A DNA stretch of 57,165 nucleotides, from positions 1 to 57,165 of the IMG/VR virus record IMGVR_UViG_3300049023_000036, one strand, 5' to 3'. The notes beneath the pieces are model-generated. The model did no database searches and was not told the origin of the DNA. It was given only the letters and a program-made list of their open reading frames with translations. Positions within the stretch are counted from its first letter, which is position 1; every line of letters starts with the position of its first letter. The position numbers and the translations under genes are program-made. This document shows positions 1 through 57,165 of the stretch, piece after piece. The stretch is from a virus.

Positions 1-127
1 ATGCACCGTTGCATAATAATTCATCATCATCAACAAAATATGATGTGTTTATCTTTCCAACGTTTTTATATATTCTCCCAAAATCATTGATCACATAAAA
101 ACCATCCGAATCCTTATACATTAAAAC
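1..127. repeat. Terminal overlap, identical to 57039-57165 (signature of a circular contig)
   Basis: Read directly: atgcaccgttgcataataattc...ccttatacattaaaac occurs at both window ends. It is exactly 127 nt and lies inside an open reading frame. Confidence 0.95.
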
Positions 128-871
128 AGTTTCCCCTTTTCCAATTACAATTTCTTGGAAATAGGAATTGTTCATGTAAATGTATTGGCCCGGCTGACCT
201 TTTATTTTCTGTTGGAAATTATTATTAACTGATGCTTCAATTGGAAATATTTCAAAATCATTGATCGTTGAAAGTTCGGGCAATGTTAATACAACCTTGG
301 ATGATCCGCCGCGAATCTGAATCACCTTTCCCGCATCATTGGCGGCGGTTAATGTTTTGTTTGTCTGAACAACAACTTTCCCTTTGATAAATGATCCGCC
401 ACCGCCACCGCCGGATGAAACAACGGATGATCCACCAACTAATGTATAAAGTTGCAAAACGAATCTTTCACCGGGATACAACACATCATGCGGATCAAGT
501 AATTGAAAACCTCCCGCGCTCAACATTCTATATTCCGGTGCGGATGATCCTGATGGATTCGTTTCAGGTATCATATATTGACCCGATCTGTATAAGTTGT
601 ATGAATGCCCTTCAACCTCCGGGATGTGCGCGATTTGGCCCCCGCTTGCGCTTTCAGGTACTATATAGGTAATTGTTCCACCGTCAATGATCGGTTGCAT
701 CGGCGTTGTTCCACCTGTTTCAAGGTAGGCCCGCAACTTTGAAAGATTCACATGCCGGGTTTTATCATCCACATATGAATGAACAATCATTTTATCATTA
801 TCATCAAGTGGAAATTCCGTATTGATCGGCGGCAATTCGGGAACTCTTACTGTTTGAATATCTTCAGGCAT
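1..871 (-). CDS. Tail fibre protein, N-terminal ~250 codons; the gene wraps the window junction and continues as 56590..57165
   Basis: Minus-strand ATG at 869-871. Hand translation 871->1 (MPEDIQTVRVPELPPINTEF...SSGGGGGGSFIKGKVVV...LMYKDSDGFYVIND) has no stop. It is in frame with ORF 56590..57159 through the overlap (871-121=750), giving about 439 aa in total. Confidence 0.7.
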   Translation of the reverse strand, partial: MPEDIQTVRVPELPPINTEFPLDDNDKMIVHSYVDDKTRHVNLSKLRAYLETGGTTPMQPIIDGGTITYIVPESASGGQIAHIPEVEGHSYNLYRSGQYMIPETNPSGSSAPEYRMLSAGGFQLLDPHDVLYPGERFVLQLYTLVGGSSVVSSGGGGGGSFIKGKVVVQTNKTLTAANDAGKVIQIRGGSSKVVLTLPELSTINDFEIFPIEASVNNNFQQKIKGQPGQYIYMNNSYFQEIVIGKGETVLMYKDSDGFYVINDFGRIYKNVGKINTSYFVDDDELLCNGA

Positions 872-932
872 GGTTCAAATTAATTTTATATCGATTGTAT
901 TAAAATTGTTTTATGTTTAAAAAGGAACCGTT

Positions 933-2501
933 TTATACTTTCCTATATATTTTGCCCGTTGCGTTCTCAATAACCAAATCTGAAAATCCTGTCATTGATG
1001 CCGTTGTTGGCATTCCATCGATCACCAACGTTCCCTGAAGAATTTGAAAATCACCGATTGCGCGATTTTCTTTCAAGGTTGGATTGTTGTTTATTTCGCG
1101 GGAAAGATTATCGATTTCACGCGAATTGGATGATCCCGTTGAAATAATGGTATCGATTTTCCCGGCGGATAACTGATCAGCAACATCAACGGAAATTTCA
1201 TTTTCCTTTACAATGTTTCGGGTTGTTGATGTGATCCGTATTCTTCGATCAAGTTGATAATGATAATCAGTAATCCAAATCAGATTTCCAATTGCAGGAA
1301 CTATTTTCTTTCGCTTCAGATAAATCGGATCAAATGTGATCGCATAATTTATTTGAGGTTCAGAAATCAAATCGATAACCTTTTGCGCTTCAGTTTTCAA
1401 TTTTGATTCTGCTGCATCAATATAAGATTGCGGTAATGCAATATCAACAAGAACATATTTATCACCAATAGCGGGCCGAATCGATTCATCCGGGATAGAT
1501 AAAGTTTTTTCATCCTTGGATGTTAGTATTCGGAATTCCTTGATTGAATTATTGTATGATCTGATGTCGAATGTATATCCCGAAAGTTGACCTGTATTGA
1601 ATGTAATCTTTGCGGTTAAACCTCCCAACAAATAAGCATTCAAATCAAAATCCATATTCAAATCAGAAAAAACAAATGGATCAAGTCCATTGATCCCGGT
1701 AACGGTTCCGGTTCGATTCGGAAAAATATCTTCAAAAATTTTAGTGAATTCAATTACCCCATATTTATCAACATTCTTTTCAAGGAAATCAGTTCCGGTT
1801 GGCAACTTTAAACGGCGTGAAAAATTACGATATGCACCCGGTAAATTCTTTTCAGAACCATACGCATATAAACGCGTAACAACTCCGCCGCCGTTGATAG
1901 GTTGCGGCGTGATTTCTTTCAATCCTAAATCTTGGCCATGCCTGAATGTGTAACCTGTGTCCTTGTAACGTTTTGCCAAGTGAATCATTTTTCCCTCAAT
2001 CCAAAATTCAGTTCCAAATTCAGTTGCAATTCTTCCAAGTGCATTGAAACAATTTTCTGTTTTGAAAGTCATATTCTTATAAATAGAATCTTCCACTTCA
2101 CCCAATATCCACCCGGTTTGTTCGCGCGCAATGTTTTGCATTAATAGGTTCATGAAGTCGCGCGCGGTTCCCATCAATGAAAAATCTGATTCTTTCAATG
2201 TGTTATCATCACCAAGAAACATATATTGAATCCGGGATATTAAATAACCTTCAGAATTGAAGGTTAAGGTATAATTGAATTTATATTTTGAAAGTTTTGT
2301 TGATGTTGGCGCGGCAGTTAAAATATAACGTTCGCCGAATATGAAACAATAATCATTGATTTTGAAATCAATGAAACGCGAATCTGAAAATTGAATTGTT
2401 ACAGAATTTTCACCCATGATAACCTTTTTCTGAACTGAATTATCATCAGGCTTAATTGTTACAAACAATTCATCATCCCTTAAAATATCAACGGTTTGCA
2501 T
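933..2501 (-). CDS. Tail-tip / baseplate hub protein (Tal-like, called by position)
   Basis: 522 aa, second gene after the tape measure, directly upstream of the fibre genes. The call is from gene order in siphovirus tail modules. Confidence 0.5.
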   Translation of the reverse strand: MQTVDILRDDELFVTIKPDDNSVQKKVIMGENSVTIQFSDSRFIDFKINDYCFIFGERYILTAAPTSTKLSKYKFNYTLTFNSEGYLISRIQYMFLGDDNTLKESDFSLMGTARDFMNLLMQNIAREQTGWILGEVEDSIYKNMTFKTENCFNALGRIATEFGTEFWIEGKMIHLAKRYKDTGYTFRHGQDLGLKEITPQPINGGGVVTRLYAYGSEKNLPGAYRNFSRRLKLPTGTDFLEKNVDKYGVIEFTKIFEDIFPNRTGTVTGINGLDPFVFSDLNMDFDLNAYLLGGLTAKITFNTGQLSGYTFDIRSYNNSIKEFRILTSKDEKTLSIPDESIRPAIGDKYVLVDIALPQSYIDAAESKLKTEAQKVIDLISEPQINYAITFDPIYLKRKKIVPAIGNLIWITDYHYQLDRRIRITSTTRNIVKENEISVDVADQLSAGKIDTIISTGSSNSREIDNLSREINNNPTLKENRAIGDFQILQGTLVIDGMPTTASMTGFSDLVIENATGKIYRKV

Positions 2502-2511
2502 TCAAATATTT

Positions 2512-3000
2512 TTATGTGATTATAAATCGGCCCGCATCATCAACGATGTATGTATTTTGACTGTTCAACGATGGATTTGTTTCAGTAAATACAATAGTGA
2601 ATTTACAGGCAACCTTTTCACCGTCTGCAACTTTAACCCGCGTGAATCTTTGAAAGTTATTGCACTCTTTGTAATACGCGTAAAATGAACGATCACCGAA
2701 TTCACCAACTTCAATGCGCCTCAATTCCGGTTGCGCCATGTGTGCAATAAAGGATTCATACACCAACCAAAACTGTTCAGTTGAATCAGCGATGATTGCA
2801 GCATTCAAAACAAGATCACGCGCGTTGAAGAATATCCGGGAAAGGTCAACATCCAATCCATTTGAATCTAACCAATCATGCGTGATGGATTCCTTTTTTG
2901 ATGGATATTTTAAAAAAGAATCTGAACCGCTTTCAACAATCATGTTGTAAACCGTCCACAAATCTTTTCCATCAATTTTATATCTGCCTGTTAATTCCAT
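2512..3000 (-). CDS. Distal tail protein (Dit-like, called by position)
   Basis: 162 aa, immediately after the tape measure stop with a 6-nt gap. Position only. Confidence 0.4.
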   Translation of the reverse strand: MELTGRYKIDGKDLWTVYNMIVESGSDSFLKYPSKKESITHDWLDSNGLDVDLSRIFFNARDLVLNAAIIADSTEQFWLVYESFIAHMAQPELRRIEVGEFGDRSFYAYYKECNNFQRFTRVKVADGEKVACKFTIVFTETNPSLNSQNTYIVDDAGRFIIT

Positions 3001-3006
3001 GATGTT

Positions 3007-6000
3007 TTATTTTACTTTAATTCCATTTAATTGAATGTCCTTCAGAACTGCATTCGATGATTCAATAAATTCAGCTTGCATAGGAATAAAACTTGTATTT
3101 GTTCGGATGTCATTCATCACCGAAAGTTGTTCAGTTGAAAACTTCAAAATCTCAATCGCGGTTAATCTCAACCCGCCGAATTGCCCGGCCAACAAATCCG
3201 CCTGTTGTTCAGTTATTCCCTTTATCGCGCCCGTTAATCCTTTGCCTTGCGTTGAATTCGGATTATTGAAATCAATGTTTGTAATTTTCTGTAATTCTTC
3301 AAATGATTTTCCCGCATTGCCAATGATCAAATCAAATCGATTTTTCAATTGCAGGATTTCATTGTCAGTTAATACGGAATCCGATTGTGCATCCGCCGCA
3401 AATGCTTCATAAAATTCTTTCAATGGTTGTTCAAGTACCTGATATTTCAACGCGTTCAATACTGCGTTCTGCATAAGCTGTTCAAATGTATCGGCGAAAT
3501 CTTGCGCTGATCTCAATCCGTTTTTGAAACCATCAACAATGGAATCAAGAATTGCATCTGAAGATGTACCTGTAAATACTTGCCTTAATGATTCTGCATT
3601 CTGTTGCAACAGCGCATCAATGTCGGCCCCTTCCTGTTTGATTTTTTTAAGCTGTTCAAATAGTTCCAATGCTTTCGGCGTTAACCTACCTTGCAAATAA
3701 AGTTTTTCAATATCATCAAATGTTTTTCCCATCAATGATGCGTATTGATCAACAACTTCTGTTCTTGATGTTCCAAGTGATCCCAATGCGCCGCCCAATA
3801 ATGCCGCCGTCCAATTCTTTTTTTCCTTGGTTCCTTGACCGGAAATAAAATTTTCCTTTTGCAACTGCGTGAAAATATCGCTGAATGTTTTCTGCGTTGT
3901 TTTTGCTTGCTGTTCCAAAAGTTTTTGTTCAGCAAGTAGGCCGTCAATTTTTAATTTATTCAACTTCACCTGATCGCGCTCCCGTTGTGCAAGGATGGCG
4001 TTCATTTCCATTTCACCCAACATGATCCGGGTTTGAAAATCCAAAACCGCTTGTTGTGCAACCTTTTCAGATTGGCGTTTTGCTGCAATGTTGTTGAATA
4101 TATCACCGATGGCGGAAATCGTTCCTGATATCCCCTGTTCAATGTTCCCGGTTGCAAATCCTGATGCCGCGTTCAATGCTGATGATGCAAGTTTTCCGGC
4201 GTTGGCTGCTGATTCGATAATGGAACCAAGATCGCTGTTCACCTGTTTTGCTGCATCGCTTATAGAACCTAATGCCGATGCAATGTTTCCAATCTTGCTT
4301 CCAATCTCACCAAGTTTCACGCCTGTTTCATATGCTTCAGTATTTGTTTTGATCAACTGTTTCAATTGATCAATATATGATTTCAATGCTTGTCGAACTT
4401 CAGGCGTTAATGTATTGTCATTACGCAACGCATCCTCCATTTCTTTCAAACGATCTTTCAATTGTTCGCGCGTGAATCGAACAACATCCTGATTCATTTT
4501 TTTATAAATCTTGGTTTGGCGCGCTGCATTGTTTTCAACATCTTCGATCTCTTGCGCATGTACTTCTTTCAGGATTGCCAACCTGTTTTGCAAATCAGCC
4601 CCTTTATAATTTTTAGTAAGTGCATCAATTTCTTTTTGATGTCTTACTTCCAATTCACGCCGTTGATCATTAAATGTTGCTGATGCTGCAAGGGCTTCGC
4701 TAAAAGTTTTTAACGTTAATTCGGTTTCGCGTTTTTTTGATTTCGCAACTTCATCAATGTATTGTTTATTGAATTCTTGCAACTTAGTCATGTCGCCAAT
4801 ATTCAAAGGCGATGTGAATGACTTCGCGACAATCTTCATCGTTTCACCGCGTAACATTTCGATGTATGAAGAATATTCACCCAATTGATCCTTGTAAATT
4901 TCTTTTGATGCTAAAATCAATTGCGTGTTACCTGATTCTTGCGCCTGAAGAAAAACATCAAATGCAATTTGTTTATCCTTTAATGATTCGATATATACCC
5001 GCGCTTCCTCCCGGTATTGCGCATTGATCAATTCTGTTTCCCTTGCCGCCTGAAGTCTCGCCGTTTCACCGCCACCAAGTAATTCTTGTTTTCTTGTCGG
5101 ATTCTTTTTATTATACTTTTCAATTTCTGCATTCACTTTTTGCAATGCAAGAACCTGTTCATCATACTTTTGATTTATACGATCAATTTCAGAATCTTGT
5201 TTCAACATTCCTGATTGCTTCGCATCGCGTTCAAGGGCTGCAATCTGTTCTAAAATTCCGGTTCTTTTTTCAAGAATGGAATTCAATTCGTTTTCAACTT
5301 TATTGGCTGATGATCTTGTTTTTTCTGTTTTCCCGGTGATGGCTTCACGTTCCTTTTCAAGTTTGGTAATTTCATTTTGAAAACCAATCCATTCTTTTGA
5401 ATTGACAGAATTTTGCAACTGCAATTTTTTCTTTTCTGCAATTTCTTTGTCGATCACTTCAACGGTTCTTTTCACCGCGCCCGTTTGATCGTTGGTTGTT
5501 TTTACTAACCCGGCGGATGCGTTCGCAAGTTTTTCGGTTTCCTTTGTTTGGCGATCCTTTGCCTTTTCCAACCGGGCAAGTTCGCGTTCCTGTTCTGCTA
5601 ATGAAGATTGCCGATCCTGCGTATTACTTCCAACACCTGTTGATGATCCGCCGATAACAATTTTTACTTTTTTGGATTCGGCAACTTCTTTTTTCTTCAG
5701 TTCAACAATCTGTTTCTGTTTTTCAATTCTTGATTCAAGATCAAGTTCAATCGCCAATGATTCCTGAATAGCTTTTGAATTGCTTTCAAGTTTCATTTGA
5801 TTCTTCAGTTCATTCAGATAATTGCGAACGTTTTTAGTTAGTGCATCATATGACAATGTCTTTGCATTGATACCATCAACAATGGACGGATTGATTGCTT
5901 TCAGTTTTTCATAAATATTCAGGCGATCATTTTCAGTTAGATTGCCCTGTTTCAATGCCGCCAAATATGGAACAATCTTCGCCTGTTGTTCTGCATATGT

Positions 6001-7488
6001 TGATGAAACTTCTTTTGTTGCCTCGGCCAATAATTCCTGTGATGTTTTTACTTCATCGGAACGTTTCCTAAATAGCAAATAAGCCCCAACAAGGGCCGTT
6101 ATCCCAACAACCAACGCTGTTGCCGGGTTTGCCATCATTGCCGCCGTAAGTGAACGCGTTGCAACCGCCGCGCCTGTTGTGGCTGATGTTTGCGCCGTTG
6201 TTGCAACAGTTTGCGCCGCCGTTGCTGCTGCATCCCTTTTGCGCATGATCGATGTCAAATAAATATTCAACGCCGATTCTTTTTCCAATACCCTTGATAG
6301 TTCCTGAACACCATTCAGAACCGCCAATGCAGCCATTGTTTTTTGAATGGCCTTTTCTGCTTCCTCATTCGATACACCAAATAAAGAAACTGCACCTGTT
6401 GCGGCGGCGAATCCACCAACCAAACCGCGAACACCATCAACCAACGCATCGATGCCGGATGAATCTGATGCAGCCAATTGAATGCCTCGGTTAACTTCCT
6501 CAAATGATTCTTTCAATTCAACCGCGCGCTTTTGCCATTCATCAAACATTGGTGAATTAGGGTTTGATGCCATCTGATCAATCAACTTCCTTAATTCAGT
6601 ACGGGCCGTTACTGTTTTTAATGCGAAATCCTGCAATTGGCCCGGCTTCAATCCTTTGATTTCATTTTTTAATGCTGAAATCTTATCGTTCAATTCTGTT
6701 CCTATTGATGCCTCGCGTTCCGCAACTGATAACTGTTCATATTGAATTTCCAATTGCTTCAGCGATAACTTTTTTTCTTCAATTGAACCGATTGATGCGC
6801 GAACCATTGCATCATATTCTTTCTGTCTCTGATTGATGTTATCCATCGAATCGGAAATCTGCTTTTCCTGTGCAGCTAATGCGCCGGATGCCTTGGCATA
6901 ATCTTCATCAGTTATGTTTCCTTTTTTCTTTGCATCATCAAGTTCAGTTTGGGCGGCTGCAACTTTCTGCATTTGCATTTCCAATTCAATCAATTCCTGA
7001 ATATATTCTTGCGTTGCCTGATCAAGTTCAGCATAAACATCTTTTGCAGATTCAATAATTGACATTGTTTCTTTGTCAATTCCGAAAGTTCTTTTCTGTT
7101 CTTCTTTTATTGGAAGTGCATTTTTTTGAATAACAGATTTCCCCAACTGATCCTGATATTCTTGCAACTGAATCATTTGTTCGTCCATTGATGCCGACCA
7201 ATTCATGTTCAGCTTTTCCCGGTTTTCATAAACCTGATTATCAATCTTGGTGATGGTTTGCGCAACTTCAGTTTGAATTCTTACCTGATCATCATTTATT
7301 TTCTTTGTTGTTGCCTGAACCTTTTGTTGAAGATCAGCAATCGGCGCGGCGATCACATCCGAATTAATTGCACCAACGCCCAACGTTGAAAGTATTTTCT
7401 GAATCGCTTTTGCATCCTCTGTTATTTGAGAATAATCGATTGATGCGCTCCATGCCAAACCGTTTGTTGCTGTTACTTCTGCGGGCAT
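3007..7488 (-). CDS. Tail tape measure protein
   Basis: 1493 aa, between the chaperone pair and the Dit/Tal-like genes. Long K/E/Q-rich heptad-like stretches and central hydrophobic segments (GGFAAATGAVSLFGV, NPATALVVGITALVGAYLLF). Confidence 0.9.
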   Translation of the reverse strand: MPAEVTATNGLAWSASIDYSQITEDAKAIQKILSTLGVGAINSDVIAAPIADLQQKVQATTKKINDDQVRIQTEVAQTITKIDNQVYENREKLNMNWSASMDEQMIQLQEYQDQLGKSVIQKNALPIKEEQKRTFGIDKETMSIIESAKDVYAELDQATQEYIQELIELEMQMQKVAAAQTELDDAKKKGNITDEDYAKASGALAAQEKQISDSMDNINQRQKEYDAMVRASIGSIEEKKLSLKQLEIQYEQLSVAEREASIGTELNDKISALKNEIKGLKPGQLQDFALKTVTARTELRKLIDQMASNPNSPMFDEWQKRAVELKESFEEVNRGIQLAASDSSGIDALVDGVRGLVGGFAAATGAVSLFGVSNEEAEKAIQKTMAALAVLNGVQELSRVLEKESALNIYLTSIMRKRDAAATAAQTVATTAQTSATTGAAVATRSLTAAMMANPATALVVGITALVGAYLLFRKRSDEVKTSQELLAEATKEVSSTYAEQQAKIVPYLAALKQGNLTENDRLNIYEKLKAINPSIVDGINAKTLSYDALTKNVRNYLNELKNQMKLESNSKAIQESLAIELDLESRIEKQKQIVELKKKEVAESKKVKIVIGGSSTGVGSNTQDRQSSLAEQERELARLEKAKDRQTKETEKLANASAGLVKTTNDQTGAVKRTVEVIDKEIAEKKKLQLQNSVNSKEWIGFQNEITKLEKEREAITGKTEKTRSSANKVENELNSILEKRTGILEQIAALERDAKQSGMLKQDSEIDRINQKYDEQVLALQKVNAEIEKYNKKNPTRKQELLGGGETARLQAARETELINAQYREEARVYIESLKDKQIAFDVFLQAQESGNTQLILASKEIYKDQLGEYSSYIEMLRGETMKIVAKSFTSPLNIGDMTKLQEFNKQYIDEVAKSKKRETELTLKTFSEALAASATFNDQRRELEVRHQKEIDALTKNYKGADLQNRLAILKEVHAQEIEDVENNAARQTKIYKKMNQDVVRFTREQLKDRLKEMEDALRNDNTLTPEVRQALKSYIDQLKQLIKTNTEAYETGVKLGEIGSKIGNIASALGSISDAAKQVNSDLGSIIESAANAGKLASSALNAASGFATGNIEQGISGTISAIGDIFNNIAAKRQSEKVAQQAVLDFQTRIMLGEMEMNAILAQRERDQVKLNKLKIDGLLAEQKLLEQQAKTTQKTFSDIFTQLQKENFISGQGTKEKKNWTAALLGGALGSLGTSRTEVVDQYASLMGKTFDDIEKLYLQGRLTPKALELFEQLKKIKQEGADIDALLQQNAESLRQVFTGTSSDAILDSIVDGFKNGLRSAQDFADTFEQLMQNAVLNALKYQVLEQPLKEFYEAFAADAQSDSVLTDNEILQLKNRFDLIIGNAGKSFEELQKITNIDFNNPNSTQGKGLTGAIKGITEQQADLLAGQFGGLRLTAIEILKFSTEQLSVMNDIRTNTSFIPMQAEFIESSNAVLKDIQLNGIKVK

Positions 7489-7498
7489 AAAAAAGAAT

Positions 7499-7699
7499 TT
7501 ATTTTATGTTTAAAAATGATGCTAATTCAACCGCGCTTTCAACCTCCGTTCCATCTTCTTCAGTTTTGATTCCATCTTTCTTTTCGCCGGGTTTTTTATT
7601 CGTTTTGAACTTCGGAATTGTTGCTGTAAACATCATCAGGTTTATGAACGAGATTTCCCAAAGGATTTGTTCAGTTGTAAACCTGAAATATTTAATCAT
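7499..7699 (-). CDS. Tail assembly chaperone, T-like -1 frame extension
   Basis: 66-aa ORF overlapping the stop of 7696..8184 (ATGA). It is in the -1 frame relative to that ORF and sits directly upstream of the tape measure. Confidence 0.5.
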   Translation of the reverse strand: MIKYFRFTTEQILWEISFINLMMFTATIPKFKTNKKPGEKKDGIKTEEDGTEVESAVELASFLNIK

Positions 7700-8184
7700 G
7701 CCTCCGATTGTTCCCCAAAGGCTATTGAACTCCTTTGTGTCGTTGGATTCATCTTCATCAAATTCGTTTGCCTGATGTAGATTATAGAACTGATAAAATT
7801 TCCGGTATCCATCTGTTTTAATATTACTTGAAAGATCGCAAGTAATTGTTCAGGCGTTATATTATTTTCAATAAGATCAATCAGTTTTTCGGATGGATCA
7901 TCTTTTGAATTCAAAAATGCTAATGCAACGATTTTGGAAATATCCCTTCCAACCTTGGAAAGAATAATAAGGGATAATTCATGAACAGATTCCGATTTGA
8001 AAAAATTTTCATCGATGGTTAAAATGATCTTTGAAATTTTGATCAACGTTCCAAGGAATAAAGGTTTGATTTCAAAATTGTGTTCCTTGGTGATTGTTTT
8101 CCGGGTGAACCAATGTTTTTTGTTTTCAGTAATCTTCACCCTCATTGGAGTTTGAAGAATTTGATCTGCTGATTCTTGTAACAT
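7696..8184 (-). CDS. Tail assembly chaperone (G-like)
   Basis: 162 aa, between the major tail protein gene and the tape measure, which is the canonical position. Confidence 0.6.
   Translation of the reverse strand: MLQESADQILQTPMRVKITENKKHWFTRKTITKEHNFEIKPLFLGTLIKISKIILTIDENFFKSESVHELSLIILSKVGRDISKIVALAFLNSKDDPSEKLIDLIENNITPEQLLAIFQVILKQMDTGNFISSIIYIRQTNLMKMNPTTQRSSIAFGEQSEA
7795..7801 (-). promoter_or_regulatory. Candidate -1 programmed frameshift heptamer A_AAT_TTT
   Basis: The minus strand reads GGA AAT TTT ATC in the zero frame of 7696..8184, so the heptamer is in correct X_XXY_YYZ phase. The -1 frame is open from about 7850 through to the 66-aa ORF. Confidence 0.5.
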
Positions 8185-8198
8185 GTTTTTGATTTTGT

Positions 8199-8231
8199 TT
8201 AAAAAAGAATGGCCCTAAAAGTAGGGCCATT
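8199..8231 (-). terminator. Intrinsic terminator after the major tail protein gene
   Basis: Minus strand AATGGCCC-tactttta-GGGCCATT, followed by C and TTTTTT. Confidence 0.7.
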
Positions 8232-8265
8232 TCCTCTAAAATTACTAACCCATAAAAATCATTCA

Positions 8266-8784
8266 TTATACAGTATCCTGAACGATCATTCGCGGCACTC
8301 CAGCTTTTGTAGGTTGTAATACAGTTGCGGAAATATCGATCTGTGATAATGAATCACGTTTGAATGCCATGTTCAAAGATGCGGTGATCTTTGCGCGCGG
8401 GATGGTAACGGTTCCGCCCTGCTTCCATGTGATTTTAATAGTTTTTTCAATTTCAGGAATCGAATCCGGCGCGTTCCAAGTATCACCAACACCTGATGCA
8501 GCAGGAACAACGGTTCCGCCAAACATTTTTTGTAATGTCGCCGCATCATATGCGAATGTTGACCATACAAGATTCATGGTATCCGCTTCAGTCTTAATAG
8601 ACAGAACAGGCGAATCAGATTCTTCGATTTTGAAATCCGTCTTTTGCGCCTCCTCTGTTGTTAAAGCTGCGGTTCCCGCAACAGTATCACCAACGGCGGT
8701 GAATACGGTTCCCGGCCCGCCATCCCCTGCAATGTCTGCAATGGCGATACTTACTAAGCCTAATTTATACTTTGATGATGCCAT
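8266..8784 (-). CDS. Major tail (tube) protein
   Basis: 172 aa, directly upstream of the chaperone pair and followed by a terminator, as expected for a highly expressed gene. Position-based. Confidence 0.65.
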   Translation of the reverse strand: MASSKYKLGLVSIAIADIAGDGGPGTVFTAVGDTVAGTAALTTEEAQKTDFKIEESDSPVLSIKTEADTMNLVWSTFAYDAATLQKMFGGTVVPAASGVGDTWNAPDSIPEIEKTIKITWKQGGTVTIPRAKITASLNMAFKRDSLSQIDISATVLQPTKAGVPRMIVQDTV

Positions 8785-8796
8785 TTTATTTAAGAT

Positions 8797-9210
8797 TTAA
8801 AGATTGACTGAATGAACAATCAAACGAATGTTTGATGTTGTTTCTTTTAGTTCATCATCTTCAGAATCGGTATGTGATTGTATATCACAACTAAATTCTT
8901 CATCATGATGATCTTTAATTATTTGAATGATTCTGTTTGTTACGGTTTCCAAAAGTTCGGAATTCGGCAATGTGGATGTTGGTTGATCAGTAACATTCAA
9001 TGAAAGATTCGGGCAATGAAAGTTGATGTTGGCAACGCCTGTTTGTAACTGATCGTTATCAATGGCGATGGAATTCACAACAATATCCTGTTTGTTCGAT
9101 CCGTCCGGGCGTTTGTGTTTATATATACCCCCGTTGATCATTGATTTTAGAGTTGCATCAGCAAACAATAATTTCCAAACCAAAGTAACAATTGTGAATC
9201 CTGTTTTCAT
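8797..9210 (-). CDS. Neck / tail-terminator-like protein (called by position)
   Basis: 137 aa, last neck-module gene before the tail tube gene. 4-nt overlap with the upstream gene. Confidence 0.35.
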   Translation of the reverse strand: MKTGFTIVTLVWKLLFADATLKSMINGGIYKHKRPDGSNKQDIVVNSIAIDNDQLQTGVANINFHCPNLSLNVTDQPTSTLPNSELLETVTNRIIQIIKDHHDEEFSCDIQSHTDSEDDELKETTSNIRLIVHSVNL

Positions 9211-9716
9211 TTCAACTTTTTTATTGATTGCTGCATTCTTTCAACTGCACGTTTGAACGTCTTTTCTGCGATGATAGATGAACCTGTAATAACATCATAT
9301 CCTTTTGCTTCAACCGCCGCCGCGTAATTCATTCCGGCAACTCCGATTAACACATAACCTGAAGGATATTTTCCACCGATTTCCAACGCCAACTTTTTAC
9401 CAACCCGATCACCAACGAATTCCGCAACTGCTTCAGGTTCCGTTCCCGGTTTAATCTTCAGCAACTTTTTAATTGCTTTTGGTTCCTGAAAATTTCCAAA
9501 TATTTGTTTCCCATCTTTTAAAATAATGTATCCGATTGATCCGCGAAGATTTCGCGTTTTGTCTTTATATGTGTTGGTTGATCTCGCATCAATTACAAAC
9601 TGTTCGCCAACTTGCTGCATCTGATCAAGTAACACCTTTTCAACCCGTTCAACTTGCGCGTTGATACCTTTCATGATGTCATTCAATGTGAATTGCGGTT
9701 CAAGTTTTAAAGCCAT
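9207..9716 (-). CDS. HK97 gp10-like neck / tail-completion protein
   Basis: 169 aa. KDKTRNLRGSIGYI resembles the TG-x-L-R-x-SI signature of gp10-family proteins. Lies in the neck module. Confidence 0.5.
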   Translation of the reverse strand: MALKLEPQFTLNDIMKGINAQVERVEKVLLDQMQQVGEQFVIDARSTNTYKDKTRNLRGSIGYIILKDGKQIFGNFQEPKAIKKLLKIKPGTEPEAVAEFVGDRVGKKLALEIGGKYPSGYVLIGVAGMNYAAAVEAKGYDVITGSSIIAEKTFKRAVERMQQSIKKLK

Positions 9717-10042
9717 GCCTTGAAATTTAATTGCCCCGCATAAAATTGTTTTATCGATCCTCTTGCAATAACATTTCCGTTATCATCCGTAACCGATACT
9801 GATGCCCCATGTTTCAAATGTTGCTCCAATACAGGCATGAAAACAATCCCGAAAAATGCGATCTGCGTTCCATCAACACCCGTAATATATTGGGAACTTT
9901 TATTTCCCTGTGGTTCAAATCGCCCTTTTGTTTCAATGTTGGTATCATCCGCCGGATCAATAGGAACCCAATCCCCTTGCGAATTTTGTTCGCCTGATCT
10001 TGGAACCGAAATAATCACATTATGCGGGTATTGTTTTACCAT
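9707..10042 (-). CDS. Head-closure / head-tail joining protein (called by position)
   Basis: 111 aa, with translationally coupled overlaps on both sides, in the neck module. Confidence 0.4.
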   Translation of the reverse strand: MVKQYPHNVIISVPRSGEQNSQGDWVPIDPADDTNIETKGRFEPQGNKSSQYITGVDGTQIAFFGIVFMPVLEQHLKHGASVSVTDDNGNVIARGSIKQFYAGQLNFKAWL

Positions 10043-10356
10043 ATCGAAGGACTTGAAATTGTTGGTTGTGGATTGATGGAATCAAGGATCGATTGAATGA
10101 CATGTTTGTTCGACAAGGCAAGAATCTTTAACCGCAACGCCTCCCGATCAATGTTGATTGAATAACCCCCTTCAGATACATTGGGCGAAGAATAAGCATT
10201 ATACAATGCATGCGCGGCTGCTATTTCAACCGCATCGTTTTTATCCTTGGTATATGTATCATCAGGATTCAAATCATTGTTTAATAAAACCAATGTTACA
10301 TTGTTTTCATCCAACGGAAACCCGGCGATTGCTTTTAAAGATTCTCTGATTGTCAT
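10036..10356 (-). CDS. Head-tail connector/adaptor (called by position)
   Basis: First gene after the capsid gene. I prefer the ATG at 10354-10356 (MTIRESLKAIAG...) because the longer ORF to 10416 would overlap the capsid gene end by 38 nt. Confidence 0.4.
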   Translation of the reverse strand: MTIRESLKAIAGFPLDENNVTLVLLNNDLNPDDTYTKDKNDAVEIAAAHALYNAYSSPNVSEGGYSINIDREALRLKILALSNKHVIQSILDSINPQPTISSPSIW

Positions 10357-10378
10357 ATTAAAAAGATGGAATAAAAAA

Positions 10379-11473
10379 TTAAGAATAAACCGCAGTAAGA
10401 ATCTGCATTGAATCAATTGCGCTCAATGCCGGGAATGCGTTCCACTCTGCTTTTGTCCACTCGCGCAAAGGTTCATTTTCATGCCACTTTGATAACAGCG
10501 CGCTTCCAAATTTCGCATATGTTACATTTTCAACCGGGCGAATTTCTTCCATCGCCAACGCGTTCTTGATCACTCCAAGTTGGCCCGCCGGAACAAACGC
10601 AACATTGTTTTGATTGAATGGGCGTTGAATCAGAATCTTCCCATCCTTTTCAACTCCAAACGCCTTATCAACCAATTCAATGATTGGAAGTTGGCTTTCA
10701 CTCAAATAATTGTTCACATTTGCCAAGGTTGTGATTCCAACCGGGTTGAAAGATGCGCCGGGTTTTGCTGCATAATAAAACGCAGTCAAGGTATCGATCA
10801 CCTGTTTTGTTTTGATCATCTTGCCAAACAAAGTTTTGGTCATTAGCATTTTCGCAATTCCAAAACCATTATCTGATGCGTATTGAACGCGCGCAAGAAT
10901 ATCATCAATGGGCGTTGCTGTTGCGGCGGTATCCCAAGAGATCGCTGCGTTTGCTTTGTTGCCTGAATTCATCAACAAATCAATATCATCCGAAACAATA
11001 CCATCAGGGTTGTTTGTTGTATTGATGCTGATCTTTCCGGTTGAAACGGCTTCCAAGCACATCATGTCAATTCTCTTATAAACCGAATTTCCTGCTTTGC
11101 GCGAATCATTGTAAATGAAATCAAGTATCTGATTAAGTTTTACCTTATCTGATACAGGCATTGCCTTCATGATTTCAAAATCACGCATGTCGGATTCTTT
11201 CAAAGAAAACATTTCCTTGATTGCAGGAATTGAACCTTCAAGTTTTTTCAGGTCCGGGCGGCTCCTTAATGGAGTTTCGGAATCGCGATCAACAACGGAT
11301 GCAACGGCTTCGATGCGCGCCGTTCCGATTGCCTCGCTGAACGTTAATTGCATTTGTGGCGGTGCAATCCCGAAGAATTCCGGGAACCACAACGGATCAA
11401 AACGATCATTGCGGGAATCAACAACAACTTGCAAGTTGTCTGCATATGCACCAAAAATTGATTTAAGTCTCAT
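10379..11473 (-). CDS. Major capsid protein
   Basis: 364 aa, after scaffold-like and decoration-like genes. GGAGG lies 9 nt upstream of the ATG, one of the few SD-like sites in this genome. Size and position fit an HK97-fold capsid protein. Confidence 0.8.
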   Translation of the reverse strand: MRLKSIFGAYADNLQVVVDSRNDRFDPLWFPEFFGIAPPQMQLTFSEAIGTARIEAVASVVDRDSETPLRSRPDLKKLEGSIPAIKEMFSLKESDMRDFEIMKAMPVSDKVKLNQILDFIYNDSRKAGNSVYKRIDMMCLEAVSTGKISINTTNNPDGIVSDDIDLLMNSGNKANAAISWDTAATATPIDDILARVQYASDNGFGIAKMLMTKTLFGKMIKTKQVIDTLTAFYYAAKPGASFNPVGITTLANVNNYLSESQLPIIELVDKAFGVEKDGKILIQRPFNQNNVAFVPAGQLGVIKNALAMEEIRPVENVTYAKFGSALLSKWHENEPLREWTKAEWNAFPALSAIDSMQILTAVYS

Positions 11474-11537
11474 TTGTTATACCCTCCAATTTTGGGTTTA
11501 AAAATTAATGTTTAAAGTAATCAGAAAATATTTCCAA

Positions 11538-12116
11538 TTACCTTGATTCTGAAAATACGATCAACGGCATTGCGCTGCGAACTGTTGCAGGAGCAGCAAT
11601 CCGGCGGGCATAAACAGTTCCGCGAATCACAACAGATAATGTTGCATCCTTGGAATAAACAACATCATCATACAACAAACCTTTTGCGCCTGTTACTGAT
11701 AATGCTGCTGCTGATGCACCTGATGCAGATGATTGAAACAACGCATCGCCCTCGGTAACTGCACCAATGGTTGTGCCTGTTGTAACAACATCATAATCCG
11801 CGTTGCTCGTATCAATCGCGGTAATTGCATAAGCTGCACTTCCAACCGTTTTTCCTAAGTTCATGCCAACGGCCAAGTTGCTATTTTTTTCCACCTGATA
11901 AGGCGATCCGGCGGATGATGCGTAAACGCGCGCGGTTCTTAGAACCTTTGCTTTTCTTGTATCCTCGTTGTATTCAACAGGCGTTCCTGCCGGAATAATA
12001 TCGCCATCGCTGAACCCGGTTGTTTCCAAAGTGAAACCCCCGCGAACGGTTTCAAGAACTTTTTGAAATACTACCTTTCCACTTTTTGCGGATGTAGTTT
12101 TGTAATGTAATCCCAT
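11538..12116 (-). CDS. Head decoration-like / auxiliary capsid protein
   Basis: 192 aa, Gly/Ala/Ser/Thr-rich, between the scaffold-like gene and the capsid gene (the lambda D-E type arrangement). Confidence 0.4.
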   Translation of the reverse strand: MGLHYKTTSAKSGKVVFQKVLETVRGGFTLETTGFSDGDIIPAGTPVEYNEDTRKAKVLRTARVYASSAGSPYQVEKNSNLAVGMNLGKTVGSAAYAITAIDTSNADYDVVTTGTTIGAVTEGDALFQSSASGASAAALSVTGAKGLLYDDVVYSKDATLSVVIRGTVYARRIAAPATVRSAMPLIVFSESR

Positions 12117-12152
12117 TTTAAAAAGTTTGTTTTCTTAAAAAATCTTGTTTGC

Positions 12153-12803
12153 TTACTTCGCGGTTTCAACAGCTTTTGGCGGCTGTGAATCCTTGGCCCA
12201 TCCTTCAATTGCGGATTTTACATTTTTATCTGTAAGGTTTCCGCCCGTTGAATTTTCAGGCTTCAGGTTCAACAATCCCTTTTGTGCTAAATCGCTTTTC
12301 ATTTCATTGAAATCTTTTTCAATATCCGCAATCACCTGATCAAACTGTTCATCACTTTCAATCACGCGATTTTTTGCAAGTTGAATAGGAATTTTCTTTT
12401 CCTTCATTGCTGCCATCAGCTTATCGTTATATGATTGAAAAGTTTTTTCCTTTTCCAATCTTTCAACCTTTTCAAGTAATGTTTTCAACATGCTTGATGT
12501 TTCATCACCGCCCGGATTTGGATTCGCGGGATCGGGATTCGGTTTTGCAGGATCAGGCTTCGCGGGATCAGGTTTTGTTTGCACTTTTTTCAATGCTTCA
12601 GAAACCCGGCGATCACCTTCAGATTGAAGAATTCCCGCAAATTCGGTGATTGGAATCGGCATTGCATCAAGTCCATCAACTGCGGATTGAATCGCTGATT
12701 CTTCAGTAACAGTTTCAGAAAGTTTTTTCGCAACCCTTTCAAGTAAAGCGGTTGGAACCCCTGCGTGTTTTGCCTTGAGTTGTTCCAAAATTTTTTGATA
12801 CAT
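12153..12803 (-). CDS. Scaffolding protein
   Basis: Highly charged, helical-looking protein with a PDPAKPDPAKPNPDPANPNPGG linker, between the MuF-like and capsid genes. ATG at 12801-12803; the ORF-track start at 12881 is a TTG. Confidence 0.5.
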   Translation of the reverse strand: MYQKILEQLKAKHAGVPTALLERVAKKLSETVTEESAIQSAVDGLDAMPIPITEFAGILQSEGDRRVSEALKKVQTKPDPAKPDPAKPNPDPANPNPGGDETSSMLKTLLEKVERLEKEKTFQSYNDKLMAAMKEKKIPIQLAKNRVIESDEQFDQVIADIEKDFNEMKSDLAQKGLLNLKPENSTGGNLTDKNVKSAIEGWAKDSQPPKAVETAK

Positions 12804-12883
12804 ATATTTCAAAGTTTTAATTCCTTCAAAACAATACAAAATTGAATTGATAAGAACCCGCAAAACCTTAAAATCGCTCAATC

Positions 12884-13921
12884 TTATGGATTGCGCATGT
12901 AATCGCCAAGGTATTTATCATTGTATTGGATGAATAGGGGCGTGTTTTTCCATCCTTTGATTCTTTCCGCGTTATCCGACATATAATTTTTAGCAGCTTC
13001 AGGAATCACCTGTATATAGTCCACATCAGGCCGTTTGTTTGTTAATCCTAAATCATAATCCATCATTGCATCACGAACATCTTGCGGTGCAAGTATAGGA
13101 ACCGCGATACATAAACAATGTGGATGCCATCCGCAAAACAGGAAATCTTTCGGATATATACCTATTAATGAATCACAAATATCATATTTGGGATGTTGCG
13201 CCGATAATCTGATTTCAATTCCAACCACAAACCACAACTGTTGCCAACGATTGTAATCTTCATACTCATAAGCCATGTTGATTTCCGTTCTTGTCAATCG
13301 TTCTGCATTCTTGCGCGGTGATTTATATACACCTTGGCCCGGATTTATTTTCCCTTCAGGATTGCGAAGATTGCGAATCAAATCTTTTGCTAATTGCTTT
13401 GAACCTGTTCCATCTTCCAAACCTTTTTTGATCGTTGTTGATAATGCTTTTTTATATGTTTTTGCCAGCTTCCAAACTCGCGCGGATAATTGGCGATCCT
13501 TGAACCGGGTTTCAAATCTTGCGGCAACTGTGTTTTTTGGTGCTGTTGGCGGGCGGCGTTTTAATGATTCGCGCCGGGTTGAAATTTGCATTCTTGATTT
13601 TGGTGCATTTCTTCCAACTGAAGAATCAGTCATTCTTTTATTCTTTTCGTTCGCAAGTCGTTTGGAACGAATGATTCCCTTTACAATTGCGCGCGCTGCA
13701 TCAGCTTGAAAAACTTCAACAACCTTATCGATTGCGCGCTTCACATCATTCGGTAATGATTTATTATTTGCCAACTTTCGGCGCGCTGCAAGATATGCGG
13801 TTTTTGTTCCGCCCTTTTCCATCAATTGAATGATTTCATCAAGAACTTTTTGAACGTTCTGAAGATGTTTTTTTTCAAACAGTTTTGCCAACTCCAATTG
13901 TTCGCGCTTACTAATTGCCAT
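12884..13921 (-). CDS. Minor head protein (Mu F / SPP1 gp7-like head morphogenesis)
   Basis: 345 aa, downstream of portal. Motifs LTRTEINMAYEYEDY ... CDSLIGIYP ... GWHPHCLC are typical of this family. Confidence 0.75.
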   Translation of the reverse strand: MAISKREQLELAKLFEKKHLQNVQKVLDEIIQLMEKGGTKTAYLAARRKLANNKSLPNDVKRAIDKVVEVFQADAARAIVKGIIRSKRLANEKNKRMTDSSVGRNAPKSRMQISTRRESLKRRPPTAPKNTVAARFETRFKDRQLSARVWKLAKTYKKALSTTIKKGLEDGTGSKQLAKDLIRNLRNPEGKINPGQGVYKSPRKNAERLTRTEINMAYEYEDYNRWQQLWFVVGIEIRLSAQHPKYDICDSLIGIYPKDFLFCGWHPHCLCIAVPILAPQDVRDAMMDYDLGLTNKRPDVDYIQVIPEAAKNYMSDNAERIKGWKNTPLFIQYNDKYLGDYMRNP

Positions 13922-14162
13922 GATGATAATTTATTTGAATCAATTCTTCATTCATTCGTTTAATCAATGAAGATATTTTTTGTAATTCTGATTTATATTT
14001 TTCTGTTGGTACTTCAACAGAAAATAAATGAAGATGCGGAATCCCGGATTTGCCATCGTATAATAAAACATAACCTTCCTGAATCAGTCGTTTCCTGAAG
14101 TATTCAATCTTACTAATGCCGCAAGTGATCCCGACCTTTTTCATTGTACTAAATGTAGGCAT
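13911..14162 (-). CDS. Hypothetical protein
   Basis: 83-aa ORF between the portal and MuF-like genes, with an 11-nt overlap with the downstream gene. Confidence 0.4.
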   Translation of the reverse strand: MPTFSTMKKVGITCGISKIEYFRKRLIQEGYVLLYDGKSGIPHLHLFSVEVPTEKYKSELQKISSLIKRMNEELIQINYHHGN

Positions 14163-14192
14163 AAAAAAAACACCTTCATTTGATTGAAGATG
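14163..14192 (-). terminator. Weak intrinsic terminator or attenuator after the portal gene
   Basis: Minus strand CATCTTCA-atcaaa-TGAAGGTG (7 of 8 pairs), then TTTTTTTT running straight into the next ATG. Confidence 0.4.
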
Positions 14193-14220
14193 TTTTCTAT
14201 TTTATTTACCCGATTGTAAT

Positions 14221-15681
14221 TTATTCAACTGTCGGATCATCGTTGGTATCCTTATCATTCATAATGTTATCCAACTTTTTTTGTTCACTTAGTTCGGCGG
14301 CCTGTCTTTCATCCTCGATTCTTTGCTTTTCAATTTCAGGATCAGCAATCAACGGATTCTTTTCAATCGCGGTCTCTTTTGATAATATACCCGCATCAAT
14401 TGCATTGGCAAGAACGTCGATTTCCCCGGCAATATCTTTTGGAAGATAATATTCAAACATCGGTTTCATCTTCTGCATCTTCACCGCCTCAAATGCCGGG
14501 TTAACGGTGATCATTGCCGACTTCAGGAAATTCAATCTTCGCTGAACACCTATTCCGAAAATCTGTTCCTTGCGCGCTGCTTTCATGTGCGCGGATGTGA
14601 ACAATAACTTTATTGCAAACCCGGAAAATGTTCCAAGTTTTGACATCTGCGTAAATGATAAATCAGGCGTATCGCTGAAATCCATGATTAATGATCGAAG
14701 ATTTTCCTGTTCCAACTTTACCGATTCCGGCGATTGATCCCATGTCATGTATTCCGCTTTTGCGCCCGCCGCCAATTGAATAACTTTTCCTTCCTCGCCT
14801 TTTTTTGCGAAACCTTTAACATCACCTTCCAATTTAACCATCGGTGAACCGAAATAATCATTGGTATCAGCATGATTAGAATTTGATATTTCAAACCGTT
14901 CAATCATTTCCTGTACTTCATACCATTCAGGATGTTCCTGCGTATAATACACAACAGGTATTTTCTGAACAGGATTCGGCCCGCCTCCATCGTAATCAGT
15001 CCAACCATTATCAGTTTTTACATATTCGCTAATCTGTGTTGCCGTATAAACAGTTAACCGTTCTGTATCCTTTCCCTCGATCATTGATTTAAATAACCGG
15101 GCGAATGCAATCATATCACCATGTTCATTGAACGTTGGTAATAATTCATCGCCTGTTGAATTGGAAATTATTTTAACCCGGAATGATAAATTCACTTTTC
15201 CTTCATTTGCGGTTCCCATCCAATAATCAGAATCGGTTTCCAATTCTTCTGCATACCATATTTCCGCAACTTCAGTTTCAGAAAATAGTTTTTCCGCAAT
15301 CTGCATATCCAAATAAATCATTTTATTGTCCTCGATCACCTTGCGAACAACAGAAACAAGTTGATCCCCTGCATCGCTGATAAATGGCGCATCGATTTTA
15401 ATTGGATTGGCGCATAAAAATGTTGCTGCGGTTTGCGTGATTTTCTTTTGCATCGGGATCGGCAACCGGGTAACCGGAACAGGTTCTGCACCGCCGTTTG
15501 TGTTCACAATTTTATCCCGGCGCGCAATCGGATCGTTGATCTTATGATCCTTGGAATTATATTGTTTCCGGTAATCATCAAACTTAATATCCTTCTTTTC
15601 AGCTTTCAGCGCATCCAACAATTTTGCAGGATCGCCGGAAAGTGCATCAAATTGTTCTTGGTTCATGTGTAAATATTTCAA
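14221..15681 (-). CDS. Portal protein
   Basis: 486 aa, first gene of the head module and upstream of the MuF-like gene. Size, acidic C-terminus and position fit a portal. A second in-frame ATG lies at 15666. Confidence 0.85.
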   Translation of the reverse strand: MKYLHMNQEQFDALSGDPAKLLDALKAEKKDIKFDDYRKQYNSKDHKINDPIARRDKIVNTNGGAEPVPVTRLPIPMQKKITQTAATFLCANPIKIDAPFISDAGDQLVSVVRKVIEDNKMIYLDMQIAEKLFSETEVAEIWYAEELETDSDYWMGTANEGKVNLSFRVKIISNSTGDELLPTFNEHGDMIAFARLFKSMIEGKDTERLTVYTATQISEYVKTDNGWTDYDGGGPNPVQKIPVVYYTQEHPEWYEVQEMIERFEISNSNHADTNDYFGSPMVKLEGDVKGFAKKGEEGKVIQLAAGAKAEYMTWDQSPESVKLEQENLRSLIMDFSDTPDLSFTQMSKLGTFSGFAIKLLFTSAHMKAARKEQIFGIGVQRRLNFLKSAMITVNPAFEAVKMQKMKPMFEYYLPKDIAGEIDVLANAIDAGILSKETAIEKNPLIADPEIEKQRIEDERQAAELSEQKKLDNIMNDKDTNDDPTVE

Positions 15682-15780
15682 TTATAAATTTACGCGCCGT
15701 TTTGTATATGTAAAAAAAGGATTGGTTTTATGGATTGAATTCCTATATTTGAAATCTACAAGGGCGTGATGAACCCAATC

Positions 15781-15795
15781 TTGCATTGAATGCAA
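15781..15795. promoter_or_regulatory. Perfect 7+1+7 palindrome TTGCATTgAATGCAA (candidate operator)
   Basis: Read directly. It lies about 100 nt upstream of the portal start and shares the 9-mer TTGCATTCA with the repeats upstream of the XRE gene. Confidence 0.4.
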
Positions 15796-15813
15796 ACGTT
15801 TTGATTGTTTTAG

Positions 15814-15841
15814 GGAACGCATGAACTGCGTTCCTTTTTTT
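15814..15841 (+). terminator. GC hairpin with its T-tract on the plus (antisense) strand
   Basis: GGAACGCA-tgaac-TGCGTTCC followed by TTTTTTT on the plus strand. On the coding strand the hairpin is preceded by an A-tract and followed by CTAAAAC, so there is no U-tract. Confidence 0.35.
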
Positions 15842-16886
15842 ATTCCGATAATCTTGCGTACAAATCAAATCGATATTTATTCCACGCGAACAGATTATAT
15901 TTTTCATTGGCCCATTCCCGCAATTCATGCGCTTTGTCAATTCCAAGTGAAGGATTTTTAACCAATCGATTCAGGTGATCAAACCAATCAGATTGTTTTT
16001 CAACCCAAAAAACAGGTGCATCAATATCATCTGAATATGGCGGAACTTTGGAAACAACAACCGGGATCATCTTGGCGGCTGCTTCCAACAACTTCAGGTT
16101 TGATTTGTGGGCGTTAAATGTATTGTTCAGCAACGGCACAATTGAACAATCAAAACCGTTATATGCCTCCATGTAGTGCATCAAGTCTTTATTTGGAATC
16201 CGCGTATAATTCGGCGCGATCTGAAAAACCTTTTCCATCTGCTTCCAAATCGGATTGTTCTGCACACCCGCCAATGCGAACCCGATCTTCAGATTCTTGA
16301 TTCTGTTCATTGGGTTTTGCAACAACCTGACATCTTCCAAGTGGGATGTTTGCCCGGTATATATCACCCGATAAATATCAGGATCAATCTTTGAACCCGG
16401 CGAAAATTGATCATATCCATACGGCAAGGCGTTCGGTATAACATGAACATTTTTATTGAACGGCAACAGTTTTTTTCGCAATCTTTCGGTTGTGCATGTT
16501 ACTGCATCCGCAATTTTTACGTTTTCAAGAATCAACTTTGCCTGATGATCGCGGAAATACTTGAAATTAGGGTGCTTAAAAGGTAGTTCAACCCAATCAT
16601 CCAAATCAACAACGATCCTCAATCCTTGGCGTTCCCTTGCTTTTAGGATATGGTTTATGTCAATTGGACAAACCCGGTTCCATACAACAACGCGTGATTT
16701 GTCGATAAATTCAAGTAATCGTTCAATTTCAAAATCTTGGTAAGTATCCGCATGAAGGTATTCATCTGCGTACATGAACGGCAATCGAACCCGGTGAAAA
16801 TCGCAACCGGATGTTCCGGTATAAAAAGGGAATGCTTTAATATTTCCCATCATCAAATTGTTTGTTGAAAATAATATATGGTTCAT
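15840..16886 (-). CDS. Glycosyltransferase, GT-B fold (GT1/GT4-like)
   Basis: 348 aa. The C-terminal half has KSNLKLLEAAAKMIPVVVSKVPPY, resembling the donor-binding helix of GT-B enzymes. Overlaps the GT2 gene end by 14-50 nt depending on the start used. Confidence 0.65.
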   Translation of the reverse strand: MNHILFSTNNLMMGNIKAFPFYTGTSGCDFHRVRLPFMYADEYLHADTYQDFEIERLLEFIDKSRVVVWNRVCPIDINHILKARERQGLRIVVDLDDWVELPFKHPNFKYFRDHQAKLILENVKIADAVTCTTERLRKKLLPFNKNVHVIPNALPYGYDQFSPGSKIDPDIYRVIYTGQTSHLEDVRLLQNPMNRIKNLKIGFALAGVQNNPIWKQMEKVFQIAPNYTRIPNKDLMHYMEAYNGFDCSIVPLLNNTFNAHKSNLKLLEAAAKMIPVVVSKVPPYSDDIDAPVFWVEKQSDWFDHLNRLVKNPSLGIDKAHELREWANEKYNLFAWNKYRFDLYARLSE

Positions 16887-17592
16887 CTTGTTGGAATGGG
16901 ATGTAGTAATTCCCGGTTAATCTGTATTCCTCAACAGCTTCATTGAATTTGATAGTGTTCCGATGCAATGATTCTGTTTTCATTTTCCTGTAATCTGAAT
17001 CAACGTCCATATCCGCGCCAATATGTTCTGAAGATAATCCATGAAGATAAAAATTCACATGTCCGGTTTCACGCGCGCGAAGTGCAAAATCAGAATCATC
17101 CATTCCATAAGGATGATAAATCGGATTGAAGAATCCAATAGTGTTAAACAATGCCCGCCCGAAAAACATTGTTCCAAAAACATTAGGGCCGGGATGAATG
17201 ACCATTCCGTTGTTCAGCTTTTCCGCCGGGTGTAATTTTTCAACGCAATGAATCCCTGCAATCCCTGCGTTCCTTACACATGGATAACTTTCAACCAATG
17301 CTTTCAGCCATCCATCAGGTAATAAAATATCATTGCCGATCAAAACAAAATAATCACCTGTTGCCTGACTTAACAAAAAGTTGTGCATCGGTGCGATTCC
17401 TTTATTTTCAGAATTTAGAACATGAACCGCCGGATTGAGTGATTTAATGTACTCGATCACCCTGCTATCCTGCGAACCATTATCGGCACACAATAATTCA
17501 TAGTCAACACCCGCGTTTTGTAATGCCTGATCAACGCAACGTTTTGTGATTTCGTACCGATCAATTGTCAATAACAGAATTGATACTTTCAT
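16837..17592 (-). CDS. Glycosyltransferase family 2 (GT-A fold)
   Basis: ATG at 17590-17592 gives MKVSILLLTIDRYEI.... Motifs CADNGSQD, NKGIAPMHN and GDYFVLIGNDILLPDGW are typical GT2 hallmarks. No C-terminal TM segments. Confidence 0.8.
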   Translation of the reverse strand: MKVSILLLTIDRYEITKRCVDQALQNAGVDYELLCADNGSQDSRVIEYIKSLNPAVHVLNSENKGIAPMHNFLLSQATGDYFVLIGNDILLPDGWLKALVESYPCVRNAGIAGIHCVEKLHPAEKLNNGMVIHPGPNVFGTMFFGRALFNTIGFFNPIYHPYGMDDSDFALRARETGHVNFYLHGLSSEHIGADMDVDSDYRKMKTESLHRNTIKFNEAVEEYRLTGNYYIPFQQDEPYIIFNKQFDDGKY

Positions 17593-17602
17593 GATTTTTG
17601 AT

Positions 17603-17884
17603 TTATATAAATTGATAAAAAACGAATCCAACGCCCAAATAAAGTAAATACAATACAATTCTGTCAATAAATTGATCGTACAATTCCTGATCTTCCTTTT
17701 TGGGCGATGGGTTTATATATCCAATGATTAACATTATACCCATTGCTTCAATCAGTCTTATTTCAGGCGCATTAAAAGTCGTTATTAAAAACCATTGGTA
17801 TAGTTTGTAAAAAACAAACCCGCCGCTAAACAGATTTAAAAACACCACTAATAGAACTGCACAAAATTTCCCAAAGTTTTCCAT
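17603..17884 (-). CDS. Small integral membrane protein (about 3 TM)
   Basis: 93 aa with hydrophobic spans FCAVLLVVFLNLFSGGFVF, LIEAMGIMLIIGYI and IVLYLLYLGVGFVFYQFI. Lies between the XRE and GT2 genes. Confidence 0.55.
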   Translation of the reverse strand: MENFGKFCAVLLVVFLNLFSGGFVFYKLYQWFLITTFNAPEIRLIEAMGIMLIIGYINPSPKKEDQELYDQFIDRIVLYLLYLGVGFVFYQFI

Positions 17885-17887
17885 GTT

Positions 17888-18169
17888 TTATGATTTTGCT
17901 TTTTTAATTCGTTTCAATATTTTTTTCGGCGATACAGGTTTGAAAAAATATTCCATGTTGATCCCCATCCAATAAGAAAACAGATACAACGAAATCACAT
18001 CAGGAACTTTGCCATTCATTACGCGGGATGTTGTTGATGCGCTCACTCCGATTTCCTTTGATGCTTCGCGCAATGAAAGATTTCGTTCCTTCAAATATTT
18101 TTGCATCGTTTCAGAAAAACAGGCTGAATCAAATTCAACCGTTTGTATTTTGTTCTTTGCTTTCGCCAT
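17888..18169 (-). CDS. XRE/Cro-type helix-turn-helix regulator
   Basis: 93 aa. LSLREASKEIGVSASTTSRVMNGK is a classic XRE-type HTH. A promoter-like element and repeats lie directly upstream. Confidence 0.75.
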   Translation of the reverse strand: MAKAKNKIQTVEFDSACFSETMQKYLKERNLSLREASKEIGVSASTTSRVMNGKVPDVISLYLFSYWMGINMEYFFKPVSPKKILKRIKKAKS

Positions 18170-18179
18170 CGTGTAGATA

Positions 18180-18222
18180 TTTATAAATTATGAATGCAAC
18201 CCTGTAAATAATGAATGCAACC
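18180..18222 (-). promoter_or_regulatory. Sigma70-like promoter TTTACA-17-TATAAA with two 12-bp direct repeats GGTTGCATTCAT
   Basis: -10 at 18180-18185 and -35 at 18203-18208. Repeats at 18190-18201 (in the spacer) and 18211-18222, 21 bp apart. The -10 ends 10 nt before the XRE ATG, so the mRNA would be nearly leaderless. Confidence 0.5.
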
Positions 18223-18306
18223 AATGATATTATTATCAGGTGATCATTGATGTAAACATAAATAATTGGATCGTTTTCGCTGCCTAATGAAAAACTTACC
18301 ATGATT

Positions 18307-18498
18307 TTAAATTTCAACTTTTATTTCGATGTCATACATGACCACTTCTCCAAAAAACCCTTTTAAATTTCTTTTTGATATTTCAATTTCAAGCTGAAGA
18401 GTTGGATCATTGTTTTTTCTGAATTCCTGAATCGCATCAGTTATTTTTTCTTTTAAGATTTTTTTATCTTCCTGAATCTGCTCGATTGTTTTACTCAT
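18307..18498 (-). CDS. Hypothetical protein
   Basis: 63-aa charged ORF, tightly packed on the coding strand. Confidence 0.45.
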   Translation of the reverse strand: MSKTIEQIQEDKKILKEKITDAIQEFRKNNDPTLQLEIEISKRNLKGFFGEVVMYDIEIKVEI

Positions 18499-18508
18499 GG
18501 TTTAATTT

Positions 18509-18727
18509 TTATTTTGGGAATCCCGTTCTGTCTGAATAAAATTTACTATTTGGATTCCTTGATAGTTGTTTGCCTAACTCAAATAACTGAATCGGGTTTT
18601 CATAATAAAGATGATATTTGCCTGAAACTATTTTTACATACAAGTTGATTTTTTCGGCGCAATACATAAACCAAGGATGTTGTTCCAAATCAATATCAAG
18701 TTCAATATAATCTTGGCATTCGTTCAT
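18509..18727 (-). CDS. Hypothetical protein
   Basis: 72-aa ORF with a 4-nt overlap with the LpxA-like gene. Confidence 0.45.
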   Translation of the reverse strand: MNECQDYIELDIDLEQHPWFMYCAEKINLYVKIVSGKYHLYYENPIQLFELGKQLSRNPNSKFYSDRTGFPK

Positions 18728-19350
18728 AAAGAATAACCGCGATTTAAACGTTCTGCTTCATGAAATAACTGATCTTCATAAGCGCGCCGGAATCTTTTAT
18801 TCGCATCACAATCAGTTAATGCAATAAAGTTTGAAGGATACATTTTCGCCGCTTCTTTTTTTATTGCAACAAGATTTGGCTTGATGTACTTCGCCGGGTT
18901 TCCTGCATACATTGAAAACGGGAACAGCTTCATTGATTTGGTGACAACTGCATTCATCCCGATCATGCAACCTTCAGGAACATTTACGTTTTGATGAATC
19001 GTTGCATTCAACCCGATAATCGTTCCCGCGCCGATAAAACAATGGCCACCAACTTTAACGCCGCAACTCAAAACAACATCATCACCAAGAACCGCATCAT
19101 GGCCAACATGCGAATGCGCCAATAAAACACATCCCTGATTGATGAAGGTTGTTCCGGTTGTTCCTGCATCAACTGTTACCAAATTACTGATGCGAACGTT
19201 TTTACCAATCACGACTGATCCATATTCGCGATTCCAAAAATCACGATGTTCAGGCGGGCCACCGATAACGGAAAACGGGCCAATGTATGTATCCGTTTTA
19301 TCCTCGATGATAACATTTTCATGAACGATTGCGGCGGGATGAATTTTCAT
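18724..19350 (-). CDS. LpxA-like hexapeptide-repeat acyltransferase (left-handed beta-helix), C-terminally truncated
   Basis: IHPAAIV, IGPFSVIGGPPEH, VVIGKNVRISNLVTVDAGT and LLAHSHVGHDAVLGDDVVL align with LpxA motifs, including the catalytic His region AH-x-x-HD. At 208 aa it lacks most of the LpxA helical C-domain. Confidence 0.75.
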   Translation of the reverse strand: MKIHPAAIVHENVIIEDKTDTYIGPFSVIGGPPEHRDFWNREYGSVVIGKNVRISNLVTVDAGTTGTTFINQGCVLLAHSHVGHDAVLGDDVVLSCGVKVGGHCFIGAGTIIGLNATIHQNVNVPEGCMIGMNAVVTKSMKLFPFSMYAGNPAKYIKPNLVAIKKEAAKMYPSNFIALTDCDANKRFRRAYEDQLFHEAERLNRGYSL

Positions 19351-19586
19351 TGTTGATATTTTACTATTAGAGAATATAAATCATAATAGGTTGTTGAAGT
19401 TATTTCATTTGCGATGAACAATTTATTCAATAATGATTTTGCACCAAAGAATACTTCATTAACCATTTTTGTTGCAACCGGATTTGTTGGCATTTGTTTA
19501 CGCGTGTTCTTTTGGCTTTCAATTGCCGCGCTGATTGAAAGTTTTATGAAAAGAACTTCCTCGCTATTCAACTCAATCTTTTGCAT
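19347..19586 (-). CDS. Hypothetical protein
   Basis: 79-aa ORF with coupled overlaps on both sides. Confidence 0.45.
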   Translation of the reverse strand: MQKIELNSEEVLFIKLSISAAIESQKNTRKQMPTNPVATKMVNEVFFGAKSLLNKLFIANEITSTTYYDLYSLIVKYQQ

Positions 19587-19836
19587 TTAATTTTTGTTTA
19601 TCGGTTTTGTATCTTTTTACAAGATGAATAACTTCATCAATATCGGTATTCAATAACACAACTTTATGCAAGTGCCTGAAGTAATAAAAAATCTTCTGAT
19701 GATAACCTGAAATCTTTTCCAAATCAGAAACCCGGATTATTAAATTCCTTATTGACCGATTTGCCAGCTTGCAATTATGTTCCTGAACAAAGTAATCATA
19801 AATATCTTTGTATTCAGGATTGATTGATAGTTGCAT
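19573..19836 (-). CDS. Hypothetical protein
   Basis: 87-aa ORF on the coding strand, tightly packed. Confidence 0.45.
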   Translation of the reverse strand: MQLSINPEYKDIYDYFVQEHNCKLANRSIRNLIIRVSDLEKISGYHQKIFYYFRHLHKVVLLNTDIDEVIHLVKRYKTDKQKLNAKD

Positions 19837-20182
19837 AATGTTTTTTTGCTAATTGTCTTAATACTTTATAAACGAATGAATGATTTGTTCCGGTGATCCT
19901 GATCAGTTCCTTTCGCATCATATGCCGATTGTTTAAGATGAATTGAATATCTGATTCCCTTTTCATTCTTTTATGTTTCTGAAATCTGCGAACAATACAA
20001 ATTTTATCACATCTCAAGATTGTTGCAATTGCTTCAGGTGAACAGGTGAACAAATTATCATTGATGAAATCCTTTTCATCTTTGGTGAACTTTCTCATGG
20101 CTTCAGTACGTGAAATAAAATGTTGAACATGCAAACCGACATAATAACAACCAACCCAAAACAAATGGCGATCAATAACCAT
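19814..20182 (-). CDS. Hypothetical protein, possibly DNA-binding
   Basis: 122 aa, with an alternative ATG at 20098. The basic C-terminal part ELIRITGTNHSFVYKVLRQL looks HTH-like. Weak call. Confidence 0.35.
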   Translation of the reverse strand: MVIDRHLFWVGCYYVGLHVQHFISRTEAMRKFTKDEKDFINDNLFTCSPEAIATILRCDKICIVRRFQKHKRMKRESDIQFILNNRHMMRKELIRITGTNHSFVYKVLRQLAKKHYATINQS

Positions 20183-20219
20183 CCTTCAGAATCATTTAAT
20201 ATTTTATCGATTAGTTTTT

Positions 20220-20759
20220 TCATAAAATCATTTTAATATCATCAATTAAATTATAAATGCCCGGCGATGCCATAAGTACCATAAACAATATTGTCAACAG
20301 CGCATCTTTCGATTCTGATTTTTGTGGCTTGTACTTCATGCAAGGGCAAGTTGATACAACACAAATATCTGATTCAAGTTTGGGCGGAATTGTAGTTATT
20401 GTAACCGTCCGATGATCTTCTTTCTTGTGCCCGCATTCACAAACATCAGGTTCATCAGGAACCGGATTCAGAATATCTTCAACCGTTTTTATTTCGGCGC
20501 GAACAGATTCCAATTGTTTTGACAATGATTTTTCCATCATCTTCAGCGCATCAAGATGAACGTTCATCGGGTTAACGTAGGTGTATGAATCAGGCGCGAA
20601 TCCTCGCGCATATTCCCGCGCTTCAGCTTCATGGGTGAATTCCATTCCACCCATGATAATAAATTGCGTTGGATCGGCTGCATTGAATTCAAGGAACGCC
20701 CACATCCCGGTTTGTTTGTTCTGCTTAACTTGCCGAACTCTAAATTGATTATCTGACAT
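20220..20759 (-). CDS. Tail-anchored membrane protein with a Cys/His cluster
   Basis: 179 aa. CECGHKKEDH...CVVSTCPC suggests metal binding. C-terminal TM segment LLTILFMVLMASPGIY. Confidence 0.45.
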   Translation of the reverse strand: MSDNQFRVRQVKQNKQTGMWAFLEFNAADPTQFIIMGGMEFTHEAEAREYARGFAPDSYTYVNPMNVHLDALKMMEKSLSKQLESVRAEIKTVEDILNPVPDEPDVCECGHKKEDHRTVTITTIPPKLESDICVVSTCPCMKYKPQKSESKDALLTILFMVLMASPGIYNLIDDIKMIL

Positions 20760-21138
20760 CTGATTGTTTTTTTAAATTATAATACTTTTTTAATAATCTG
20801 TTATATTGATCGTTCGTTATAATTCCAAATTTGTTAGGTGACTCGCTTTCAAGTAGATTTACTTTAACATCAAGTAACATCATTGCAAGGTTTGCAATAT
20901 CTGCGCAATTTTCCTTAATACGATCAACATCATCATTCATTAATGCCGACTGAAGTTTCCCGACATGATAATATAATTCACTAATCCAGTATTTATTTTC
21001 CTTTACTTCAAGCCAACCGTTTGAACCTGTTCTATCACCTTTTTGATAATTTTCTTCTAATTCCTGATACATGTATTGCATAAATACGGGCAATATCTTT
21101 TGATACATTTCATGATCAGGTGATTGATTGTTTTCCAT
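20749..21138 (-). CDS. MazG-like all-alpha nucleotide pyrophosphohydrolase (tentative)
   Basis: 129 aa. ISELYYHVGKLQSAL...IKENCADIANLAMMLLD resembles the paired acidic helices of phage MazG-type NTP-PPases. Confidence 0.5.
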   Translation of the reverse strand: MENNQSPDHEMYQKILPVFMQYMYQELEENYQKGDRTGSNGWLEVKENKYWISELYYHVGKLQSALMNDDVDRIKENCADIANLAMMLLDVKVNLLESESPNKFGIITNDQYNRLLKKYYNLKKQSDVR

Positions 21139-21148
21139 GATTTATATT

Positions 21149-21499
21149 TTATTGAAACGATACATTCCCGGATGAATCAACATCCATATACGGCCCGGAT
21201 TCTTCATTTCGTAATTTCCTGAATTCAAATCGATCTGCATATTGCGGATAATGTTCAATAAAAAACCGCGCGTAATATGATTGGTACGCATCATTGATTT
21301 TAAAGTTCTGATCTGATGATCGAAGAAATTCATTCCAACGAATCCAATTGATAATCAATTTTGCGCTGATCTTTTTTCGGCCCTTGTATATCGCTCCCAA
21401 TGCCTGTGTTTCAAACTGCCTGTATATGTGCGGATTTTCTTCATGGAACTTATTGAAACCATCCCTGATTGATCGCCCGTTTAATTGTTTGTAATTCAT
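21149..21499 (-). CDS. Conserved-looking hypothetical phage protein
   Basis: 116 aa (FNKFHEENPHIYRQF...LIINWIRWNEF...FKINDAYQSYYARF). No function known to me. Confidence 0.5.
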   Translation of the reverse strand: MNYKQLNGRSIRDGFNKFHEENPHIYRQFETQALGAIYKGRKKISAKLIINWIRWNEFLRSSDQNFKINDAYQSYYARFFIEHYPQYADRFEFRKLRNEESGPYMDVDSSGNVSFQ

Positions 21500-21717
21500 G
21501 ATGATGGATTGAATGCTTTAATAGTTGAAATTGCTTTTACGCATTTGAAATTGTATTTCGATTTCCAATGCGACCATTTTGCGCCGGAATCCTTTTCAAA
21601 TGATCTTATACAATCTTTTCTTTTATTCGCGAATGAATGATGAACAATAAATGTTCCGCCTGTTCTTGGATGGCCTGTATTGATTATAACCCATCCCATT
21701 TGTGATTCGCTTATCAT
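21496..21717 (-). CDS. Hypothetical protein
   Basis: 73-aa ORF with a 4-nt overlap with the downstream gene. Confidence 0.45.
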   Translation of the reverse strand: MISESQMGWVIINTGHPRTGGTFIVHHSFANKRKDCIRSFEKDSGAKWSHWKSKYNFKCVKAISTIKAFNPSS

Positions 21718-21809
21718 TACCGGAACATTTTCATGATGAAATAAATAATGACCGCCGCAATATCAACGGCGATCATTGTTTTCAATGCTCTAATCAGAAT
21801 CACTTTCAT
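21717..21809 (-). CDS. Micro-ORF: 30-aa single-pass membrane peptide
   Basis: Hand-translated MKVILIRALKTMIAVDIAAVIIYFIMKMFR. Its ATG overlaps the TGA of the upstream gene (ATGA) and its TAA overlaps the next ATG (TAATG). Confidence 0.35.
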   Translation of the reverse strand: MKVILIRALKTMIAVDIAAVIIYFIMKMFR

Positions 21810-23137
21810 GATATATAGTTTCGTAGGGTTTCCAATACACCCGCCGCAACTTCTTTATTCACTTTCAAATATTTATCGTAATCATCAACCAACATCTGAA
21901 GAACTTCAGGATCGATTTCAATAAAATCAGATTCGCCAACATATTTGATATGCCGATCAGTTATTTCCCTCCAAGTATTTTTATCATCAGGATCAGGCGC
22001 GATCTGCATCCCGGAAACAGGATCGGTTTCCAAATCTGCAATCTTGCCGCCGAAAATCCTGCTTGCCCACCTTATAACTCCGGGAACCTTTTTTGATGTT
22101 ACAATCATGTTTTTTTGTTCATCAATTTCAAATTCGATTTTATCATTCTGCTGATTGAAGTAAAAATATTTTCCCGGCTTCAATTCGCTGACATTTATGC
22201 CCGCGCTTTCTTCAGGAAACAATTGAACGGGTTCTTCAATATCATGCGCGCCAATTCTTTCACCGGGATTTATTACGGATACATTGTCTGATCCCGCAAC
22301 AATTTCACGTTCTGAATTGACAATTCTATTATTATGAAACTCTGCTTTTGGTTGCATATGCCGTTCAAATGACTTGAATTCTTGATCAGAATATTCCCAA
22401 TACTTCAGATTGATTTTTTGTTCTTCATTTAGGAATCCATCAGAATAATTGAACACATTGTTGGTGTTATTATATACGGCCCTTACAGGTTTCCCCGGTT
22501 CCGGCCATTGACCGAATTCGGCAAATCCGAATGATGGTTTTGCTTCCTTGTAAAACTCAATGAAAACCTTTCGATCATGACCATTCATTTCAATACATTC
22601 AACAATATCCGTTTTGATTAATCCATCCATTATTGAATAAACATCACCTGAATTTGTTTTGTAAACGAATGACCAAGGCCACATATTTTTTCCTTTATCC
22701 CTTGCCGAATAAACTCTATAAGGTTCGCATTTTTCCGGTGAAAACCATTCGCCTTGATTTGATTGTTTTTCTTCAGGATCAATTTCAAGTTTCCAAAATT
22801 CAATAATCCCTTTTATATCATAGTGCCGATGGTTATAATTCAAATCGGCTGTTGCACGATCTCCAATGTATCTAAAAAAACAACGCCCGCCGAATGATGA
22901 ACGTGTTTTTTTGAATGTTTCGATTTCTTCCGCGTCCATGTATTTCCAAGTACATTCATTTAAGGTTTTTGAATCCTTCGATGCGAATATATTTCCGGTG
23001 AACGCGTTGCACAAATCACCCGACATATTCAAATACGAATTAACAACGCCGGAATGCGTTGGCGCATTAACATGTATCAATGTAAAAGGCGTTGGATTAA
23101 AATCCTTGATGAATTTGAATTTTGATTGTTTTTCCAT
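21806..23137 (-). CDS. Hypothetical protein (443 aa orphan)
   Basis: Long uninterrupted ORF on the coding strand. I recognise no motif. Confidence 0.55.
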   Translation of the reverse strand: MEKQSKFKFIKDFNPTPFTLIHVNAPTHSGVVNSYLNMSGDLCNAFTGNIFASKDSKTLNECTWKYMDAEEIETFKKTRSSFGGRCFFRYIGDRATADLNYNHRHYDIKGIIEFWKLEIDPEEKQSNQGEWFSPEKCEPYRVYSARDKGKNMWPWSFVYKTNSGDVYSIMDGLIKTDIVECIEMNGHDRKVFIEFYKEAKPSFGFAEFGQWPEPGKPVRAVYNNTNNVFNYSDGFLNEEQKINLKYWEYSDQEFKSFERHMQPKAEFHNNRIVNSEREIVAGSDNVSVINPGERIGAHDIEEPVQLFPEESAGINVSELKPGKYFYFNQQNDKIEFEIDEQKNMIVTSKKVPGVIRWASRIFGGKIADLETDPVSGMQIAPDPDDKNTWREITDRHIKYVGESDFIEIDPEVLQMLVDDYDKYLKVNKEVAAGVLETLRNYIS

Positions 23138-23139
23138 GA

Positions 23140-23235
23140 TTAAATATTTGAGTATGTATAAATATAAACGATTATGTAAACGATAACCGTTCCGATCAAC
23201 AGCGCATCAATTTTGGTTTGGGGTTTTGTTTTCAT
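23140..23235 (-). CDS. Micro-ORF: 31-aa single-pass membrane peptide
   Basis: Hand-translated MKTKPQTKIDALLIGTVIVYIIVYIYTYSNI. It fills the gap between two genes. Confidence 0.3.
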   Translation of the reverse strand: MKTKPQTKIDALLIGTVIVYIIVYIYTYSNI

Positions 23236-23247
23236 TTATGGGTTTGA

Positions 23248-23652
23248 TTAAAAAGTTCCAATAACATCGTTTCGCATCATTGCGGCATTGTATAGAATGA
23301 TGCAGTAAAATATAAACAACGCGATTGCAGCAATGAACACAATGATTCCTGTTTTGCTTTCAGTTGGATCAATGTTCTTGCACCACCAACGGCGAATGAT
23401 AAACTTCCATGCGGGAACTTCAAATTTGAAAGTACAGTTTTCAACCTCACAACCAACGCCCGCATTAAAAACAGGAAAAGTGTTTTTTGGAAGTACAATA
23501 CCGGATGATGGCAAATGATAAATCCGGGTTTTTATTCCTGTCCTTTTTCTTACAATTAGAATACTATTTTTCATTATTGAAAAATCAGATAATTCAATTG
23601 GTTGATCATTTTTAGGATCGATGAAAAATTTTTGATTCTCGATTGTTTTCAT
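23248..23652 (-). CDS. Tail-anchored membrane protein
   Basis: 134 aa with C-terminal TM segment GIIVFIAAIALFIFYCIILY. Confidence 0.5.
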   Translation of the reverse strand: MKTIENQKFFIDPKNDQPIELSDFSIMKNSILIVRKRTGIKTRIYHLPSSGIVLPKNTFPVFNAGVGCEVENCTFKFEVPAWKFIIRRWWCKNIDPTESKTGIIVFIAAIALFIFYCIILYNAAMMRNDVIGTF

Positions 23653-23915
23653 GACTTTATTTTTTTTAAATGAATGGCGGTTAAATATTCAGGCGTCCAC
23701 TTCACATTGAAATCATATTCATGATGGCATGATCTGCACAACGCCATAAGATTTTCAATTTTATCCTGTTCATGCTTCCGTTTCTTTCCAAACTTGCTTT
23801 GTGCAATTATATGCGCAATATCAACAGCAGGACTTTCGCAAATTTCGCAAGGGATATATTCGCCCGGTGCAAAACCAAAATATTCTAAATAAACTTTTGT
23901 ATGATTCTGCATCAA
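23649..23915 (-). CDS. HNH endonuclease
   Basis: 88 aa. CEIC...DIAHI...NLMALCRSCHHEYD is an HNH / zinc-ribbon core. Confidence 0.75.
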   Translation of the reverse strand: MMQNHTKVYLEYFGFAPGEYIPCEICESPAVDIAHIIAQSKFGKKRKHEQDKIENLMALCRSCHHEYDFNVKWTPEYLTAIHLKKIKS

Positions 23916-24184
23916 CGGTGATTGTTGGTAATTCTTAATTGCTCAACAGCGCGAACAAAGTTTTCCCTTTCCCTTTGAAGTTCATCATGCTGAATTTGCC
24001 TGTTCTTTTCTGATAACTGATCGGAAAATATATTCAATATCTTTCCTGAAGTCAACCCAATACCAAAATGTAAAAATGTCTTATCAAATGATTCAGGAAA
24101 ATCTTCGATTTCGGTGATATATGAAACATGACCATAATAAATATGATATGACCCAATCCACACAAATAAAGTAGTATTTAACAT
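23912..24184 (-). CDS. Hypothetical protein
   Basis: 90-aa ORF with a 4-nt overlap with the HNH gene. Confidence 0.45.
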   Translation of the reverse strand: MLNTTLFVWIGSYHIYYGHVSYITEIEDFPESFDKTFLHFGIGLTSGKILNIFSDQLSEKNRQIQHDELQRERENFVRAVEQLRITNNHR

Positions 24185-24195
24185 GATGTTTGTTT

Positions 24196-24438
24196 TTAGT
24201 CTAATGTGATTTTTTCAAATTCCTTTTCCGACATCTTATCGCCACCGGAAATTAACATCAAACATTTTGCAACCGTTGCAATTGATCCTGTTTGATCGTT
24301 CATTATACAAAACCCGTAATTGGATTGGTAATGTAATGAGACAGGAAACAAAAACATTTCCTTCAGTTCCTTTTCAATCGATTCTGTTTTTCTTTTAAAC
24401 TCTAATTCGATGATCTTTAAATCGTAAATGATATTCAT
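24196..24438 (-). CDS. Hypothetical protein (paralogue-like to 24464..24712)
   Basis: 80 aa. Shares the pattern YQ-x3-G-x2-I ... C ... KE-F/L with its neighbour. Confidence 0.45.
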   Translation of the reverse strand: MNIIYDLKIIELEFKRKTESIEKELKEMFLFPVSLHYQSNYGFCIMNDQTGSIATVAKCLMLISGGDKMSEKEFEKITLD

Positions 24439-24463
24439 GATGATTGTTTTTGATGATGATGTT

Positions 24464-24712
24464 TTATATCTCGTATTTTCTCAAATCCTCTTTTTTAAAT
24501 GACCCGTACTTTTTGATATGATCAATACATTCACTCAAAAGGCAAACCCGCGCATCATCTTCTTCAACTATTGTTAAACCGTCCGATGGTTGATATTGAA
24601 TAAAAAACTTGAACTTGATTTTTGACTTTATTTTTCTTTCAAATGATGATTCTATTTTCAAGTATTCATTATGCGCATCGCTAAATTTTTTAAACTCATT
24701 TGATATATCCAT
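24464..24712 (-). CDS. Hypothetical protein (paralogue-like to 24196..24438)
   Basis: 82 aa, first gene downstream of terL. Confidence 0.45.
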   Translation of the reverse strand: MDISNEFKKFSDAHNEYLKIESSFERKIKSKIKFKFFIQYQPSDGLTIVEEDDARVCLLSECIDHIKKYGSFKKEDLRKYEI

Positions 24713-24854
24713 GATGATGATGTTTTAAAAAGGCCCGCATCCTAAAAAGGAACGGGCGGTTAATTTCTGCTTATGAAACAAAGTTAATTAACACGCTTGC
24801 TGTTGCATGTCGGCAACAATTTAGACAAATTTTTTAATTCGTGAAACTTTTCTT

Positions 24855-26438
24855 CTAAAAAAAGAAATTGGCGGCATTATCACCCTTCTTTGCCTTTGTT
24901 GTAGGTAGATCAGGAACAGGATAGAACGTATTAGCCAAAGCATCCATTTTATCGGGTGATCTTTTTAAGCGCGATTTAATATCCTCCTTTGGTTCGATCT
25001 GAATCTTTCCATCTGATCGGAATTTATACATTACCTCGGTTAATTCCTGCGTTAATTCATCATCCTTTGGCAGCATTGCCTTTGAACCAAGTGCAGGATT
25101 CAACCAATCGCGAACGGCCCAAAATAGATATGCGCGCATGTTCAGGAAAGTATATATTTCAGTCGCATCTTTCAACGGCGTATCACCCTGCTTTGCTCCT
25201 TCAGAATATTTGACTGAATATATTTTATCTGAAAGGTGATCATGTCCGGGTTTTTCACCAAGTTCAATCAGGCGCGAATAAACTCCCGCACCCTCGCCGA
25301 TGGTATCAATAAACGCCTGTCCATAGGTACCATTGAATTCATTGTAATTGGCGCGTAAAACATTGTTGATCTTTCCGGCAACTTCCATATGAATCATCTG
25401 ATTGTTCCCGAAAAATTTAGTGATGTCTGTAACGAAATTATTTTGGCGCGAAACAAAAACGTTCGCATCCCGGCCCATGCCTGCAACATCACATCCCAAT
25501 CGTAATTGACCTTCAGGTTTTAATCCTGCGTTCATCCATTCTTCCCGGCGTTTTTGGGCCAACTCGATCCAATGCAACGGAATTAATTTATCCTCTGATT
25601 CTTTCGGGAACATCCCGCGAACCTTTACCCGGAACAAGTCGTTCGGGCGATATGTAACACCATCAAAAATAAAATCACCTTCACCATCATTGAATTCATG
25701 CGGCGCAATACGTTCGCACCATGTATTGACTTTATCCAATATCCAATGATAATCTACTTGGCCCGGGTAAATGTTTTTACGATGAATAACATTCGGCGCG
25801 GTTAAACTGTCCAATCTGAATTTGTGAAACCTTGGCGATTTGAAAGAATCGGCTGCATACCCGATTGAATTATTCGGGTTGAATACAATCAGTAATCTTG
25901 ATTCACCTTGGAGGTTTCCCTCAATCGCGGAAAATGTATCAACTGCAATACCTGATGCTTCCGTAACAATGAACATCGTATTAACGGCATGAAATCCCGA
26001 CCATGCTTCATGATTGTGTTCATCAGCTTTGAACCCGGTTAAAAACCATTCTTCAGATTCAGTTCTGATTCCATCGGTTAACAACTTGCCATGAAGGAAC
26101 CGGGCGCGCCGGAATATACGGGCAACTTCAGGCATCATGATGTTGGATACTTGTCGGCCCGTTGGTGCAGTCATTGCAACTTTTGTGTTTTCTATCAATT
26201 CGCCGTTCTTCCATTTGGGCGTTAAATAGAAAAAACACAATGCAGCAACGGCGGAAACGAAATCTTTTCCCCTTGCCGTTCCACTTGCTACGGTTGTCAT
26301 TTTATTGACCTGTACTGAATCAAGAATCTGTTCCTGTTCAGGATCAAGATTTACCTGTAATATTTCCCGCGCGAATAATTTCCATCCGCCGGGTTTCCGC
26401 CACCTGATGAACGGATCATGAAATTTATTCCGCTTCAT
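24855..26438 (-). CDS. terL: Terminase large subunit
   Basis: 527 aa. Walker-A-like VASGTARGKDF, LLIVFNPNN, and a nuclease-type acidic motif CDVAGMGRDANVFV. 14-nt overlap with the terS-like gene. Confidence 0.85.
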   Translation of the reverse strand: MKRNKFHDPFIRWRKPGGWKLFAREILQVNLDPEQEQILDSVQVNKMTTVASGTARGKDFVSAVAALCFFYLTPKWKNGELIENTKVAMTAPTGRQVSNIMMPEVARIFRRARFLHGKLLTDGIRTESEEWFLTGFKADEHNHEAWSGFHAVNTMFIVTEASGIAVDTFSAIEGNLQGESRLLIVFNPNNSIGYAADSFKSPRFHKFRLDSLTAPNVIHRKNIYPGQVDYHWILDKVNTWCERIAPHEFNDGEGDFIFDGVTYRPNDLFRVKVRGMFPKESEDKLIPLHWIELAQKRREEWMNAGLKPEGQLRLGCDVAGMGRDANVFVSRQNNFVTDITKFFGNNQMIHMEVAGKINNVLRANYNEFNGTYGQAFIDTIGEGAGVYSRLIELGEKPGHDHLSDKIYSVKYSEGAKQGDTPLKDATEIYTFLNMRAYLFWAVRDWLNPALGSKAMLPKDDELTQELTEVMYKFRSDGKIQIEPKEDIKSRLKRSPDKMDALANTFYPVPDLPTTKAKKGDNAANFFF

Positions 26439-26886
26439 CAGGATTCATTGCGGATGATTGTTTAAGCAAATCAAGGAAAGAGCCCGTTGCATCAATTCCG
26501 ATTTCGGATCGATCTGAAAACGTTTTTGAATCAAGATTTTTAAGGGTAAAAATAACTGATGTCGGGTTTGGCATGATCACCTTTTTAACCCTCTTTTGGC
26601 TTTTTATTTTCGGTTCACCTTTGCCTTGTGAAATATATTCTGTTGTGATTTCTTCATACTCTTTCCCCGATAATAGCAACGCAAGGCCCGAAACCGCCAT
26701 TTCTTTCAACTCATTTAATCGGATGGGATTCACCCGTTCCAATTCGGCTGCAAATTCAGGTTTTGCTTTCCATTTGTAAAACGTATCCCTTGTAATCCCA
26801 ACAGCTTCGCATATTGCCTGAATGCTATATTTCCCGGTTGCGTACAACTCAATAACCTTATCCTTGGATCGCTTTGAATATTTCAT
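26425..26886 (-). CDS. terS: Terminase small subunit (HTH-containing)
   Basis: 153 aa with an N-terminal HTH (SIQAICEAVGITRDTFYKWK), directly upstream of and overlapping terL. Confidence 0.65.
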   Translation of the reverse strand: MKYSKRSKDKVIELYATGKYSIQAICEAVGITRDTFYKWKAKPEFAAELERVNPIRLNELKEMAVSGLALLLSGKEYEEITTEYISQGKGEPKIKSQKRVKKVIMPNPTSVIFTLKNLDSKTFSDRSEIGIDATGSFLDLLKQSSAMNPDEAE

Positions 26887-26989
26887 TTGGTTTCGTTTTT
26901 CCCTTGATCATCCCTTGCGCTTTTTAAATCTGTATTAATCGCAAGTATTCAAGTTAAATTATTATTGATATTCAGCAAGTTATGCTTTT

Positions 26990-27559
26990 TTACTTTTCCC
27001 TTACTGTTCTAAGGAAGGGTTTATCATTGATAATTTTCATTGTGAATCCTTCAGGTTTCAGTTTATTGAACCAATGTTCTGCATCGGATTCGGATTCAAA
27101 TTCTATGTTCAGGAACCATTTTGTTCCGCGATCTTTTGCCTTTGATGATTCCGGTTCCGGTTCTTCAGGTTCAAACGATGGAACATCCGCACCCCATTCA
27201 TCAAGTTTAAAATGATCCCATTCGTTGGCAAGTTCTTCAGTATCCCATTCCCCGTAATTCAGATTGTCTTTAATCAGGAATTCTTTCTTTTCATCTTCAG
27301 TTAGATCGAACCGTTGGGATACACAATCCGGTTCAACTTCAGTTATGCCGATATGCTTCAATGCTGCGAACCTCATATTTCCGCCAAGGATCACCCGGTT
27401 TTCATCAATGATGATCGGGCGCATGGATAGCATTTTTGGGAATTCTTCGATTGACTTGACCAATTTTTTGAACTTGGAATCTTTGATGATCCTTGGATTT
27501 TTCGGATTCGGAATCAAGGTATCAAGTTGAATCTTTTCCGGTTGTTTTGATTTTGCCAT
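26990..27559 (-). CDS. ParB-like nuclease domain protein
   Basis: 189 aa. LIPNPKNPRII and ILGGNMRFAALK match the ParB/Srx N-terminal domain. Acidic C-terminal half. Confidence 0.75.
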   Translation of the reverse strand: MAKSKQPEKIQLDTLIPNPKNPRIIKDSKFKKLVKSIEEFPKMLSMRPIIIDENRVILGGNMRFAALKHIGITEVEPDCVSQRFDLTEDEKKEFLIKDNLNYGEWDTEELANEWDHFKLDEWGADVPSFEPEEPEPESSKAKDRGTKWFLNIEFESESDAEHWFNKLKPEGFTMKIINDKPFLRTVREK

Positions 27560-27563
27560 GATT

Positions 27564-28022
27564 TTATCGATTGATTGGTTTATGGATGTGCATCAAATAA
27601 TTCTCAACATGGCCGCGAAAGTCGGCATAAGTCCGTTCCATGACAATCACCTTTTTGACATCCTGCGAAAGTAAAGGGATCAGGCGGTTTGTGCATTTTG
27701 ATATTTCCTGAAGTAATCCAATTGGAAGGTTCCCGGATTTTTTGAGATAAAACAGTTCCGGCATGTATATGTGTAACATCGATGCAAGGAATATCCTGAT
27801 ATATTCATTCCGGGCGCGGCGTTCTTCGCTTGATGGATGGATGATGAAACCCTTTGTAAGATCAAAGAATAAACAGAATGTTTCAAATTGTTGAGCAATA
27901 TCGGTGAACTGATGTTCCCGGTTGTTGTTGATCCTTTTTACTGATTGGACTAATTGCCGGGCAACTTTTGGATCATGCGAATAAACAATTTTGCCTAACA
28001 ATTTCAAGTCTTTTGCATTCAA
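27564..28022 (-). CDS. Hypothetical protein (TTG start)
   Basis: 152-aa ORF whose only in-frame start near the 5' end is a TTG at 28020-28022. First gene after the divergent intergenic region. Confidence 0.45.
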   Translation of the reverse strand: MNAKDLKLLGKIVYSHDPKVARQLVQSVKRINNNREHQFTDIAQQFETFCLFFDLTKGFIIHPSSEERRARNEYIRIFLASMLHIYMPELFYLKKSGNLPIGLLQEISKCTNRLIPLLSQDVKKVIVMERTYADFRGHVENYLMHIHKPINR

Positions 28023-28104
28023 GGGTTTTGATTTTAGTTGTATAAAGTTAGAAATTTACTACATTGGCACGAATATTTGTTTTTTAAACATTAAACACTA
28101 CATC

Positions 28105-28485
28105 ATGAAACGAATCATCGGAATGTTCTTTATGGCATTCGCCCTATTTTGTTTTGGGTTGGGATTCGCATCAGTTCATGATCAGGAACAGAAAATTTTG
28201 GCGGCTAATGACAAGGAACATGTTTCGGTTGATCCCGGAACTGAAGTTGTTATTCCCGTATATGATCTGCAATCCGATCTGAATGATGTTTTCCCGGCTG
28301 AACAGAATCTTCAGCGAACGTTATACAATCGCTATGCAATTGACAAGCAATCGCCAACAGGAAGTGAATCATTCACATTAAAAGAATTTACTCCCGATTA
28401 TTGGCGGGCTGATTATTTGACATTTACTGAAGATTTCACCGATCAAATTTCTTACCGGGATGAACAGCCCGATTTGCTTGAATAG
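28105..28485 (+). CDS. Secreted protein (the only plus-strand gene)
   Basis: ATG at 28105 gives MKRIIGMFFMAFALFCFGLGFASVHDQ..., a signal-peptide-like N-terminus with no lipobox. The mature part is acidic. Followed by a bidirectional terminator. Confidence 0.6.
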   Translation: MKRIIGMFFMAFALFCFGLGFASVHDQEQKILAANDKEHVSVDPGTEVVIPVYDLQSDLNDVFPAEQNLQRTLYNRYAIDKQSPTGSESFTLKEFTPDYWRADYLTFTEDFTDQISYRDEQPDLLE

Positions 28486-28513
28486 TGATTGAATGGGTTG
28501 TTGATGGTTACAT

Positions 28514-28546
28514 AAAAAAACGCGCCGATCAACAGCGCGTTTTTTT
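28514..28546. terminator. Bidirectional intrinsic terminator between convergent genes
   Basis: AAAAAAA-CGCGC-cgatcaaca-GCGCG-TTTTTTT. Confidence 0.75.
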
Positions 28547-28564
28547 ATGTAGGTATTTACTGGG

Positions 28565-30592
28565 TTAGAAATCGAATTCCTTTATCTCTGCTGAAAGATC
28601 AATGATCGATTTGAATTGTTCCCTTACTTGGCTTGAATGCCTGTAATCCCGCAAAAGATCGCAAATCATATTATGAACCCTTGTTGATTTTATTGAATTG
28701 CTTTTGAATTTTTCCTTCAAACTTGCATGTTCGCCAAGTAAGCTGTTCAATTCGGTTCTGAATATTTCCTTTTTTTCTATAATCTTCTTGCGGCTCCTTT
28801 CAAGGTTTTCAATCACTTTTCCCCGGTGATCAACCCTACCTTTTAGCTTTTTAATTGCCTGATCCTTGAATTCCAATTGTCCTTTTAATATTTCTATAAC
28901 CTGAAAGGGATCGTTTTTTTTATTTGCGGAATGTTTATCCAATATCCCGGTTTGTAACAATTGATAGGCATCTGATAAAATTGTCAGGTTGTTTTTCTGA
29001 TTTTCAAACCTCTTTTCAAGTTCTTCAAACTTATGTTTCCACATCCTTGCATCAAGGTGTTCATCTGATCCATCGTTTCGCAACTGAATAATTTCATCCT
29101 TCATTTTGGAAATAATCACCATCAAATCATTAACCTTTTTCCCAAGGTGTGTTTTTTGATTTTTCAACCTGTTGATTGTTGAATCCTTTAAAATCAAATA
29201 ACCGTTTTGCCTTTCAATTTCTTCCTTTAGTGTTCTAATCTCATTACAGGAAAATGTAAAAAAATCAGGATCGTTTATTTTGCCAATATCTTTTGAACCC
29301 AATTGATTCATCAGCTTGGCGATCATCTTTCCGGCGCGCTTTGCCTTCTGCTGATAATGCTTGATCCTTTTATCTTCTATTAACTGATGGCTTTCAATCT
29401 GCATTTTCAGTTTATTGTTTTCATTCTGAAGTTGCGAAATCTTCAGGTTGAATTCTTCCTGTTCCTTCCTGATGATTCGATCTTGTTCATGAACTAATTC
29501 ACTTTGCGTTTGAAAATTGGTTTCCATTACTGCAATCTTTGTATCCTTTTTAGAATTCCAATATTTGCAATTGTCCAAATCTCTTTTCAGTTTTTCATTT
29601 TCTTCTTCCAATTCCTTCAGGCGATTGAATGTATTAACAGAACCCGTTGTTTCATCATTTTCAATATCAAACCCGGATTTTTCAATATTAAAATCGGTAA
29701 TAACTTTTAATTCATTTGAAATATCAGGCGCGGGCGTTGGTGTAGGATTCGGAACCATTGAAAAATACTTTGTTTCAATTCCTGATAATTCAATTTTCTG
29801 ATTCTGTTTAAATCCCGGATCGATGCAAGGCGGATTTTCCATTTTATACCGATCAAATTCTTTTTGAAGTATTTGTAATTCTGATTCAATCCTTGATCTT
29901 TCCTGAAGATTTTTTTCCGACTGATTCCGGCATGATCTCAATTCATCTTTCAATTTTTGATTTTCTTCAAAATAACCATCACATGTAATTTTAATTTTTT
30001 CGAGATTTTCGGCCCTAATTCTTATCGCATTACGCAAGGATTGGTTATCTGCTTCAAGTCTTGATTTTTCTCTCAAGTAATTATCGGCCCGATTTCGCCA
30101 ACATTCCATTTCATTATTCAGTTCAATAATCTGTTTGGACATACTATCCATTGCTTTTGATTGAACTTTTATTTCTTCATCCTTGCGTTCAATATCATGT
30201 TTCATCATTCCTATTTTTCCATCCTTGGAATTTAATCGCTTAGTTAATTCATCATGATTTTCATCAATGTGCATTGTTTTAAAAACAGGAACTTTTGATT
30301 CGGATACAAGAATAAAATCGCGACTTGTTTTGATTATCTGAATATTATCACCCTGAAATTCAGTATAGATTCCCGAAACAGTTGTTGATCCGAATAAATA
30401 AAAATCAACAGATTCCGGTTTGTTTACATCCTTATAGCTGTAATATATTGAAACATTCATTTCATTTTTTATATTATCGAATGAATCAAATCTGCATGAA
30501 TGAATAACCGTTCCCGATGGGAAAAAAATGGATGTAGGTTTTTTAGAATCGTCTTTAACCTTGAAATAAATCTTTTTTAAAATAACTTTCAT
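28565..30592 (-). CDS. Large coiled-coil protein with an N-terminal beta-rich domain, function unknown
   Basis: 675 aa. Residues about 1-110 look beta-rich, followed by hundreds of heptad-like K/E/L/N residues split by a PNPTPTPAPD linker. Confidence 0.7.
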   Translation of the reverse strand: MKVILKKIYFKVKDDSKKPTSIFFPSGTVIHSCRFDSFDNIKNEMNVSIYYSYKDVNKPESVDFYLFGSTTVSGIYTEFQGDNIQIIKTSRDFILVSESKVPVFKTMHIDENHDELTKRLNSKDGKIGMMKHDIERKDEEIKVQSKAMDSMSKQIIELNNEMECWRNRADNYLREKSRLEADNQSLRNAIRIRAENLEKIKITCDGYFEENQKLKDELRSCRNQSEKNLQERSRIESELQILQKEFDRYKMENPPCIDPGFKQNQKIELSGIETKYFSMVPNPTPTPAPDISNELKVITDFNIEKSGFDIENDETTGSVNTFNRLKELEEENEKLKRDLDNCKYWNSKKDTKIAVMETNFQTQSELVHEQDRIIRKEQEEFNLKISQLQNENNKLKMQIESHQLIEDKRIKHYQQKAKRAGKMIAKLMNQLGSKDIGKINDPDFFTFSCNEIRTLKEEIERQNGYLILKDSTINRLKNQKTHLGKKVNDLMVIISKMKDEIIQLRNDGSDEHLDARMWKHKFEELEKRFENQKNNLTILSDAYQLLQTGILDKHSANKKNDPFQVIEILKGQLEFKDQAIKKLKGRVDHRGKVIENLERSRKKIIEKKEIFRTELNSLLGEHASLKEKFKSNSIKSTRVHNMICDLLRDYRHSSQVREQFKSIIDLSAEIKEFDF

Positions 30593-30617
30593 GATCTTGA
30601 TTTTTTAAAGTGATTGT

Positions 30618-31082
30618 TTATTTGTTTCTATTGGTAACGCATTGATACGCGTTGTTTAATTCCTTGATCAATGATTTGTAGTTCATCGCTGTCAATCGAA
30701 TAACGATCCATCCCATTGATTGAGCTAAATTATATTTGTCTGTATCCTTGGTATATCCTCCCGGCGTTGTATGTCCTGATTTATCAGAAAACAAACCTTC
30801 ATATTCAACGGCGATCATTAGCGATGGTATAGCATGATCAAACCTGAACTTCCTTTCCGGGTGAAATTTATATTCATCCTCTGATACAACCGCATGTTCA
30901 TTACACCAATAAAGTAAATTCCATGCAATGAAATCTTTTTCTTTTGATGCGCGCGGAAAATGTTTTGCAACTTTCTTTCCGCCTGTTTTTGGTGATGGGT
31001 TTTCAAATTTGTGTTTATTCTGTTCCCAAACCTTCGACTGTTTCAACTGTTGCAATGGAATTGAATTGTTTCGTTTGTTCAT
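30618..31082 (-). CDS. PD-(D/E)XK nuclease-like protein (Vsr/DUF559-like, tentative)
   Basis: 154 aa. FRFDHAIPSLMIAVEYEG...GWIVIRL resembles the D...E-x-E/K core and C-terminal GW-x-V-x-R of Vsr-like endonuclease domains. Confidence 0.45.
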   Translation of the reverse strand: MNKRNNSIPLQQLKQSKVWEQNKHKFENPSPKTGGKKVAKHFPRASKEKDFIAWNLLYWCNEHAVVSEDEYKFHPERKFRFDHAIPSLMIAVEYEGLFSDKSGHTTPGGYTKDTDKYNLAQSMGWIVIRLTAMNYKSLIKELNNAYQCVTNRNK

Positions 31083-31303
31083 ATTGATTTTCTTTTTGGA
31101 ATATTATTTTCATCAACGATTTCCCAACCTTCCTGCCATGAATGTGAATTTCTGACTTGCCAAAAATAATTTGCCATTTCTCTGCCATCTTCATCAATCA
31201 ATGAATAGTCCGGCCCTTGCTGAATGTACTCATGCGGTAAAAAAAACCGATGTCTAACTTTGAAACCGTTCTTGATTGCATTCTTTGCTTCCTGTATTGT
31301 CAT
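31079..31303 (-). CDS. Hypothetical protein
   Basis: 74-aa ORF with a 4-nt overlap with the downstream gene. Confidence 0.45.
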   Translation of the reverse strand: MTIQEAKNAIKNGFKVRHRFFLPHEYIQQGPDYSLIDEDGREMANYFWQVRNSHSWQEGWEIVDENNIPKRKSI

Positions 31304-31327
31304 AATCTTGATTTTTGATTATTTTTT

Positions 31328-32833
31328 TTAAAATGGCGGATCATCATCATCGTTGATACTTTTAGGCGCGGAATAATCAACAAGGTTTCCAATAGGTTTA
31401 AGATTCGATGCGAATGATCCTGTTTCTTCTGATTCCTTGAATCGTTGAATAGGCGAATCAAAATCAAATAATTTTTTCAACAGAACGCCGTTCCGATGTT
31501 TCGCAATCTTCACATATTTTTTCCGGGCTAATCTTGAATCCTTATTGATTTCATCATCTGAAGGATTGTAAAGGAACATGATCAAATCCGCATCCTGTTC
31601 AATTGCACCTGATTCGCGCAAATCTGAAAGTTGAGGTTCTGATTTCTGTCTTTTTTCAATGTCGCGACCTAATTGTGATAATGCGATTATAGGAATCTGC
31701 AATTCCCTTGCAAGGTTTTTTAATCCGCGCGATATTTTAGAAATTTCCTGTTCCCGGTTTGATCGTTCATCGCCTGACATCAATTGTAGGTAATCGATCA
31801 CGATCATTCCAAGATTCTTTTTCCTTTTCAGTCGGCGCGCTTTTGCCCTAACCGATGATATTGTTGCCTGATTCCCATCTTCAAAAAATATATTCCCTTT
31901 GCCGGATGTTAATTCCGATGCTGATTTTTCTATGAATGCAAATTCTTCAGGTGAAAACTTTCCTGTTTGTATTTTGGATAACCAAACTTCGGATTGTTCT
32001 GACAGCATTCGCATGACCAATTGAATCGCATCCATTTCAAGCGACCAAAATGCAACGTTGGTCCCTGCCTTGATTGCATTCTTCACGATATTCAACAAAA
32101 ATGCCGTTTTACCTACTGATGGACGTGCAGCAAGAATAATAAGATCGCCGGGTTGCCATCCTCTTGTTGCTACATCGATTTCATGAAATCCACATGGAAC
32201 ACCTGTGATTGTTTTCTTTTCAATTCCAAGCTGATGAATTTTCTTTACTGCATCAACAACCAAATCAGTTAAGGTTTGAAATTTACTATCATGAACAGAA
32301 TAACCAACTTCCATTATTTCGCGTTCTGCATATTCCAATAAATCGAATTCATCAACCTGTTCATCATATGTCATTGCCTTGATCAAGTCGCATGTTCTGT
32401 TCAACTTGCGGCGCAAATATTTCTGTTGAACAATCATTGCATGTTGCGCAACATTCGCACCTGAAACAACATTGTTTGTTTTTTGTGCAATAGTGAACGG
32501 CCCGCCAATTGATTCAAGATCACCGCATGTTTTTAATTCTTCAATAACCGTTAGCATGTCAACGGGCTGTGATCGCGCTGACAATTTTTTACAGGCTGCG
32601 AAAATCTTTCGGTTCGATTCATTGTAAAATGATTCTTCAGTAATGATCGATTCCACTTCATCAATCGCGGTTGGCTCCAACATGATTGCACCAAGAACCG
32701 CGTTTTCCAAATCAACAGCTTGCGGCGGAACATATCCTGCGTAATCCGACCTTGGATCATTTACTAAGTTCTGCAAGTATGTTTCTACCTTCATCTTCCC
32801 GGATCGTGGTGATTGTTTCCTTTGGTTGCTCAT
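31328..32833 (-). CDS. dnaB: Replicative DNA helicase (DnaB family) with an acidic C-terminal extension
   Basis: PPQAVDLENAVLGAIMLEP, Walker A ARPSVGKTAF, Walker B MIVIDYLQLM, SQLGRDIEKR. A tail of about 40 aa ends in INDDDDPPF. Confidence 0.9.
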   Translation of the reverse strand: MSNQRKQSPRSGKMKVETYLQNLVNDPRSDYAGYVPPQAVDLENAVLGAIMLEPTAIDEVESIITEESFYNESNRKIFAACKKLSARSQPVDMLTVIEELKTCGDLESIGGPFTIAQKTNNVVSGANVAQHAMIVQQKYLRRKLNRTCDLIKAMTYDEQVDEFDLLEYAEREIMEVGYSVHDSKFQTLTDLVVDAVKKIHQLGIEKKTITGVPCGFHEIDVATRGWQPGDLIILAARPSVGKTAFLLNIVKNAIKAGTNVAFWSLEMDAIQLVMRMLSEQSEVWLSKIQTGKFSPEEFAFIEKSASELTSGKGNIFFEDGNQATISSVRAKARRLKRKKNLGMIVIDYLQLMSGDERSNREQEISKISRGLKNLARELQIPIIALSQLGRDIEKRQKSEPQLSDLRESGAIEQDADLIMFLYNPSDDEINKDSRLARKKYVKIAKHRNGVLLKKLFDFDSPIQRFKESEETGSFASNLKPIGNLVDYSAPKSINDDDDPPF

Positions 32834-33746
32834 TCTGATTGTTTGATGGTTGCTTTTCGATATAATTTCCCTCGATCACTTTCACATAGTTGGTTTCTGA
32901 TGATATAATCCAATCGAAAGTGAAGAACGATTTTTCCAACAGGAATTTTGATTTTGATGCTTGCTTCAGGATTTTACAGAAATCAAAATCTTTATCCCTT
33001 AATCTTGCCGAAAGATGTTTTTTCCTGATAGATGTGATTTTCATCATTTTCGGCAATGTGTACATTGTTGCGAATAAGTTCCAATAATCCTGATAAGGTT
33101 CAATTTCTGAAGGTCTGTAATCTTCTATGAATTTTTTAATTGAAACTGCATTCCGTTCAACTTTGCTATAATCATAAATTTTTACAGATTTCGCGGGATG
33201 CGATTTTTTAAAATCGCGGTTCATGGTTTCGGTTTCGTTTATGGTTTCGGTTTCTGTTTCAAGGGAGCAATTGACAAGCGACTGCATGTCGTTTGTATTA
33301 CATCCGCTTGTCAATTTTGGTAATAAATTGAATTCTAAGTTGTTAGAATCAATTTCGGGTAATAATTGCAGCAAAGTTGGCTTTTGCCTGTCAATTGCAT
33401 TACCGATGCTAATCAATCGCTTTCCTTTTTCCGGTGCGGGATGTTTTTCAAACTTTTGGCGAAGAATCTGATTAAAATCCTGTATCTGAATGAAAATCTT
33501 CCCTTGTACCTCGTAGGCGATTAGGATGCCCAAATTTAGCAGTTCTTGCATCCATCCGCACACTTCCATTGATGAAACAGTTTCACGCAAAGGAAACACG
33601 CTATTTTTCACGAATACGGGGTTTCCGTTCATTCTGCCATAATCATCCACTTTCATAATTAACCGGGTGAACAGAATTTCCGCGCCGGGTGATAATTGTT
33701 CCATGCGCGCCGATGCCGTCCAATCCCTTAATATTCGGTTTGGCAT
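32757..33746 (-). CDS. Replication initiator / replisome-organiser-like protein (tentative)
   Basis: 329 aa, directly upstream of and overlapping dnaB. Two-domain look with an ETETETINETET linker that coincides with DNA repeats. Position-based call. Confidence 0.4.
   Translation of the reverse strand: MPNRILRDWTASARMEQLSPGAEILFTRLIMKVDDYGRMNGNPVFVKNSVFPLRETVSSMEVCGWMQELLNLGILIAYEVQGKIFIQIQDFNQILRQKFEKHPAPEKGKRLISIGNAIDRQKPTLLQLLPEIDSNNLEFNLLPKLTSGCNTNDMQSLVNCSLETETETINETETMNRDFKKSHPAKSVKIYDYSKVERNAVSIKKFIEDYRPSEIEPYQDYWNLFATMYTLPKMMKITSIRKKHLSARLRDKDFDFCKILKQASKSKFLLEKSFFTFDWIISSETNYVKVIEGNYIEKQPSNNQNEQPKETITTIREDEGRNILAELSK
33223..33254. repeat. Iteron-like direct repeats (14 bp x2, GAAAC units) inside the initiator-like gene
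   Basis: atggtttcggtttc at 33223-33236 and 33241-33254. The minus strand reads GAAAC five times in about 40 nt. An adjacent 8-bp inverted repeat gcgatttt/aaaatcgc lies at 33200-33217. Confidence 0.4.
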
Positions 33747-33749
33747 AAT

Positions 33750-33968
33750 CTAAAAAATTGATTGTTGATTTTGATTGTTTTCAGAATTGCGGGATGAACT
33801 TATACCTTTTTTCTCAAAAGTTTGAATAATAATATCAACCCGGCGTTCCGATTCGATCGCGCGCCGTTTGGAAACTTCATTCTTTGATCGGAAAAATTCC
33901 TTCTGATGTTGGCGCATTTCCTTTACTGTTGATAGGAAATTTTCCAATTCCTGTTGTGTGATATTCAT
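33750..33968 (-). CDS. Hypothetical protein
   Basis: 72-aa helical-looking, charged ORF whose 5' end overlaps the upstream ORF by 92 nt. Confidence 0.4.
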   Translation of the reverse strand: MNITQQELENFLSTVKEMRQHQKEFFRSKNEVSKRRAIESERRVDIIIQTFEKKGISSSRNSENNQNQQSIF

Positions 33969-34095
33969 AACGTGATTTTATTATTTGTTCAATTTCAGAT
34001 TTGATTTCCCAAAAATCCGCAATTGTGGAATCTGGGTTTTCCTTAATCAGCTTTTCAATTATTTCATCCTGTTCCTTCAAACTCAACTGCTGCAT
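33877..34095 (-). CDS. Hypothetical protein
   Basis: ATG at 34093-34095 (MQQLSLKEQDEIIEKL...). The overlapped 3' part translates to a low-complexity tail. Confidence 0.35.
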   Translation of the reverse strand: MQQLSLKEQDEIIEKLIKENPDSTIADFWEIKSEIEQIIKSRYEYHTTGIGKFPINSKGNAPTSEGIFPIKE

Positions 34096-34118
34096 GATTA
34101 TAAATTTAATCCCTGATG

Positions 34119-35273
34119 TTACGATCTGAACAACACATTTGTAAGCTGTTGCCCGTTGTTGTATATCGCCCATTTATTAGTACCATCAAGTTGAATTTTC
34201 ATAGTTTCGATCTTTCCAAAAATGTCGTAATTACCACCAAGATCAACAACCCATCCTGATCGTTTATTTGGATGCGCGCGCATCACCCGGCCAATGATCT
34301 GATAATATATCGCCAATGACATTGTAGAACGTGCAATTAATACACATTCAAGTTCCGGGTAATCAAAACCCGTAGTAAGAACGCCGACATTGATCACGCA
34401 TTTTATTCGCCCTGTTGTAAAATATTTTAATATCAATTCCCTTTGTGATGGCGAAGTTTCATCAGATATAACAACTGAACCCGGAACTGATTTTTGAACT
34501 TCTTTCGCTTCAGAAACCAAGGAACAGAAAACCAATAAATTCTTGCGCTTTTGCAATAATCGATTTGCGTATTCCGCCGTAATTTTCGGCATGTTGATTT
34601 GTCTGTAATAATTCCGAATTGATTGATCGGTAAAATCTGATCCTGTTTTATTAGTTTCAAATCTTGATCGGTCAACAATCCTGATCGGGTAATATTCCAA
34701 CTTTGATAATGTTCCATTATCGAATAAAACATCATTCTGAATAAAATAATTCACCCTGTTGAATATCCTTGGATTGGTACGGGTAATGAATTTCAACATC
34801 GATCCGTCCATTCCTGAAGTCAATCGGTATGGTGTAGCGGTTAATCCAAGAACGCGAACTTTGTCAAATGAATTAATGAATTCCTGATACATGCCTTGCA
34901 TTGGATTTACAAGATGGCATTCATCAACAATTATATGTTTGAAGTCGCGGAATAAATGTTTCTTTTTGACTGCTGAACCGATGGTTGAGAATGTAACGTT
35001 TGATATTATTTTTTGTCTTGCTGATGCCGAAAATACACTTGCCCGGAACCCGTATGAAATAAACTTTGCGAAGTTCTGTTTCAGAATTTCAATTGATGGC
35101 TGAAATATCAACGTTGGTTCCCTTAATTCCTTTGCAATGTTTGCGATGATAACTGATTTTCCTGATCCTGTTGGCGCGATCAATAAACCGTTATAATCTT
35201 TTTTGTGTGAAAAATATTCCAACCCGGCCTTGATTGCGCCGGATTGGAATACATATGGAACGTACTGTTTCAA
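34119..35273 (-). CDS. Superfamily 2 DNA helicase (DEAD/DEAH, ResIII-like)
   Basis: Motif I APTGSGKS, II IIVDECH, III LTATPYR, VI YYQIIGRVMR. Confidence 0.8.
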   Translation of the reverse strand: MKQYVPYVFQSGAIKAGLEYFSHKKDYNGLLIAPTGSGKSVIIANIAKELREPTLIFQPSIEILKQNFAKFISYGFRASVFSASARQKIISNVTFSTIGSAVKKKHLFRDFKHIIVDECHLVNPMQGMYQEFINSFDKVRVLGLTATPYRLTSGMDGSMLKFITRTNPRIFNRVNYFIQNDVLFDNGTLSKLEYYPIRIVDRSRFETNKTGSDFTDQSIRNYYRQINMPKITAEYANRLLQKRKNLLVFCSLVSEAKEVQKSVPGSVVISDETSPSQRELILKYFTTGRIKCVINVGVLTTGFDYPELECVLIARSTMSLAIYYQIIGRVMRAHPNKRSGWVVDLGGNYDIFGKIETMKIQLDGTNKWAIYNNGQQLTNVLFRS

Positions 35274-35285
35274 ATGATCTTTTTT

Positions 35286-36308
35286 TTAGATTGTATCATT
35301 GTATTCGTTCGATAAAATTGGATCAGGTTTGATGTTTTCCAAGTCATTCGGGAATACATCAGATAATGATTCATCATTTGGATCATGCGGCAATTGTCCT
35401 GAAGGATGTTCGCCCGGTTCCATGATTGGATTTTCTTTAAATTCAGGAAAATGAATCTTTGTTTGATCTTCATCTTCATGATTATCATCCGGCAAATCTT
35501 CATCAACTGTATCATAATTTCCTTCACGATACAAACAAACTTCTTCGCAACATCTTTCGATTTCAGTTTTCAATTCATTGTACCATTGATAGGATGAATT
35601 GTTATCAACCGGAATTTTGAATGTATTGATGTTGAGAATACCACCAAGCGGAACGTGTTTATAACCGATCAACGAAACCTTATCGCCCTTATGCAATCGG
35701 AATCCTGTTACTGTATAATCATAGGTGATTTCATCGGTATGATGTTGATCAATATCCTTGACATCAAGGCCCATATGTTTATGAACCTGATCGATTGATA
35801 CAAGATGAACAGATAACCGCGCGAATGCTTTTTTCATTGATGGTTTGTACAAACCTTTTCCGGCAACTCCATGAACATCACCTTCGCCCAAACCGGATGT
35901 TACTTCATAATCATACTGAACCAAGCCATCACGAATTTTCGCGGCTGTGATTTTGTAATTTCTGCGAACTGCATCAAGATGTTCTTTTTCTTTTCCAACA
36001 GGATCAAGAACATTCACTTTCGTTGTTTTTGATTTCTTGATCTGATCCTTTGTTTTTTTCGGCTCCATTGGAATCACCGGAGTTTCAACAACCGGAATTG
36101 ATGTATCAAATGATTCATTCGGTTCAATCTGAACATCTTCAGGTTCCACAACGTTTGATTGATCCGGGATGAATGCCTTGGCTGCTGCATCAATCAGTTT
36201 TTCTTTTTTCTTTTTCGGAACATAAGGTTCAACTTTTGGTTCCGGTTTTTTCTTTGCTGCTGATTTTTTTGGTTCAGCTTTTTTGACAGGTGCTTTTGCT
36301 TTTGCCAT
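35286..36308 (-). CDS. Hypothetical protein with a Lys/Pro-rich N-terminus and an acidic C-terminus (possible DNA-binding protein)
   Basis: 340 aa. MAKAKAPVKKAEPKKSAAKKKPEPK..., then a globular core, then DEDLPDDNHEDEDQ.... Lies in the replication/recombination module. Confidence 0.5.
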   Translation of the reverse strand: MAKAKAPVKKAEPKKSAAKKKPEPKVEPYVPKKKKEKLIDAAAKAFIPDQSNVVEPEDVQIEPNESFDTSIPVVETPVIPMEPKKTKDQIKKSKTTKVNVLDPVGKEKEHLDAVRRNYKITAAKIRDGLVQYDYEVTSGLGEGDVHGVAGKGLYKPSMKKAFARLSVHLVSIDQVHKHMGLDVKDIDQHHTDEITYDYTVTGFRLHKGDKVSLIGYKHVPLGGILNINTFKIPVDNNSSYQWYNELKTEIERCCEEVCLYREGNYDTVDEDLPDDNHEDEDQTKIHFPEFKENPIMEPGEHPSGQLPHDPNDESLSDVFPNDLENIKPDPILSNEYNDTI

Positions 36309-36340
36309 TTTGATTTTTTGAAATTGTGAATGAAAAAATA

Positions 36341-36622
36341 TTATCTCAAATCTTTGCCAAATCGGACATCAAACGTATCAATGAATTCTTGCGGAATATC
36401 ATAATACAATGTTTCAGATTTGTATTCCCTGTGATACGGATTATGAATAATACCAAGCGCATCGTTTGCGGATTTCTGCGTTCCGAAATTATGCGCATCG
36501 GCAATTTCTTTTGTCGAATCAGATACAATCAATTTGTGTTCTGATTTATGAATTACATCCTTGATGTATGTTTTCACGCCGTTGAATTCGTGATATATAG
36601 CAACGATTTTTCTTGATGCCAT
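36341..36622 (-). CDS. Hypothetical protein
   Basis: 93-aa ORF on the coding strand. Confidence 0.45.
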   Translation of the reverse strand: MASRKIVAIYHEFNGVKTYIKDVIHKSEHKLIVSDSTKEIADAHNFGTQKSANDALGIIHNPYHREYKSETLYYDIPQEFIDTFDVRFGKDLR

Positions 36623-36625
36623 TGG

Positions 36626-36949
36626 TTATGCTTTTTTAATTAATTTAATTGGCTCTGAATTGGAATGTGTATGAAACCAAATTTCTTCTTTGTTTTTATA
36701 TGGTTCAAGATTTTTGGTTAATCTTATTCCTTTATATATCGCATAAGGAACGGAATATTCTGTTGAATGGCTAATTAATTTTATTTCGATAATTAACCCG
36801 GATTGCGAAACAATATCACCTACAACAAAAGGTGATTTACTGTTTGCGAATGCTTGCGCCAATGCATTCATATCTTTGGCATGTTGTTTTTCCATTTGAT
36901 TCCGCGCGCGGAAATATTGATGTTCTTCATCTGTGTATATTCTTGACAT
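36626..36949 (-). CDS. Hypothetical protein
   Basis: ATG at 36947-36949 (MSRIYTDEEHQYF...), one nt after the MBL gene stop. The longer ORF-track version would overlap the MBL gene. Confidence 0.45.
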   Translation of the reverse strand: MSRIYTDEEHQYFRARNQMEKQHAKDMNALAQAFANSKSPFVVGDIVSQSGLIIEIKLISHSTEYSVPYAIYKGIRLTKNLEPYKNKEEIWFHTHSNSEPIKLIKKA

Positions 36950-36950
36950 C

Positions 36951-37679
36951 TTAAAAAGGATTTTTTTGAAGTGATATAATATCGCCCGCATCCGCAATAT
37001 GAACATTCTTTCCGGTACACCCTGTTATGATGCGTTGAAATTCTTTCGCATGTGAATTGCTATCTGATAAATGAATCAGAACAATATTTCTGACAAGTGA
37101 TAAATCATTTGCTTTTAGAACATCGGCGCAAGTTTCCAAACTCATATGTGATTTATAAATTCGATCAGTCCGAAAATGTTGAAGATTATTCCGCCGAATT
37201 ATTTCTTCAGAAAAATTTGCTTCAATCATTATCTGATGGATGTTCTTGAATTTATTTTTTACATGCGTTGTATCTGTAATGAATAAGATGTTCCCCGAAT
37301 CAGGATGATTAATAATGAAACCAAAAGGTTCAGCGCAATCATGATTTACTTTGAATGGCATAACGCGGAACGGTCCAAGTTGCTTAACAAGGTATTCTTC
37401 TATTGAATAAAATCTATGATGATTTTTATACCCGGCTGCATTGATCGTTCCCTTGCTTGCATAAATATTAACGCCCATTGTTGCCAATCCCGCCGCGCCT
37501 CTTATGTGATCGCCATGTTCATGAGAAACAACGCATCCAACAACATTGCTGAAATTAAAAGCCAATGCCTTTTTTATTTCGTAAATATTTACGCCACATT
37601 CAAGAATCAGAACGGCGGTTTCGGTTTTTAAAAGGTAACAGTTCCCATCGGAACTGCTACCTAATACATGTAACTCCAT
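36951..37679 (-). CDS. Metallo-beta-lactamase-fold hydrolase (probable nuclease)
   Basis: ATG at 37677-37679 (MELHVLGSSSDGNCYLL...), one nt after the RecT stop. HxHxDH motif VSHEHGDHIRG. Confidence 0.75.
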   Translation of the reverse strand: MELHVLGSSSDGNCYLLKTETAVLILECGVNIYEIKKALAFNFSNVVGCVVSHEHGDHIRGAAGLATMGVNIYASKGTINAAGYKNHHRFYSIEEYLVKQLGPFRVMPFKVNHDCAEPFGFIINHPDSGNILFITDTTHVKNKFKNIHQIMIEANFSEEIIRRNNLQHFRTDRIYKSHMSLETCADVLKANDLSLVRNIVLIHLSDSNSHAKEFQRIITGCTGKNVHIADAGDIISLQKNPF

Positions 37680-37680
37680 G

Positions 37681-38652
37681 CTAATCAAACATTGGTTTCG
37701 CTTGCGCATTCGGATTAGAAACGGGCTGCTTTTTATCAACCTTTTCGGGTTGCGGTGTAGCATTCACCGGGGTTGATTCAGGCATTGTTATTGTTTCCGG
37801 TTCCTGAATCTGATCATTGTTTTCATTCGGATCAGGATCATCATTTACTTCATCATCAATTCCGATTTCATCACCTTTTGAATTTTGCGATTGAATCAAA
37901 TGTTTTGCATCAGCAACCCTTGGCGAATCAAGAAACTTTTCATCATTTTCATCAACAACATCTGAATCATCGGATGAATTTATTATTCCCTTAACCGCGC
38001 GATTGATAACAGTTTTAATTGCCATCTGATCAGGAAAATTGCGATGCGCTTTTGAATCGCCTTTTGTTTTTCCCTGCTCCCATGCAAGGCGGATTTGACC
38101 TATACTCATTACCTCAACATTCTTTCGGCCATCCTCCAATGTTACAATTGCATATGCCCCTATAACTTCGCCTCCGATGTTTTCAAATTTCTGATCATGT
38201 TTTACAATTGATTTCAATCCGGTTTCATGATCGACCTGAATCACAAATTCATCGTTCTTAAATATTGCATTCGCAACAACCGATTTCAAACCATGCCTTT
38301 TTGCAATTGCAATTGATCCTTGATATTCCCGTTGCATTGCTAATTTATTGCCATACACAATAAATGAACATTGATGTTTTGCGGGATTTAGCCCTTCAAT
38401 TACCATGCGCATCATCGCCTGAATGATTGAGGTTTTGGTACATACTTCAAGCGCGGGTTTTTTGTCGCTGTTTTGGGTTTCGACAATTATCAACCATGCA
38501 ATTTTAACCGCGTTCTGATAACTGTATTTATCAGGCAATTCAAGTTCATTGGCTTTTATCATTGTGGCGACTGATTCCATAACCAATGTAGGGATTTCTT
38601 TTACTGTTTGCGGTTCTGTTCCCGGCAATGCTTTTTGATTTTCTGTTGACAT
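37681..38652 (-). CDS. recT: RecT-family single-strand annealing protein
   Basis: CTKTSIIQAMMRMVIEGLNPAKHQCSFIVYGNKLAMQREYQGSIAIAKRHG fits the RecT core pattern. Acidic, low-complexity C-terminus. Confidence 0.8.
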   Translation of the reverse strand: MSTENQKALPGTEPQTVKEIPTLVMESVATMIKANELELPDKYSYQNAVKIAWLIIVETQNSDKKPALEVCTKTSIIQAMMRMVIEGLNPAKHQCSFIVYGNKLAMQREYQGSIAIAKRHGLKSVVANAIFKNDEFVIQVDHETGLKSIVKHDQKFENIGGEVIGAYAIVTLEDGRKNVEVMSIGQIRLAWEQGKTKGDSKAHRNFPDQMAIKTVINRAVKGIINSSDDSDVVDENDEKFLDSPRVADAKHLIQSQNSKGDEIGIDDEVNDDPDPNENNDQIQEPETITMPESTPVNATPQPEKVDKKQPVSNPNAQAKPMFD

Positions 38653-38685
38653 CTGATTTTTAATTTAAAAAATGATTGAATGATA

Positions 38686-40746
38686 TTAGTTTGCCCTTAG
38701 TGTTTTATCCTTCGATGATACAATAAGATTAACAACCTGTGATTGTGTCGGGATGATTTGCGTAACTGATTCCCGGTTATCGATGATCACCGGAACAGAT
38801 ACTTTATGATACTCACACAATGTATTGATTATATCCAACCCGGCATTGATTCGGCCCGCATTATTTGCATCAGAAAAAGGAACCCAAGAACCGTTTGTAT
38901 TTACCAATGTATCACATGTTTCTTTTTCCCCGCCGTTGTTCTGAATGATGAACATTTTGAATCGAACTGCTTTGAACATGCCGTTGATTTTGCGCTCCAA
39001 GATTTCAACCCTTGCCTTGCTGTATAATAGAACCGCGTATTGATTTCCTTCATTCTGCATGATAGACTTGGAAACAGTTTCTTCCTGTTGCATCAGTTGT
39101 TGAATTCTTTCGTTTGCTGATTTAATTTGATCTTCTTTCGCAAGGATCATTTTCTTTTCAACAATAGATGCATTGATGTCGGCAATCAGTTCATTGTTTT
39201 GCGAATTTGTTTCTGATTGCAAAGTATTTTCCGGCGCGGGAATAACTTGGTTTTCAAGTTCCAATTTTTCAGAAATCAATTTCTGATATTCGGAATTTTC
39301 TTTCAGGTAATTTTCCTGAAGTGATTCATCCGATGGCTGATCTTTCAACAGGTTTTCAAGTTCAATTAAATCAGCTTTTTTTGATCCAAGGAATTGTTCA
39401 TTGTTAAAAATGAATTCTTCATGCTTGCTAATTGCATCTTGCAAAATTGGAATTTGTTTTTTCAAACTTGATCCGCGATCAACAATCACTTGCATTCTGT
39501 CATTCTTGCCTTGATTGAAATTATCGGAAATTTCTTTTTTCTTCAATTCGACATCTGAAGTTTCAAGTTCCCGTTTGCATGTAGGACATTTGAAATCATC
39601 ATAGTTAAATTCCTGCATTGATTCCGCATCAATAGTATTGTACTCTTCCAACAATGCGGCTCTTGATTTTTTAATATTTTCTAAATGGGCTGAATCTGTT
39701 TCAAGAATGGATTCGCGCGCTTTTATTTGACCTTGCAATGATGTTATTTCCATCTGAAGATTCCGAATTTTATTCCGGGTATCTTGCGAATGATTTGCGG
39801 CGTATTGCTTCGCCTGATATTCAATATTCATAATTGAATTATCAAGTTGTATCATTTTGTTTTGCCTTTCGCCGATTGCCTTGCGATATTCAGCAAATTT
39901 TTCATTGCGCTTTTTATCTTCCAATTCGCGCTGTTTCTTTTCATCGTTCAATAATGCCTGAATTTCATCGCGCTTGATTTCAAGTTCCTTTATTTCCGCA
40001 AGGATTTCTTTGAAATTATATTCACTCAACCCGGCAATGGATCGTTTCACTTCATCAATCCTTGGCTGAACTGTTTCGATTTCCTGCTTCAGTTTATTTT
40101 TTTCTGAAACCAGTTGATCCCGGTAATCATCAATTGATTTCTTTTTATCAATTGCAGCAATCAAACCGATGAACATTTCCTTGCCATGCTTTTTAATGAG
40201 ATCAGCAAATATTTCATCATTCTGAATTCCGCCGGATAACTGCATCAGAATTTCGCGGCGTTCCTTCCAATCCATTTGGAAATTGAAATATAAAGGATTG
40301 GTAAGTAGTTTGAATAACTTTTCGCTGCCAATTAAATCCTTGATCTTTTCCTTGAATTCAGATTCTTTTTTTGGAACATCATTCCAATAAAAATTTGTTA
40401 CATCACCTTTGTATTCTTCCTCCAATGATCCGCGCTTTTTAACCCAATTCTGAATCAATGCGCGCCTGATGGAAAGTTCTTCGCCGTTCGCATCAAATAT
40501 TCCTTCAACTTCAGTATCGATTTTTTTGATGAACGCGCCGTTTGAATCATGCCGTTTGATTGAAAACTTTTCCAACCCTTGCGCATTTTTGCCAAACAAT
40601 AACCAATTGATTGCATCATCAATAGATGATTTACCTGATCCGTTCGCGCCGTACAACGCAACCTGATCTTTTCCATCCATATCGATTGTCAATGATTCGA
40701 TTCCTTTGAAGTTGATGATGATCAGCTTTTTTAACTTAATTTGCAT
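38686..40746 (-). CDS. SbcC/Rad50-like SMC-type ATPase
   Basis: N-terminal Walker A GANGSGKSS. A coiled coil of about 450 aa is interrupted by FKCPTCKRE (zinc-hook-like CxxC). C-terminal VPVIIDNRES. Confidence 0.75.
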   Translation of the reverse strand: MQIKLKKLIIINFKGIESLTIDMDGKDQVALYGANGSGKSSIDDAINWLLFGKNAQGLEKFSIKRHDSNGAFIKKIDTEVEGIFDANGEELSIRRALIQNWVKKRGSLEEEYKGDVTNFYWNDVPKKESEFKEKIKDLIGSEKLFKLLTNPLYFNFQMDWKERREILMQLSGGIQNDEIFADLIKKHGKEMFIGLIAAIDKKKSIDDYRDQLVSEKNKLKQEIETVQPRIDEVKRSIAGLSEYNFKEILAEIKELEIKRDEIQALLNDEKKQRELEDKKRNEKFAEYRKAIGERQNKMIQLDNSIMNIEYQAKQYAANHSQDTRNKIRNLQMEITSLQGQIKARESILETDSAHLENIKKSRAALLEEYNTIDAESMQEFNYDDFKCPTCKRELETSDVELKKKEISDNFNQGKNDRMQVIVDRGSSLKKQIPILQDAISKHEEFIFNNEQFLGSKKADLIELENLLKDQPSDESLQENYLKENSEYQKLISEKLELENQVIPAPENTLQSETNSQNNELIADINASIVEKKMILAKEDQIKSANERIQQLMQQEETVSKSIMQNEGNQYAVLLYSKARVEILERKINGMFKAVRFKMFIIQNNGGEKETCDTLVNTNGSWVPFSDANNAGRINAGLDIINTLCEYHKVSVPVIIDNRESVTQIIPTQSQVVNLIVSSKDKTLRAN

Positions 40747-40784
40747 TTGATAGATTTTTTATGATTTGGAATGATTGTTAGTTT

Positions 40785-40820
40785 CCGCCGGGTTTATGAT
40801 TTTATCCCGGCGGTTTTTTA
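40785..40820 (+). terminator. GC hairpin with its T-tract on the plus (antisense) strand
   Basis: CCGCCGGG-(13 nt)-CCCGGCGG followed by TTTTTT on the plus strand. On the coding strand it directly follows the stop of 40818..41087 and has no U-tract. Confidence 0.35.
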
Positions 40821-41087
40821 TTTTACGGGATATACCTGAACATAATTTTGATAGTTGATTTCTACAAACAAACAAGGTTCTTTTGGATCAGGATTTTCTT
40901 CCTTCATTTTGAAACCCCAACAATTAGAATAGTATGTTTTTATTTCATGCGCATTGACATACGGCGCACCACAAACTTCAGCTATTATTTCGGCTGCATG
41001 TTTCATTGAATATGCGGCAACTGATAAATGCCTTTTGTTGTATTTACCATGCCCGCGCCCGTTCCAAAATTTTAGTTTTTTTGCCAT
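40818..41087 (-). CDS. Hypothetical protein
   Basis: 89 aa (MAKKLKFWNGRGHGKYNKRHL...). First gene after an intrinsic terminator. Confidence 0.5.
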   Translation of the reverse strand: MAKKLKFWNGRGHGKYNKRHLSVAAYSMKHAAEIIAEVCGAPYVNAHEIKTYYSNCWGFKMKEENPDPKEPCLFVEINYQNYVQVYPVK

Positions 41088-41125
41088 GATGATTTACCGA
41101 TTTTGATGTTTTGAGATTTGAGTAT

Positions 41126-41156
41126 AAAAAAGGGAACAGGATTGAAATCCCGTTCC
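41126..41156 (-). terminator. Intrinsic terminator ending the early gene block
   Basis: Minus strand GGAACGGG-atttcaat-CCTGTTCC(C), then TTTTTT. Confidence 0.7.
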
Positions 41157-41240
41157 GCGCTCTTATATCCCTTTATCCTATGAATGAACGAATGTAATAA
41201 AACTTATTGCACATATGCAACATGTAGGATAATTTTTTTT

Positions 41241-41405
41241 TTAATCGTAAATATCCGACTCATCAAACGCCCGTTCCCGCTTCTTTTTTTCGCGCCGTTT
41301 TTTGGCAATGTAATCGATAAGCAACCCGAACCCGATGATCGCCAAAGGAACTATTAACCCGGCCTTGACTGATTTTGAACTGATTTCCAAAATGAACTGT
41401 TCCAT
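41241..41405 (-). CDS. Micro-ORF: 54-aa single-pass membrane protein
   Basis: Hand-translated MEQFILEISSKSVKAGLIVPLAIIGFGLLIDYIAKKRREKKKRERAFDESDIYD. Below the ORF-track size cutoff; starts 11 nt after the upstream stop. Confidence 0.4.
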   Translation of the reverse strand: MEQFILEISSKSVKAGLIVPLAIIGFGLLIDYIAKKRREKKKRERAFDESDIYD

Positions 41406-41416
41406 TTTCTTGATTT

Positions 41417-41695
41417 TTATTTATGACAAACAATTAAAAAATACCTGATTTGGCCCCCGGATAACACCCCGGATTGCTTTTTTGTGATCAATGGGAGGTT
41501 GTATTGCCCGATTATACGCCCTGCAATGAACAGGAACGCATTCCTGACATCTTCTGTTGTGAATTGATACTTTATACCTTCCTGATCATTATACGCGAAA
41601 TAATGCAAGGAAAACAGTTTAATGAACTGTTCAAGAACCGCGCGATCCTGATCCGTTGAATCATCAACCATATGATATGTGTTTACCTGTTCCAT
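41417..41695 (-). CDS. Hypothetical protein
   Basis: 92-aa ORF on the coding strand. Confidence 0.45.
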   Translation of the reverse strand: MEQVNTYHMVDDSTDQDRAVLEQFIKLFSLHYFAYNDQEGIKYQFTTEDVRNAFLFIAGRIIGQYNLPLITKKQSGVLSGGQIRYFLIVCHK

Positions 41696-41739
41696 TTTAT
41701 TGACATTAAATTTCGGGAATATCCCGAAACTGCTGCAAA

Positions 41740-42390
41740 TTACTTGCCTTGATTTGGTTCGATGTTATTGCTCAACAAGAATTTTCCTGAAGTTTCAAGA
41801 ATCTTTTGTTCCAAATTTTCGGATGAAAAGAATTTAACCAACCCGCCAACAAGATTGTGCAACGCGTCCTTAACCGATTTCAAAAACATTTCCGATTCTT
41901 CAGAATAAGGAATCAACAATTCCCTTTCAATTCCTGATCTGATTTCATGCAATGCGTTTTTATTGGCATCAACTGAATACATCATTTCCCCGTTGCTGTT
42001 AATAATCCTTACAACTTCATAATGAAAATCAATTCCATTCGTTGAACTGAAATCTGATTTGAATTTTGCAGCAACTTGAGTACTCAACCCATATTTGAAA
42101 CCCTGCCATTGGCCCGGCGCGACTTCATTCATAATATATTCGGTTGATAACCTTAATTTAATCCTGATCATCAATTTTGATGTTCGCGTTGCATCGGCAT
42201 ATGTTTTAATAGTGTTCTGATAAAAGTGGATCAATTCATTTTCAGTTTGAAAATAATCCTTGAAATCTGCAAACACATAAACATGCGCCGGGAAATCCTG
42301 AAAATGAAAACCCTTTTTAGTTGTATAATAAACAGGAATGTAAACATCCTTTCCATCAATTTTAAAATGTGCCGTTGATACCTTTGCCAT
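41740..42390 (-). CDS. Hypothetical protein
   Basis: 216-aa ORF, the largest early-region gene. No motif recognised. Confidence 0.5.
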   Translation of the reverse strand: MAKVSTAHFKIDGKDVYIPVYYTTKKGFHFQDFPAHVYVFADFKDYFQTENELIHFYQNTIKTYADATRTSKLMIRIKLRLSTEYIMNEVAPGQWQGFKYGLSTQVAAKFKSDFSSTNGIDFHYEVVRIINSNGEMMYSVDANKNALHEIRSGIERELLIPYSEESEMFLKSVKDALHNLVGGLVKFFSSENLEQKILETSGKFLLSNNIEPNQGK

Positions 42391-42396
42391 GATTGT

Positions 42397-42585
42397 TTAA
42401 TTGATTTTGATTATTGATAATATTCTTTCCGCGCTGATTGTTTCTGATCCACATACAACGCCGAATGTTGATGATCCAAATTTCTTTACTGTTCCGGTTG
42501 CAACTTCTGATTCATCACCTACAATTATTTCGATCACTATATTTTTACCTTCCAATCCTGAAAGGTTTATTAATTCATTACCCAT
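42397..42585 (-). CDS. Hypothetical protein
   Basis: 62-aa ORF. Confidence 0.4.
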   Translation of the reverse strand: MGNELINLSGLEGKNIVIEIIVGDESEVATGTVKKFGSSTFGVVCGSETISAERILSIIKIN

Positions 42586-42588
42586 TTA

Positions 42589-42783
42589 TCAGATATTTGG
42601 ATTAGTAAGTTTGAATATTTCCTTCAACTTCAGTTTGATTTTCTTTTTTTCTTCATCGCTGAAATCGCAAGGATTCCCGCGCCCGTTCTTTCCGCGAATT
42701 TTATGTTTGAATGATTTGATTTCAGGAAGATGATCCCGGAAAAATGCCGCCGCGTTGATTGTGTTCCAAATTCTATTTTCCAT
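42589..42783 (-). CDS. Hypothetical protein (basic)
   Basis: 64-aa Lys-rich ORF. Confidence 0.4.
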   Translation of the reverse strand: MENRIWNTINAAAFFRDHLPEIKSFKHKIRGKNGRGNPCDFSDEEKKKIKLKLKEIFKLTNPNI

Positions 42784-43054
42784 TGATGATGTTTTTTATA
42801 CTGCATAATGCGTTCAATACTTTCCTGTTCTTCATAGTAACGGCCCTGAATTCAATCGCCGGGTAATTTGAAACCAACAACGAATGAACTTCGCTGTATT
42901 GTTTCGTTCTGAACCTTATATCATTGTTTTCATCCTTGAATATATCACCAACAACAACCAAGTATTTTTTCGCAACAGGTTCAGCGATTGCACACAAAAC
43001 AGTTCTGCGTTCACCATCTTCAGCCAATTGAATATATTTTTTAGTTGTTGACAT
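42773..43054 (-). CDS. Hypothetical protein
   Basis: 93-aa ORF. Confidence 0.45.
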   Translation of the reverse strand: MSTTKKYIQLAEDGERRTVLCAIAEPVAKKYLVVVGDIFKDENNDIRFRTKQYSEVHSLLVSNYPAIEFRAVTMKNRKVLNALCSIKNIINGK

Positions 43055-43057
43055 GAT

Positions 43058-43375
43058 TTAAAGATTTGCGGTTTCTACAATTTCACCAAGTTCAAAGACA
43101 AGATGCAGCGATGATTCAAATGTTTCATCCGACCATTCAACGCGCGGTTTCCCGATTCGCAATCCTTTGCATTCAATTTTTATTGCTCTGCTTTTAGCTG
43201 AATAACCATTCATTAAATACAAATGTGTTGGAACTGTTTTGAATTTACCATCTTCAGTAAATCCAAGTTTATTCAACCAATACGATTTCAATTCGCGATA
43301 TTCTTCCTTTTTATATCCTGAAAGAATCATGTCAAAATATTTTTTCTTAATAGGCATGTGCAAGATGAACGGCAT
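43058..43375 (-). CDS. ASCH/PUA-like domain protein (tentative)
   Basis: 105 aa. PIKKKYFDMILSGYKKEEYRE resembles the ASCH N-terminal signature (F-x2-I-x-sG-x-K-x-E-x-R). Confidence 0.5.
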   Translation of the reverse strand: MPFILHMPIKKKYFDMILSGYKKEEYRELKSYWLNKLGFTEDGKFKTVPTHLYLMNGYSAKSRAIKIECKGLRIGKPRVEWSDETFESSLHLVFELGEIVETANL

Positions 43376-43379
43376 GATA

Positions 43380-43592
43380 TTAATTTTTAGAGTATGGGAA
43401 ATTTATGTTTAGCCCGGTTGAAAGAAAATGAAATTCAGGTTGTTCAGAACATAGGGAATCCATATCAGAAATAAAGGATTCAAGGAAAGTGATCGCGCCT
43501 GATTTCTTTGCCATCCTGATCACTTCAGTTCTTTTAATGATCACTTCAGATTTTGTTCTATAATCGATGAATGTGAAATATTTCTTTTGCAT
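43380..43592 (-). CDS. Hypothetical protein
   Basis: 70-aa ORF. Confidence 0.4.
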   Translation of the reverse strand: MQKKYFTFIDYRTKSEVIIKRTEVIRMAKKSGAITFLESFISDMDSLCSEQPEFHFLSTGLNINFPYSKN

Positions 43593-43602
43593 GTTTTGAT
43601 TG

Positions 43603-43950
43603 TTAGATTATATCAATATTATTTGCTTCAATCCATTCGTTCACAACGCGAACGGCTTCATCATCGCAATCAAAAACATCACCCAATCCGCCATCAGTTG
43701 AATTCAGCAATGATCTGCCAAATACTGAACACAATGATTTGAATTGTTCTTCAGTTATGAAATTATCAGATACCAAGAACGAAACAATGTTTCCATCCTG
43801 AACAATTTCTTGGTTTGCAACCGGGTTTCCATGCGTTAATATATTCAGTTCGGCATTGTATTCATGCCAATGTTTTGCGGCGTTATCGTAATCGGCAAAA
43901 ACAAAACGTTCAATTCTTTCTGATACTTGATTATGCGTGATGATATACAT
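43603..43950 (-). CDS. Hypothetical acidic protein
   Basis: 115-aa ORF rich in D/E. Confidence 0.45.
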   Translation of the reverse strand: MYIITHNQVSERIERFVFADYDNAAKHWHEYNAELNILTHGNPVANQEIVQDGNIVSFLVSDNFITEEQFKSLCSVFGRSLLNSTDGGLGDVFDCDDEAVRVVNEWIEANNIDII

Positions 43951-43952
43951 GA

Positions 43953-44162
43953 TTATTTTTTTAGAAATTCTATAAACATTGTTACAATGCGCTCTGTTTC
44001 TTTTCGATCAAATATGATCCGGTGGTTTTCTGTATCAATGAAAAATTCATGCGGATGATCCTTTTCGTTAGCTGTGCAACCAAGAGTGAATTGATCGTTT
44101 TCAATAAGTTCCGTCTTTAACTTTAATGATTTTCTTATTGATGTGAATTTCTTGATTTTCAT
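43953..44162 (-). CDS. Hypothetical protein
   Basis: ATG at 44160-44162 (MKIKKFTSIRK...). The ORF-track start at 44186 is a TTG lying in a hairpin loop. Confidence 0.4.
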   Translation of the reverse strand: MKIKKFTSIRKSLKLKTELIENDQFTLGCTANEKDHPHEFFIDTENHRIIFDRKETERIVTMFIEFLKK

Positions 44163-44204
44163 GATGATTGTTTTGAAGGGAACCAACTGTTCCCGGATGA
44201 TGAA

Positions 44205-44462
44205 TTAATTTATTTCTTCAACAAGAAAATCATTTTCATTTGCTCCATAAACTTCGCAAGCAAAAAACAATAACAGCAATGATGTTACATCTCCTGTGAT
44301 TTTTCTATCTTCCAACCATCTGCCAAACGCAACAACTGATTCTGTGTTGCTGATATTAAAATGTTTTGCATAATGATGAAAAGTATTTATCATAAACATT
44401 GGCCCAAACCCGCGCAGCCTTAAATACTTATTGATGCTGCTTTTTACTTTTACTTTTTTCAT
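44205..44462 (-). CDS. Hypothetical protein
   Basis: ATG at 44460-44462 (MKKVKVKSSINKY...). The ORF-track start at 44537 is a GTG upstream of a GC hairpin. Confidence 0.4.
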   Translation of the reverse strand: MKKVKVKSSINKYLRLRGFGPMFMINTFHHYAKHFNISNTESVVAFGRWLEDRKITGDVTSLLLLFFACEVYGANENDFLVEEIN

Positions 44463-44517
44463 TTGATTGTTTTTTTGTGCCGGGCCGAAACCCGGCGATG
44501 ATGAATGATGATTTATT

Positions 44518-44640
44518 TTAAAATTCAGGTATGACACCGTTAATGTCGTCCAATAAATTAATTGCTTCTTCTACATTTTTAAGATCGTATAATCGAATAA
44601 TATTGTTTATTTCCGCTATTGTGTAATTGCTGTTTTCCAT
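44518..44640 (-). CDS. Micro-ORF, 40 aa (tentative)
   Basis: Hand-translated MENSNYTIAEINNIIRLYDLKNVEEAINLLDDINGVIPEF. It fills the gap between two hairpins. Confidence 0.25.
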   Translation of the reverse strand: MENSNYTIAEINNIIRLYDLKNVEEAINLLDDINGVIPEF

Positions 44641-44696
44641 GATGAATGATTTGATTGTTTATGAATGCCCGGAATTTCACCGGGCGGTTCTGATGA

Positions 44697-44963
44697 TTAT
44701 TTACTAAAGAATGATCCGGTGATCAGTTCGTTATGAATGTCTTGTTTTGAAAGTCTGAATGAATATTCACGATCCAAATTATTTGCTGAAGGTGAATCAG
44801 TTCTTTGTGTAAACTTTTTACTCAATCTTTTTATTTCACTTGATGATGTGAATTTATTAGTTGCGTAATCAAGTGTGATTTCAAACGAATGTTTTGATTC
44901 GATACATTTTCCACTTAATCCCAACGATTCGCAATAACTGATGAATTGATTTAAAGTTGTCAT
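44697..44963 (-). CDS. Hypothetical protein (first early gene)
   Basis: 88-aa ORF, first after the 204-bp promoter-bearing gap. Confidence 0.45.
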   Translation of the reverse strand: MTTLNQFISYCESLGLSGKCIESKHSFEITLDYATNKFTSSSEIKRLSKKFTQRTDSPSANNLDREYSFRLSKQDIHNELITGSFFSK

Positions 44964-45005
44964 GATTTGATGATTTTGATGTGATTGTTTCGCTTTCGTT
45001 TCACA

Positions 45006-45034
45006 ATACTACGTGTAACTAATGAGATACACAA
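45006..45034 (-). promoter_or_regulatory. Candidate sigma70-like early promoter TTGTGT-17-TAGTAT
   Basis: Minus strand: -35 at 45029-45034, -10 at 45006-45011, 17-nt spacer containing the inverted repeat GTGTA/TACAC. About 43 nt upstream of the first early ATG. Confidence 0.4.
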
Positions 45035-45111
45035 CTATTTTTGAAAATATTTTTGGCGCGGATTGAAAATAAATCATAAACCATTGATTTTCATATCGTA
45101 TTGGCTAAAAG

Positions 45112-45147
45112 AAAAAACCGCCCGGAAACGTGATCCGGGCGGTTTTT
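45112..45147. terminator. Bidirectional-looking intrinsic terminator ending the late (lysis) operon
   Basis: AAAAAA-CCGCCCGGA-aacgtga-TCCGGGCGG-TTTTT, 20 nt after the endolysin stop. Confidence 0.75.
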
Positions 45148-45166
45148 ATGTAAAAAGTTCAATATT

Positions 45167-45544
45167 TTACCCGTTCCAACGTGCAGGTTTCGGCCTGACA
45201 TCATAATGCACGAATCCTTTATATAAACCCAACCCGCCATCATGAACCTTACCTTGTTTGATCAGCTTTTCAATTAATGTATGCAATTGTTTAGGTGAAA
45301 GATTTTTTGTTGTTATATCTGCTGCCTTTGCGAGTTTATGTTGTGAATCACTTGCGCCGCCTATTTTCTTATTATATGTCGGCGTTCTGTATCCTGATGT
45401 AATTGGCAACGGTGCGCCGACTGCATCCCGGATTATCTGAAGATTTTCAGCAAGTTTCTGAACATTGCAAAGTAGATTATCAGGAACGGGTGTTCCATCT
45501 TTACATTTGAATTCATCAAGATGAAAGTTTTTAGTTAACTGCAT
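45167..45544 (-). CDS. Endolysin, peptidase M15 (zinc D-Ala-D-Ala carboxypeptidase-like)
   Basis: 125 aa. SGYRTPTYNKKIGGASDSQHKLAKAADI (H-x6-D) plus VHYD. Last gene of the lysis cassette. Confidence 0.8.
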   Translation of the reverse strand: MQLTKNFHLDEFKCKDGTPVPDNLLCNVQKLAENLQIIRDAVGAPLPITSGYRTPTYNKKIGGASDSQHKLAKAADITTKNLSPKQLHTLIEKLIKQGKVHDGGLGLYKGFVHYDVRPKPARWNG

Positions 45545-45556
45545 GATGTTTGATTT

Positions 45557-45964
45557 TTATTTTGAAAAATATAATGCCGATGAAGTTGCAACAACGCCGC
45601 CGATTATCGCCAACCATTTATGAAATCTTTCGCGGCGGATTTTCTTATTTGATTGATCGATTTGTTTAATCAAATCTTTACTGATCGCATCCTGATTATT
45701 GAACATCAGGTTCATCCTGTCAATGGTTCCTTTTTGATCATCAATGATCCGATCCTTCATCTTCAGAACTGAATCATAAATTGAAATCTTCTCCAAGGTC
45801 AAACGATGAACAATTTTCAACTGATCGAATTCAATCAGTTCTTTTGCTGTGAACCTTGCAACAGGAACAGGCAATTCAACTTTATCTTTGATTGTAACGA
45901 TCTGTGAAAAACTGTTCAAGCTGATAAACATTAAGAGTATCAAGAATGATTTTTTCCTTTTCAT
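45557..45964 (-). CDS. Lysis accessory protein with a signal peptide and C-terminal TM (spanin-like topology)
   Basis: ATG at 45962-45964 gives MKRKKSFLILLMFISLNSFSQ.... Coiled middle part. C-terminal WLAIIGGVVATSSALYF. There is no Cys, so no lipobox. Confidence 0.5.
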   Translation of the reverse strand: MKRKKSFLILLMFISLNSFSQIVTIKDKVELPVPVARFTAKELIEFDQLKIVHRLTLEKISIYDSVLKMKDRIIDDQKGTIDRMNLMFNNQDAISKDLIKQIDQSNKKIRRERFHKWLAIIGGVVATSSALYFSK

Positions 45965-46229
45965 AATATTCTTTTGTTCTGATGATTTCGCGATCAATGG
46001 TTTTCATTTCTGTAAATAACGAATCAACTTTTTTTTCGTTTTGAATTTGTCGTTCCCTTGCTAACTCATTTTCAAAACGAAGGGAATCGTTTTGTTTGTT
46101 CAGGTAATCAATCATTTCATTTTTATACTTTGGTTGTTTTACTGCAATCCAAATCAACAACAAAATGATTCCAACGATACCCGCAACAATTCCGATTCCC
46201 TTCCAATTATAACCTTTTAAGTCGATCAA
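45882..46229 (-). CDS. i-spanin-like protein (N-terminal TM plus coiled coil)
   Basis: 115 aa with TM segment GIGIVAGIVGIILLLIWIAV followed by a charged helical region. Its 3' end overlaps the next gene by 83 nt. TTG start. Confidence 0.5.
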   Translation of the reverse strand: MIDLKGYNWKGIGIVAGIVGIILLLIWIAVKQPKYKNEMIDYLNKQNDSLRFENELARERQIQNEKKVDSLFTEMKTIDREIIRTKEYYEKEKIILDTLNVYQLEQFFTDRYNQR

Positions 46230-46461
46230 GTCCCCAAGAGATGAAATAAATCAAACCAACCGTTGCAAGGAAAACGGCGAATCTGATCATCCATTTTTCA
46301 TCCACGAAAATAACCAAGGCAATCATAACAGCAACGCCCAATGCAGCGCGCCAAACAATTTGATTCCAATCAAATGTTTTTTGATATTTCACATAAACGG
46401 CGAATATCATCAACGCCGCGCCGATAAGTATCGGCCAAAATAAACTCCAATCCCAATTCAT
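46207..46461 (-). CDS. Holin-like protein (3 TM, charged C-terminus)
   Basis: 84 aa with three hydrophobic spans and a DRLKRL tail, within the lysis cassette. Confidence 0.55.
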   Translation of the reverse strand: MNWDWSLFWPILIGAALMIFAVYVKYQKTFDWNQIVWRAALGVAVMIALVIFVDEKWMIRFAVFLATVGLIYFISWGLDRLKRL

Positions 46462-46488
46462 GATTTTAAATTTTGATGTGAATTAAAG

Positions 46489-46767
46489 TTAATCCTTTTT
46501 TTCTTCTGCATTCGCTTCAGTCAATGTTCCTATAATCTTTTCCTTGTTTGCTGAACCGCGTGATGATCCAAAATAATATTGGACAATCATAATCAAAACA
46601 GCCATGTTCCCTGTTCTTATTTCTGCAATATGTTGATTGTCATTGAACCATCCGCGTAATATCAGGATGTTGGTTCCGAAACAGGAAACAAGAACAATTA
46701 TCGCCAATACATTCTGAAAATTTTCTTTGAATCCCGCAAGGAATGCAATCAGTTGTTTTTGAGTCAT
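46489..46767 (-). CDS. Membrane protein (2 TM), holin/antiholin candidate
   Basis: 92 aa with VLAIIVLVSCFGTNILIL and GNMAVLIMIVQYYFG and a charged C-terminus. Confidence 0.45.
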   Translation of the reverse strand: MTQKQLIAFLAGFKENFQNVLAIIVLVSCFGTNILILRGWFNDNQHIAEIRTGNMAVLIMIVQYYFGSSRGSANKEKIIGTLTEANAEEKKD

Positions 46768-46771
46768 AAAA

Positions 46772-47044
46772 TTAATGTTTGATAATATTTGAAATTAGTT
46801 CCCATGTACCAACGCCCGCCGGGAAACTCATTCCGATAACAATCCATAATGCGCGATCACGCCATTTCTTCAGCGATGAAACATCATCCTTGATTTCATT
46901 GATCAATCCAATCAATCCATTATCATTCCTATCAAGATGTTTGTTCCCGGTTAATAATATCATTATGCGTGAAAGTAGTTCTGTATTTTTTGAATTATCC
47001 TGAACAACTTTAATCAATAAGTCCTCGCGTTCCCTTTCGTTCAT
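46772..47044 (-). CDS. Tail-anchored membrane protein
   Basis: 90 aa with C-terminal ALWIVIGMSFPAGVGTWELI. Confidence 0.4.
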   Translation of the reverse strand: MNEREREDLLIKVVQDNSKNTELLSRIMILLTGNKHLDRNDNGLIGLINEIKDDVSSLKKWRDRALWIVIGMSFPAGVGTWELISNIIKH

Positions 47045-47047
47045 CGG

Positions 47048-47872
47048 TTAAATTTTTATAGGGTTAAATGATCCGGCATAAATGGGCGGATTCAAACCAT
47101 CGTAAGGATCACACAACCAACGCCAACAACTATTTTTTGAAGTTCCTGCATTCGCGGAACCAACAAGTGAAACATCAAACGCCGGGTTCCATATAACAGG
47201 CGAATGCGCTTTTTGGTACGTGATTGTTAACCTGTGTTTCCGGCCCTTGGTTGCGATCCAATACGCTCGCGCAAATCTTGCGTGTGTACCGGAATTATCA
47301 TCAAGTTCAGAAAACCATAACCATAAAAACGAATCATTGTTATCGTTATACATGGTATATTCAGGATGCCGGGTTAAACTCAAATCCGTTGGCGATAATA
47401 TTAATCTTTTCTTAATTAGTAAATGCCTGTAAGGCGATGTTCCATGATAAAAATTGAAGAATCTTTCCGGGCCTCCTGATATTGCTGAAGTATGAAAACG
47501 CATCCATGAATATTCTTCAGTCCAAGGAATTCCAATTGTTTGAATCACATGATCAAGAACAGAATTATACTGTGATGTTGATCGAAGTGAAATCATAAAC
47601 AGAATGGCCACCTTGATGATTCTTCCATTGTTTAAATGAACGCGACCATCCCAACCCAACGCGGATGCGACCAAGGAACCGGGCCGCAAATTTCCGACTT
47701 CAGGCGCGGTATTTTCACCATTACCCAACCAATGAACATGAAGATGCGAATCAGGATCGTTTGCATTCCAACCAATCGGTTCATAATACCTCCAATCCTG
47801 CCCGTTCCAATTAAATGTAACATTAACCCCTTGTTGAACTACTAATGCCATATAAACGATTTTAAGGCGCAT
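47048..47872 (-). CDS. Hypothetical protein, possible alpha/beta-hydrolase esterase (weak)
   Basis: 274 aa directly after the spike genes. HVHWLGNGEN (oxyanion-hole-like) and HTSAISGGPE (A-x-S-x-G nucleophile-elbow-like). Motif-level guess only. Confidence 0.45.
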   Translation of the reverse strand: MRLKIVYMALVVQQGVNVTFNWNGQDWRYYEPIGWNANDPDSHLHVHWLGNGENTAPEVGNLRPGSLVASALGWDGRVHLNNGRIIKVAILFMISLRSTSQYNSVLDHVIQTIGIPWTEEYSWMRFHTSAISGGPERFFNFYHGTSPYRHLLIKKRLILSPTDLSLTRHPEYTMYNDNNDSFLWLWFSELDDNSGTHARFARAYWIATKGRKHRLTITYQKAHSPVIWNPAFDVSLVGSANAGTSKNSCWRWLCDPYDGLNPPIYAGSFNPIKI

Positions 47873-50800
47873 TTACGCGCCTGTGTTTTCTGAATACCAG
47901 TTACCAAGGTTATCCACCTTTAACCGCCAATATGTGCCATCCGGCGAACGCTCAACAATACCCTTTGTTGTATCGTTGATAACAATATCCTGCGTATGTG
48001 TTTTTAGCGCGGTTATATTGTTCCCTGATACATCATTTCGATTCACGTATGAACCGACAGTTATTGTTGGTTGACCATTTACGCCGCTTCCATTTGATAC
48101 GACAATCAAACCGTTTGTTCCAAAAATTTCCCGGTTGATTAGAGTGTTATCACCAATGCGAACCATGAAACCATTCGCATTAGGATCAAGCAACGGCGAT
48201 CCAACCGCCAAACGCCAAGGATCACCATACGCGCCCGTACCCGCGAAATCATTCCCATCAAAATATATATCTGTTCCACCGCCTGAAGATGTTCCACCGC
48301 CGCCGGATATTGCCGCAATCCATCCCAAGGTTGTTGCACTCACAACGCCCCAAATCTCGCCAACATTCCCGCGCGGAACCCGAACCAAGTTTCCGTTCGC
48401 ATCGGTGTAATACATGTCCGCCGCCTCCGTTGTACCAAGATCGATTTTCGTTCCTGCTCCAAGGGTTTTATCCTGCATCGTTTGCGCCGATGTTTTATCG
48501 ATAATATCTGAACCAACATTCAAAATTATATTACCTGAAATCCCATCGGGATTAGTAACACCAATTCTGTTTGTTGTTCCTTGAACTGATCGCGCGATTG
48601 TTGATCCCGGTTCTGTTCTGATCATTATACCCGATGATCCCGGATCACCAACGCCGCCTGAAGATGTTCCACCCCCTGAAACATATCCCGCATAAATATT
48701 ACCTGCATTATCAGTAAGAACAGAACGATTTCCGCCGCCCGCCAAGAAATCAAGTTTCATAGAATTCAGCACATTCAAATACCCGGCTGATTGATTATAA
48801 ACTTTATTTGTAATCGCGGATTGAAAACCGGAATCAGTTAACGCTACATCCGCGCCGTTTATGACTGCTTTGGTGAATGATACTGTTGCGCCTGAAACTT
48901 TGTAAAGAACTTTATTCAACGGAAATGATCCATATTCGGGAATATCTTTTATCACCAAATTTGATACGGTGATTGCATTGGCCCCGGCTGTATAGAAAAT
49001 ATGCCTGTTCGCGCGATCTTCAAAATCAAATTTGATATTTGATAACATCAAATCACGCGTTGGTGCGGCGTTAGTTGTTGTTTGCATTATTGCGAACCTG
49101 TTTGATGATCCACCCGCCGCAACAGTACGATAAACATTCGCCCAATCATTTATCAATCGAACAACGAATAAAGAACCTTCAATGATAACCCGGTTTACAT
49201 TGCTCCAAGATAACGCCGCCGTTCTTGCCATGTAAGAATCGAACGATCCGCCTTGTATGTTTAAAATCGGATCATCAACAAGTTTCCATTTTGTCGTTGC
49301 AACGTCCGGTGATCCATCTTCAGGAACAACATCCGCAATTGATTCATAAGCCTGATAATTATATGATCTGAAAGTTCCTGTTGCATAAGTTCCCGCGCTC
49401 CATGCTGAAGGAAGTGTTCTTGAAAATACGATTGCCGCGTTTGTGTTCGCTGATGGCAATGATAATGATGATATGTTTGATGTGTTCGCAAATTTGGGCC
49501 AAGGTTTCACGCGGTTGTTTATCCAATCGATTTGATTGCGGAACCTGATATTGAAAGTTCCCATTGCATAGAAAAAATCATTATTAACCGCAAGGATATT
49601 ATTCAGGTTATTAAAGAATGATGAAGATGATGCAAGCCCATTTCTGTAAATTCTATTATTATACAATTTCAGGAACTTTATATGCGCCCCATATCCTTCA
49701 GAACCGATTGATTGTCCAATCAAATCACGATCAATAAAAATATCATTGTTATCATATGTTATATCATGAATATTTCCATCATACAATGTTGATAGATTGT
49801 AAGCATATATAACATTATTTGAAACAGATATAGGATAAACAGAATCACCCGCATAATTTTTATCAATAAATCCCGCATCCCTTGCAACTGATGCCGGGAA
49901 ATACATCCAAGTACGGCGGCGTATATCGAAATAAACAAATCTTCCAACTTCAATTGATCTCCATTTTGCGCCCGCCAATCCATTCGTTGAAATATCTGCT
50001 GAAGGTGATAAATCATCAATCGTTGTTTTGCGAACGCATTGATACATTGTTGCACCATCTTCGACAAGTTTGCCTGAAACATATACACCCGCAACCCAAT
50101 CATCAACGGTTGTGATGCCTGTCAATTCTTTGAACCTTGTCAAATCATTGATGTAATACATCAACTCGCGGTTCATTGCTTCAACATCTGATGAAACAAT
50201 CTGTTCAGCATATCCGGCATTCATTAACTTGTTACTATTGATATTGATGAACGTGTTTGTGTTCTTAATATCAACGATGCGATACAATGCGGATTTTTCA
50301 ACAGCGTTGTTTGTTATTGTTGTGGCCCCAACATTATTTGAATTACCTGTTTTGATGTGAAACATTGTCGGAATGGACCACACTAAACCAACACCTTCTT
50401 TTTCAGGATACAATTGTATGTATGGAACAATTGTGTTGTTATCAACAGAATTTCCGTTTCCTGATAAATAGAAAATTGATCCGGTACAGTTTATGATTCT
50501 ATTATTCCTGAAAGATGCTTTTCCATTACCGCGCATGATGTGATGTCCGCCATGACTTACGGGCGAATAATGACAGCAATTTTCAAATAGATTGTTGTCA
50601 AAATATGAATTGGTTTTATTCGTGTATCCCTCTGCATCTTCTGAATCATCTGTTGTTGATGATCCCATTGGTAAATAAATAAACAGTTCAGTAAATGTGT
50701 AACAATCACGAATGATATTCCCGGTAACAACCAAATTCCTTGTTGGCGGAATCTCCCAAAAAATACATGTATGAATATATGAACACTCATTGTTGGTGAA

Positions 50801-51709
50801 CTTGATGTTCTTATAACAGAATGATTCACCATCCTGAAAATGATATGCAGCCCCTTTAACAAACCCCTGCGATTGAATTGCTGATGCCTGATATTGCCTA
50901 TCAAGTGCATTAACCCTGATCACATGTTTGAAGATACAATTATCAATTTCGTAAAAATCCTGATCAGGTTTTGTGATATTATACGGCGTGAATAAATAAA
51001 ACGCGCAATCATAAAATTGAATGTTTGAAACCTTGAAGTTCCCGGAAAACTGAAATCCTAAACTTGGTGCATATCTCGACCATACACCCCCCGACCTGAT
51101 CAAAATTGTTCCAACAATATATTTGATTGCAGTATTATAAGGAAGATTTGAATGTGTATATCCGCCTCCGCCAATTGTTTCATTGGTTGCAGCAACAACA
51201 TATTTCCCATCAATACCCGGATCAGGTTTTGTTACATCAAGTTCAGTCAAATAATTTGCCGCCTTGATTTCAGCGAACGTTGCAACTGAAGGAACACCCG
51301 CAACAATTTTAATGTAATCATCAATATCAATCGATGATCCTAATGCGCTCCAACTTGCATCGATTTGCCCGGTAACATTCACGCGATAAAAACCATCAGG
51401 TTGATATTTCGGAAAAGATAAATCAATTCTTTCCGGGATGCGGAATGTATCGCCCGACCATGCCGTTGTAATTATTGTTTTTTCTTTTGATTCACCAATC
51501 AATTCAACGTAATCAAACCCAACGTTGTTATAAAACGTTTTTGGAAAAACATATGTTCCATCAGGAAAGAAAATTTTCCTTCCTGTTGCCCTTGCAAGTG
51601 CAATGATTTTATCAAGTTTGGATTGTGAAATCAATTCATCTGCCGTTCCTTTCAAACCAAACTTCAGAACATTAATCCATTCCGGGCGCGCTCGTAATTT
51701 ATTTGACAT
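47873..51709 (-). CDS. Tail spike/fibre with a right-handed beta-helix (pectate-lyase-like) domain
   Basis: 1278 aa. N-terminus WINVLKFGLKGTADE...IFFPDGTYVF. Repeated N-N-x-I-x-x-C rungs (NNECSYI, GNIIRDC, NNRIINC). The C-terminus has two similar modules after GGGTSSGG linkers. Confidence 0.8.
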   Translation of the reverse strand: MSNKLRARPEWINVLKFGLKGTADELISQSKLDKIIALARATGRKIFFPDGTYVFPKTFYNNVGFDYVELIGESKEKTIITTAWSGDTFRIPERIDLSFPKYQPDGFYRVNVTGQIDASWSALGSSIDIDDYIKIVAGVPSVATFAEIKAANYLTELDVTKPDPGIDGKYVVAATNETIGGGGYTHSNLPYNTAIKYIVGTILIRSGGVWSRYAPSLGFQFSGNFKVSNIQFYDCAFYLFTPYNITKPDQDFYEIDNCIFKHVIRVNALDRQYQASAIQSQGFVKGAAYHFQDGESFCYKNIKFTNNECSYIHTCIFWEIPPTRNLVVTGNIIRDCYTFTELFIYLPMGSSTTDDSEDAEGYTNKTNSYFDNNLFENCCHYSPVSHGGHHIMRGNGKASFRNNRIINCTGSIFYLSGNGNSVDNNTIVPYIQLYPEKEGVGLVWSIPTMFHIKTGNSNNVGATTITNNAVEKSALYRIVDIKNTNTFININSNKLMNAGYAEQIVSSDVEAMNRELMYYINDLTRFKELTGITTVDDWVAGVYVSGKLVEDGATMYQCVRKTTIDDLSPSADISTNGLAGAKWRSIEVGRFVYFDIRRRTWMYFPASVARDAGFIDKNYAGDSVYPISVSNNVIYAYNLSTLYDGNIHDITYDNNDIFIDRDLIGQSIGSEGYGAHIKFLKLYNNRIYRNGLASSSSFFNNLNNILAVNNDFFYAMGTFNIRFRNQIDWINNRVKPWPKFANTSNISSLSLPSANTNAAIVFSRTLPSAWSAGTYATGTFRSYNYQAYESIADVVPEDGSPDVATTKWKLVDDPILNIQGGSFDSYMARTAALSWSNVNRVIIEGSLFVVRLINDWANVYRTVAAGGSSNRFAIMQTTTNAAPTRDLMLSNIKFDFEDRANRHIFYTAGANAITVSNLVIKDIPEYGSFPLNKVLYKVSGATVSFTKAVINGADVALTDSGFQSAITNKVYNQSAGYLNVLNSMKLDFLAGGGNRSVLTDNAGNIYAGYVSGGGTSSGGVGDPGSSGIMIRTEPGSTIARSVQGTTNRIGVTNPDGISGNIILNVGSDIIDKTSAQTMQDKTLGAGTKIDLGTTEAADMYYTDANGNLVRVPRGNVGEIWGVVSATTLGWIAAISGGGGTSSGGGTDIYFDGNDFAGTGAYGDPWRLAVGSPLLDPNANGFMVRIGDNTLINREIFGTNGLIVVSNGSGVNGQPTITVGSYVNRNDVSGNNITALKTHTQDIVINDTTKGIVERSPDGTYWRLKVDNLGNWYSENTGA

Positions 51710-51715
51710 ATTATT

Positions 51716-54700
51716 TTAGAATTTGAATGTTTGTAAACTTGATCCGGCTGATTTAGCAACTAACCATTCACCCGGCCCTGACATTGTAAGGGATGCACCA
51801 TTGTCAATTGTTCCTGATGGATACAAAACAGAAAATGAATTTGCATCTTCAGAAACCTTTTTGATCCAAACTTCTTTTCCTGCAAACAATGGATCAACTG
51901 TAATGATAATATTCCCGGCGGTTGTATCAACCAACATCATTTCATCATTGACGGTATAATTTGAATCACCGGATATTGTTCTTGTCGTTCCGTATGATAC
52001 ACCTGAAGATGATCCTGATGATGAAGGGAACGCGGAAAGATCATCAACGGTTAATATTTTTTTGAAAATATTCCCGATACCTATTCCGATTTTTGTTCCA
52101 TCGTATTGAACTGATCCATCTTCAGTTGTTCCGCGCAATGCCTGATTTGGAAGTTTAAGAATTGAACCGCTTGCAACTTTCACGCTCCCTTTTGTTGAAC
52201 TACTTGTTGATTCAAGTTCCAAATCTTCTGATGAAAGTGATCCGCCGACAATCTTTTGTCCTCCAATCACGCCAACCGCTAATGATGAAACTTTTTCAGT
52301 TGTTGGGAATGTATTCCTTGCAACAAATTCATATGCTTCTTGGTAAGAATTAAATTCAACATACAACAGCGCGCCAATCCTCCAAACCGTATCGGCTGAC
52401 TTGTGTATTTGCATATAACCGCCGCCCGATGCTGATGCCCGGTGAACATGGAAAAAATATTGCCATTCACTTGATGTTGTTGATAATACTGAACTCGCCT
52501 GATTAACCCATTGAATTTTTGCTTCGCCTGTCCCTGAAACTCTTTTTAACAATGCGGTTTTCAGATAATATTTTCCTTCGGTTATAATAACCCCATTAGC
52601 AATGTTCGCGGTTCCTGTTCCTGTTGGAATTTCAATCGCTTTTGAAAATATTGCAGGATCATCAACGATGGTACAACCCGCCGCCGCAAAACTATTCCAA
52701 ACAGTTAATTCAGGATTTGGCCCGCATGAAAATAAAACCTTTGAAACTTTTGCCGAAACACCTGAAGGAATTGCGCCGCGCCAAATTGCGTTTGCCGAAT
52801 CATCAGGATCAACAAAAGGTGCATCATTATGGAAAACATTATTGTTTGCTAATTGAAAACCTAATGCCTTGTTTGAAATCTCAACCGATGTTTCATCTTT
52901 TTCAATTGCACCGTTGCCATATATGTATTCGTTTGATCCTTCCCAAATGATAACACTATTTACCAACTTCCTTTTGAACATTGCGGTGTGCCGCATGAAT
53001 GCGTGTTTCACCTGTCCGAAATAATAAACAAAATTTTGCGTGTAGGTGATGCCATCAACAACAACGCTGTTTGATGTTCCGTTTGCTTCCAAATATGTAT
53101 TTTCAAAAACAAATGGAAACAATGCGTTCCCGTACGCTTTTATGTAAATAGCGAAACCCGGATTTCCTTCAATGATACAATCATTAAAATGATGTCCGCC
53201 GCCGTTCTGATCCTGATCGATATATATCACCGCCTTTGATGCGCCTGAAAAATGGCAATGGTTAAAGTAGTCGTTCCCGGTGTGCATTACAGGCGTTACA
53301 TTCTGAACTGCGTGATAATGAAATTCACCACCTTGAAAACTGCAACTTGTATATCTGTTTCCAAGATTGCCCGCAGTTTTTGAAATTGCTTTTACACAAT
53401 CCTTGAACGCAACGTTTTCAAAAACCCATCGGCCCGCATATTGATTGCCCGGCGCAATTCCTGCATTGTCTATTTTTACACCATTAGAAACGTTTCCACC
53501 AACGAAACAAAGATTCTTAATGTACTTAAAATCCCATGCAACATTCGGATATTGCGAATCTGCTTGACCCATTGTAAAAACGGTTGAACCGTCCGAAACA
53601 GCTTGAATTGAAGTTGTTTCACCCCCGCCGCGAACATTTGATTTTATATATACATCTTGCGCGCGATATTTACCCGGCGGAATATATAATTCAACAGAAT
53701 GATTCAATGATCCGGCGACTTTGTTCCATGCTGCATCGGCTGCTTTCCAAAATGCCAATGAATCATTTGTTACACCATCACCAACCGCGCCAAACCATTT
53801 AACATTGACATGCGGAATTGAATTCGGATAAACCATTACGAATGGAATACTTGGATCAAGCCAATATTGGTTTTCATCAACAGATACATCGCCCCTAAAT
53901 TCAAATTGTCTGTTTGCTGCAAGATTGAAAATAACACCCCTTCCAATTTCAATTGATTTTCCTGAAGGGAAAACAATTGATGATCCTGAATAATGAACAC
54001 CGGGTTTATTAAAAATAACGTGCTTGATGTTTGTTATTGTAAGACATTTATTTATTCTTTGATAATCATCTGTTGTTCCATCTGCAACAATTCCCATCCA
54101 TGATGAATAAAATTTCCCGTCCATTGTTCCCTCTATGCCTGAAACAGTTGGCGTTCCTCCAAAAATATATTGTGATGGATTTGCATCAATTATACCGCCT
54201 GATAAAGTATATGTTCCGATTAACTTCGTTCCGTTTTCAAACTTCAATACTTTACCCGCCGGAATAGTTAATGTTCCTGAAACAGTTATATCACCGCCGC
54301 CCGGTAAATCAAAAACCAATGTTTTCAAATCTGCAATTGCAAGTGCTGCGGTTATCGCTGCGTTACGATCTGCACCCGGAACTATATTGAAATCAGAAAT
54401 AGAATAGATTGAATTCCTACTTACAAATGAAATCCAAGAAACGCCATTAAACCATTCAATACAACTCAAATCAGAATTATATCTTAATCTTCTTTTTACA
54501 CCCGTTGGCCTTTGTGCTGTTGTACCAATTGGTAAATCAATTCCACCTGTTGCATTCAATCGCATAACACCCGATTCAGGTCGCGTAATGTATTCAACCG
54601 GATTCGCAGTATTATCGCCGAATGCAAAACCATAAACTGAATTCACATCAGCAAGAAAACGATTCGCTGAAACTCTCGCGGGCCTTAAATTAGTTGTAAG

Positions 54701-56383
54701 ATTCCCCCCTATGTTATATAAATTATCTTCGGGAAAATTCAATGCCCCGTAAAAATTCATATACCTGATGTTTGCATTTAACTGATACCTTGATTTAAAA
54801 TTTAATACTCCTGCTGCCTCAATTGTTTTTATACCTTGCGTGTATTCAACTTTACCCGCGTTTGCTCCTAAAGTATATTCAACTTCCATGTTCTGCGGAA
54901 TGAATCCGCCTTCCCATTCATTTGCATCTTTAAATAAATCACCTTGATTTGCTCCAATGTTGGTGATTACAACCCGCGATCCGCTTAATACAGAACCCGC
55001 ATTCAAGAATTTCATTCCGGTTGTAGGTCTATTTGTAACATATGGAAGTCCATCGACAATTAATGTTCTTGATCCATTGCCTGAAGAAATATCAAACAAT
55101 TGATTCGGGTAAATTCTTTGAATGTTTTTCAAAACCATTACCCCGCCAAAACTAAGTTTGAAATTTATGTTCTGCGGATTTGTTGCGCCTCCTGTACTTT
55201 CTAACCAAATATCTTCAAAAGTGTTTATCAAAACTCCTGTTGATCCTACATAATCAAATTCAAAATTATACAACGGGTTGTTTCCTTCAGATACAACGCT
55301 TTTAACAAGCGTTTGATCTGCTGCAAGTAGTTGAATTGAACACCTTGAATCGGTATGGTTTACAAACCTACAATTTGAAATTGTGTTTGCATTGAATGCG
55401 CTGTTTACAGTTGTCGCGCCTGTCCAATATCCATGCCGCCCAATTATACCAACATTTAAACATTGAGTAAATCGAAGATTATAAAAATGACCATGCAAAG
55501 AAAAATAAGAAACAATTCCATCGTATAACCGTGTGAATGCACAATCAAAAATTCTCCATGAATAAGTTGCCGCAATTTCAATTCCTTTTTGTAATGTATT
55601 CGCGGTGTTTGTTGTTAGGTTTCCTAAAAACAGTATTCCTGATATAGAACAGATATAATCGGACAACAAACCGTTTCTTAGTGCATCTGATGGCAATCGG
55701 CGAAGTATTGAAATATTTTGATCAGTTCTGATTTGTGAACCTTTACCTTCAATGTGTAAATGATAATTACCGCCCAATAACTGTAACGGAAGATCAATCG
55801 GATTGGCAACATAATATTTCCCGGATGGTATAATAACTTTTAATACCGGATTCGTATTATTAAAATATAAAAACATTTTATTGAACGCGCCGGAATCATC
55901 TGAAACATCATTCGCAAGAGCGCCAAACCACATAGGAGAAATTTCACCTGATGAAGTGTTTGAAAAGTTCGCTGTAATATCAGGTCCAAAAATATTGTCT
56001 GTTAACCTTGCATCAATCTTTCCTCCTGTGATAGTTCCGGTTCCAACAATTCGTGTTCCGGGTTTTATAACAAGAGTTTTATTAAAACAATTAACAACGC
56101 CATCGATGGTAATATCGCCACCGCCTTCAACATCAAACACAACTGTTTTTACCGATGGGTGATTGAAAGCATCAACAAGTTTTTGAGTAACATCAACATA
56201 ATCACCGCCCTTGATTCCAAGTTCTGAAGTTGTGAATCTTGATCCCCTTTTATTCCTTACAAACTTTTTTCCTTCTGCATCAACGAAACCAATGATTCCA
56301 TCATTAACAACGCCAACAGGAAAATCAGCCACTTCGCGTAACAATAACCCGCGATCCTTAATGTTCAAAAATTTAGTTGCCAT
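51716..56383 (-). CDS. Giant tail spike with three pectate-lyase-3-like modules
   Basis: 1555 aa. Three copies of the F/W-G-A-x-x-D-x-x-x-D-D entry motif (MWFGALANDVSDDSGAF, SSWMGIVADGTTDDYQRI, VKWFGAVGDGVTNDSLAF). The first two are preceded by the paralogous VVFDVEGGGDITIDG and LVFDLPGGGDITVSG. Confidence 0.8.
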   Translation of the reverse strand: MATKFLNIKDRGLLLREVADFPVGVVNDGIIGFVDAEGKKFVRNKRGSRFTTSELGIKGGDYVDVTQKLVDAFNHPSVKTVVFDVEGGGDITIDGVVNCFNKTLVIKPGTRIVGTGTITGGKIDARLTDNIFGPDITANFSNTSSGEISPMWFGALANDVSDDSGAFNKMFLYFNNTNPVLKVIIPSGKYYVANPIDLPLQLLGGNYHLHIEGKGSQIRTDQNISILRRLPSDALRNGLLSDYICSISGILFLGNLTTNTANTLQKGIEIAATYSWRIFDCAFTRLYDGIVSYFSLHGHFYNLRFTQCLNVGIIGRHGYWTGATTVNSAFNANTISNCRFVNHTDSRCSIQLLAADQTLVKSVVSEGNNPLYNFEFDYVGSTGVLINTFEDIWLESTGGATNPQNINFKLSFGGVMVLKNIQRIYPNQLFDISSGNGSRTLIVDGLPYVTNRPTTGMKFLNAGSVLSGSRVVITNIGANQGDLFKDANEWEGGFIPQNMEVEYTLGANAGKVEYTQGIKTIEAAGVLNFKSRYQLNANIRYMNFYGALNFPEDNLYNIGGNLTTNLRPARVSANRFLADVNSVYGFAFGDNTANPVEYITRPESGVMRLNATGGIDLPIGTTAQRPTGVKRRLRYNSDLSCIEWFNGVSWISFVSRNSIYSISDFNIVPGADRNAAITAALAIADLKTLVFDLPGGGDITVSGTLTIPAGKVLKFENGTKLIGTYTLSGGIIDANPSQYIFGGTPTVSGIEGTMDGKFYSSWMGIVADGTTDDYQRINKCLTITNIKHVIFNKPGVHYSGSSIVFPSGKSIEIGRGVIFNLAANRQFEFRGDVSVDENQYWLDPSIPFVMVYPNSIPHVNVKWFGAVGDGVTNDSLAFWKAADAAWNKVAGSLNHSVELYIPPGKYRAQDVYIKSNVRGGGETTSIQAVSDGSTVFTMGQADSQYPNVAWDFKYIKNLCFVGGNVSNGVKIDNAGIAPGNQYAGRWVFENVAFKDCVKAISKTAGNLGNRYTSCSFQGGEFHYHAVQNVTPVMHTGNDYFNHCHFSGASKAVIYIDQDQNGGGHHFNDCIIEGNPGFAIYIKAYGNALFPFVFENTYLEANGTSNSVVVDGITYTQNFVYYFGQVKHAFMRHTAMFKRKLVNSVIIWEGSNEYIYGNGAIEKDETSVEISNKALGFQLANNNVFHNDAPFVDPDDSANAIWRGAIPSGVSAKVSKVLFSCGPNPELTVWNSFAAAGCTIVDDPAIFSKAIEIPTGTGTANIANGVIITEGKYYLKTALLKRVSGTGEAKIQWVNQASSVLSTTSSEWQYFFHVHRASASGGGYMQIHKSADTVWRIGALLYVEFNSYQEAYEFVARNTFPTTEKVSSLAVGVIGGQKIVGGSLSSEDLELESTSSSTKGSVKVASGSILKLPNQALRGTTEDGSVQYDGTKIGIGIGNIFKKILTVDDLSAFPSSSGSSSGVSYGTTRTISGDSNYTVNDEMMLVDTTAGNIIITVDPLFAGKEVWIKKVSEDANSFSVLYPSGTIDNGASLTMSGPGEWLVAKSAGSSLQTFKF

Positions 56384-56400
56384 TATAATTTTTATTTTTT

Positions 56401-56586
56401 TTATGCAATCGGATATGTTTCAATTTCATCGATGCCACCCACATCAGGCAAATAAATAGGATCGATTTTGTTTGTTTCTGCATTCAATTGCAAGAACAAA
56501 CGCGGATCAATTATTTCCCTTCCATCTTCAGTTAAGAACTGGAATTTTATTCCGTTCGCTGATAATAATATTTGTTTGTCTGCCAT
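56401..56586 (-). CDS. Hypothetical protein (fibre module)
   Basis: 61-aa ORF between two fibre genes, with 3-nt and 17-nt gaps. Confidence 0.4.
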   Translation of the reverse strand: MADKQILLSANGIKFQFLTEDGREIIDPRLFLQLNAETNKIDPIYLPDVGGIDEIETYPIA

Positions 56587-56589
56587 CGA

Positions 56590-57165
56590 TTAGATTTTTA
56601 CTGTGTATAATACGCCCACATTACCAACTTCATTTATTTTCCCGGCGTTGATTGTATAATTGTAATCTTCAGGCGTTGATCCCGGCCCGCGTTGATTCAA
56701 TACATAAATGTTATCCGCCGTTCCTGATTTCCTGTCCAAGTATCCTGTTAATGTAAAATTGAATTCTCCAACTTGCGGCCCTTGATAAACACCCGCATTG
56801 TTAGGAACGCGGTTCACATCAGAACCGGATTTCAATCCCTTCAAATGCGTGTCCATCAGATCAGGCAAACGGAATGTTGTTGATCCATCACCCAATGAAA
56901 AACATCCGCGATAAGGGCGCAAAATTGTTTTTCCGCCAACTGTTGCTGATGGAGTATTCCAAACAGAATCCGAAACCAAGGATGAACCGAATGATTGAAT
57001 TCTACTAAATAACCTTGGATAATCAGCGCGGTTAACTAATGCACCGTTGCATAATAATTCATCATCATCAACAAAATATGATGTGTTTATCTTTCCAACG
57101 TTTTTATATATTCTCCCAAAATCATTGATCACATAAAAACCATCCGAATCCTTATACATTAAAAC
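56590..57165 (-). CDS. Tail fibre protein, C-terminal part with a phage tail-collar-like domain (same gene as 1..871)
   Basis: CNGALVNRADYPRLF and GDGSTTFRLPDL match the tail-collar motif. The frame stays open upstream of the ORF-track Met and continues through the overlap to the ATG at 871. Confidence 0.75.
   Translation of the reverse strand, partial: VLMYKDSDGFYVINDFGRIYKNVGKINTSYFVDDDELLCNGALVNRADYPRLFSRIQSFGSSLVSDSVWNTPSATVGGKTILRPYRGCFSLGDGSTTFRLPDLMDTHLKGLKSGSDVNRVPNNAGVYQGPQVGEFNFTLTGYLDRKSGTADNIYVLNQRGPGSTPEDYNYTINAGKINEVGNVGVLYTVKI
57039..57165. repeat. Terminal overlap, identical to 1-127
   Basis: Direct comparison of both window ends. Confidence 0.95.

Follow-up and report, generated by a model that had tools for sequence, protein, structure and literature searches.

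Directly upstream of its portal gene, the viral genome analyzed here carries two glycosyltransferase genes that a preliminary description had combined with an XRE regulator and a small membrane protein into a candidate new system (15781-18222). The locus raises the questions of whether these four genes belong together and of what the encoded enzymes would glycosylate. The window, that is, the whole stretch of DNA that was analyzed (57,165 nucleotides), represents a complete, siphovirus-like genome of ~57 kb, assembled as a circle with a 127-bp terminal overlap on the contig. Its nearest relatives are Chitinophagaceae prophages, and its terminase large subunit (TerL) is 58% identical to that of a F. 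petaseus prophage; the host is probably a member of the Chitinophagaceae, with Bacteroidota as the likely phylum. As had been anticipated, no integrase was found among the scanned ORFs of the complete genome.

Gene order and encoded proteins

The four genes are all encoded on the minus strand and are closely packed, with 3 nt between the XRE and membrane protein genes, 10 nt between the latter and the GT2 gene, and a GT2/GT-B overlap of 17 nt (50 nt if the longer GT-B start is considered). Co-transcription of the four is plausible. The portal gene, the first of the head-assembly genes (14221-15666, minus strand; SPP1_portal, 2.9e-41; phrog_64, 1.2e-60), follows immediately downstream of GT-B. 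TerL (24855-26438, minus strand; phrog_2, 1.5e-27) marks the upstream edge of the cargo region, and a ParB-N-like protein (26990-27559) adjoins TerS. Profile searches confirmed the identities originally assigned to the four genes; the position of the portal gene and the overlap of the two transferase genes were also as described.

GT2 (251 aa; 16837-17592, minus strand) is a soluble transferase that matched PF00535 at 4.2e-12 (46.8 bits, cut-off 23.3). Its AF2 model displays a GT-A fold (pLDDT 91.2), and D37 and D88 are invariant across 32 homologues. Glyco_transf_7C matches were also obtained for homologues. The closest folds in the PDB are those of the WrtF fucosyltransferase, polypeptide GalNAc-transferases and prophage TarP. 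A hydropathy scan identified no TM segment (maximum KD19 1.23, below threshold), in agreement with the earlier view that C-terminal TM segments are lacking.

GT-B (15840-16853, minus strand) is a soluble, GT4-like protein of 337 aa, or of 348 aa if translated from an alternative ATG at 16886. It matched phrog_7162 at 5.6e-65, while its Pfam match to PF13692 (Glyco_trans_1_4) reached 24.5 bits, under the cut-off of 27. The AF2 model (pLDDT 95.5, pTM 0.93) shows two Rossmann domains in a GT-B fold, with a C-terminal nucleotide-sugar-binding domain, and both profile and structure tests support the GT-B assignment. Foldseek matched the model to GlgM, PglA, BshA and MshA (probability 1.00 for each), as well as to TarM and SdgB, at TM-scores of ~0.6-0.7; since matches at ~0.7 share 13-15% identity, what is common to them and GT-B is the fold alone. 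The top 50 matches in the PDB and BFVD are either GT4 enzymes or viral proteins with the generic label 'glycosyl transferases group 1', and include neither T4 alpha-GT nor T4 beta-GT. The protein has 343 homologues.

The XRE-family helix-turn-helix protein (93 aa; 17888-18169, minus strand) was recognized by HTH_3 (1.3e-05, 25.5 bits versus a cut-off of 23) and by PHROG transcriptional regulators. The membrane protein, also of 93 aa (17603-17884, minus strand), matched phrog_2169, annotated as 'membrane protein' (2.9e-10), and gave no Pfam match at E <= 0.01, GtrA included. Three TM segments had been attributed to it; two of these (3-29 and 72-93) are clear in the hydropathy scan, and the third stretch is weak. 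It is close to being an orphan: a search of 5.8 billion proteins yielded a single homologue, and a search of 50,697 phage records yielded none.

Cassette composition in related loci

A fifth gene, which falls outside the interval initially delimited, encodes an LpxA-like left-handed beta-helix (LbH, hexapeptide) sugar acyl- or acetyltransferase (18724-19350, minus strand; Pfam Hexapep, 2.3e-14). NCBIfam LpxA models recognized it at 1.7e-31, under their cut-offs, and NeuD/PglB/VioB at 1.3e-20, and its top PDB match is 8e62_A, a 'UDP-N-acetylglucosamine acyltransferase' (1.3e-38). Homologues of this enzyme (41-63% identity) adjoin GT2/GT-B in L117, L013, L016, L017, L019 and L055, and the trio of acyltransferase, GT2 and GT-B is found in six other phages or prophages, with TerL or portal always adjacent. 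In L117, the closest cassette-bearing relative, the order is TerL, a 93-aa protein, LbH (63% identity), GT2 (62%), GT-B (58%) and portal; L013 and L016 display TerL-LbH-GT2-GT-B-portal, L017 and L019 GT-B-LbH-GT2-TerS/TerL, and L055 LbH-GT2-TerL-GT-B-portal. GT2 homologues, at 61-62% identity in L117 and L118 and at 27-36% in L013, L016, L017, L019, L040 and L055, share a cassette with GT-B and are mostly adjacent to it, although in L055 TerL stands between the two.

The XRE gene was absent beside GT-B, and the membrane protein gene absent altogether, from all related loci searched, L117 included. Two small ORFs of 72 and 63 aa predicted between the acyltransferase and XRE genes (18307-18727, minus strand) carry no Pfam or PHROG match and were not found in relatives. 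The synteny comparison thus redraws the boundary of the proposed four-gene system: GT2 and GT-B recur with the acyltransferase, and XRE, membrane protein, GT2 and GT-B do not, on this comparison, form a conserved unit. Judged by gene order, the functional unit is acyltransferase, GT2 and GT-B rather than XRE, membrane protein and the two transferases, and the XRE and membrane protein genes appear as particular to this genome, outside the conserved sugar module. They would represent a two-gene insertion within the module, between acyltransferase and GT2. An XRE homologue (45% identity) also occurs within unrelated head-module cargo of L089.

Nor is the cassette a new system. GT-B behaves as the conserved 'anchor' gene of a family of variable sugar cassettes, in which it is accompanied by TylF, CmcI or FkbM methyltransferases, an epimerase, a split transketolase, and GT2 or GT_PLOD transferases. 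The module studied here is one allele of this widespread, hypervariable phage family, with the phrog_7162 GT-B constant and the other enzymes swapped. Such cassettes are optional cargo at TerL|portal|MuF junctions, and most portal relatives do not carry them. Synteny of GT-B with TerL, portal or MuF was seen in L003-L007, L011-L024, L040, L055, L117 and L118. The distance to these genes is no more than a few kb in nearly all loci, among them L003-L007, ~17 of 22 genome loci, and Streptomyces phage Zuko; in a podovirus example, the cassette is located inside the structural module. More distant GT-B homologues (~35% identity) are found among replication or nucleotide-metabolism genes.

In prophages, cassette genes overlap or abut their neighbors: TerL and TylF overlap by 4 nt in L003, and in L005 u223 and GT-B overlap by 4 nt, with a gap of 9 nt to portal. 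This arrangement leaves no room for an independent promoter and suggests a late-operon type rather than a lysogenic-conversion type of cassette. Gene order would accordingly place expression late, and the locus is very probably an accessory late-operon glycan cassette. In the present genome, the flanking intergenic regions and the regulator make independent expression possible. Since TerL|portal|MuF junctions attract cargo in general, position by itself is weak evidence of a virion function.

Candidate acceptors of the glycan

Of the three acceptors initially considered, virion proteins are those best supported by the comparative evidence, and a virion protein may tentatively be proposed as the acceptor by analogy with mycobacteriophages. 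The acyltransferase, GT2 and GT4-type GT-B would form a three-enzyme glycan module, carried as optional cargo between terminase and portal. Its enzymes would be made late, alongside packaging and head proteins, would draw on host nucleotide sugars in the cytoplasm, and would build a short glycan, probably acetylated or acylated, on virion proteins. This reading is favored because the fold neighbors of GT2 include polypeptide GalNAc-transferases, which O-glycosylate proteins, and because the complete genome offers no enzymatic route to a DNA acceptor. GT4 and GT-A fold neighbors also include enzymes with lipid-linked, teichoic-acid and small-molecule acceptors, which counts against it, as do the location of more distant GT-B homologues among replication or nucleotide-metabolism genes and the C-termini of major capsid proteins, in which no feature sets GT-bearing apart from GT-less relatives.

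The parallel that we propose is the cassette of mycobacteriophage Corndog, which places an O-methyltransferase and tandem GTs between portal and protease (TerL gp32, portal gp34, TylF-MT gp35, gp36, GT2-like gp37, GT25 gp38, protease gp39). As summarized in PMC11600133, citing Freeman 2023, the proteins reported to be modified by the Corndog enzymes are those of the capsid and tail tube; the virion-glycosylation cassettes that PMC11600133 and PMC11256854 relay from Freeman et al. 2023 are those of Corndog (cluster O) and Che8 (cluster F). Both systems consist of phage-encoded tandem soluble GTs with sugar-tailoring enzymes, accessory among related phages, and the present cassette, like those of L004 and L007, occupies a position in the head-gene cluster comparable to the Corndog portal-protease gap. 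The actinophage-type layout of tandem GTs beside head genes is found here as LbH-GT2-GT-B-portal, and TylF methyltransferases occur in sister cassettes, those in L003 and L006 being homologues of Corndog gp35 (29-31% identity, 1e-11 to 1e-13). The present GT2 and GT-B show no BLAST-level homology to the Corndog GTs, and tblastn with the two sequences returned zero Mycobacterium phage matches. The hosts differ as well (Actinobacteria versus a Bacteroidota-like host), an LpxA-like acyltransferase takes the place of the O-methyltransferase, and virion glycans are reported for mycobacteriophages, whereas the Bacteroidota-like group is known here from its genes.

The enzymes could instead remodel the host envelope, acting in a gtr-like manner on the LPS, the capsule or a different surface glycan of lysogens or infected cells, so that superinfection is blocked or progeny are kept from adsorbing to debris, with the membrane protein serving as a flippase-like helper and XRE controlling expression. 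We consider this unlikely, even though PglA, TarM and TarP, the last a prophage-encoded wall-teichoic-acid GT, are among the structural neighbors, the acyltransferase is LpxA-like, the relatives are prophages, and the cassette here has its own upstream intergenic region, regulator and membrane protein. These last two proteins are missing from every other cassette; flippase, polymerase and polytopic GT are all absent; the prophage genes are translationally packed between TerL and portal, and would thus be silent in lysogens and made shortly before lysis; and the cassette is not integrase-proximal, in a genome without integrase. The locus resembles the gtrABC cassettes of temperate enterobacterial phages in that genes for a small membrane protein and a GT2 stand in a row with one for another transferase, and membership was rejected for all three components, as the earlier distinction from gtrABC had implied. 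GtrA (PF04138) has ~120 aa and 4 TM segments, and the 93-aa protein gave no PF04138 match; GtrB is a GT2 bactoprenol glucosyltransferase with C-terminal TM anchors, whereas the GT2 here has no TM segment; GtrC is a polytopic, serotype-specific membrane transferase, and the third enzyme here is a soluble GT-B. In addition, gtrABC lies beside the integrase/att of a temperate phage rather than between TerL and portal, and the membrane protein of the present locus is not conserved together with the GTs.

Synthesis of a small molecule or glycolipid, either an acylated disaccharide-type metabolite or a means of draining the host nucleotide-sugar pool late in infection, would agree with the top GT-B structural matches being glycoside synthases (GlgM, BshA, MshA), with the action of characterized LpxA-like relatives on UDP-GlcNAc, and with the curation of coliphage homologues as 'putative disaccharide synthase'. 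It is nevertheless improbable: a precedent for such a phage product was not found, the structural similarity reflects shared fold, and hypervariable accessory enzymes around a fixed anchor GT are more reminiscent of surface-glycan diversification than of a fixed metabolite pathway. Glycosylation of DNA, in which the GTs would sugar a modified base just before packaging and thereby evade restriction, as in T-even phages or MT/5mYOX/GT clusters, appears very improbable. The cassette always adjoins packaging genes, here with the ParB-N-like protein beside TerS, and distant GT-B homologues occur near C5-methyltransferase and ParB-methyltransferase (L008), MazZ-like and RNR (L009), ThyX and RecA (L010), and primase and DNA polymerase genes (L001). 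Known DNA-glycosylation clusters (T-even alpha/beta-GT; Pyle et al., bioRxiv 10.1101/2023.12.21.572611; 5hoC arabinosylation, PMC13326640) likewise employ GT-A and GT-B enzymes akin to those of LPS and teichoic acid, and those of Pyle et al. adjoin terminase, ParB, epimerase and secondary GTs, a proximity that is seen in some clusters. However, Pfam and PHROG searches of all non-structural ORFs in the complete circular genome detected no acceptor-base enzyme, be it a ThyA-like 5hm/5ho-pyrimidine synthase or dCMP-hydroxymethylase homologue, or a C5-methyltransferase with a TET/JBP dioxygenase (5mYOX), so that the earlier argument from the missing base-hydroxymethylase holds genome-wide. Phage DNA polymerase and nucleotide-metabolism genes are also absent, and GT-B resembles GT4 enzymes, not the T4 GTs. 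Pyle et al. name no accessory sugar O-methyltransferases, transketolase or acyltransferases for DNA-glycan clusters, and ~65% of the phage GT contigs in that study have no base-modification partner. The phi92/phAPEC8-like coliphages (Stephanstirmvirinae) carry two GTs and two 'putative disaccharide synthases' in a cluster that includes two paralogues of this GT-B family (31-35% identity over >90% of the length), and phi92-like phages are exceptionally susceptible to restriction-modification systems (PMC8594841); unlike the present cassette, their cluster belongs to 145-kb myoviruses and is adjacent to the genes of primase/helicase and DNA polymerase. Should DNA be the acceptor after all, the chemistry would need none of the known base-hydroxylating enzymes.

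Within the literature surveyed, phage virion glycosylation has been shown only in actinobacteriophages, where it serves in antibody shielding. A broader proposal, which we regard as rather doubtful, is that the phrog_7162 GT4-type anchor GT marks a widespread, hypervariable virion-glycan island in the packaging/head modules of Bacteroidota, Actinobacteria and Proteobacteria phages, with an XRE-controlled local switch in the present genome. Capsid 'glyco-serotypes' would then characterize phages in general and would not be a peculiarity of mycobacteriophages, and phages of this kind could be recognized in genomes by a simple marker, a phrog_7162 GT-B next to TerL or portal. Cultivable lysogens exist in Chitinophaga varians KACC 19415, which carries the same trio (L013), and in Flavihumibacter petaseus NBRC 106054 (L003/L012). 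A virion role would also imply that sugar coats are common and fast-diversifying among phages in the environment, which would bear on adsorption and stability, on grazing and immune recognition, and on phage engineering.

Flanking intergenic regions

The inserted XRE and membrane protein genes are preceded by a repeat-bearing intergenic region of 137 bp (18170-18306, minus strand) and may now provide local regulation; as a candidate control region, this stretch may hold the operator of the XRE protein. The two 12-bp direct repeats described previously (GGTTGCATTCAT) are present as exact copies and extend to 18 nt, at 17/18 identity and 21-bp spacing (GGTTGCATTCATwATTTA at 18184-18201 and 18205-18222). 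The sigma70-like promoter said to be overlapped by them fared less well: TTTACA-17-TATAAA is present at 18208-18180, but its hexamers are the tails of the two repeat units, and a genome scan recovered 49 such sites versus 52.2 expected. The call cannot be told from chance. The promoter consensus of Bacteroidota, the likely host phylum, differs from the sigma-70-type one.

The 173-bp intergenic region before portal (15667-15839, minus strand) contains both the GC hairpin and the palindrome noted initially. An RNA fold computed for this region has an energy of -20.3 kcal/mol (z = -3.65). The hairpin spans 15812-15836 (8-10 bp); since its T-run lies on the plus strand and not on the coding strand, it was discarded as a canonical terminator of the minus-strand operon. 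The perfect palindrome TTGCATTCAATGCAA (15781-15795) occurs once in the genome and is missing from XRE-less relatives. It shares a 9-mer with the upstream repeats, which is mildly enriched (9 matches versus 3.35 expected, a count reached in 1 of 100 shuffles).

Gene order and regulatory signals

All genes of the window lie on the minus strand, and a 127-bp direct overlap common to its two ends (1-127 and 57039-57165) indicates that the circular assembly is complete, giving a phage genome of about 57.0 kb. TerS (26425-26886) and TerL (24855-26438) are followed by a stretch of about 5.5 kb of small ORFs without family matches, a hexapeptide-repeat transferase (LbH; 18724-19350), two small ORFs and a 137-bp intergenic region. 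Next come the four genes that the preliminary description had proposed as a new system, namely an XRE regulator (17888-18169; HTH_3, 25.5 bits, cut-off 23), a hydrophobic protein of 93 aa (17603-17884; phrog_2169 but nothing in Pfam), a GT2 (16837-17592; PF00535, 4.2e-12) and a GT-B (15840-16853; phrog_7162, 5.6e-65). A 173-bp intergenic region leads to the portal gene (14221-15666), downstream of which lie MuF-like, scaffold and then capsid genes. The mechanical portal ORF opens at TTG 15681; ATG 15666 (MNQEQF...) is the likelier start, and gives the 173-bp gap. PADLOC returned no defence-system match for the cassette genes, and blastn against 50,697 phage records recovered no DNA-level relatives of the region.

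The four genes are tightly packed (gaps of 3 nt between XRE and membrane gene and 10 nt between membrane gene and GT2, and a 17-nt GT2/GT-B overlap), which makes their co-transcription plausible. The block had also been credited with its own sigma-70 promoter. The TTTACA-17-TATAAA element, the repeats, the hairpin and the palindrome are all present as listed, with the repeats, described as 12 bp long, corrected to 18 nt at 17/18 identity. Each promoter hexamer is the 3' tail of one repeat copy, and sigma-70-like sites occur in the region at chance level (49 observed versus 52.2 expected), so that the promoter was rejected as proof of an autonomous operon. The hairpin was rejected as a terminator for the coding strand, since its T-run lies on the opposite strand. 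The shared 9-mer and the palindrome are also missing in relatives that lack XRE, which is consistent with an operator role, without proving it.

Approximately 17 co-directional ORFs, including a 443-aa orphan (21806-23137), occupy 19350-24850 between TerL and the acyltransferase gene. None of those tested matched Pfam, and the largest also lacked PHROG, NCBIfam and PADLOC matches; because TerL abuts the portal in most relatives, these ORFs would represent extra cargo. Directly upstream of TerS, 26990-27559 encodes a 189-aa ParB-N-like or methyltransferase-N-terminal-like protein (phrog_498/620; PADLOC MTase_II 1.3e-11; Pfam ParB_N only 0.0075); L014, L059, L065 and L104 have homologues in the same place.

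Enzyme identity and boundaries of the cassette

The assignment of both enzymes as glycosyltransferases withstood profile searches and Foldseek comparison of AF2 models. The GT-B model (pLDDT 95.5, built from 41 homologues) displays a GT4-type GT-B fold, with GlgM, PglA, BshA, MshA, TarM and SdgB as nearest structures; in the viral structure library its matches were generic 'glycosyl transferases group 1' entries from uncultured phages and from giant viruses. T4 alpha- and beta-GT were not within the top 50 structural matches in either library. Identification of GT-B as an LpxB-like lipid A disaccharide synthase was rejected, its fold neighbours being GT4. The GT2 model (pLDDT 91.2) has a GT-A fold and is closest to the WrtF fucosyltransferase, polypeptide GalNAc-transferases and prophage TarP. 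LbH is LpxA-like (PDB 8e62_A, 1.3e-38; NCBIfam 1.7e-31, under the cut-off), and a literature search on entry 8E62 yielded nothing relevant.

Related loci were compared through their gene contexts and local tblastn searches. GT-B has 343 detectable homologues, the closest of which are found in Chitinophagaceae genomes (Flavihumibacter, Chitinophaga, Agriterribacter) and on contigs of about 56 kb; from these we infer a Chitinophagaceae-type host. In the loci that carry it, GT-B shares 43-59% identity with the window copy, comparable to portal (34-55%) and MuF (33-54%), and nearly all of them have it among TerL, portal and MuF or a short way upstream of TerS/TerL. What accompanies it differs from locus to locus: a TylF methyltransferase and unknown proteins in L003/L012, L006 and L022; a CmcI methyltransferase and unknown proteins in L005, L014 and L015; GT2 and GT_PLOD in L009, L020 and L021; and in L004 and L007, GT2 together with an epimerase, a transketolase split into N- and C-terminal subunits, an FkbM methyltransferase and a GT_PLOD-type enzyme (L004 6061-9792; L007 4846-9742). 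GT_PLOD is a family that glycosylates collagen hydroxylysine. The enzyme set of the latter two loci suggests a branched or methylated sugar. Pfam and PHROG searches with the unknown partners u203, u223, u328, u241 and u171 gave sub-threshold GT hints only, and no dioxygenase.

LbH, GT2 and GT-B occur together in six loci (L117, L013, L016, L017, L019 and L055), and L118 and L040 carry the GT2/GT-B pair. In L117, the closest cassette-bearing relative, the three proteins are 63%, 62% and 58% identical to those of the window, respectively, and the order is TerL, a 93-aa protein, LbH, GT2, GT-B, portal, so that LbH directly precedes GT2. The XRE and membrane genes were found in none of the related cassette loci searched. 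Since the trio recurs and these two genes do not, we consider LbH, GT2 and GT-B to be the biological unit, into which the XRE and membrane genes would be a window-specific two-gene insertion; the four-gene system as first drawn was thus mis-bounded. The membrane protein is a near-orphan and has two clear TM segments, the third one proposed being a single marginal stretch.

In a Chitinophaga cymbidii prophage (L017 11014-11810) the trio is broken by a 174-aa sigma-70 region-4/HTH protein and a 91-aa two-TM protein. This pair is similar in kind to the XRE/membrane pair but non-homologous, and the likeness may be a coincidence or a recurring theme. The 714-aa protein at the MuF position of L117 (5511-7655) matches Intein_splicing/HINT and the DUF559 endonuclease, and probably contains an intein.

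A portal profile, required because a single-sequence portal scan gave none, recovered 80 related loci from IMG/VR. Among those whose flanks are long enough, most have TerL directly next to portal and no GT, and only L040, L045 and L055 carry GT-B. Other relatives bear unrelated insertions at the same places, such as the XRE/ASCH/PAPS-reductase-like block of L089, which argues that the TerL/portal/MuF junctions are hot spots for cargo, of which the sugar cassette is one optional item. The block of the GT-less L089 (2600-7400) sits on the opposite strand inside the head module; its XRE homologue is 45% identical to the window XRE over a short segment, and its 151-aa and 317-aa ORFs appear ASCH-like and PAPS-reductase-like by eye. 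The finding is real, and what had been presented as a candidate new system reads as an allele of an accessory glycan cassette widespread in phages. A literature search found nothing on such sugar cassettes in Bacteroidota phages.

Timing and candidate acceptors

Overlaps of 4 nt join TerL to TylF in the L003 prophage of Flavihumibacter petaseus NBRC 106054, and u223 to GT-B in the L005 prophage, where the gap to portal is 9 nt. Such packing against neighbouring genes points to co-expression with the late genes and argues against lysogenic conversion; from gene order, the cassette is probably expressed late. Decoration of virions is the most plausible reading of its role, one that we hold tentatively.

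Remodelling of the host surface fits poorly with late timing and is unlikely. The preliminary description had already remarked that the parts differ from those of gtrABC cassettes, and indeed no gtrABC feature is present in the window, nor does it encode a flippase, a polymerase or a polytopic GT. A small-molecule or glycolipid product appears quite improbable. Glycosylation of DNA is less probable still, even if distant GT-B homologues lie amid replication and nucleotide genes and DNA-modifying GT clusters can adjoin terminase and ParB genes (Pyle et al.). Known routes all need a thymidylate-synthase-like hydroxylase/hydroxymethylase, a TET/JBP dioxygenase or a C5-methyltransferase (Pyle et al.; PMC13326640), and none was detected in any non-structural ORF of the complete genome, which bears out the earlier argument from the lack of a hydroxymethylase. 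The genome also lacks a phage polymerase and nucleotide metabolism. GT-B homologues occur in more than 100 coliphage records. Those of the phi92/phAPEC8-like group, exemplified by Escherichia phage JohannJBalmer (L001, 4707-7883 of the locus), carry two GTs and two tandem GT-B-family paralogues annotated 'putative disaccharide synthase', next to primase/helicase and DNA polymerase genes; yet phi92-like coliphages, with their two GT-B homologues, are described as 'exceptionally susceptible' to RM (PMC8594841).

Virion decoration, one of the options first proposed, has its closest parallel in mycobacteriophage Corndog, whose gene order is TerL, portal, a TylF O-methyltransferase, three GT-like genes and a protease. 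The Corndog enzymes reportedly act on capsid and tail-tube proteins (PMC11600133, citing Freeman et al. 2023; see also PMC11256854). The Corndog methyltransferase is homologous to those of the sister cassettes L003 and L006, whereas the window GTs have no detectable homology to the Corndog GTs. When the C-termini of the major capsid protein were compared between GT-bearing and GT-less relatives, no difference emerged that could mark an acceptor. The same cassette is present in cultivable lysogens, namely Chitinophaga varians KACC 19415 (L013, with the LbH/GT2/GT-B trio) and Flavihumibacter petaseus NBRC 106054 (L003/L012), which makes the acceptor question directly testable and is the main asset of the finding.

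A comparable location recurs in Streptomyces phage Zuko, where a UDP-glucose dehydrogenase and a GT-B homologue immediately precede TerS/TerL/portal, and in a podovirus, whose GT2/GT-B cassette comes after the capsid gene. This 40-kb podovirus from Manatee Spring (L035; MW202801.1) holds a six-gene block between capsid and tail genes (7641-12304 of the locus), annotated in the record as Fe-S oxidoreductase, GT2, PhyH dioxygenase, methyltransferase, NodB-like protein and GT-B; its GT2 is 30% identical to that of the window.

Follow-up and report, generated by a model that had tools for sequence, protein, structure and literature searches.

LpxA of Escherichia coli (PDB 1LXA) is an acyl-ACP-dependent 3-O-acyltransferase of UDP-GlcNAc with a full set of beta-helix coils followed by a helical C-terminal domain. 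This domain helps to bind UDP, and probably ACP as well, the active sites lie at subunit interfaces, and residue G173 is the chain-length ruler. Pcryo_0615 of Psychrobacter cryohalolentis K5 (PDB 8E62, 189 aa) belongs to the pathway to UDP-2,3-diacetamido-2,3-dideoxy-glucuronic acid and is named in its PDB title as 'an N-acetyltransferase required to produce diacetamido-2,3-...'. With a length in the range of 160 to 190 aa, this beta-helix protein is short and lacks the second domain of LpxA, and its gene stands in an O-antigen-type operon together with the dehydrogenases and the aminotransferase that make its amino-sugar substrate. The NeuD/PglD/VioB proteins acetylate nucleotide sugars and take part in glycan assembly alongside GT4 and GT2 glycosyltransferases. 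In the pathway to UDP-GlcNAc3NAcA, a beta-helix enzyme N-acetylates the 3-amino group, and WbpD/WlbB (PDB 3MQG), a short trimeric beta-helix enzyme that uses acetyl-CoA, is the usual 3-N-acetyltransferase and fills the pathway slot that Pcryo_0615 also occupies (PMC10622841). In viruses, genes of this kind have been linked to lipid A: in virome papers, viral 'lpxA' is counted among lipid A genes by annotation alone, and the pipeline label 'UDP-N-acetylglucosamine acyltransferase' has been read as phage control of lipid A (PMC9529941, PMC13547368, PMC10653327). A full-text literature search returned no relevant report on phage-encoded LpxA.

The stretch of DNA analyzed here (the window) is the complete virus record IMGVR_UViG_3300049023_000036, 57,165 bp in length with direct terminal repeats, in line with the description of the gene as phage-encoded in the initial annotation. 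Nearly all genes of the window lie on the minus strand. Searches of the window for tRNA, integrase and resolvase genes were negative. The 208-aa ORF described in that annotation is present on the minus strand (18724..19350). It begins with ATG, matches only Hexapep in Pfam and encodes a left-handed beta-helix (LbH) acyltransferase of a short LpxA-like (Pcryo_0615-like) family. The quoted motifs are in place, with IHPAAIV at residues 3 to 9, IGPFSVIG at residues 23 to 30 and LLAHSHVGHDAVLGDD at residues 76 to 91. In an AlphaFold model of the protein (pLDDT, 92.7), the C-terminal tail at residues 160 to 208 (18727..18873, minus strand) forms two predicted helices, at 160 to 170 and 181 to 204, in place of the helical domain of LpxA, to which their sequence is unrelated. 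The gene is tightly packed among small ORFs: its start overlaps by 4 nt (ATGA) the stop of a 79-aa ORF upstream (19347..19586, minus strand), and its stop overlaps by 4 nt (ATGA) the start of a 72-aa ORF, which together with a 63-aa ORF lies downstream (18307..18727, minus strand). None of these three ORFs matched a family in Pfam or PHROGs. A promoter and terminator scan from 15.5 to 20.3 kb gave fewer sites than shuffled sequence and was left unused.

The best profile matches of the LbH protein are the NCBIfam LpxA equivalogs TIGR01852 and NF003657 (107.6 and 109.3 bits, respectively), followed by the NeuD/PglD/VioB profile TIGR03570 (73.9 bits), while LpxD scores 45 bits. Similarity to known proteins is far above chance, with an E value of 1e-31 for the LpxA profile and 1e-38 for the 8e62 structure. 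When the protein was aligned to LpxA from E. coli MG1655, the catalytic motif H81-V-G-H84-D85 (19096..19110, minus strand) fell on H122-x-x-H125-D126. Furthermore, H103 corresponds to H144, H119/Q120 to H160/Q161 and N159 to N198. The two proteins have both the fold and this set of residues in common; Pcryo_0615 likewise conserves His-x-x-His-Asp, His, His-Gln and Asn at matching positions. By profile and residue alignment, the phage protein is a homologue of LpxA that retains its catalytic His context, as the initial annotation had stated.

The same features speak for a functional phage LpxA, an enzyme that would acylate UDP-GlcNAc at the 3-O position from acyl-ACP and so boost or redirect lipid A synthesis in the host, and the lpxA label given to such genes in virome papers points the same way. 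However, both LpxA scores are less than half of the curated cut-offs (231.05 bits for TIGR01852 and 226 bits for NF003657), and the match to the LpxA profile covers only positions 36 to 205 of 264. The helical C-domain (PF13720) was not found by Pfam, and two beta-helix coils of E. coli LpxA (approximately residues 35 to 64) have no counterpart in the LbH protein. The C-terminal truncation claimed in the initial annotation is thus real as far as PF13720 is concerned, but it is an incomplete description, since the helix has lost coils too. In addition, M132 stands at the position of the chain-length ruler G173, and this position is Met or Ala across 168 unique members of the LbH family. A match to NeuD/PglD/VioB fares no better, as the TIGR03570 score lies below its cut-off of 160.8 bits and the PglD_N Rossmann-like N-domain was not found by Pfam.

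Phylogenetic analysis, which the initial annotation had called for together with profile comparison, also separates the LbH protein from LpxA. In a tree of 63 rows computed with IQ-TREE under LG+C20 and rooted on E. coli LpxD, the true LpxA clade (support, 97/92) holds E. coli LpxA and three copies from Chitinophaga hosts, and the LbH protein lies outside it. It falls instead within a clade of 29 rows (support, 100/97) made up of short metagenomic proteins, copies from Chitinophaga genomes and a Pcryo_0615-like gene. Within it, a clade of 21 rows (96/95) contains the Pcryo_0615-like row, whose exact place is less certain because its branch is long (1.35). Each of the Chitinophaga host genomes encodes its own full-length LpxA (324 to 327 bits) besides the short copy, so the hosts are already provided with this enzyme, and no other lpx gene is linked to the phage gene. 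Judged by scores under the cut-offs, its position outside the LpxA clade and its grouping with Pcryo_0615/8E62, the LbH protein is not an LpxA orthologue; the catalytic and substrate-site residues are the only hallmark of LpxA that it carries. Collectively, these comparisons make a functional phage LpxA very unlikely and indicate that the LbH family has a function other than lipid A synthesis.

Among solved structures, the best match to the LbH protein is 8e62 (E value as given above). By sequence the two proteins are 42% identical over 165 aa (E = 1e-45), and the LbH model superimposes on 8e62 with a TM score of 0.84 to 0.88 and an rmsd of 1.0 A over 159 columns at 45% identity. LpxA structures, by comparison, gave a TM score of about 0.5 against the model, and the best LpxA in the sequence search had an E value of 3e-23. 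Canonical WbpD/WlbB is only distantly related, with 3mqg falling outside the top 60 matches for the LbH protein. For the Pcryo_0615-like protein, the solved structures that come next after 8e62 are LpxAs (about 1e-19), and 3mqg reaches only 1.5e-7. As a control, this N-acetyltransferase was scored on the LpxA profiles and reached 119 to 121 bits, with LpxA as its best match and below threshold like the LbH protein. An LpxA best match therefore cannot be taken as evidence that a protein functions as LpxA. The initial annotation had named best matches to generic sugar O-acetyltransferases without LpxA-specific residues as the finding that would count against it; the best characterized relative is indeed a sugar acetyltransferase, but the LpxA-type residues are there.

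A protein near-identical to 8e62 (E = 7e-111) is encoded in a Psychrobacter genome. Its gene has genes for a UDP-sugar 6-dehydrogenase and a GFO/IDH/MocA oxidoreductase to one side; to the other side lies a DegT aminotransferase gene, followed by Wzx and a GT4. By gene content, this layout is that of WbpA/WbpB/WbpD/WbpE of the UDP-GlcNAc3NAcA pathway, with the Pcryo_0615-like gene in the WbpD slot. The phage protein might accordingly be thought to have exactly the activity of Pcryo_0615, N-acetylating a host-made UDP-GlcNAc3N(A) to give a diacetamido sugar, either for the glycosyltransferases of the phage or as a diverted envelope precursor. Their common clade and fold are consistent with this, as is a DegT aminotransferase in the hosts that is 48 to 49% identical to the WbpE-like enzyme of Psychrobacter. 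On the other hand, a search of the hosts at E 1e-20 gave no WbpB-like dehydrogenase, and the host DegT gene adjoins genes for a Kdo transferase and a UDP-glucose dehydrogenase, a setting that looks Arn-like rather than Wbp-like. Phage LbH genes differ from Pcryo_0615 in being coupled or fused to a GT2 gene instead of amino-sugar genes, which never occur in the 81 viral loci sampled: enzymes of the WbpA, WbpB or WbpE type were found neither in the window (Pfam) nor among the conserved neighbors of these loci, where no sugar dehydrogenase or aminotransferase recurs near the LbH gene. The window protein differs further in having its own two-helix tail. We consider an activity identical to that of Pcryo_0615 rather unlikely, albeit with an appreciable chance of being correct. 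Since the viral loci contain no 3-amino-sugar dehydrogenase or aminotransferase, the acceptor of the LbH protein may differ from that of Pcryo_0615.

The LbH family is large. A profile search of 1.84 billion representatives (E <= 1e-30) yielded 1,184 clusters at 50% identity, almost all of them with a length of 130 to 280 aa, and a pattern scan of IMG/VR gave at least 575 confirmed viral LbH loci; the scan required the family alignment, as a pattern drawn from the single LbH protein produced almost no matches. The family is thus not rare, and the view of the initial annotation that this would be an unusual function for a phage does not hold, all the more as virome papers already list 'lpxA'. 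Cultured phages present a different picture. The closest LbH homologue among GenBank phages is only 30% identical, the module region has no nucleotide match in these phages, BFVD contains no match above 26% identity, and PHROGs offers a single weak family whose function is unknown there. In species-representative genomes, close relatives were found only in Chitinophagaceae. A typical family member has about 160 aa, most end near residue 160, and a remnant of PF13720 is seen in basal members alone. The tail of the window protein (residues 160 to 208) is shared with one other member, P0002, alone, while the remaining tails vary and show no homology among themselves.

Residue conservation across the 168 unique family members bears on whether the protein is an enzyme at all. 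The equivalents of H125, D126 and Q161 are present in every member, and those of H160, N198, H122 and H144 in 167, 166, 164 and 156 members, respectively, a pattern that points to active enzymes. The initial annotation had offered a second option, in which the phage protein is a decoy or dominant-negative subunit that perturbs lipid A synthesis in the host. In this reading, its own catalysis would be irrelevant, and it would poison lipid A synthesis by forming mixed trimers with host LpxA. The location of LpxA active sites at subunit interfaces and the retained beta-helix core would suit such a role. However, a decoy would have no need of the His-Asp pair, Q161 and N198 equivalents that 166 to 168 of the 168 members preserve, and the phage protein is only about 28% identical to host LpxA, with a helix two coils shorter. 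The tight coupling and fusion to a GT2 glycosyltransferase seen in the family (see below) also point to a role in a pathway. We therefore regard the decoy reading as exceedingly improbable.

Two glycosyltransferase genes follow the LbH gene in the window, as the initial annotation had reported. One encodes a GT2 of the GT-A fold (16837..17592, minus strand; PF00535, E = 5e-12), whose likely start is the ATG at 17592 in a frame that is open to a TTG at 17667. The other encodes a GT4-like glycosyltransferase of the GT-B fold (15840..16886, minus strand), which matches phrog_7162 (E = 6e-65) and, weakly, Glyco_trans_1_4 in Pfam. The number of small genes before them was given as three, but four (72, 63, 93 and 93 aa) separate the LbH gene from GT2, so there is no direct coupling in the window itself. 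In addition to the two ORFs described above, these are an XRE-type helix-turn-helix protein of 93 aa (17888..18169, minus strand; PF01381 HTH_3, E = 1e-5) and a small hydrophobic membrane protein of 93 aa (17603..17884, minus strand; phrog_2169 'membrane protein', E = 3e-10).

The association of the three enzymes is conserved. Homologues of the window GT2 were present in 74 to 75 of the 81 sampled viral LbH loci and those of the window GT-B in 67. In 57 loci the genes run in the order GT-B, LbH, GT2, and 18 loci have the order of the window, LbH, GT2, GT-B. The distance from the LbH stop to the start of GT2 in the viral relatives is in most cases -4, -1 or 0 nt. Two cluster representatives, P0133 and P0148, are fusions of LbH and GT2, and the GT2 half of P0133 is 37% identical to the window GT2 (E = 4e-37). 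This conserved linkage, the overlapping stop and start codons and the natural fusions lend strong support to the proposal in the initial annotation that the acyltransferase works for the glycosyltransferases nearby. The GT2 model (pLDDT, 89) is that of a soluble GT-A protein whose nearest folds are WrtF, prophage TarP and ppGalNAc-transferases; this is a generic GT-A fold that does not decide the acceptor. The profile of the GT-B enzyme resembles GT4, and its best PDB relatives are MshA and PglA. Comparison by hhalign gave a probability of 0.4% against E. coli LpxB and an alignment of 229 columns (E = 3e-4) against a GT4. An LpxA plus LpxB pair was thus rejected, as the GT-B enzyme is not LpxB (GT19)-like, which counts further against a functional phage LpxA.

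These findings suggest that the LbH protein probably decorates a sugar chain and neither makes nor blocks lipid A, given that it belongs to a separate branch whose single characterized member, Pcryo_0615, N-acetylates the 3-amino group of a sugar derived from UDP-GlcNAc, and that it has two glycosyltransferases as partners. Most likely, it is a transferase of short acyl groups (acetyl) that feeds or finishes the glycan of these two enzymes. Taken as a whole, we assign a probability of roughly 0.6 to the reading that an active mini-LpxA acetyltransferase operates within a GT2 plus GT-B glycan module of Chitinophagaceae phages. The protein would be an active, presumably trimeric beta-helix acyltransferase in a large 'mini-LpxA' clade, which would have descended from the LpxA lineage with loss of two coils and the helical C-domain. 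We infer the donor, acceptor, regiochemistry and target as follows. The His-Asp machinery would transfer a short acyl group, such as acetyl, either to N or O at position 3 of a sugar of the UDP-HexNAc type or to the nascent glycan, and the acyl donor would likely be an acyl-CoA rather than acyl-ACP. LbH, GT2 and the GT4-like GT-B would act together as a mobile three-enzyme module beside the packaging genes of uncultured Chitinophagaceae phages, building a short acetylated glycan on a virion protein or on an envelope polymer of the host. For annotation, this means that a viral 'lpxA' of the LbH family would be better described as a sugar acetyltransferase tied to two glycosyltransferases, and it defines a compact three-enzyme module that uncultured phages carry in abundance and cultured phages lack.

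The position of the module in the genome bears on the target of this glycan. In the window, the module region is limited upstream by the large terminase gene (24855..26438, minus strand), and the portal gene (14221..15681, minus strand) lies directly downstream of GT-B. Both have counterparts in Chitinophaga loci L006 and L007, with E values of 1e-197 for the terminase and 1e-126 for the portal. A location beside packaging genes could also fit hypermodification of the phage DNA with an acetylated glycan, akin to the glycosylation of 5hmC or 5hoC. Phage GT-A and GT-B enzymes are known to decorate DNA with mono- to trisaccharides (bioRxiv 10.1101/2023.12.21.572611; PMC13326640), and homologues of the window GT-B in Justusliebigvirus adjoin replication genes and a protein with a weak match to a TET-associated glycosyltransferase. 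However, no thymidylate-synthase-like hydroxymethylase, TET/JBP or cytosine methyltransferase was detected by Pfam in the window, many ORFs of which are unannotated, and no hydroxymethylase, TET/JBP or methyltransferase was present among the conserved neighbors in the 81 viral loci. Neither of the two reports on DNA glycosylation (bioRxiv 10.1101/2023.12.21.572611 and PMC13326640) mentions a hexapeptide acyltransferase. Modification of DNA is accordingly an improbable function for the module.

For the mini-LpxA module that we favor, decoration of the virion fits the position beside packaging and portal genes, by analogy with other phage glycosyltransferases, and a host surface polymer is an equally possible target. 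To our knowledge, the mycobacteriophage virion-glycosylation and TarP sets include no LpxA-like acyltransferase. The window glycosyltransferases resemble the mycobacteriophage virion glycosyltransferases and S. aureus prophage TarP in being soluble phage enzymes encoded in or beside structural genes, and they adjoin virion structural genes as do cassettes of the mycobacteriophage type (Freeman et al. 2023, in the account cited in PMC11256854). They differ from such cassettes in that the hosts here are Bacteroidota. No Ser/Thr-rich tail was seen in the capsid or neighboring virion proteins. We offer only tentatively the more specific suggestion that the module is self-contained and horizontally mobile and that its acetylated glycan coats the virions of Bacteroidota phages or masks a host receptor. 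If this were true, no system of this kind would be known earlier from phages other than actinobacteriophages, and the 'viral lpxA / lipid A AMGs' of virome surveys would be systematically misassigned.

The phages that bear the module fall into two lineages with unrelated terminases, neither of which has a close cultured relative. In L006 and L007, the terminase gene stands directly before the LbH gene and the portal gene after GT-B, so that the module lies between terminase and portal as it does in the window. Other Chitinophaga loci carry structural genes of the second lineage, which consists of contigs of 33 to 35 kb and in which the module lies just upstream of the terminase gene. Because the terminases of the two lineages are unrelated and close cultured relatives are lacking in both, the module moves from one phage lineage to another. 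Integrated relatives in cultivable Chitinophaga strains could reveal the glycan product of the module and its target. In Chitinophaga sp. RCC_12 and C. varians KACC 19415, the order terminase, LbH, GT2, GT-B, portal and capsid is found within large contigs, and in one of these two loci an integrase gene lies about 24 kb from the module.

In the Chitinophaga loci L006 and L007, which carry relatives of the short LpxA-like beta-helix acyltransferase (LbH), the LbH gene lies directly after the terminase gene. In the window, the two genes are separated by approximately 5.5 kb of small open reading frames (ORFs) (19351-24854). Since the terminase gene is followed directly by LbH in both relatives, this interval looks, from gene order, like an insertion in the window. 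It contains an HNH endonuclease gene (23649-23915) as well as a 443-aa orphan. The Chitinophaga LbH copies, both read from the longest ORF, span 319 aa in L006 (7968-8927) and 254 aa in L007 (7887-8651). The L006 ORF runs approximately 150 aa past the beta-helix; Pfam gives no match for this extension, which also does not resemble the tail of the window LbH.

The metagenomic proteins P0133 (423 aa) and P0148 (412 aa) are natural fusions, with a short LbH acyltransferase at the N terminus and a GT2 domain at the C terminus. P0133 shares 37% identity with the window in its GT2 domain, and P0148 has a GT2 domain of another type. In another metagenomic protein, the multi-domain P0130 (865 aa), several beta-helix acyltransferase modules occur together with PglD_N and CoA-binding domains, and one stretch of P0130 scores strongly against the short-family LbH profile.

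Elements related to the window sit inside Chitinophaga chromosomal contigs, one of them with an integrase approximately 24 kb away from the module, yet the complete genome of the window encodes no tyrosine integrase or serine recombinase and no tRNA. Upstream of its terminase genes, the window encodes a 189-aa ParB-like nuclease-domain protein (26990-27559), homologues of which occur in 20 of the module-bearing viral loci; at some of these loci, the homologue is a fusion with a DNA methyltransferase. In 65 of the 81 viral loci of the lineage of 33-35 kb contigs (for example, L121, 2601-2903), a gene approximately 1.8 kb upstream of LbH encodes a small membrane protein of approximately 79 aa in which a C-x-x-C motif is conserved. 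The window also encodes a membrane protein, inside the module; this protein is 93 aa long and unrelated to the C-x-x-C protein.

Homologues of GT-B were found in cultured Justusliebigvirus, Phapecoctavirus, and Klebsiella myoviruses (146 records). Many of these phages have a pair of paralogues that carry the annotation "putative disaccharide synthase". The homologues adjoin primase and DNA polymerase genes and two small glycosyltransferase-like genes, one with a weak match to TET-associated glycosyltransferases (for example, 4707-7883 in Escherichia phage JohannJBalmer, L192, MZ501084.1); no LbH partner is present beside the GT-B homologues in these myoviruses.

In Chitinophaga host genomes, the DegT aminotransferase closest to the Psychrobacter WbpE-like enzyme shares 48-49% identity with it (loci L193, 131-3947, and L195, 140-3997). 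The gene is divergent from a Kdo transferase gene and is followed by a UDP-glucose 6-dehydrogenase gene, an arrangement that resembles a locus for modification of lipid A or core.
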